From an uncultured virus (IMG/VR IMGVR_UViG_3300029705_000096) (Duplodnaviria; Heunggongvirae; Uroviricota; Caudoviricetes): a DNA stretch of 20,000 nucleotides. The stretch is taken from the IMG/VR virus record IMGVR_UViG_3300029705_000096. One strand, 5' to 3'. Below, in pieces: positions 1 to 20,000 of the stretch. The translations under genes were made by a program, and so were the position numbers. Under the pieces are notes generated by a model. The model ran no database searches. It saw only the letters and a program-made list of their open reading frames with translations, and was not told where the DNA came from. Each line of letters opens with the position of its first letter. Positions within the stretch are counted from its first letter, which is position 1.

Positions 1-1
1 C

Positions 2-157
2 GATGCTTTCTCAGGCATCAACTACATCGACATTACATTGACAGCAACCTCGAACAAAGAAAAACCGAGCGTGTACACAGCTCGAAGCCAAGCAATTACA
101 GCTAGACAGAGAGCCTTCACCAGCGAAGACATGATAACGGTGGATTTCTATGAGTAA
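2..157 (+). CDS. C-terminal fragment of a probable baseplate J-like (wedge) protein, 5'-truncated by the window
   Basis: Open frame from the window edge (DAFSGINYIDITL...ITARQRAFTSEDMITVDFYE*), TAA at 155-157 overlapping the next ATG at 150. The product call rests on position directly upstream of a DUF2612-like gene. Confidence 0.55.
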   Translation, partial: DAFSGINYIDITLTATSNKEKPSVYTARSQAITARQRAFTSEDMITVDFYE

Positions 158-812
158 TAGATATGTTGTAAATCTCCAAAGTGATCTGCTTGAGCAATTT
201 CGAGGAAAGCCGAATATCGAGGCTCTTGTTGAGGTAATTGGCGTTGAACTCCAAGAAGTGTATGATTTTTTCTCTCAACTCCTGATCGAGCGAGACATCA
301 AGGTCGCAGTCGGAAAACAGCTGGACGGAATAGGCAGCATTGCAGACATGACCCGCAGCGAGGCGATTGCTCTTGCAAGAGACGCCAATTACCCCTATAC
401 CGATGAAGATGAGATGTATCGAGTATTCCTACTCTACAAAATCTTCGTCAACACGGCAAAGGGGACATATGCCGATGTTCTAAGATCCATCCACATGTTA
501 TGGGAAGGAACACTGACATATGAGGAGGATGCAACAGTTCCTGCGACCATTATCCTGAATTTTGAGCGGTTTAATGGGCTTGATATTCAGAGACTTCTAA
601 AGGTGCCCATTGTCAAACCTGCAGGCGTTAGAATTCTTTTCCGAGCCACTGGTCGAAAGGATCATTCTTTCTATACTGCAGGAACAATCACACATAGCAA
701 AAGAATAACCTACACCCAAGAAGAATACGACTTCTCTATCCCTGACATCCTCGTAGACGAAGACCAAAACCTTCTTCTTGATGAAAATGGTAATATCCTA
801 ACCGAAGGCTGA
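150..812 (+). CDS. DUF2612-like phage baseplate protein
   Basis: Motifs 'LLEQFRGKPNIEAL', 'AVGKQLDGIGSI', 'DEMYRVFLLYKIFVNTAKGT' and 'KPAGVRI' are typical of DUF2612/gpI-like baseplate proteins; lies between a baseplate J-like gene and the tail fibre. Confidence 0.75.
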   Translation: MSNRYVVNLQSDLLEQFRGKPNIEALVEVIGVELQEVYDFFSQLLIERDIKVAVGKQLDGIGSIADMTRSEAIALARDANYPYTDEDEMYRVFLLYKIFVNTAKGTYADVLRSIHMLWEGTLTYEEDATVPATIILNFERFNGLDIQRLLKVPIVKPAGVRILFRATGRKDHSFYTAGTITHSKRITYTQEEYDFSIPDILVDEDQNLLLDENGNILTEG

Positions 813-829
813 CAGGGAGGTAATGAAAT

Positions 830-1891
830 ATGTCCATATTCGTTGAAACTACCGACAGTGGCATCGGCTTGATGGTTCAGGCCCTGTTTGGAGACGCCAC
901 TATAGAGTTTACAAGGTTTGAATTCGGGAATGGGGACGTCCCCTCTGAACCCGAAAAGATGACCGAACTGGGCAACAAAATCTTTGAAAGCCCCGTTGTT
1001 GGTGAAATTGTTAAAGGCGAAAACTATGTCGATGTAGCAACGAAATTCGACAACAGAAATGTATCGCACGATTTCACTCTCACGGAAATTGGAGTATTTG
1101 CTATCGATGTGGGCACTCAGGAAGAGGTGATGTTTGCTTACATTCATCTCGGCGACCAAGGCGAACCTGTTCTTAGCACTGCGGCAAATAAACTGGTTGA
1201 GAATGAGATTGTCGTTCGTATCATTATCGACAAAGCCATAAACGTTACTGCTTCGGTTGCATCCACCATGTATGCATATCAAAAGGACTTTGATGACCAC
1301 TTGAAAGACTACGACAATCCGCACAAGGTCACAAAAGCACAAATTGGGCTTGGTGAAGTTCCGAATACGCATCCCAAAGACACAGAGATTAAATTTACAG
1401 AAGCACAGGAAATCGGAAATATAATGTCAGGAGATACGATCGGAACTGTCTTCGGAAAAATTGCGGCTGCAATCAGAGCTTTGATTGCCCACATCGCAAA
1501 CAAAAACAACCCGCATCAGATTACGCCCATGTCTATTGGTGCTGCTGGAGAAGGACACTCACACGCAACTTCCGACATTAAAACCGGCGTGCTTACTGTT
1601 TTGAGAGGTGGCACAGGGAAGAACAACTGGATAGCCAACAGAATTCTTTTCGCTGCTGCAAGCGATGAACTCGGCCAAATCAAGAATCCTGACAAAAAGT
1701 CTTTCCTCGTCCAAGGATCTAGTGGAGCACCATATTTTGAAGCCATTTCCGAGTTCGCCTTTTTCTCTACAGGAAAAGAAGCCCCTGATAGTACGAATAT
1801 CTTGTGGATTGATACAACTCCTACTACCGGCGGACTTAAATACCACAACGGGACAGAATGGACACATGTGCCTGTTGCATATGTGCAGTAA
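830..1891 (+). CDS. Phage tail fibre / tail-collar protein (short, 353 aa)
   Basis: The N-terminus ('TTDSGIGL...FTRFEFGNG...FTLTEIGVFA...MFAY') resembles the baseplate-anchoring tail-collar domain. Two 'HxxxxxNPHxVT' fibre motifs (HLKDYDNPHKVTKAQIGLG, HIANKNNPHQIT), a His-x-His motif (GHSH) and 'VLRGGTG'. RBS GGGAGGT upstream. Confidence 0.8.
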   Translation: MSIFVETTDSGIGLMVQALFGDATIEFTRFEFGNGDVPSEPEKMTELGNKIFESPVVGEIVKGENYVDVATKFDNRNVSHDFTLTEIGVFAIDVGTQEEVMFAYIHLGDQGEPVLSTAANKLVENEIVVRIIIDKAINVTASVASTMYAYQKDFDDHLKDYDNPHKVTKAQIGLGEVPNTHPKDTEIKFTEAQEIGNIMSGDTIGTVFGKIAAAIRALIAHIANKNNPHQITPMSIGAAGEGHSHATSDIKTGVLTVLRGGTGKNNWIANRILFAAASDELGQIKNPDKKSFLVQGSSGAPYFEAISEFAFFSTGKEAPDSTNILWIDTTPTTGGLKYHNGTEWTHVPVAYVQ

Positions 1892-1900
1892 GGAGAGAAT

Positions 1901-2230
1901 ATGAAAACGCTTGTATTTGATATTCCGTATGATCTTTCCAGTTTGATAGAAATGCTCGATTATGAAACGGGAGCATTGAGAGAACTCCTTGCGTATGCAG
2001 CCTCCAAAGGGTTAGAGAACACTACTGCATATCAAAAGTGGGAACAGGACTACCACGCCACCTACAAAGAATTCCAGATTGCAAAACAAACTCTGCAGAA
2101 TGATTATCTGCCCCGTGTCGTCGAAGGAACCGTTTTGAACTGGGAGCTGACTTACTCAACCAACTCGATCGAAGTACAAGTCTGTCAATGCGAGGGGGAG
2201 CAGAATGAAGAAGCACGAGTCGTTCTCTGA
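1901..2230 (+). CDS. Small accessory protein resembling the 'CXXX repeat peptide modification system protein' (TIGR04116-like)
   Basis: 109 aa, helical-looking body ending in 'NWELTYSTNSIEV', which recalls the W-x-I-D-F-x-T-x-E-I end of that family. RBS AAGGAG; overlaps the rSAM start by 26 nt. Confidence 0.6.
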   Translation: MKTLVFDIPYDLSSLIEMLDYETGALRELLAYAASKGLENTTAYQKWEQDYHATYKEFQIAKQTLQNDYLPRVVEGTVLNWELTYSTNSIEVQVCQCEGEQNEEARVVL

Positions 2231-3524
2231 TAAGCTTGGACGGATTTATCACCCGATTGATGCCGATGATACCTTCAAGGTAAACGATTGGAGAGCAAAA
2301 ACAATCACATTTCAGATCACAGAGGAATGCAACCTGAATTGCTCCTATTGTTATCAGGGAGCGAAATCTCGAAACAGAATGAGTTTTGAGACAGCCAAAG
2401 AAATTGTAGACACCCTTTTGGCTGCAGACAGCAGGACGAATCAATATATCACATCGGACAAAATCAGCGGTGTTATCTTGGATTTCATAGGTGGAGAGCC
2501 ACTGCTCGAAGTAGATTTGATCGATCAAATCATGGACTATTTTCTGGAACAGGCGTTTTTGCTCAATCACCCTCTGGCGACCAGATATATGATCTGTATA
2601 TCTTCGAATGGCACCTTGTATTTCACAGAAAGCGTACAGAGATTTCTGGAAAAATGGGAAGGTCGAATCTCTTTTTCTGTTAGCGTTGATGGGAACAAGG
2701 AACTCCATGATTCCTGCAGAGTCTTTCCTGATGGGACTGGAAGTTATGACCTTGCAATTGCTGCAGCCAAAGACTACATGAACAAACATGGCTTCATAGG
2801 AAGTAAAATGACGATAGCTCCCGGAAATGTCATGCATGTAAGAAGTGCTGTAAACAGCCTGCTTCAGGAAGGGTATGACGAGATTTATCTGAACTGCGTT
2901 TTCGAAGAAGGGTGGGAGCTTTCTCATGCCCAAATTCTGTACAGACAGCTCAGAGGACTGGCTGACGATTTGTTGGCTATGGAAAATCAACCCTATCTGT
3001 CCATATTTGACGAACACATCGGACACCCCATGAAGGAATCAGATAACCAAAACTGGTGCGGTGGGTGCGGAAGCATGCTTGCGGTCAATTGGAAAGGAGA
3101 ATTCTTTCCTTGCCTCAGATACATGGGATCTAGCCTGAACGGAGCACAAGAGCCGTTCATAATCGGAGACCTTGAGAATGGGATTATGAATTTGCAGGAA
3201 CACCGCGACAGGGTACAGGAACTCTCTGTCATCGACCGGAAGTCTCAAAGCACAGAGGAGTGCTGGAGCTGCCCCATCGCATCTGGATGTGCATGGTGTT
3301 CGGCATATAACTATCAGGTATATGGAACACCGAATAAAAGAGCGACCTTTATTTGCAAAATGCACCAGGCTAGAGTCTTAGCAAACGCATACTACTGGAA
3401 CCTGATATACAAAAAAGAAAACATAGGAACACGGTACTTGTTAGATATTCCTGCTGATTGGGCTGTCGAAATAGTTGGCGAGAACGAATACGCTATGCTC
3501 AAATCTTTGGCGGAGGAGGTGTAG
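2205..3524 (+). CDS. Radical SAM/SPASM peptide maturase, CXXX-repeat target family (TIGR04115-like)
   Basis: CxxxCxxC motif ECNLNCSYC (C42/C46/C49, nt 2328-2351), 'DFIGGEPLL' and 'SVSVDG...HDSCR'. SPASM cysteines 'NWCGGCG...FPCLRY...ECWSCPIASGCAWCSAYNY...ATFICKMH'. Adjacent to a Cys-every-fourth-residue protein. Confidence 0.92.
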   Translation: MKKHESFSDKLGRIYHPIDADDTFKVNDWRAKTITFQITEECNLNCSYCYQGAKSRNRMSFETAKEIVDTLLAADSRTNQYITSDKISGVILDFIGGEPLLEVDLIDQIMDYFLEQAFLLNHPLATRYMICISSNGTLYFTESVQRFLEKWEGRISFSVSVDGNKELHDSCRVFPDGTGSYDLAIAAAKDYMNKHGFIGSKMTIAPGNVMHVRSAVNSLLQEGYDEIYLNCVFEEGWELSHAQILYRQLRGLADDLLAMENQPYLSIFDEHIGHPMKESDNQNWCGGCGSMLAVNWKGEFFPCLRYMGSSLNGAQEPFIIGDLENGIMNLQEHRDRVQELSVIDRKSQSTEECWSCPIASGCAWCSAYNYQVYGTPNKRATFICKMHQARVLANAYYWNLIYKKENIGTRYLLDIPADWAVEIVGENEYAMLKSLAEEV

Positions 3525-3527
3525 TAG

Positions 3528-4199
3528 GTGGCATATATCGACCATGAAAGATTTCTTGATCTCAAAAAGCGAGTACGAGAAGAATGCCTCAAAAGGTGCT
3601 ACACTGGATCGGTGCTGATGTATGGAAGTCAAGACTTTGACTTTGAAAACCAACCTGCGGAAGGAAATCTGATTCTTGGGGAGCATTATGAGAAAATTGC
3701 AACCCCCCTCGCTGCGATCAATTCTGACCTAGTTCCAGATTTAGATCCCAAACGAATTGTCTCCGAAGAAGAACTCGCTATGTTGGAGGCGGCAGTAACT
3801 ACATTTGAGGCAGAGTCGAAAGCAAGGACAACTCCGGGTGAATGCAAATCGTCCTGCACCGGAACCTGTTATACAGAATGCTCCGCATCATGTACCGGAA
3901 GTTGTGGTGGAAACTGTTCCGGTGGTTGTCTTACAAGCTGCAATGGGTGCGACGGATGTAGTGGCAGCTGCACCAACGTATGTTCTGGATGCACAAGTAC
4001 ATGCAAAACGCACTGTACTGGAGGATGCAGCGGTTCCTGCAAGGAGACCTGCACTGTTTCTTGTGGATTTAGGGGTTGCTCCGGAAGCTGTAGAAATCAT
4101 TGCTACAATGGTTGCGTTTCTTCTTGCGGTGGAGGCTGCTCAACTTGTGGCAGCAACTGTTCGGGCGTTAGTCTAGTAGGAACGCAAAGCAGTCATTAA
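3528..4199 (+). CDS. Cys-rich CXXX-repeat modification target (precursor) with a ~105-aa N-terminal domain
   Basis: GTG start 3 nt after the rSAM stop, GGAGGAGG RBS. Residues 106-211 hold 28 Cys (22 CxxxC, 4 CxxC, 1 CxxxxC intervals) in a Gly/Ser/Thr-rich background. Confidence 0.88.
   Translation: MAYIDHERFLDLKKRVREECLKRCYTGSVLMYGSQDFDFENQPAEGNLILGEHYEKIATPLAAINSDLVPDLDPKRIVSEEELAMLEAAVTTFEAESKARTTPGECKSSCTGTCYTECSASCTGSCGGNCSGGCLTSCNGCDGCSGSCTNVCSGCTSTCKTHCTGGCSGSCKETCTVSCGFRGCSGSCRNHCYNGCVSSCGGGCSTCGSNCSGVSLVGTQSSH
3843..4160 (+). repeat. Degenerate 12-nt/4-aa Cys-Xaa-Xaa-Xaa periodic repeat
   Basis: TGY codons recur mostly every 12 nt from 3843 to 4158; translation CKSS CTGT CYTE CSAS CTGS CGGN CSGG... 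Confidence 0.9.
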
Positions 4200-4210
4200 G
4201 AGGTGACAAC

Positions 4211-4759
4211 ATGAATATTGCATCAAAGTTTGATATAGCTGCCTTGAACCTTTTCGTGGCAGCAAGTGAGGGAACTGTTTCTACGGAACATAGAATGGAA
4301 ATTTTCGAAAGCGTTGCTGGCGATCTTGACCTTATGGTCGAGGCCCTTAATGCGTTGATCGTCGGACACAATGCTAGAGTGTACTCTGGAACGCTTTCTG
4401 CGGAGAAGGCTTTTAAGTCCATTAAAGCAGAATACAAAGCAATTGGTTTTGGAGAAATTGTTCCTTTCGATTGCATGGAAGGTCCTCTTGAGATGCTTTA
4501 TTATAGAAAAAGCTCAGATGAAATAGATATGGACCACATGTTCGAGATCATCCAGAAGATGTTCCAAAAAAATGAAACCTGTCCCAACGAGAGAATTAAG
4601 TGTGGCGTATATCAGCTTGCGCTGAGAACAATTACGCACTACAACCTCGTAGCAAAGGACATAAGTTTCTCCAGACAAGTCATCGATAAAGTAAATTCCT
4701 ACACACAGGAACAAAAAGATTCCGCTCTTTTGCCCCCTGCCATTGTGACAGAACTGTAG
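4211..4759 (+). CDS. Hypothetical protein (182 aa), possible fourth component of the rSAM cassette
   Basis: RBS AAGAGGTG and ATG 11 nt after the precursor stop. Helical-looking, no recognised motif, and lacks the Gly/Thr-rich composition of the flanking tail proteins. Confidence 0.7.
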   Translation: MNIASKFDIAALNLFVAASEGTVSTEHRMEIFESVAGDLDLMVEALNALIVGHNARVYSGTLSAEKAFKSIKAEYKAIGFGEIVPFDCMEGPLEMLYYRKSSDEIDMDHMFEIIQKMFQKNETCPNERIKCGVYQLALRTITHYNLVAKDISFSRQVIDKVNSYTQEQKDSALLPPAIVTEL

Positions 4760-4769
4760 GAGGTATTCT

Positions 4770-5093
4770 ATGGCTATTGAAAAAATCACAGATAAGCCGG
4801 TGGCTGCATCGGCTGAATTGGCAGATCATATTTTGATCGTCATAGACGGAAAGCTCCGAAGGGCTACTGTTGAAACACTGGCGGATATTTTGGTGGAAGG
4901 GCATATAGTCAAAATCAACGCTGATGTTACTTCTGCCGTCAATGAAGCGACAGAGCTTGCTGATAGAATTAGAACATCGCTGGATAACGGGGAATTCAAC
5001 GGAACGCCCGGTGCTGCAGGAATTTATATCGGCAAGGACGAACCGACAGATCCTCACCATCCCGTATGGCTGTACTATGATCCCGAAGCATGA
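4770..5093 (+). CDS. Small tail-associated hypothetical protein
   Basis: RBS GGAGGT. 'KITDKPVA...DHILIVIDGKLRRATV' N-terminus, 'GEFNGTPGAAG' collagen-like remnant and 'IGKDEPTD...VWL' are motifs seen in fibre-associated proteins. Confidence 0.6.
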   Translation: MAIEKITDKPVAASAELADHILIVIDGKLRRATVETLADILVEGHIVKINADVTSAVNEATELADRIRTSLDNGEFNGTPGAAGIYIGKDEPTDPHHPVWLYYDPEA

Positions 5094-5134
5094 TTTGCAA
5101 GGATTAGAGAATCCCAAATAAAGGAGTACGGAAC

Positions 5135-6094
5135 ATGGATAAACAGTATGCGAGAAAAAGATCTCCCGTTACAATCGGAAGGCATGGCGAAAACAAAGCA
5201 AGGCAGATTCTGTTCGATATCTCGCGCTGGAAAAAGCTCTACGGGTCTGGAACCGTAGCTCTTTTGCACAGGAGATGTGGAGACATCGAAGCATATCCTT
5301 GTCTCATCGAAATTGACGGAAACTTTGTTGTCTGGACGATCATGGAATCTGACCTTGCCAAAGTTGGACAAGGTCAATGCGAACTCCAGTATCTTAAAGG
5401 CGAAACGGTCGTCAAATCTGAGGTCTGGGTCACAAAAGTAAATAAATCCCTCACACACTGCGGAAACAGCTGCGATAACCCCCAAGACAGCTGGGTGACA
5501 AAAGTATTGCAGGCAGGTGCAGCTGTCCTTGAGGCGCAAATGCACCCTCCGATGATTGGAGACAACGGGAACTGGTTGGTTTGGTCATCCGAGGAAAGCG
5601 CATACAAGGACACAGGAATTTCTGCCGGCGGATACAACGATGCAGATAAACTGGATGTAGATCAAGGCGTAGAAAATTTCGGGAAAGCCATGGTGGTCGG
5701 ACCAGACGGGCGATTGGTTCCGGCTTATGTGTCTCCCGTCATTTCTGAAGAGCCTCCGGACGATCTTAATGTCGGGGCATACATCGACCCGAGAGAGGAT
5801 TATGAGGAAGAAGAAGGTGTCCCTGTCGCTTCTGGTGGAAGCGTCAGATACGACAACCCTCAAAATCTATCCGAAGATCAGAAAAGACAAGCCAGAGAGA
5901 ATATCGGAGCTTTTGCCTCAAGCCAAGGCGAAGAAAACGCCGAAAAACTCCTGTTTGTAGACAAGAACGGCATTGTCTCTGTACTAGCCATTGGAGCAGG
6001 GCTTGCGATAGTAGGAGGAAAGCTTACTCTTGCAACGCTCGCTACAACAACAGCCATACTGGGCACAGCGAAGCTCGGAGAAATGATCCTTTAG
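5135..6094 (+). CDS. BppU-like baseplate/fibre adaptor protein
   Basis: RBS AAGGAG. The N-terminus 'IGRHGENKARQILFD...W...LVWTI..SDL...GQGQCEL' resembles the BppU N-terminal domain; also 'PMIGDNGNWLVW...YKDTGISA' and 'QNLSEDQKRQARENIGA'. Confidence 0.6.
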   Translation: MDKQYARKRSPVTIGRHGENKARQILFDISRWKKLYGSGTVALLHRRCGDIEAYPCLIEIDGNFVVWTIMESDLAKVGQGQCELQYLKGETVVKSEVWVTKVNKSLTHCGNSCDNPQDSWVTKVLQAGAAVLEAQMHPPMIGDNGNWLVWSSEESAYKDTGISAGGYNDADKLDVDQGVENFGKAMVVGPDGRLVPAYVSPVISEEPPDDLNVGAYIDPREDYEEEEGVPVASGGSVRYDNPQNLSEDQKRQARENIGAFASSQGEENAEKLLFVDKNGIVSVLAIGAGLAIVGGKLTLATLATTTAILGTAKLGEMIL

Positions 6095-6108
6095 GAAGGA
6101 GGATTTAC

Positions 6109-6609
6109 ATGAGCTACAAAAAACATATTTTTGCAGACGGGCATATACTAAAAGCCGAACATCTCAATGCCATGGAAGATCAGATCGCCCAGAACGAATC
6201 CAACAATGGCAACTTGGCTGACCTTTCCACAGACTCCAAATCATCCACTGTTTCGGCGATCAATGAACTTAATTCAAAAAAGGCAAATGCACCAACCAAG
6301 GCAGCGGTTGGACAGATACTTGTCGTAAAATCGGTCGACTCAGAAGGACATCCAACAGAGTTTGAGACTATCGCACTTCCTCAATGTGATTTTGGAGAAG
6401 AAGCAAAGATACTGTTGGTGGATATTCTTGGAAGCGCAAAATTTGAATCAGACCAAACATCCAACATTTCTGCTCTGGCAGAGGCGTTGGGTGTTGTTTT
6501 TTCACCTGAGCTTCCTGAAGAAAATGGCGTAGAAAAGGTCGACGAGACGCTGGTTATCACTGACAATGTCGACGCAGTACAAGATGGAAACACACTGGTA
6601 ATATCTTGA
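6109..6609 (+). CDS. Tail-associated structural protein (hypothetical)
   Basis: RBS AGGAGG. Motifs 'F.DG..LKAEHLNAME', 'GNLADLST.SK...VSAINEL' and 'VGQILVVKSVD.EG.PTEFE'. Confidence 0.6.
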   Translation: MSYKKHIFADGHILKAEHLNAMEDQIAQNESNNGNLADLSTDSKSSTVSAINELNSKKANAPTKAAVGQILVVKSVDSEGHPTEFETIALPQCDFGEEAKILLVDILGSAKFESDQTSNISALAEALGVVFSPELPEENGVEKVDETLVITDNVDAVQDGNTLVIS

Positions 6610-6622
6610 GAGGAGTGAATTT

Positions 6623-8032
6623 ATGAGCAAAGACGTATTGATCGGCGAACAGACGTATTCAGGAATAACAGACGTGCAGCTTAAAACCACAACTGGTCAA
6701 GCCGCCACGTTCAAAGATGTTGACGAGATCGTCACACCGAGCGGTGAAAAGGAAATCACAGCAAACGGCACATACGATATCACGGGATATGCCAGCGTGG
6801 TCGTAAATATTCCGACGGAGGGTGAAGCAATGACGATTAACACAGAAGCAAGCACAACATTTGAACTTGCAAATGGCACCGAATTCAGACGGGGAGAGGT
6901 AGCGGAACTTGTTCTTACAATCCCCGAGGAACTCCCCACAGCTTTTAGCTGTCAAGTTGCATTTACAAGTGGTGAAAACGCAACTAGCATTACAATGCCC
7001 ACAGATGTCGTAATGCAAGGCGAATCTGTGTCCAATGGAGTTTTCACACCCAAGGCCCATTATCGATATGGTCTCATGTTCTGGTACGACGGCGAAATCG
7101 TGTGGTGTGTCATTTGTGCCGCAGCTCTGGAAGGAGCAGAAGACAATCCTGACGAAGGCGGCAGCGGAGATAATACCGGAGATGACACCGGCGATACTGG
7201 AAATACCGGAGGTTCTGGATCTGGCGGCGAAGATGATAACACCGAGATGACTGGTAGCGGAACGGAGTCTGATCCGTACATGATTGCAACTGCAGCACAG
7301 TTCGTTGCACTTGGAGAAGAAGTTGATGCCGGCGATACGAAGAGTGGAGTTTATTACGCCGTTGCAAACGACCTCGATTTGGATGGCATCGAATGGAACC
7401 CCATTGGCGCAAACTATAAGAATACCAACAGTGACACCGACAATAGCGGTAGCTTTGCCGGTACGATTGATGGTCGTGGTCACGTCATCCGCAATATCAG
7501 CATAAACGGCATGCAGTATGCAGGTCTGTTTGGCTCGAACTTTGCCGGTACAGTAATGAACCTTGGACTTGAAGGTGGCTCCATCAGCACGACTTATGCA
7601 AGTTCCACTTGCGGTGCCATTGCACGCAAGGGTTCCGGCAAGATCGTAAATTGCTACGCACGAGTTCCCGGTCAAGCTGTTACTCGTTCGTCCGGTATCA
7701 TTGATGAGATCGAAGCTGGCGGCATGGTCCTTGGCTGTTACCAAGCTGCAGCTATCAACAACGGAAATGGCTATGCGATCAAGTCTGCTACTACAACAAC
7801 CGGAACAATTAAGTATTGCCTGTGGGATAGCACATTGACAGAAAAGGGTATTGCCGGGACTTCTTCTTCTGATTCCAACAATAACGGTATTACAACCGCA
7901 GAGTTTGCAACAGCTCATACAACCCTCAATAATAATCTTTCCGCTGTTGCTGCTGCGGCCGGAATCGATGTTGCCAAGCTGTGTGCTTGGGAGGCTGGTT
8001 CTGACGGTTATCCCAGACTGGTGGTGGCGTGA
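6623..8032 (+). CDS. Tail-associated protein with a C-terminal GLUG-type/beta-helical adhesin-like domain
   Basis: RBS GAGGAG. N-terminal 'PSGEKEITANGTYD...YASVVVNIP', an acidic Gly/Asp/Thr linker, then 'GSGTESDPYMIATAAQF...DLDL.GIEWNPIG...FAGTIDGRGHVIRN...YAGLFG', typical of GLUG-associated surface domains. Confidence 0.65.
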   Translation: MSKDVLIGEQTYSGITDVQLKTTTGQAATFKDVDEIVTPSGEKEITANGTYDITGYASVVVNIPTEGEAMTINTEASTTFELANGTEFRRGEVAELVLTIPEELPTAFSCQVAFTSGENATSITMPTDVVMQGESVSNGVFTPKAHYRYGLMFWYDGEIVWCVICAAALEGAEDNPDEGGSGDNTGDDTGDTGNTGGSGSGGEDDNTEMTGSGTESDPYMIATAAQFVALGEEVDAGDTKSGVYYAVANDLDLDGIEWNPIGANYKNTNSDTDNSGSFAGTIDGRGHVIRNISINGMQYAGLFGSNFAGTVMNLGLEGGSISTTYASSTCGAIARKGSGKIVNCYARVPGQAVTRSSGIIDEIEAGGMVLGCYQAAAINNGNGYAIKSATTTTGTIKYCLWDSTLTEKGIAGTSSSDSNNNGITTAEFATAHTTLNNNLSAVAAAAGIDVAKLCAWEAGSDGYPRLVVA

Positions 8033-8964
8033 TGAGTCTTACGATGAGACGATTTGCTGCAATTGCTCAACTATCGTCAGGTAGTGCAGTTGCGCCTGTT
8101 CTTCGGTACAAGCTCGGAATTATATCGGACTCTCACTCTGGATACACAAATGCAGTTCCGCATTTAACGGCAACCTTGAATACGCTTCATAATCGTGGGG
8201 CGCAAGAAATCGTCACTTGCGGAGATAGTGCTGTAAATGGTACTCAGGCAGAATGGGAGCAGTATATCAGCACAATCGAATCGTCCCCGTACAAGAGAAC
8301 TCAAGTTCATGAGTGCAATGGCAACCACGATGGTGCCGCCCCCGATCTGACCACGTTTAAGCAGTATTCAAACAATGGAGCTTTGGTGGGAAAAGATCCG
8401 TACTTTGCGATCGACCTGTTTGGAGATCGTTTCATTTTCTTGGCTTTCGATGTTGGAACGTCTCCCAGCGGTGGAAACTGCTTCTCAACAGCACAGCTTG
8501 ATTGGCTTGAAGAAGAGCTTCAGGAGCACTACGGCAAAGGGAAGAATGTGTGGATCATTGAACACTCTCTTTTCTATGGTTGGGGTGCTGGTGATATTAT
8601 TTCCGCCCCTAGATACCCAAGAGCCTTGTCCCTTTCCTTTGATAGCCATATCCGCCTGAAATCCATTTTGGAAGCACATCCCAAGCTTATCTTCCTCCAC
8701 GGACATACGCATATTAGGCTTGAAGATGTTTCCGAAGGACTCGTTGCCCATGCACTTCCTGCGGATGCCGGATGCAATCAGATTCACGTCCCTGCTGTTA
8801 CCGCAGGTAAGTTTATTGGAGGCAGCGGCGAACCCTCGGCGGATTTTAGTATGGACCCGGAATGCTGGTACTGCGAAGTTTACACAAACAAGATTGTTTT
8901 CATCGGTCTTAACGGCAATACTGGTGAAGAAATAGCAAACGTTTCTCATACTATTGCAGTCTAA
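8032..8964 (+). CDS. Calcineurin-like metallophosphoesterase
   Basis: All five family motifs appear in order: IISDSH, TCGD, NGNHD, IEH, FLHGHTH. The ATG at 8032 overlaps the upstream stop (TGATG); the track's GTG at 8029 is an alternative start. Confidence 0.85.
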   Translation: MSLTMRRFAAIAQLSSGSAVAPVLRYKLGIISDSHSGYTNAVPHLTATLNTLHNRGAQEIVTCGDSAVNGTQAEWEQYISTIESSPYKRTQVHECNGNHDGAAPDLTTFKQYSNNGALVGKDPYFAIDLFGDRFIFLAFDVGTSPSGGNCFSTAQLDWLEEELQEHYGKGKNVWIIEHSLFYGWGAGDIISAPRYPRALSLSFDSHIRLKSILEAHPKLIFLHGHTHIRLEDVSEGLVAHALPADAGCNQIHVPAVTAGKFIGGSGEPSADFSMDPECWYCEVYTNKIVFIGLNGNTGEEIANVSHTIAV

Positions 8965-8990
8965 GAGAAGCGAAGAGTTGAGGTGTGAAA

Positions 8991-10877
8991 ATGGCAAGAT
9001 ATTACGTTCGAAATCCCGACAATCCTCAGGAGTGGCTGCTTGTAGGTGGTAACGCCAAAGGGGCTGTCCTGTACAACAGACCTCAAACTCTTAGCGAAGA
9101 AGCAAAGAGCGTTGCAAGAGACAATATTGGCTCAGCTTCCAAGGCAATCGTCGGCGATCTTAAAAAACTCAACACTTCGTCAAAGAACGATTTGGTCGAA
9201 GCCATAAACGAAATTCTCAGACTTGTTGGAACAGGAGTCGGAGGAACTGTTGATCCGGAACAGATCGAAAGAATTGTCGAGGATTATTTAGAAAATAATC
9301 CGCCCGAAGATGGTCAGGATGGTATTTCTGCAACGCATAGTTGGGAAGGTACTGTCCTGACCATGACAAGTGCAAGCGGCACATCGAAGGTAGATCTTCA
9401 AGGCCCCAAAGGGGATGACGGAATATCACCGCACATCTACCTCGAACAGATCGATGGCGGACATAGAATCACCATTGAAGATGCTTTCGAAAGAAAAGAG
9501 TTTGTCATCAAGAACGGTTCTGACGGGCGAGATGGTGATAATGGCGCAACGCCAGAACTCAAAATTGGCACCGTTACGACTGTATCCTACGGGGGTGAGG
9601 CAAAAGCAACAATAACGGGAACGGCAGATAAGCCGGTTCTCAACCTATGGCTTCCTTCTGGTCCCGCTGGATCTTCTTCCGAAGGGGATGACGGAAGAGA
9701 AGTTGTCCTTCGTGCTTACGGTGGTTATATCCAATGGCAATATGTTGGTGATACCACTTGGGAAAACATTGTCGCATTGTCTGAAATATCCGGAGACGAT
9801 GGTGTAGGCATCGAAAGTGTAGAGCAGACTACTACCTCTGATGAAGACGGTGGCACAAACAAAATTGTACTGAGACTGTCCGATGGGTCTGAAACTGAAA
9901 TATCAATAAAGAACGGCTCTGCAGGAACACCGGGCAGAACTCCGGTTAAAGGCGAAGACTACTTTACCGATACAGAAAAGCAAGAGATTGCCGAAGAAGC
10001 ATCAAAGCTTGTAACCATCGATCAAGTTCTCCCCACACAAGTCGTTTTCCCCGAAGGACAGACAACGAACTTTGCCATCGGCAAGGTAAAACTGTCGAAT
10101 GGTAGCGCAGAGCTTATTCCTGTAGGAGGAACACTGCAGGACTTCTTCGACAAATTGGTTGAAGAAAAGAACCCCTCTACAACTCAGCCGAAAGTAACGC
10201 TTACGTTCGATCAGGCAAAGGCTTATGAAGTTGGAACAAAAGTCACTCCTACCTATAAAGCCACCCTCAGCGCAGGTTCATACACATACGGACCCGCTAC
10301 AGGAGTTGTAGCATCTGCATGGGAAGTCACTGACACCCAAAACGCTAAAAGAACAACAGCCAGCGGTAGCTTTGATGAAATCCAAATAGTTGATGATATA
10401 AGCTATAAGATTACAGCAAAAGCAACTCACAACGCAGGTGCTGTTCCTGTAACAAACCAGAAGAACCCTTATGCCGCCGGCCAGATTAAATCCGGAACAA
10501 AAAGTGCTACCTCTGGAGCGATGACAGGATATCGAAACGTCTTCTATGGAACAAGAACAGATAAGACAGATCTCACATCTGATAAGATCCGCGCTCTCTC
10601 TGGAAAATCCGGAAAGGCTCTATCAAATGGAAGCACATTTGTGGTTGATGTTCCTGTTGGAGCCTTGCGTGTTGTTATAGCATATCCGGCCACCCTTCAG
10701 GATATTTCTTCTGTAAAAGACGTGAACGGCATGAATGCTGAAATTGCTTCAGGTTTCTCGATGATTACACTTGATGTTTATGGAGTTGATGGATACAAAG
10801 CCATTCCGTACAAAGTGTATATCATGGACTTTGCATCCGCAAATGACACGGCAAACACCCTTGCTGTAACAATCTAA
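8991..10877 (+). CDS. Large tail fibre-like protein with short collagen-like (Gly-X-Y) segments
   Basis: RBS GAGGTG favours the ATG at 8991. Segments 'GQDGIS', 'LQGPKGDDGISP', 'NGSDGRDGDNGATP..IGTVTT', 'GYIQWQY.GD..W.NIV' and 'TPVKGEDYFT'; Thr-rich beta-type C-terminal region. Confidence 0.7.
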   Translation: MARYYVRNPDNPQEWLLVGGNAKGAVLYNRPQTLSEEAKSVARDNIGSASKAIVGDLKKLNTSSKNDLVEAINEILRLVGTGVGGTVDPEQIERIVEDYLENNPPEDGQDGISATHSWEGTVLTMTSASGTSKVDLQGPKGDDGISPHIYLEQIDGGHRITIEDAFERKEFVIKNGSDGRDGDNGATPELKIGTVTTVSYGGEAKATITGTADKPVLNLWLPSGPAGSSSEGDDGREVVLRAYGGYIQWQYVGDTTWENIVALSEISGDDGVGIESVEQTTTSDEDGGTNKIVLRLSDGSETEISIKNGSAGTPGRTPVKGEDYFTDTEKQEIAEEASKLVTIDQVLPTQVVFPEGQTTNFAIGKVKLSNGSAELIPVGGTLQDFFDKLVEEKNPSTTQPKVTLTFDQAKAYEVGTKVTPTYKATLSAGSYTYGPATGVVASAWEVTDTQNAKRTTASGSFDEIQIVDDISYKITAKATHNAGAVPVTNQKNPYAAGQIKSGTKSATSGAMTGYRNVFYGTRTDKTDLTSDKIRALSGKSGKALSNGSTFVVDVPVGALRVVIAYPATLQDISSVKDVNGMNAEIASGFSMITLDVYGVDGYKAIPYKVYIMDFASANDTANTLAVTI

Positions 10878-10889
10878 GGAGGTGGGGAC

Positions 10890-12443
10890 ATGGCTGATTT
10901 CGGAACGCTTAATTTTTCTGTTGCATTCAAACCTACCGGCGCATTTCCCATCAACGCAAATCAGTATTTTGAAAGCTTGGATGAAGCAAGGGCAGCGGCC
11001 GCATCTGCAGAGGAAGTCGGTAGCACAAATACCGTTTATCACTATGGAATGAAGCTCCTTGTTTCTCAGGACGGTGTAGACACATGGTACACAATCCTGA
11101 GAGACGGGACTCTTTCTCCTGAAGGGACAACCGGCCCGTCCGAAGTTGTGCTTGTCATACCCAAGAAATATGACGAGCTGAAAGAACTCCTGAATAATTC
11201 CGCCCTTGTTGCAGGTAGTTTATATCGCATAACCGACTATGTCACCGCAACTACTCAAGAGGCGACCCAGAGCGCAGGACATCAATTTGATATCTTGGTT
11301 CAAGCTCTTACCGCTAGTACGCTTGCCGAAGAAGCGAAAGCAATCCATCACGATGGAGACGAATACTTCTCAAGCAGCAATCTTAATGGATGGCAGCTTT
11401 GGTACACCATAGACAACGACACAAATCGGTTTGCATGGGCAGACGCTGAAAACGGCAAAGGCGTCATCTATCGACTGATAGATGAGTGGGGAAACGAGTG
11501 CCCATATGATTTCAAAAACATCATGATGCAAAATCCTCTTGACGCAGATGATTCTGGGTACTATTACACGTTCGACAACGCAGGAGGAGATCTTTCCCTC
11601 ATTGGTGAACTGTGTTTCTCAAACCACATTGACAAATATATAGATGGTGCTCAGAAGATCAACAGGAATATTTTCATCGCTGCCGGGTTGGAGGTCAGTG
11701 GGAACTCCTTTGACACCCAATGCTACAACAATGTTTTCCGCAGAGCAACAAGGCGGTTGAGCTTTGCTCGTGAATGCTACGGAAATAACTTTCTGGGGCA
11801 CAATCATCTGAGCACGTTCGATACAAAGTTCAGAAATAATACTGTCGGCGGAGAAACACAGTCAATCCAAGTTGGGCAAGGAGCAACCAACAATGTTTTT
11901 GCTAACAACATTTACTATTGCTCGTTCGGCAACTATTTCAAAAACAATGTCCTTTGTAGTTATCTGTACTACAGCACTTTCGGCCATTATATTCAGAACT
12001 GCATATTAGGAGAAAGTGCAGAGCTTCCTGGCCAATACATGAGATTTTTGACATTTGAGAACAATGTCACTTACTTGAATCTCTACAAGGCGGATACTGC
12101 TACAAAATCCTATTTGGAGAATGTAACAATATCCAGCGGCACTTGCGGATCATCTGCTGCGCGAATTATGCTTCTTGTAGAAGAATTGGCGCAGAAATAT
12201 GCAATTACTTTCGGCCTGAACACAAAAGGAATTGTCGAAAAATATTGTGCTGCAGACCTGCCCAGTTCTGCAAATAATTCAGGAGGAGTTAGTTTCAAAA
12301 CAGATGAAACTCTCTCTTTGGTCGATGGGGTGCTCTCTGTCAACACGGCTAATTCTGCTGAAGAAGACAACACAAAACCCATCACATCAGCTGCTGTTCA
12401 TACACAGCTCGGCAACATCGAAGCCCTGCTTCAGACAATATGA
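10890..12443 (+). CDS. Putative receptor-binding/tail protein with an Asn-ladder parallel beta-helix
   Basis: RBS AAGGAGGTG. ~11-residue Asn/Phe repeats (GNSFDTQCYNNVF, GNNFLG, NNTVGG, NNVFAN, CSFGNYFKNNVL, STFGHY) follow a 'GVIYRLIDEWGNECPYDFKNI' domain. Confidence 0.6.
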   Translation: MADFGTLNFSVAFKPTGAFPINANQYFESLDEARAAAASAEEVGSTNTVYHYGMKLLVSQDGVDTWYTILRDGTLSPEGTTGPSEVVLVIPKKYDELKELLNNSALVAGSLYRITDYVTATTQEATQSAGHQFDILVQALTASTLAEEAKAIHHDGDEYFSSSNLNGWQLWYTIDNDTNRFAWADAENGKGVIYRLIDEWGNECPYDFKNIMMQNPLDADDSGYYYTFDNAGGDLSLIGELCFSNHIDKYIDGAQKINRNIFIAAGLEVSGNSFDTQCYNNVFRRATRRLSFARECYGNNFLGHNHLSTFDTKFRNNTVGGETQSIQVGQGATNNVFANNIYYCSFGNYFKNNVLCSYLYYSTFGHYIQNCILGESAELPGQYMRFLTFENNVTYLNLYKADTATKSYLENVTISSGTCGSSAARIMLLVEELAQKYAITFGLNTKGIVEKYCAADLPSSANNSGGVSFKTDETLSLVDGVLSVNTANSAEEDNTKPITSAAVHTQLGNIEALLQTI

Positions 12444-12457
12444 TAGGAGTGTGAATC

Positions 12458-13345
12458 ATGAGCATTGCACAACGAATAAGCACTATTCAAACAGACAGAA
12501 ACACAATCCGAGCCAAGCTGGTTGAACTCGGTCTGGCAACGAACACAGACAAGCTGACTGCTCTTGCGGCTGCGATCGAAGATATCGTCAATCAAGGTGC
12601 AGTATCTGTCGAGATCAAAGAGGGTACAATCTATACGATTCCGGCTGGTTTCCACAACGGCTCTGGTGTCGTAAAAGCTATTTCCGACGCAGCCGGCGAC
12701 GCAGAGACCTACAAGACTCAGGCAAAGGTTGTAACCCCCACAAAGAAACAACAGAGTGTAACGCCCGATGTCGGCTACTATGCTCTGGAATCTGTCACTG
12801 TCTATCCCATTCCTGACGCATATCAAGATGTTACCAGCGTTACCGCAACGGCAGAAGACACACTTACCGGAAAAATCTTTGTTGCAGCGGATGGTACTGT
12901 TGTAACAGGTACTATGCCCAACAATGGCACTGTAGATAAGATCCTCGACTGTACGACTCTTACCTACACAATCCCGAAGGGCATGCACAGCGGCACTGGT
13001 AAGATCCAGATCATTGTAGAAACAAAAACTGTAACTCCCACCAAGGCCGTACAGGAAATCACTCCTACAGATGGAAAGGTACTTTCCAAGGTTACAGTTG
13101 CGGCTATTCCCGATGCATATCAGGACGTCACTCCCGTTGATGCCACAGCGGCAGATGTGGTTGTTGGAAAGACTATCGTTGCCGCCGATGGCACCGTGAT
13201 TGAAGGGGGAATTCCCGTCAATGGCGACGTATCCAGAACAATCGATGGCCTGACAACAACCAGTGTAGAAATTCCTGCAGGAAGCACTACTGGAGGAACC
13301 GTGAGTCTCACAGACGATATTGAAGAAGCTCTTGCGGCTATCTGA
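12458..13345 (+). CDS. Tail protein with an internal tandem duplication
   Basis: RBS AGGAG. Two copies of 'YTIP.G.H.G.G...VTPTK..Q..TP..G..L..VTV..IPDAYQDVT.V.ATA.D...GK..VAADGTV..G..P.NG'. Confidence 0.7.
   Translation: MSIAQRISTIQTDRNTIRAKLVELGLATNTDKLTALAAAIEDIVNQGAVSVEIKEGTIYTIPAGFHNGSGVVKAISDAAGDAETYKTQAKVVTPTKKQQSVTPDVGYYALESVTVYPIPDAYQDVTSVTATAEDTLTGKIFVAADGTVVTGTMPNNGTVDKILDCTTLTYTIPKGMHSGTGKIQIIVETKTVTPTKAVQEITPTDGKVLSKVTVAAIPDAYQDVTPVDATAADVVVGKTIVAADGTVIEGGIPVNGDVSRTIDGLTTTSVEIPAGSTTGGTVSLTDDIEEALAAI
12632..13264 (+). repeat. Two diverged ~100-110-codon intragenic repeats
   Basis: IPDAYQDVT is encoded at 12809 (attcctgacgcatatcaagatgttacc) and 13106 (attcccgatgcatatcaggacgtcact); YTIP starts at 12632 and 12965. 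Confidence 0.8.
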
Positions 13346-13368
13346 GCCCCGGGGCGTGAATCGCCCCG
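13346..13368 (+). other. GC-only intergenic hairpin/palindrome
   Basis: CGGGGCG-tgaat-CGCCCCG (13350-13368) overlaps the perfect palindrome GCCCCGGGGC (13346-13355). No U-tract; immediately followed by the RBS AAGGAGG. Confidence 0.6.
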
Positions 13369-13386
13369 CAAGGAAGGAGGCGCAAC

Positions 13387-13893
13387 ATGAGCATAAAAAG
13401 CGAGATTGAAAGGATTCGTTCCGCCGTTTCCGACCAAGAAAGATTAGTTGGGAGAATACAGGAAGAACTCGCAAAAAAAATAAATGCTTCTCAAGTCAAG
13501 ACTTGCACCCTTACAGTAGCTTCAGATGGGAACGGAATTGTTACAGCAATCTGTGTCACCAGATTTGAAAACGGCGCATTTATTGCAGACAATAGATATA
13601 CCCCAAACAGCATAGTGCCGCAGACCTTCAGCAATGTGGTTTGCGGCAGTGCTATATATATTGAGATTTGCAACTTCGAATCCGCTGCGTTTGAAACATC
13701 CGGAATCTCTGGCAACCCAATAAGCAACGGATATTTTGGACAGATAACAGCACCTGCCGACAATGAATGTCAAATCCGAGCCTACGACCCAAACAAGCAA
13801 GATCAAGCAGGAGTTATACAGAACGAAAATACACTGATCGTAAATAGCGGTGTTACATCTTCTCAGGATGGAAGTACACTGCTAATACTGTAA
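13387..13893 (+). CDS. Tail-associated hypothetical protein with an N-terminal coiled coil
   Basis: RBS AAGGAGG; 'MSIKSEIERIRSAV...IQEELAKK'. The last 27 residues are similar to those of 6109..6609. Confidence 0.65.
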   Translation: MSIKSEIERIRSAVSDQERLVGRIQEELAKKINASQVKTCTLTVASDGNGIVTAICVTRFENGAFIADNRYTPNSIVPQTFSNVVCGSAIYIEICNFESAAFETSGISGNPISNGYFGQITAPADNECQIRAYDPNKQDQAGVIQNENTLIVNSGVTSSQDGSTLLIL

Positions 13894-13906
13894 GGAGGTG
13901 TGGCGG

Positions 13907-14818
13907 ATGAGTATCCTCGAAAACAATACGAGTAGGTTGCAGCAAATACTAGAAGATATAGAAACTCTTCCGACTGCACCCTCTTTGCCTGAACTAGACA
14001 ATCCGGGCGATGGAAACAAGATGCTCGAAGGGTACAAGTTGATCGGCCAGAACGGTGAGGTTGTCACAGGCACAATCCCTGTCGAAGAAGGAAAAACCGT
14101 TACGCCCGGCGAGACCGAGCAGGTTGCCGTGGAAAGCGGAACATATGTATCCGGTGACATTGTCGTTGCTGCAGTAGAAAAGGTGGAAGAGGTCGAACAG
14201 GCCACCCCTGTTATCTCCGTCACCATTGATGGTATAATCACGGCTAGGGCTACGCAGTCGGCAGGTAAAGTGGCGGCTGGCACGAAGACCGCCACCAAGC
14301 AGATGACGGTTCAAGCGGCTAAGACATGGACACCCGGTGCGACAAACCAGACCATTGCCTCTGGTCGGTATCTCACTGGTACACAGACCATCAAGGGCGA
14401 CGCAAACCTGAAAGCAGAAAACATTGTTTCCGGTGTTTCTATCTTTGGGGTTGCTGGTACGGCGGAGACTGGAACGGGTGGGGGTTCTGAAACAGGGGCT
14501 GCCTGCACAGTCCATATTGATAACTCGTCAAGTTATCCTTGCGCTGTTTGTTATGCGAACAGTGATGGAGAAGGAAAGGCAGTGATCGTAAACGATTGGA
14601 CTTCCGATCAAATTGATGCGACCGTGGGGGATATTGTCACCTTTTATTCTCCCTTCGATTCTTTTGCGCCCCCATTGGTGTGTGAGGTACAAGGTTGTAG
14701 CTTTTTGGGTACTACAGAATTCGTCTCAGGCATGGTTCAATGTAGGGTTTGTATGTTCCGCCTAACCTCCGAGAATGCAGATATTTTTGTGTATGATTAT
14801 ACTGGAGACGATACGTGA
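13907..14818 (+). CDS. Tail fibre-like protein
   Basis: RBS AAGGAGGTG places the start at ATG 13907 rather than GTG 13898. Contains the common fibre module 'TPGATNQTIASGRYLTGTQTIKGDANLKAENIVSGVSIFGVAGT'. Confidence 0.7.
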   Translation: MSILENNTSRLQQILEDIETLPTAPSLPELDNPGDGNKMLEGYKLIGQNGEVVTGTIPVEEGKTVTPGETEQVAVESGTYVSGDIVVAAVEKVEEVEQATPVISVTIDGIITARATQSAGKVAAGTKTATKQMTVQAAKTWTPGATNQTIASGRYLTGTQTIKGDANLKAENIVSGVSIFGVAGTAETGTGGGSETGAACTVHIDNSSSYPCAVCYANSDGEGKAVIVNDWTSDQIDATVGDIVTFYSPFDSFAPPLVCEVQGCSFLGTTEFVSGMVQCRVCMFRLTSENADIFVYDYTGDDT

Positions 14819-14835
14819 AAACATGAGGTACAGAT

Positions 14836-15105
14836 GTGAAATACTATATTTTCCATGGGGAAGTGCTGCCCCCCGAAGAAATAACCACATATTTTGGGGA
14901 TAAAACTACTTATCCCTATGCCCAGAAACTGTACTGTGGTGAAATCACCCTTGACGATATTCCCGAAGACCTTCGGGAGACGGTACAGACCGCCGTCAAC
15001 AACCGTATCAACCGGTGGGGTGCGTATGAGGATCAGCTTGTTTCATACAACGACATGAAGGAAGCACTGCAAGAAATTGATAGAGAGGATAATACAAATG
15101 GCTGA
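14836..15105 (+). CDS. Small protein with a CD1375-like motif
   Basis: 'YAQKLYCGEITLDDIPEDLRETV' resembles the Y..I..G..T..DVP..LR..V motif of small tail-region proteins in clostridial phages; RBS GAGGT. Confidence 0.5.
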   Translation: MKYYIFHGEVLPPEEITTYFGDKTTYPYAQKLYCGEITLDDIPEDLRETVQTAVNNRINRWGAYEDQLVSYNDMKEALQEIDREDNTNG

Positions 15106-15769
15106 TGTTCCTATTTTAAGAATATGGAATCCTGAAACAGGAAGGTATGAAGGCGTTTCTCAGATCAAGGGGGACGACGGAAGAGGCATTACATCTGTAT
15201 CATATGACGAAACAAACGACGAGTGGGTTATTGCTTATACAGATGGAACAACGGATAGACTTGGCGCTTCGTCAAGCAAGAAATACCCCTACATTTCAGA
15301 AATCAATATTTCAGGATCTTCTGTCGAAGTCGTCACAGTAACGGCAAAAGACGAAACGGATGTTCAAACTTTCTCCATTCCAAGCAAGCTGAGTGACCTC
15401 AAGGGCGACACTACGCACAGAACCGTGACCGATACCCAGATAGACACATGGAATTCAAAGTCATCGTTCTCTGGATCGTTTAAGGACCTGTCCGATCTTC
15501 CGAGTAAAATTGTTAAAGAAATTAACTTCACAACTTACGATGGACTCTGGATATATTATGCCGATGGCTCATCTGCTCATTTCCCTCAGGATAATATAAG
15601 TGCTCACTCGCACACAGCAGACAAAATTAGTGGCGGCATACTCGGCGGGCAAGTCGCCGCAAACTCACTTCATCAATCTCCGGGCGAATATCTAGTCCGC
15701 AATCAGAAACTCTCTGCTACCGATGATGAGCCTACGGTTGAAGGAGAGATCTGTTGGATTTACTCGTAA
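15098..15769 (+). CDS. Tail fibre-like hypothetical protein
   Basis: RBS GAGGA favours ATG 15098. Motifs 'IKGDDGRGITSV', 'IPSKLSDL..D.THRTVTD.Q..TWN.KS.FSGS..DL', 'AHSHTA..I.GG' and C-terminal 'EPTVEGEICW.Y'. Confidence 0.65.
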   Translation: MADVPILRIWNPETGRYEGVSQIKGDDGRGITSVSYDETNDEWVIAYTDGTTDRLGASSSKKYPYISEINISGSSVEVVTVTAKDETDVQTFSIPSKLSDLKGDTTHRTVTDTQIDTWNSKSSFSGSFKDLSDLPSKIVKEINFTTYDGLWIYYADGSSAHFPQDNISAHSHTADKISGGILGGQVAANSLHQSPGEYLVRNQKLSATDDEPTVEGEICWIYS

Positions 15770-15781
15770 GGGGGTGAGTAT

Positions 15782-16576
15782 TTGGCAGAGACATTGTTAG
15801 CCATCATCTCCATTACCGGAAATGGAATACAGGACGTAACCTATGTCGAAATTGACGGAGAACAATACTTTGGAGATGAAGAGATAGAAGTACCCCTTGG
15901 CACAGAAGTCCGATGTGCTTACTTTGGTGGATATCTTTATTTGAATGGCGAATTGAGCGACATGAACAGTGAACACACGTTTGAGGCTACAGGAAATGTA
16001 GGTATCACATTCGTCGATTCTGGCGCATCAATTGAAGTCGAAATGGATAATTCCGAAGGCGATCCAGAACTCACAGGAGAGCACACGGCGATGGTTGGAG
16101 CGACAGTCTATCCAATCACAGAAGGAATCTGCCTTGCAGATGGCACTGGATATAAGATCGACATGGGAAGAACAATGGTCAATGGCACTATTTATGATGT
16201 CTCGTGGAAACGGACGATAAGAATAACTGGTGCCGGACGAGCAAAAAGCTATGACGAAAATTACGATAATTACTACGGCTGCTTTGTCGAATTAGAAGAT
16301 GGCACGTCTTATCCGGTTGCAAATGGACAAGTCAGAATTCCAGTTGACGTCACCATAGATGTTAATCAGGGAGATGTTCTGATTCTCCAAACCACGAATT
16401 CTGTCAACCTGAAATCTTATATCTATTTGAACGGAGAAGAACCTGACGGGATCGAGGTATCCACGTCTGGAGGTAGAACGGACAAAAGATTTGAATATCG
16501 AGTGACAAAGAATGCGACCATTACACTCGAATACAATCTAAATACTTTGCCAAACAGAATTTACATCGAGGATTAA
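15782..16576 (+). CDS. Hypothetical tail-region protein with two similar beta-rich domains
   Basis: TTG start with RBS GGGGGTG. 'ISITGNG...YVEIDG...LYLNGE...FEATGN..ITF' is echoed by 'IRITGAG...FVELEDG...IYLNGE...YRVTKN.TITL'. Confidence 0.65.
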   Translation: MAETLLAIISITGNGIQDVTYVEIDGEQYFGDEEIEVPLGTEVRCAYFGGYLYLNGELSDMNSEHTFEATGNVGITFVDSGASIEVEMDNSEGDPELTGEHTAMVGATVYPITEGICLADGTGYKIDMGRTMVNGTIYDVSWKRTIRITGAGRAKSYDENYDNYYGCFVELEDGTSYPVANGQVRIPVDVTIDVNQGDVLILQTTNSVNLKSYIYLNGEEPDGIEVSTSGGRTDKRFEYRVTKNATITLEYNLNTLPNRIYIED

Positions 16577-16589
16577 GGAGAGAACACCA

Positions 16590-16937
16590 GTGATCTATAT
16601 TAACATCAACGGCGATCAATATCCTGCCAAAGTACGCGGATTTGTCAGAGATCCCAATTGGAATAATCGAGACAGCAAAGAAATCACTTTATCGATGACT
16701 TATGAAAATGCACTTGCCATTTTTGTAGACGATGTGGACTGGGAGATTGTCTATCAAGCAAAGAGCTACACCAATGAAGATGGCGAGACAATAACCCCCG
16801 ACCCTGCAATCTACGATAATAGCGATTGGTGTCTTGCTGGACCGATCACCGACAATCGGGATGGAACCGTAACAGTTAAAATGGGAAAAATTACAGCCGA
16901 AGAAGCCTTGGCTGAACTTCTGGAGGTATTGGCATGA
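16590..16937 (+). CDS. Hypothetical protein (tail-region, assembly-chaperone-like position)
   Basis: GTG start with RBS AAGGAG; 115 aa ending 'AGPITDNRDGTVTVKMGK'. Confidence 0.65.
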   Translation: MIYININGDQYPAKVRGFVRDPNWNNRDSKEITLSMTYENALAIFVDDVDWEIVYQAKSYTNEDGETITPDPAIYDNSDWCLAGPITDNRDGTVTVKMGKITAEEALAELLEVLA

Positions 16938-17113
16938 AACGAAAAGAACTTGATGCACTGAAGACGAAGATCAAGCAGAAAACAGAAGAGTCTTCCGATC
17001 TGCACGCCCTCGTTGAAGCTATCTCTAAGCTTCCTTATGGACAGTTCAAAAAAGTCGCAACTGATGAAGTGCTTGAAATACTAACAAAGTATGGCTACGT
17101 TGAAGCTTCCTAA
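16934..17113 (+). CDS. 59-aa hypothetical protein missing from the ORF track
   Basis: RBS GGAGGT (16922-16927) and ATGA overlap with the upstream stop. MKRKELDALKTKIKQKTEESSDLHALVEAISKLPYGQFKKVATDEVLEILTKYGYVEAS*, filling the gap exactly. Confidence 0.8.
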   Translation: MKRKELDALKTKIKQKTEESSDLHALVEAISKLPYGQFKKVATDEVLEILTKYGYVEAS

Positions 17114-17134
17114 TAACGACGGGAGGTGTTCCCA

Positions 17135-17428
17135 TTGGACTTGGCACACGAAGAACGACTGAGCAAGGTCGAAGAAAGGTCGAAGTCGAACCAGCATCGC
17201 CTAGATGAGATGGAGCGACGACAGGACAACCTTGACGATCTCGTTGGAACCGTTAAAGTTCTTGCATCCAGAGAAGAAATAGTCGAGAAAGATGTAAAAG
17301 AAATTAAAGATGACGTCAAAGAATTGACCAACAGACCGGCAAAAAGGTGGGAAGACATCGTAAGCAAAGCGATTATGACCATTGTAGCCGCTGTTGTAGG
17401 GTTCATTTTGGCGAAAATCGGACTGTAA
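17135..17428 (+). CDS. XhlA/haemolysin-like lysis-cassette protein (coiled coil plus C-terminal TM)
   Basis: RBS GGGAGG favours TTG 17135. 'ERLSKVEERSKSNQHRLDEME' coiled coil and one C-terminal hydrophobic helix 'AIMTIVAAVVGFILAKIGL'. Confidence 0.7.
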   Translation: MDLAHEERLSKVEERSKSNQHRLDEMERRQDNLDDLVGTVKVLASREEIVEKDVKEIKDDVKELTNRPAKRWEDIVSKAIMTIVAAVVGFILAKIGL

Positions 17429-17465
17429 CCAAACCGAAAATCCCAGAGAGGAGATATACTTTCGA

Positions 17466-17885
17466 ATGGAAATAAAAGAATTCTTATCTGCGTTGCTCCA
17501 AGCGATACTGATTGCCTCTATACCTGTGGTTGCTACATACATCAAGAAGAGTCTTCAGGCGTTTGCAGAATATCTGAAATCAAAAATCGAGAACGACAAA
17601 TCTAAGCATATTCTGGACGACATCGCAAAAGCTGTCACGGATGCAGTGACATACACGAGCCAGACATATGTTGACGCACTCAAGCAGAGCGGATCATTTA
17701 CCATGGAGAACCAAGGGATTGCACTTCAGAAGTCCTATGACAAAGCAAAAATGCTGCTTGGAGATCAGGCAATTGAGTACATCGAACTCACATACGGCAA
17801 CCTGAAGGAATATCTCACCACCAGAATTGAGGCTGAAGTCAGGAAGCAAAAAGTTTGTGTTCAGGCTGTAGAAGCGAAGGAGTGA
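17466..17885 (+). CDS. Phage holin, LL-H-like family
   Basis: Single N-terminal TM followed by 'AVTDAV.YTSQTYVDALK...IEAEVRKQK'; directly upstream of the endolysin. Confidence 0.7.
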   Translation: MEIKEFLSALLQAILIASIPVVATYIKKSLQAFAEYLKSKIENDKSKHILDDIAKAVTDAVTYTSQTYVDALKQSGSFTMENQGIALQKSYDKAKMLLGDQAIEYIELTYGNLKEYLTTRIEAEVRKQKVCVQAVEAKE

Positions 17886-17890
17886 GAAAC

Positions 17891-18715
17891 ATGACTGAAT
17901 TGGAAAAGCGTCAACAGGTAGTTGATATCATGGCTGGATGGGTTGGCGCAACCAAGGGAAGTGCGGCACATAGAGAAATCCTATCTTTGTACAACGGCCG
18001 TTATCCTATTGCGAGAGGGTACGCTGTCCAAGAATATGACGATTATTGTGCTACAACGGTAAGTGCTGCCTTCATCAAGGCTGGGATCGCCGAGTACACA
18101 GGGACTGAGTGTGGCGTAGAACGGTTCGTTGAAGTTGCAAAAGAAAAAGGCATATGGATCGAAGATGATGCATTTGTTCCCCAGTTCGGAGATGCGATTG
18201 TCTACGATTGGCAAGACACAGGCGTAGGAGACAGCCAGGGCTGGGCAGACCACATCGGCATCGTCGCTGCAGTGAATGGAAACCTTGAAACCGTAATTGA
18301 AGGCAACATGAGCGGCGGCGTTGTTGGAACCAGATCGATTGAGGTCAATGCAAGATACATACGAGGCTATATCTGCCCTGACTATGCAAAGATTGTCGGC
18401 GTGTCAACCGTTTCTCCGTCTGTTCAGCCACTACCTCAAGTGCCACTGCAGCCGCAGCAAACGCATCCTCAAACAACAGATCTTAACTACGAAATGTTCA
18501 AGAGTTACCTTGCCAAATACAGAGGCGAGGTACGAGACAATGATGCATCTGCGTACAGCGAGGAAGCTCGTATCTGGAGTGTAGCAATGGGCTTAATCGC
18601 TGGCGGAGGCAATGGCGCGGACGGAAAGCCAAATTATATGTGGGAAGATTTTCTCACGAGAGAGCAATTTGTTACCGTGCTGTACCGGTTCGCTAAGATT
18701 ATGGGTAGAGCCTAA
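17891..18715 (+). CDS. Endolysin: CHAP catalytic domain, Pro/Gln linker and SLH-like domain
   Basis: RBS AAGGAG favours ATG 17891. CHAP residues 'YCATTVS', 'DHIGIV' and 'VIEGN'; C-terminal 'W....GLIAG...LTREQFVTVLYRF' SLH signature. Confidence 0.85.
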   Translation: MTELEKRQQVVDIMAGWVGATKGSAAHREILSLYNGRYPIARGYAVQEYDDYCATTVSAAFIKAGIAEYTGTECGVERFVEVAKEKGIWIEDDAFVPQFGDAIVYDWQDTGVGDSQGWADHIGIVAAVNGNLETVIEGNMSGGVVGTRSIEVNARYIRGYICPDYAKIVGVSTVSPSVQPLPQVPLQPQQTHPQTTDLNYEMFKSYLAKYRGEVRDNDASAYSEEARIWSVAMGLIAGGGNGADGKPNYMWEDFLTREQFVTVLYRFAKIMGRA

Positions 18716-19038
18716 TGAGCGGAAAATATCTCAAGAAAAGAAAAACCAAGGGCAGAAGCACTGATTTCAGCAAACGTCTGGTATCGGATATCAGGAGTCT
18801 CCTTTGGGTTGTGACTATCGGCGGATTAGGGCTTGCCGGTCTTTGCATCATAAAAGGGTACACCGGATCGCTGCCGTGGTTGTCGGCTATGGTTGGATTG
18901 CCTTGGAGTGCCCACGGTGTCGTATGCTCTTTCTACCTTACAATGGCAAAATCAGATCACAAATCTGGAGGGATAACATTCGAAGCCGCAGCGGCTAATA
19001 ACTTCGGAGTTGAAAAGTCGAATAGTCCTTCCATCTGA
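18715..19038 (+). CDS. Two-TM membrane protein with a basic N-terminus (holin/antiholin-like)
   Basis: TAATG overlap with the endolysin stop. 'KKRKTK...FSKRL', hydrophobic segments 'LLWVVTIGGLGLAGLCII' and 'WLSAMVGLPWSAHGVVCSFYL', then 'AKSDH'. Confidence 0.6.
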   Translation: MSGKYLKKRKTKGRSTDFSKRLVSDIRSLLWVVTIGGLGLAGLCIIKGYTGSLPWLSAMVGLPWSAHGVVCSFYLTMAKSDHKSGGITFEAAAANNFGVEKSNSPSI

Positions 19039-19047
19039 ATACATTAA

Positions 19048-19183
19048 GCGATCACGGGTTTACCTCCGGCCCGTTTCGCCCGGTGTTCGTAAGAAAGATA
19101 TCCCCCTTTTCTTCGACAAAATCGAATACCGGAAATAAATCCCCCCCACTTCAGCAATTGCTGGAGTGGGGGCTTTTGTTTTT
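19048..19183 (+). ncRNA. Candidate structured RNA / 3'-UTR element: three consecutive hairpins with C-rich unpaired segments
   Basis: Hairpin 1 (19048-19079) has loop TACCTCC, hairpin 2 (19080-19132) has loop ATATCCCCC, and hairpin 3 is the terminator. G-U pairs in all three stems favour + strand folding. Confidence 0.4.
19143..19183 (+). terminator. Rho-independent terminator closing the late operon
   Basis: 13-bp stem CCCCCACTTCAGC-aatt-GCTGGAGTGGGGG (one G-U) followed by CTTTTGTTTTT. Confidence 0.85.
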
Positions 19184-19396
19184 GTGGAACAACTCCGCAG
19201 AAAAAATCAATGCTCAATTTATACAAAAATGAAAGCTCTGTTTTGACAGAATGTTCCCTGCGGCATTTTAGCAACTTTTTATACACTTATACCAATGAAA
19301 AATAATTACGGCAAAACTCATTCTAAAGTCCCACAAAAGGATTATGATCTAAAATGGCGATTTGAATAAATCTTTTCAAATATATCGAAATTCCTC

Positions 19397-19424
19397 TTGA
19401 CTTTACTGATTGGTATGCTACGAT
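19397..19424 (+). promoter_or_regulatory. SigmaA/sigma70-type promoter with extended -10
   Basis: -35 TTGACT (19397-19402), 16-nt spacer, TG-c-TACGAT (TG 19416-19417; -10 at 19419-19424), AT-rich upstream region. Confidence 0.7.
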
Positions 19425-19455
19425 ATAGTCACAAAAAAGTTTACCGATTGGTAAA
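19402..19455. promoter_or_regulatory. Pair of operator-like near-palindromes
   Basis: TTTACTGATTGGTA (19402-19415, in the promoter spacer) and TTTACCGATTGGTAAA (19440-19455, TTTACC-N4-GGTAAA inverted repeat); 13 of 14 positions identical. Confidence 0.65.
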
Positions 19456-19515
19456 AAGGAGTTTCAAACGATAAACGCGGAGATTTATCCGCAATCAAGA
19501 AAAGGAGTTCTCAGC

Positions 19516-19866
19516 ATGATAGATCTCAGAAAATATTCGGCTCTCATCCGTGAAATGGTTGCCAAAGAAAACGAAAAAGACCTCAACTGGAAGTGGTCGG
19601 TTAAGTCGATTGGGAAGAAGAAAGCGCGCATTCGCTGGGGCTATCTGGACTATCTGGAAGAGGAACAGAACTGCTTCATCCTTTCTGTCGATTGCAACAA
19701 GGAAGCCGGAGACTGGATCTGGGCTTGTCTCCCTGACGGAGACCACATTGAATGCTATATGGTTGCTGAGAAACCGAATCCGAAGATCGGCGCAGAGCAG
19801 ACAATCGAGAGCGGCATCAGAGATGCAATTGAGGAAATCGCCTACTATGCACACACCAGATATTGA
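19516..19866 (+). CDS. Hypothetical protein (first gene of a new transcription unit)
   Basis: RBS AAAGGAG, ATG, 116 aa; downstream of the predicted promoter. Confidence 0.75.
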   Translation: MIDLRKYSALIREMVAKENEKDLNWKWSVKSIGKKKARIRWGYLDYLEEEQNCFILSVDCNKEAGDWIWACLPDGDHIECYMVAEKPNPKIGAEQTIESGIRDAIEEIAYYAHTRY

Positions 19867-19881
19867 AAGGATGAGAAAAAG

Positions 19882-20000
19882 ATGAAGAAATACTTAGTTC
19901 AGACAAAGCATTCAAACGGCGAGATCGATCTCTCCGAGAACACTGCAGGTCAGATCATCAATTTCTTTGGTTTTCGTGACTGCACCGACTGCGACTACGA
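19882..20000 (+). CDS. Hypothetical protein, 3'-truncated by the window
   Basis: RBS AAAGGA, ATG 19882, frame open to the window end (MKKYLVQTKHSNGEIDLSENTAGQIINFFGFRDCTDCDY). Confidence 0.6.
   Translation, partial: MKKYLVQTKHSNGEIDLSENTAGQIINFFGFRDCTDCDY

Follow-up and report, generated by a model that had tools for sequence, protein, structure and literature searches.

A phage-borne CXXX-repeat radical SAM/SPASM cassette that may cross-link a cysteine-ladder protein encoded among late tail genes

Analysis of the window, by which we mean the whole 20,000-nucleotide stretch of the uncultured phage record IMGVR_UViG_3300029705_000096, identified a cassette of accessory, maturase and target genes behind a tail-fibre gene. 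Judged by its protein families and gene order, this cassette is the version carried by phages of the CXXX-repeat radical SAM modification system, a system defined by bioinformatics. We propose that the phage enzyme cross-links a tail-region protein of its own phage, made together with the late tail and lysis genes, a reading for which we consider the evidence evenly poised. The conserved three-gene core, the invariant cluster-binding cysteines and the thioether-forming next-best families suggest that the enzyme probably acts on the cysteine ladder of the adjacent 223-aa protein. Thioether formation is slightly favoured as the ladder chemistry, and association of the modified product with the virion or tail could go either way.

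Between the tail-fibre gene and the next ORF lie four tightly packed genes, all in the same orientation (Table 1). The ORF calls gave gaps of 9, -26, 3, 11 and 10 nt running from the tail fibre through the cassette to the downstream ORF, and each cassette start was preceded by a GGAG-type ribosome binding site, which reproduced the arrangement given in the preliminary description of this DNA. No promoter-like site was found on the + strand from 1901 to 4759, and the one terminator-like site there was weak and lay inside the 182-aa ORF. Counts of such sites across the window were at chance level (27 versus 28.6 expected; 20 versus 17.7). The strong intrinsic terminator comes after the holin and CHAP endolysin genes, and by this layout the cassette, which has no signals of its own, belongs to the late tail/lysis transcription unit. 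The earlier suggestion that the cassette lacks a promoter and terminator and is expressed with the late genes agrees with this packing. Also as described before, no peptidase or ABC match occurred among the 25 window ORFs, and PF00005, PF00082 and PF03412 gave no match in the full 73,007-bp record (86% complete), in which integrase, resolvase and reverse transcriptase genes were likewise not found. The gene downstream of the cassette had been called tail-associated; its 107-aa product had no family match in NCBIfam, Pfam or PHROG.

Table 1. Features of the cassette and its late transcription unit, in window coordinates
Feature	Coordinates	Strand	Basis or remark
Tail-fibre-type gene	830..1891	+	phrog_7037 tail fiber, E 1.1e-23; further tail families also match
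Accessory, 109 aa, probable divergent TIGR04116 (CXXX_rpt_assoc) homologue	1901..2230	+	Profile-profile comparison
Radical SAM/SPASM maturase, CXXX-repeat target family, 439 aa	2205..3524	+	TIGR04115
Target protein, 223 aa, GTG start	3528..4199	+	ORF call
Target N-terminal helical domain, about 100 aa, unnamed family	3528..3839	+	AF2 pLDDT 85.3
Target Cys ladder, residues 106-211	3843..4160	+	28 Cys, period 4
All-helical protein, 182 aa, lineage-specific	4211..4759	+	Homologues in 28/160 loci = 3/50 clusters
Weak terminator-like site	4393..4410		3 GC pairs
Holin	17466..17885		
CHAP endolysin	17855..18715		
Strong intrinsic terminator	19143..19172	+	13-bp stem, 9 GC pairs, T run; sole strong one; ends late tail/lysis unit

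The enzyme scored 465.6 bits against NCBIfam TIGR04115 (cutoff 350) over model positions 1-359 of 359, and a six-frame search of the phage record for this model gave 466 bits. By score and coverage it is a full member of the family. Pfam detected Radical_SAM, Fer4_12 and SPASM, the last at 21.1 bits, just under its cutoff of 21.5. Across 20 homologues the cysteines of the CX3CX2C radical SAM motif (C42, C46 and C49) were invariant, as were seven C-terminal cysteines (C285, C303, C353, C356, C362, C365 and C384). The next-best families after TIGR04115 were thioether-forming maturases, namely the PapB family (NF047865, 171.2 bits, E 3.3e-50, under the cutoff of 340), CcpM and the SCIFF maturase (TIGR03974), whose 106.6 bits against a cutoff of 425 place the enzyme outside that family. 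The anaerobic sulfatase maturase model TIGR03942 also scored (1e-15, 58 bits). Of the CXXX-repeat models named in the preliminary description, TIGR04115 thus matched, while TIGR04114 and TIGR04116 gave nothing on the window proteins even at E<=10. Relatives of the enzyme are encoded on 510 viral stretches; in a tblastn search of deposited phages no cultured phage exceeded 39% identity, and the best matches were unannotated faecal metagenome phages.

The closest solved chain by sequence was 5wgg_A (E 9.2e-21), of which residues 97-439 aligned to enzyme residues 32-388. PDB 5wgg/5why, deposited as 'Radical SAM domain protein', is presumably CteB, a SCIFF thioether maturase with an N-terminal RRE. 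The alignment spans its radical SAM and SPASM parts. Only 31 enzyme residues precede the region that matches 5wgg_A from residue 97 onward, and in this alignment the N-terminal approximately 96 residues of 5wgg_A have no counterpart, which leaves no space for an N-terminal RRE.

The 3' end of the accessory gene overlaps the rSAM start by 26 nt. Its product had no NCBIfam, Pfam or PHROG match, and the TIGR04116 HMM, besides missing the window protein, matched 0/43 of its homologues at E<=0.001. Comparison of the accessory alignment (A3) with six TIGR04116 members using hhalign gave Prob 93.8% and E 1.7e-7 over 93 columns, full length. On this profile-profile evidence the accessory is probably a divergent TIGR04116 homologue, newly recognised here. 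Homologues were found in 43/50 rSAM clusters, always on the rSAM strand, and one representative (P0124) carries target and accessory in a single reading frame (hhalign 98.9%, E 2e-17). The AF2 model (pLDDT 89.3) has a beta-alpha-alpha-beta-beta order. Foldseek against PDB returned nothing at E<=0.001 (best E 1.1 among the matches listed), and the best VIA wide match (Z 8.2), one of a group of tied rows, spanned 67 residues of a protein designed de novo. No RRE-named entry was present among the matches listed by either search, which were weak and tied. A predicted complex of the accessory (A3) with the target N-domain (A2) was neutral (score 0.07, mark 0.32) and gave no answer either way.

The target contains 30 cysteines, and the 28 ladder cysteines counted earlier were confirmed. 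Their 27 spacings comprise 22 of four residues, four of three and one of five, and CxxxC steps number 23, whereas 10,000 shuffles of the protein's own residues averaged 3.9 and never exceeded 11. Cysteine makes up 13.5% of the target versus 0-3.2% of the other 23 + strand ORFs, and 24% (28/119 residues) of the part beyond residue 104, where Gly, Ser and Thr form the spacers. The ladder composition is C28 S24 G23 T14, and its acidic residues are 3 Glu and 1 Asp. TRF at a score of >=30 found no DNA-level tandem repeat over the ladder, so that the period is maintained at the protein level. Among 67 ladder proteins, 98% of the 2,936 spacings no longer than 8 were 3-4 residues, and no position of the repeat was conserved. 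Ladders reached up to 96 Cys, and phage-form targets ranged from 143 to 917 aa. A structural role would come at a cost, as 28 or more sites per chain, with presumably one SAM spent on each at the usual stoichiometry, would be heavy for an abundant protein.

The target N-domain was detected in 42/50 clusters; in every case a Cys ladder accompanied it and the strand was that of the rSAM gene. A search of 1.84 billion proteins at E<=0.001 found the domain in 633 cluster representatives. Curated target HMMs were weak on the window protein (TIGR04117, E 1.2). The precomputed collection annotation was PF27846.1, and the nearest Atlas clusters, 67-89% viral, were auto-named 'Modification target Cys-rich repeat domain-containing protein'. 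PHROG returned no structural family and only phrog_6085, function not assigned (E 1.8e-5). BFVD neighbours of the N-domain were all uncharacterised phage proteins, and in VIA wide the best Z was 6.2, with three T6SS baseplate TssK/IglD chains among the matches listed, at Z 6.2, 4.9 and 4.5, too weak for use. Longer (Rosetta-stone) forms were not found by single-sequence search. Within the homologue set the ladder of one locus (L152) is fused to two PG_binding_1 domains (E 4.3e-33). The extra domains of three other proteins (P0141, P0171 and P0246) had no Pfam match and in PHROG only phrog_6085, for P0246; PDB sequence matches were absent for P0141 and P0171, and tblastn against phages gave nothing for P0141 and a single short match to an unannotated record for P0171. 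Two proteins in which the N-domain is joined to a Cys-free Pro/Ala/Val-rich stretch (P0127 and P0179) resemble frameshifted ladders, as does the C-terminal part of the ladder ORF in L059, which is rich in Val and Ala; all three were set aside.

The conservation of the cassette was assessed in 160 loci forming 50 enzyme clusters at 70% identity. A ladder ORF was present in 145/160 loci, and the core of accessory, rSAM and target recurred in 42-43 of the 50 clusters. The 182-aa ORF had been listed as a fourth member and was rejected as such, with homologues in only three clusters and none in close relatives such as L006, L007 and L024; its Atlas model (pTM 0.84) had TPR-like neighbours at TM of about 0.5 and no family. 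The accessory was directly 3' of the tail-fibre gene in 5/5 non-identical relatives (about 40% identity, one clade), and rSAM and target also trailed tail-fibre relatives wherever the contig extended far enough. On this pattern the tail-fibre gene is co-inherited with the cassette in this lineage.

PHROG neighbours were scanned in 25 of the 50 cluster representatives, those with the longer flanks. A tail family occurred within three genes upstream in 19/25, and 21/25 had a tail or lysis family on at least one side, so homologous cassettes sit at non-random positions, as the preliminary description had anticipated. Lysis genes occurred within three genes downstream in 10/25, and a tail family downstream in only 5/25. 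Neighbour types included contractile-tail baseplates and, in L101, a tape-measure/Dit/minor-tail set. Four representatives (L128, L104, L110 and L154) had neither tail nor lysis neighbour; a transposase is present in L154. The cassettes of the two largest clusters lie between baseplate/fibre genes and a large downstream protein. In the L056 cluster (53 loci) the cassette is two genes upstream of a 760-aa ORF whose 3' end differs from an intergenic copy only at adenines of that copy, with a reverse transcriptase adjacent, and by this signature the protein is DGR-diversified. In the L100 cluster (24 loci) the downstream protein is a phrog_5302 tail protein. Carriers of homologous cassettes are anaerobes by name, mostly gut Clostridia, and many sit within megabase-scale bacterial contigs and are therefore prophages. 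The lack of a PHROG structural match for the target, together with the lysis genes that follow a share of the cassettes, fits less easily with a tail part.

In NCBIfam the CXXX-repeat system consists of the TIGR04115 maturase, the TIGR04116 associated protein and the TIGR04114/04117/04118 Cys-rich targets, families that reportedly go back to Haft and Basu in 2011. The phage cassette shares with it the enzyme family, a probably homologous small partner and an adjacent substrate with Cys every 3-4 residues. The most distant relatives in our set (L157 and L159) are classical RiPP operons in bacteria, with an approximately 710-aa enzyme and TIGR04116, in which precursors of 65-73 aa are accompanied by an S8 peptidase and an ABC transporter. 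In contrast, the phage form has a 439-aa enzyme and a far longer target with an approximately 100-aa folded domain, lies among tail genes and has neither peptidase nor exporter, and the accessory and target of the window fail the curated HMMs. The window cassette is therefore not a classical RiPP operon: its 223-aa target has a folded domain, and no peptidase or exporter match was found in the 86%-complete 73-kb record. A literature search found no publication on the chemistry or function of either the phage or the bacterial CXXX form.

The best-scoring characterised relative of the phage enzyme is the PapB family of the PapB/PapA ranthipeptide system. In this system, which makes freyrasin, PapB uses a radical SAM cluster and two auxiliary clusters to close several thioether rings on cysteines that lie in short, repeated motifs; it docks the leader on an RRE and requires Asp or Glu as acceptor on the C-terminal side of every Cys (PMC12373016). 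The phage system is unlike PapB in having four acidic residues per 28 Cys and an enzyme without room for an N-terminal RRE, and both the sub-cutoff score and the lack of Asp/Glu acceptors after most Cys place it outside the family. A PapB-like thioether also sits uneasily beside the detectable similarity to sulfatase maturases, which oxidise Cys.

In the mechanism we propose, the radical SAM/SPASM enzyme would generate radicals from SAM and with them modify the 28 target cysteines, which are evenly spaced. Thioether rings would most likely form as every thiol is linked to a carbon atom in a neighbouring residue. The Cys/Ser/Gly/Thr-rich tail would become a chain of small rings with no need for disulfides. 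The enzyme is too short at its N-terminus to hold a recognition domain there; docking may be supplied by the TIGR04116-like partner together with the helical domain of the target, and because peptidase and exporter are absent the product would remain a whole protein that joins or attaches to the tail-fibre or host-recognition apparatus. The anaerobic carriers would fit both an oxygen-sensitive enzyme and a setting in which disulfides are unreliable. The wider idea, that phages infecting strict anaerobes of the gut use a RiPP-type radical SAM maturase to staple their own tail or host-recognition protein into a disulfide-free, thioether-laddered rod, is held more tentatively. If the main reading is true, covalent cross-links would harden a virion protein as in the HK97 capsid chainmail, whose isopeptide links are autocatalytic and join subunits; unlike in HK97, a dedicated radical SAM enzyme would act within a single chain of a tail-region protein.

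Cargo genes, too, accumulate at the junction of tail and lysis genes, and the cassette could be a moron whose modified ladder protein is freed at lysis, or made by the prophage, and has an extracellular role such as that of an antimicrobial, adhesin or cell-wall-binding factor. We consider this unlikely overall but a serious rival. In its favour, the bacterial relatives are exported RiPPs with peptidase and ABC transporter, lysis genes follow closely in 10/25 representatives, the L152 ladder is fused to peptidoglycan-binding domains, many carriers are prophages and lysis would make an exporter unnecessary. Against it, the cassette in the window carries neither a promoter nor a terminator, neighbouring genes within it overlap or are spaced by 3-11 nt, the core stands behind tail genes across different tail types, the L056 and L100 cassettes are flanked by baseplate/fibre genes and a DGR-diversified or phrog_5302 protein, and the substrates are long proteins with a folded domain rather than leader-core peptides. 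The preliminary description had held that the cassette is not a self-contained moron; tail-gene placement and the absence of own signals make this likely, and the cassettes followed by lysis genes leave it unproven.

A gene that follows a tail fibre is often one for an assembly chaperone, and the ladder protein might instead stay inside the cell and outside the released particle, as a fibre assembly scaffold or length template or as a metal- or iron-sulfur-binder, with the enzyme carrying out other Cys chemistry such as formylglycine oxidation or epimerisation. The metallothionein-like composition of the region beyond residue 104, the relationship to Cys-oxidising anaerobic sulfatase maturases and the lack of a conserved acceptor within the repeat are consistent with this. 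We regard it as improbable, since the top relatives after TIGR04115 are thioether-forming peptide maturases (171 versus 58 bits for sulfatase maturases), the 3-4-residue period and the length of the ladders are more easily explained by a repeated local reaction than by metal sites, and the L152 fusion to cell-wall-binding domains points outside the cell.

Radical SAM/SPASM maturases are known as producers of small secreted peptides. The distribution of the enzyme relatives and of the target domain suggests that in many phage lineages such machinery has become fixed among the tail genes, where it appears to target whole proteins with neither protease nor exporter. New here are the TIGR04116 link, the exclusion of the 182-aa ORF, the missing enzyme N-terminus, the missing Asp/Glu acceptors and the RiPP-operon relatives. 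Several cultured bacteria, among them Neglectibacter timonensis SN17, Desnuesiella massiliensis mt10, Anaerobacterium chartisolvens DSM 27016, Eubacterium pyruvativorans i6 and Anaerolentibacter hominis CSJ-1, carry related prophage cassettes, making the question directly testable. If cross-linking of a tail-region protein is true, it would be the first case in which an enzyme uses radical chemistry to cross-link a structural protein of the virion, and the first RiPP-like system with a whole-protein product of 140-900 residues and up to 96 modification sites. Should the product belong to the virion, it would reveal a disulfide-free way for phages of anaerobes to stabilise structures exposed outside the cell and, because the known acceptor residues are absent, would imply new Cys chemistry and a possible determinant of host range in phages of gut Clostridia.

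We scored the 439-aa enzyme of the window against the CXXX-repeat models, as the preliminary description had proposed, and it exceeded the cutoff of TIGR04115 ('radical SAM peptide maturase, CXXX-repeat target family') with 465.6 bits against 350. The next-scoring families, the PapB family (171 bits), CcpM, the quinohemoprotein amine dehydrogenase maturase and the SCIFF maturase, each fell under their own cutoff. The CX3CX2C motif and seven C-terminal cysteines were invariant among 20 homologues. The identification of the system as a CXXX-repeat radical SAM cassette is firm. The closest solved chain was 5wgg_A, whose residue 97 aligned to enzyme residue 32, and its initial ~96 residues had no counterpart in the window enzyme. 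We take 5wgg_A to be CteB and these residues to be its peptide-recognition domain. A literature search found no published description of the phage form.

At least 3,879 proteins matched the enzyme at E<=1e-30, and an alignment-based scan detected an encoded relative in 510 viral and 114 genome stretches. For locus analysis 160 loci were retained, and their 152 full-length enzymes formed 50 clusters at 70% identity. A Cys-ladder ORF was present in 145 of the 160 loci. Using iterated profiles, the 109-aa accessory was detected in 43 of the 50 enzyme clusters and the N-terminal domain of the target (N-domain) in 42, compared with only three clusters each for the 182-aa ORF and the 107-aa ORF. The four ORFs described previously, with gaps of 9, -26, 3, 11 and 10 nt and their ribosome-binding sites, were all recovered and this observation is genuine. 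As a system, however, only the accessory, enzyme and target were conserved; the restriction of the 182-aa ORF to three clusters therefore reduces the four-gene system to three genes. Gene order varied: the window's clade has accessory-enzyme-target, and most other clades have target(s)-accessory-enzyme. The N-domain always occurred with a ladder and on the enzyme's strand, and followed the ladder in three clusters. Separately, a 1,141-aa relative (L151) has two regions with Hint, intein-splicing and LAGLIDADG domains, suggesting that two inteins interrupt this enzyme, and Hint or intein Pfam domains were also found in homologues P0038 and P0071. On a 7.6-kb contig labelled as an archaeal Methanobrevibacter MAG (L106), the enzyme match was split into 88-aa and 57-aa ORFs, and this copy may be mis-binned or decayed.

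Neither the accessory nor the N-domain matched NCBIfam, Pfam or functionally named PHROG models. TIGR04116 matched none of 43 accessory homologues, and weak TIGR04114/04117 matches, within the ladder, were seen in just 7 of 42 targets. TIGR04116 did match the small proteins adjoining the enzyme at two bacterial loci, L157 (84 bits) and L159 (43 bits). When the phage accessory alignment was compared with an alignment of six TIGR04116 members, the match was full-length (hhalign Prob 93.8%, E 1.7e-7), arguing that the accessory is a divergent member of this family, though the HMM itself gives no match. Both domains were modeled confidently, the accessory as beta-alpha-alpha-beta-beta (pLDDT 89.3) and the N-domain as helical (pLDDT 85.3). 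A C-x-C motif, often L-C-D/N-C, lay in the last 35 residues of 12 of 39 accessory homologues and by alignment is a sub-family feature. The N-domain family comprised 633 cluster representatives at E<=0.001, and a ladder was present in 102 of the 151 N-domain proteins examined, the remainder being mostly short fragments.

The 223-aa target carries 28 Cys within residues 106-211, with a spacing of exactly 4 in 22 of 27 intervals. It contains 23 CxxxC steps, and no more than 11 arose in any of 10,000 random reorderings of the same residues. No DNA-level tandem repeat was found in the ladder region at a TRF score >=30; the period is therefore maintained by selection at the protein level. Over 67 ladder proteins spacings of 4 (70%) and 3 (28%) predominated, no conserved repeat position was found, and Ser, Gly and Thr dominated every position. 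Ladder proteins ranged from 143 to 917 aa with up to 96 Cys. The longest (L152) combined a ~370-aa ladder (93 Cys) with two PG_binding_1 domains (E 4.3e-33), unassigned sequence and a glycine zipper; its enzyme clusters with that of L154, whose neighbours are not phage-like. In the 334-aa P0124 a single frame spans N-domain, ladder and full accessory domain (hhalign against the accessory profile, 98.9%, E 2e-17), which reflects either a natural fusion or the loss of a stop codon. Searches yielded no identity for a 191-aa Cys-free domain C-terminal to the ladder in P0141 or a ~178-aa domain ahead of the N-domain in P0171.

These compositions bear on the chemistry. PapB forms thioethers to an Asp/Glu acceptor after each Cys, and its leader docks on a recognition element (PMC12373016). 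Unlike a PapB substrate, the window ladder has four acidic residues (3 Glu, 1 Asp) for its 28 Cys; with so few acceptors and no conserved repeat position, PapB-type acceptor chemistry cannot explain the ladder. A putative link to a backbone alpha-carbon, available on every residue, Gly included, would better match a ladder dominated by Ser, Gly and Thr.

The window spans positions 51807-71806 in a viral record of 73,007 bp (completeness 86%, CheckV), and its + strand forms a single long gene run: DUF2612/baseplate, tail-fibre-type, the four cassette ORFs, a series of fibre-like ORFs, XhlA-like, holin and CHAP endolysin. Promoter-like and other terminator-like sites occurred at chance frequency. 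The 107-aa ORF matches 347-528-aa proteins at the equivalent position in related phages. Here the protein may have been split or truncated, and separate ORFs lie downstream.

Features of the window and of related loci
Feature	Location	Strand	Remarks
DUF2612/baseplate protein	150-812	+	in the long gene run
Tail-fibre-type protein	830-1891	+	phrog_7037, E 1.1e-23
Accessory	1901-2227	+	C-x-C is 'CQC', residues 95-97, in low-confidence tail of model
107-aa ORF	4770-5093		
Separate downstream ORFs	5135-6094; 6109-6609		
Calcineurin-like metallophosphoesterase	8029-8964		amid fibre-like genes; PF12850 E 1.6e-6; phrog_1649; start overlaps preceding ORF end by 4 nt
Lysis module	17126-18715	+	XhlA-like (phrog_937 'hemolysin', E 2.5e-17), holin (phrog_13712), CHAP endolysin (start overlaps holin end)
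Strong terminator	19143-19172		13-bp stem; after lysis module; only one in window
115-nt repeat pair	L056:12236-12350; 12470-12584		
Reverse transcriptase	L056:12794-14071		phrog_1423; adjoins repeat pair
Intein-bearing radical SAM gene	L151:7845-11267		
917-aa ladder protein	L152:10011-12761		

The position of the cassette beside tail genes, which the preliminary description had suggested scoring, was assessed in the 25 of 50 cluster representatives with most flanking DNA. The three nearest non-cassette genes >=100 aa per side were compared with PHROGs at E<=1e-5 (four of six genes for L139). Tail-category families lay upstream in 19/25 and downstream in 5/25, lysis genes downstream in 10/25, and a tail or lysis family on either side in 21/25. 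The scanned neighbours of L128, L104, L110 and L154 included neither, and those of L154 included a transposase. The tail types included those with a baseplate wedge and, in L101, one tape-measure/Dit/minor-tail set. The cassette followed all five non-identical relatives of the window fibre gene, but these are all one clade. In the largest cluster (53 loci), represented by L056, a 760-aa ORF lies two genes downstream of the cassette. One copy of a 90% identical repeat pair lies at its 3' end and the other is intergenic, and every mismatch is adenine in the intergenic copy and G/C/T in the ORF copy. Together with the adjoining reverse transcriptase, this pattern resembles that of a diversity-generating retroelement whose target is a receptor-binding protein. 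L100 and L126 also have a member of the same reverse transcriptase family close to the cassette.

The bacterial enzymes of L157 and L159 (39-41% identity to the window enzyme) are encoded in operons ordered ABC transporter, S8 subtilase, ~710-aa enzyme, TIGR04116 protein and 65-73-aa Cys-rich precursor. In contrast, the phage form has neither peptidase nor exporter: their reported absence from the window was confirmed, and ABC_tran, Peptidase_S8 and Peptidase_C39 had no match in the 73-kb record, itself 86% complete, while control genomes did match. The product therefore appears to be kept as a whole protein. That this product is instead freed at lysis is a serious alternative. Both the bond type and a place in the virion being putative, the enzyme most probably cross-links the Cys-ladder protein that the phage itself encodes and expresses along with its tail genes.

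Follow-up and report, generated by a model that had tools for sequence, protein, structure and literature searches.

To our knowledge, work on radical SAM/SPASM maturases has treated them almost entirely as producers of small secreted peptides. One of their systems, the CXXX-repeat system, is defined in silico only, by a maturase (TIGR04115), an accessory protein (TIGR04116), a second maturase (TIGR04119), a target (TIGR04117) and the Pfam family PF27846; the CXXX-repeat TIGRFAM models were reportedly introduced in a 2011 paper. A literature search on the CXXX repeat and TIGR04115 found no chemistry for TIGR04115. Better characterised are PapB (freyrasin) and the ranthipeptide/SCIFF maturases (NF047865 and TIGR03974), which form repeated small Cys-containing rings; the ranthipeptide/SCIFF enzymes act on short peptides, built of leader and core, that supply acidic acceptor residues. 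QhpD, also a SPASM enzyme, cross-links Cys of QhpC, which receives three cross-links, is exported, has its leader cut by a dedicated protease and remains, as a structural subunit, within a larger assembly. In Methanococcus voltae, the SPASM radical SAM enzyme CrpC puts ranthionine cross-links into the large Cys-rich protein CrpA; an N-terminal region takes part in engagement, the repeat comprises 17 residues with C-X-X-Q/D motifs, and a section title points to a predicted RRE within CrpC itself (PMC13692751).

The window analysed here is a stretch of 20,000 nucleotides from an uncultured virus (IMG/VR record IMGVR_UViG_3300029705_000096). Within it, a maturase gene and its target gene are located in the tail morphogenesis module (Pfam, PHROGs), and because the maturase is assigned to TIGR04115, the pair represents a system that is database-defined but unstudied. 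In the literature searched on radical SAM enzymes with tail fibre, virion or prophage, we found no account of this phage system; the passages of PMC12801897 consulted proved unrelated to it. The features of the locus are as follows.

830..1891, + strand: tail fibre gene upstream of the cassette (phrog_7037, 1.1e-23, and 21 more PHROG families, many of them tail)
1901..2230, + strand: small accessory protein of 109 aa, a divergent TIGR04116 relative (jackhmmer)
2205..3524, + strand: radical SAM/SPASM maturase of the CXXX-repeat target family (TIGR04115, Pfam)
3512..3519, + strand: Shine-Dalgarno sequence GGAGGAGG of the target gene, lying within the 3' end of the maturase gene and 8 nt before the GTG at 3528
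3528..3842, + strand: helical domain, target residues 1-105 (conserved family, confident AF2 model)
3843..4160, + strand: CXXX cysteine array, target residues 106-211, 28 Cys, presumed substrate region (gap counts, PF27846)
4161..4199, + strand: C-terminal tail (12 residues) and stop codon of the target (sequence read)
4211..4759, + strand: 182-aa protein of unknown family, candidate member of the system (close relatives only, in 12 of 167 sources)

The maturase scored 465.6 bits against TIGR04115 (cut-off 350; 466 bits when the genome was rerun), with residues 31-397 aligned to profile positions 1-359. Pfam identified Radical_SAM (38.7 bits) and Fer4_12, and SPASM at 21.1 bits, just below its cut-off of 21.5. 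The CX3CX2C radical SAM motif corresponds to C42, C46 and C49, which were invariant in four homologues together with seven C-terminal cysteines (C285, C303, C353, C356, C362, C365 and C384). The characterised kin of the enzyme are PapB (171 bits), CcpM (115 bits), QhpD (112 bits) and the SCIFF maturase (107 bits), with the window maturase below the cut-offs for PapB (340), SCIFF (425) and QhpD (TIGR03906, 453); unlike CrpC, it reached only 63.6 bits on TIGR04463 (cut-off 525). Its nearest characterised kin form thioethers, and judged by this kinship the enzyme probably cross-links the cysteine ladder, putatively by thioethers. The SCIFF, CcpM, QhpD and Nif11-type maturase profiles align only from their positions 66-92 on, that is, they run about 65-90 positions further N-terminal than the window enzyme, which has only about 30 residues ahead of its core and no built-in N-terminal domain. 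The four cellular CXXX loci checked (L098, L099, L126 and L157) each carry the second maturase, TIGR04119, as a fusion or a neighbour, unlike the window record, where no match at E ≤ 1 was found in all 73,007 bases (estimated 86% complete).

A jackhmmer search from the accessory protein reached 136 of 167 sources, including cellular, Tat-type and short-peptide loci that have no helical domain, and therefore the accessory is not considered the reader of that domain. Cellular members reach 101-104 bits on TIGR04116; the window protein, unlike the accessories of cellular CXXX systems, is too diverged for a direct match to this model, with no NCBIfam match at E ≤ 0.1. Its AF2 model (pLDDT 92) comprises a strand, two long helices and a beta-hairpin, and in locus L016 the accessory is fused onto the N-terminus of the maturase. 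Structure searches with this model gave a best E of 0.64 in Foldseek and generic helical hairpins only in VIA (best Z 8.0, a designed helical protein), while a PDB sequence search with the accessory profile gave coiled-coil SNARE chains at best (3.6e-4), read as a composition effect. The 182-aa protein encoded at 4211..4759 had no Pfam, PHROG or NCBIfam match.

The target gene begins 4 nt past the maturase stop codon and encodes a product of 223 aa with 30 Cys. Two of these (C20 and C24) belong to the N-region and the other 28 are packed into residues 106-211, where 22 of the 27 Cys-Cys gaps are CxxxC, four are CxxC and one is Cx4C; the initial annotation had counted the 105-aa N-region, the 28 Cys per 106 aa and the CxxxC gaps correctly. 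Pfam PF27846 (tSAM_targ_Cxxx_rpt) was precomputed on this protein. The locus shares with the CXXX system a maturase above the TIGR04115 cut-off and a Cys at every fourth residue with PF27846, and its small accessory has a divergent, more tentative link to TIGR04116. The array is far beyond chance, because 60 of 80 viral loci show the same architecture next to a homologous maturase (61 domain-first ORFs). Acidic acceptor residues are mostly missing from it, unlike in the PapB/SCIFF substrates, and a ladder of this length differs from the three cross-links of QhpC. The CrpA/CrpC pair is alike in combining a SPASM enzyme with a large Cys-rich repeat protein, and offers a precedent for thioether (ranthionine) bridging of a whole protein; it differs in being archaeal and in its repeat, the window system being viral and of the CXXX type.

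The interruptions of the register had been proposed as borders of sub-modules. Across 38 non-redundant homologues, CxxxC makes up 74.3% and CxxC 24.1% of 1740 gaps; the four CxxC breaks of the window array (gaps 9, 10, 13 and 26) are irregularly spaced, and Tandem Repeats Finder detected no DNA-level repeat in 3500-4250. Given the family-typical share of CxxC, the irregular spacing and the lack of a DNA repeat, CxxC-defined sub-modules are unsupported. From residue 117 on, the AF2 pLDDT is below 50, so that the array has no usable model.

Where cellular CXXX targets bear a Tat signal or a short leader, the window target has a helical domain of about 100 aa, and reading its sequence revealed no signal-like N-terminus. 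This region proved to be a conserved domain. Among pre-core regions of at least 80 aa, 74 of 85 fall into one family, and the domain profile matched 597 clusters at E ≤ 1e-3 in a library of 1.84 billion representatives. AlphaFold2 predicted residues 1-100 as a helical bundle with pLDDT 81-95 (helices 6-22, 30-33, 51-68 and 80-95); R23 is invariant, and E19 and R22 are nearly so. On the strength of this family and this model, the N-region is a genuine conserved, confidently foldable domain, unlike a short disordered leader, which bears out the proposal of a two-part protein. Its predicted fold has no recognisable relative in the searches run. Foldseek against the PDB gave a best E of 1.2, BFVD returned three family members only, and the best VIA Z score was 6.4 (TssK neck 5.1 and 4.6), all VIA values being below the noise level stated for helical bundles; the Foldseek check for structural kin, which had been suggested for this domain, thus gave nothing above noise. 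No PqqD-like or tail-fibre fold was present among the matches listed for the domain and accessory models. A PDB sequence search with the domain profile gave nothing credible (best E 0.34), and a homologue search with residues 1-105 or with a longer-length profile returned the query alone, its candidates having been prefiltered by shared words, so that this outcome is not evidence of absence. Homology to the accessory, which has an "ERRNG"-like stretch in common with the domain, was rejected (hhalign 0.2% for the full set of accessories, 0.3% for the cellular ones), and kinship with the N-regions of Termititenax proteins was not supported (hhalign 0.8%).

The domain is closely tied to the array. 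A domain HMM run on 12,709 frames from 167 sources produced 81 matches, all of them Cys-array frames, with no tail protein and no non-array match at E ≤ 10, and CXXX arrays were present on 108 of the best 150 of the 597 library matches, the other 42 being mostly apparent fragments or frame-shifted calls. Among these best 150, where array-bearing matches dominate, the domain is not seen as a docking module shared with other payloads. A docking module of general use should turn up on further payloads as well, and a domain bound so tightly to its array would likewise be expected if it were an element dedicated to recognition, as leader or follower. In the maturase tree, a single, mostly viral clade of 74 leaves (support 0.971) takes in all 62 domain-labelled leaves, none of the 40 Tat-type maturases and one of the 11 short-peptide maturases, though shared labels are to be expected among related sequences anyway. 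Co-variation of domain and maturase clade also fits recognition.

The position of the domain within the protein varies. In L060, L062, L071 and L073 by HMM, and by eye also in L018, L055-57, L094 and L095, the domain follows the array, and this C-terminal placement is that of a subclade of phages. P0142 carries an insert of about 200 aa within the domain, with PHROG matches to host-range/adsorption (2.5e-14) and tail (7.8e-12); P0059 and P0092 have N-terminal extensions of 135-175 aa; and in L035 the array is joined to two PF12810 glycine-rich domains (331 bits), such fused or inserted forms being few (4 among the best 150 library matches and 1 among the loci). Nine loci (L020-L026, L039 and L052) have a second array gene without a flanking domain. 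No peptidase or exporter was identified among the 25 window ORFs (Pfam, PHROGs) or the 118 proteins of 15 loci. The order swaps, inserts, extensions and domain-less arrays, together with the lack of a nearby peptidase or exporter, speak against an N-terminal leader that is thrown away; the helical part appears to be a permanent portion of the protein. The initial annotation had suggested the same view of the leader, and this part of it is supported on the grounds just given; the other part, a likeness to a docking segment, is not significant.

The cassette has tail genes on both sides, with the baseplate gene (150-812) upstream and fibre-like genes (6109-13345) downstream, and the holin and endolysin genes of the lysis module at 17466-18715. 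In 10 of 15 annotated loci, a tail or baseplate gene precedes the cassette at a distance of no more than two genes. Two further loci (L018 and L075) have their sole tail-like match a few genes downstream of the cassette, and in three (L057, L067 and L150) no tail gene was seen nearby. The maturases of the compared loci are 37-63% identical to that of the window. Prophage relatives of the system sit in Clostridia genomes, and a prophage was seen in Neglectibacter timonensis SN17 (locus L087). In a phage collection of 50,697 records, the three matching ones were all unannotated metagenome clones. Cellular relatives differ in their surroundings from this viral system, with its tail module and its own maturase clade: the short-peptide loci have ABC exporters and targets of 65-100 aa, and the Tat type (52 ORFs in 39 genome loci) includes Bacteroidales loci with twin-arginine signals and their own tatA/tatC (tatC in L126 and L157). 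No Tat family was present among the 25 window ORFs (Pfam).

Given these observations, we tentatively favour, at somewhat short of probable, a reading in which the 3528-4199 protein is the substrate of a phage-type CXXX radical SAM system and is tail-associated, its domain retained and its array laddered by thioethers. The system would consist of three proteins, accessory (1901-2230), maturase (2205-3524) and target (3528-4199), and would act at a late stage of infecting a strictly anaerobic Clostridia host. The small accessory would stand in for the N-terminal domain of related maturases, and the SPASM maturase and the accessory together would recognise the Cys array itself and build a thioether ladder from its thiols. 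Such a ladder may form a stiff rod, resistant to proteases and redox change. The helical domain would be left uncut and make up the other functional half of the mature protein. This protein would work with the tail-fibre apparatus as a tail appendage or accessory, the helical domain serving as its assembly or attachment end.

An unlikely though serious alternative is a RiPP with a long leader or follower, in which the domain is recognised by the maturase and the accessory and removed by a host protease, the cross-linked Cys-rich peptide being freed at lysis as bacteriocin-like or signalling cargo. Other RiPP classes (NHLP and Nif11) have long leaders derived from proteins, and same-family cellular maturases act on the 65-100 aa peptides beside ABC exporters. 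The link of the domain to CXXX arrays and to one maturase clade is in line with this alternative, as is conservation at the junction, where the first three repeats (C106, C110, G112, C114 and C118) are invariant across the 38 homologues and the Ser-rich boundary between domain and array is conserved. The region between tail-fibre and lysis genes is a usual place for cargo genes, and several phage cassettes occupy it (L003, L028, L035 and L062). Against removal of the domain, residues 1-105 contain no Gly-Gly, in agreement with the remark in the initial annotation that no double-glycine site precedes the core, and no peptidase or exporter is at hand in the window or the 15 loci. The arrays of the nine loci with neither leader nor follower, the tolerance of the domain for the adsorption-type insert and N-terminal extensions, the array fused with large glycine-rich domains, and an accessory common to loci without the helical domain speak against it too.

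Quite improbable is an intracellular role, in which the retained two-domain protein acts in the infected cell or lysate (host takeover, counter-defence or thiol/redox buffering) and the tail position is a matter of operon convenience. The target itself has no tail PHROG match, its sole match being phrog_6085 (function unknown, 1.8e-5), and the cassette of the jumbo-phage locus L057 sits amid nucleotide-metabolism and PhoH genes, both of which suit such a role. An intracellular role is at odds with the tail or baseplate adjacency kept in 10 of 15 loci by maturases as diverged as those compared here, and with fusion partners that are adsorption-type and glycine-rich domains, with no enzymes among them.

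Still less probable is an array that serves as a metal or iron-sulfur ladder, the radical SAM enzyme doing another reaction or making few cross-links and the Cys being mostly ligands. One Cys per four residues is a density like that of metal-binding proteins. The Tat route, to which the Bacteroidales relatives with their signals and private tatA/tatC are directed, serves folded, often cofactor-bearing proteins, and the literature offered no chemistry for TIGR04115. Yet a pre-cross-linked rod would suit Tat export equally, and the closest characterised maturases are all thioether formers.

The by-eye alignment of the initial annotation, between the N-domain and the start of the tail-associated protein 6109..6609, was reproduced as the best local match of both BLASTP and hhalign, at noise level. 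That the two are homologous and dock into the same virion site is close to refuted by sequence comparison: though both programs chose this alignment of 19-21 residues and a similar short motif is also present in the N-regions of Termititenax CXXX proteins, BLASTP gave 15 bits, 5/19 identical residues and E 0.41 for this single pair, hhalign gave probabilities of 1.3% (38-sequence domain profile, E 0.04) and 1.7%, the domain HMM matched no tail protein or other non-array frame, a scan for the motif of the tail protein gave 18 matches in 15 distinct places with no recurrent fibre N-terminus, and jackhmmer from the 6109-6609 protein found homologues only in the window's own duplicates.

What is new here is the domain family, its variable placement, its association with one mostly viral maturase clade and its proximity to tail genes. 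An enzyme family studied as described at the outset is thus found among the tail-fibre genes in dozens of sampled gut-phage loci, and its substrate behaves as a modular protein, with the domain at either end of the array, adsorption-type inserts, and arrays joined to other large domains. These arrangements suggest a testable rule, by which a swap of the flanking module directs the same Cys ladder to different destinations, the modules being a short leader (paired with an ABC exporter), a Tat signal (paired with private tatAC) or the phage helical domain. That gut phages staple a tail appendage by radical SAM chemistry, carrying a thioether rod on the virion with the helical domain as its assembly or attachment end, is a bolder and more doubtful proposal than the favoured reading. 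If the target is a cross-linked virion part, it would represent a new way to build appendages that withstand proteases and reducing conditions. If true, this would give the uncharacterised TIGR04115 its first function and be the first case of an enzyme building a thioether ladder into a structural protein of a virus, extending RiPP-type chemistry to structural proteins, where it would have been recruited for building a particle and not a secreted peptide.

The genes relevant to the cassette (accessory, maturase and target) all lie on the plus strand of the window, whose parent IMG/VR virus record measures 73,007 bases, and are arranged as follows.

150-812, plus strand, baseplate-like gene
830-1891, plus strand, tail fibre
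1901-2230, plus strand, 109-aa accessory protein
2205-3524, plus strand, radical SAM/SPASM enzyme of 439 aa (the maturase)
3528-4199, plus strand, Cys-rich target ORF with a GTG start
3' of the target, plus strand, small proteins with no family assigned, followed by a long series of fibre-like genes that extends to about 13.3 kb
17466-17885, plus strand, holin
17855-18715, plus strand, endolysin

GGAGGAGG lies within the 3' end of the maturase gene, and the GTG of the target follows 8 nt downstream. Amid the fibre-like genes there is also a metallophosphoesterase-like gene (8029-8964, plus strand; PF12850, 1.6e-6; phrog_1649). A minus-strand ORF of 419 aa with 43 Cys (6659-7918), antisense to the fibre-like gene at 6623-8032, was taken as an opposite-frame artefact.

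The window maturase belongs to TIGR04115, "radical SAM peptide maturase, CXXX-repeat target family" (465.6 bits, cut-off 350), and its runner-up families, each below its own cut-off, are the thioether-forming maturases PapB (171 bits), CcpM (115), QhpD (112) and SCIFF maturase (107). The precomputed Pfam family of the target is PF27846, named tSAM_targ_Cxxx_rpt in the Atlas, with the cluster [quoted passage not shown] (a lead only, at a score of 0.84). Since the maturase falls in TIGR04115 and the target in PF27846, the pairing is already database-defined; our literature search found no published account of the CXXX-repeat/TIGR04115 system. In the five cellular loci compared with NCBIfam, the canonical kit consists of TIGR04115, a second maturase of TIGR04119 (fused or adjacent) and an accessory of TIGR04116, and no match to TIGR04119 was obtained at E<=1 in the 73,007-base record.

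Loci holding maturase relatives were collected using a four-sequence maturase alignment (the best 80 of 229 viral and the best 80 of 521 genome loci), and plus-strand ORFs with at least six CxxxC were classed as Cys-array ORFs, leaving out minus-strand ORFs, the duplicates L001, L002, L004 and L013, and the annotated-record loci L005 and L006.

Cys-array ORFs in viral and genome loci, by position of the helical domain or type of N-terminus
Domain-first: viral, 61 in 60 loci; genome, 7 in 7 loci
Domain-last: viral, 4; genome, none listed
Tat-like: viral, 3; genome, 52 in 39 loci
Short-leader: viral, 2; genome, 14 in 11 loci
Other: viral, 20; genome, 7

The system has a single viral form and three cellular ones. 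The domain-first genome loci are Clostridia, and the sole annotated one (L087) is a prophage. Tat-like genome loci are mostly Bacteroidales; tatC is present in both Bacteroidales loci examined and tatA scored in one (L157), while ABC exporters stand beside the kit in both short-peptide loci (L098 and L099). A record filed as "Bacteriophage sp." (L006, MT837480.1) encodes at 2222-6270 a CXXX protein bearing a Tat signal, along with a maturase, an accessory, a second SPASM-like protein, and tatA- and tatC-like ORFs; it resembles Bacteroidales chromosomal loci and may be non-viral. Termititenax and Margulisiibacteriota MAGs (L150:38-6188; L151, L152, L154, L155) encode CXXX-array proteins that measure 495-667 aa and have an N-region of their own (130-185 aa). 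In L150 the array gene (2426-4429) lies downstream of fliI (38-1147) and fliJ (1167-1670), and the nearby maturase scores 275 bits, below the TIGR04115 cut-off; a tie to flagellar export is conceivable. The maturase was seen in pieces in L057 (5307-6287) and L075 (4983-5312), and the 795-aa maturase ORF L049:4825-7212 contains an internal stretch, perhaps an intein or homing element, that matches PHROGs for helicase and ribonucleotide reductase.

The target has 223 aa and 30 Cys, 28 of them in residues 106-211 (the array), and the 27 gaps of the array comprise 22 CxxxC, four CxxC and one Cx4C. The region lengths and the core Cys and CxxxC counts of the initial annotation were exact on recount, as was its statement that no double-glycine site precedes the core, residues 1-105 being without Gly-Gly. 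Its proposal that the CxxC breaks mark sub-module borders found no support: their placement in the window array is irregular, Tandem Repeats Finder reported no DNA-level repeat at the array, and the breaks are a trait of the whole family (CxxxC 74.3% and CxxC 24.1% of 1740 gaps in 38 non-redundant homologues).

Residues 1-105 form a helical domain with a family of its own, to which 74 of the 85 pre-core regions of at least 80 aa belong; the other 11 are mostly Termititenax-type proteins and over-extended Tat-type ORFs. When a 38-sequence profile of the domain was run against 1.84 billion cluster representatives, 597 proteins were matched at E<=1e-3 and 359 at E<=1e-10. Among the best 150 of these 597, 108 carry at least four CxxxC, and most of the remaining 42 are either array DNA read through in a shifted frame or short fragments that stop within the domain or just past it. 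AF2, run with a 38-row alignment, modelled residues 1-100 at pLDDT 81-95 with helices at 6-22, 30-33, 51-68 and 80-95, and the array at pLDDT below 50 from residue 117. Foldseek with the domain model returned nothing outstanding in PDB (best E 1.2) and, in BFVD, only three uncharacterised members of the same family from metagenomic phages; the VIA-wide fold search gave a best Z of 6.4, with the TssK neck domain at Z 5.1 and 4.6, all below the tool's noise level for helical bundles.

This domain had been aligned by eye with the N-terminus of the tail-associated protein at 6109-6609 and likened to a virion docking module. BLASTP (15 bits, 5/19 identical, E 0.41 in a single comparison) and hhalign with the 38-sequence profile (probability 1.3%) both gave that alignment as their best local match, yet at noise level. 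In a search of all 12,709 stop-to-stop frames of at least 50 aa, drawn from the window plus 166 loci, the domain HMM had 81 matches at E<=10, every one in a frame with at least six CxxxC and none in a tail protein. The kinship was rejected; the conserved N-domain stands, and no link to a docking module emerged. The N-terminal motif of the 6109-6609 protein was not seen to recur in the loci (18 regex matches, 15 distinct, of mixed nature), and homologues of the protein occur only in loci duplicating the window. A short motif, hydrophobic-L-K/G-A/E-x-H-L/Y-x-x-hydrophobic, was noticed in the helical domain (window 3660-3720), the 6109-6609 N-terminus (window 6130-6190) and the Termititenax N-regions (L150, about 2720-2790), with all pairwise matches at noise level (hhalign probabilities 1.3% and 1.7%).

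The target is probably a two-domain protein that retains its helical domain, as judged from the variable order of the parts, large additions, a PF12810 fusion, domain-less arrays and the lack of a peptidase or exporter among the 25 window ORFs and 118 proteins of 15 loci. The HMM places the domain last in L060, L062, L071 and L073; the same order was read by eye, from a shared E-x-x-R-R helix, in two genes of L018 and in L055-57, L094 and L095. In all of these the array begins directly after Met-Ala-Cys. Among the library proteins matching the domain profile, P0142 carries an insert of about 200 aa between the domain halves that matches PHROG host-range/adsorption (2.5e-14) and tail (7.8e-12) families and, weakly and below cut-off, CBM_4_9 (E 4.6e-4); P0136 has an insert of about 170 aa, and the domain is extended N-terminally by 175 aa in P0059 and 135 aa in P0092. 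L035 encodes, beside fibre genes, an 809-aa protein that joins an array to a pair of PF12810 glycine-rich domains (331 bits). Nine loci (L020-L026, L039, L052) have a second array gene without flanking domain (165-265 aa, 41-64 Cys; e.g. L023:3867-4664), directly 3' of a domain-bearing gene whose own array is short.

The domain could instead be a recognition element for modification: like such an element it is nearly confined to arrays and co-varies with the maturase clade, and fused forms of domain or array are few. If the domain-less arrays are modified, the maturase needs no helical domain. The clade was obtained with FastTree from 143 distinct maturase cores, midpoint rooted (154 of 167 sources matching at least 330 profile positions, after removal of four duplicate loci and merging of identical sequences). 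All 62 domain-labelled leaves fall within one 74-leaf clade (support 0.971) holding none of the 40 Tat-type and one of the 11 short-leader leaves, and L067 groups with the domain-last loci in a subclade of their own (support 0.965). Because kin sequences share labels, this clade shows lineage, not co-evolution.

A jackhmmer search from the accessory reached 136 of 167 sources, cellular TIGR04116 members included; the window protein had no direct NCBIfam match, and no accessory was detected by jackhmmer in the domain-last loci L060, L062, L071, L073, L094 and L095. The accessory is unlikely to read the helical domain, being common to loci with quite different target N-termini. In L016:1373-2872 a single 499-aa ORF fuses it to the maturase N-terminus. 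The SCIFF, CcpM, QhpD, Nif11-type and HxsB maturase profiles align to the window enzyme, which has about 30 residues ahead of its core, only from profile positions 66-92 on; the accessory therefore plausibly takes the place of the N-terminal domain of these related maturases, which is a peptide-recognition element. The AF2 model of the accessory (pLDDT 92) consists of one strand, a pair of long helices and a beta-hairpin, and fold searches with it returned generic helical hairpins only.

Of 15 diverse loci whose 118 proteins were annotated with PHROGs, 10 have a tail or baseplate gene no more than two genes 5' of the cassette (L009, L023, L028, L035, L049, L060, L062, L071, L087, L094). In L018 and L075 the cassette is followed, a few genes further on, by one that is tail-like; none was annotated near it in L057, L067 and L150. 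Near tail genes in L023, 3.5 kb 3' of the cassette, lies a reverse transcriptase (L023:9797-11071; phrog_1423, 7e-73) that may be part of a diversity-generating retroelement.

The CXXX-repeat system itself is of a known kind, defined in silico; new here are the size and fold of the helical-domain family, its permutation, the inserts, the domain-less arrays and the clade. The proposed mechanism builds on the observed gene kit, family memberships, architecture, distribution and context. Judging by family kinship, the maturase would form thioethers on the Cys array, and CrpC acting on CrpA offers a precedent for a protein-sized substrate (PMC13692751). Architecture and context suggest that the product would stay whole, keeping both its parts, and work together with the tail.
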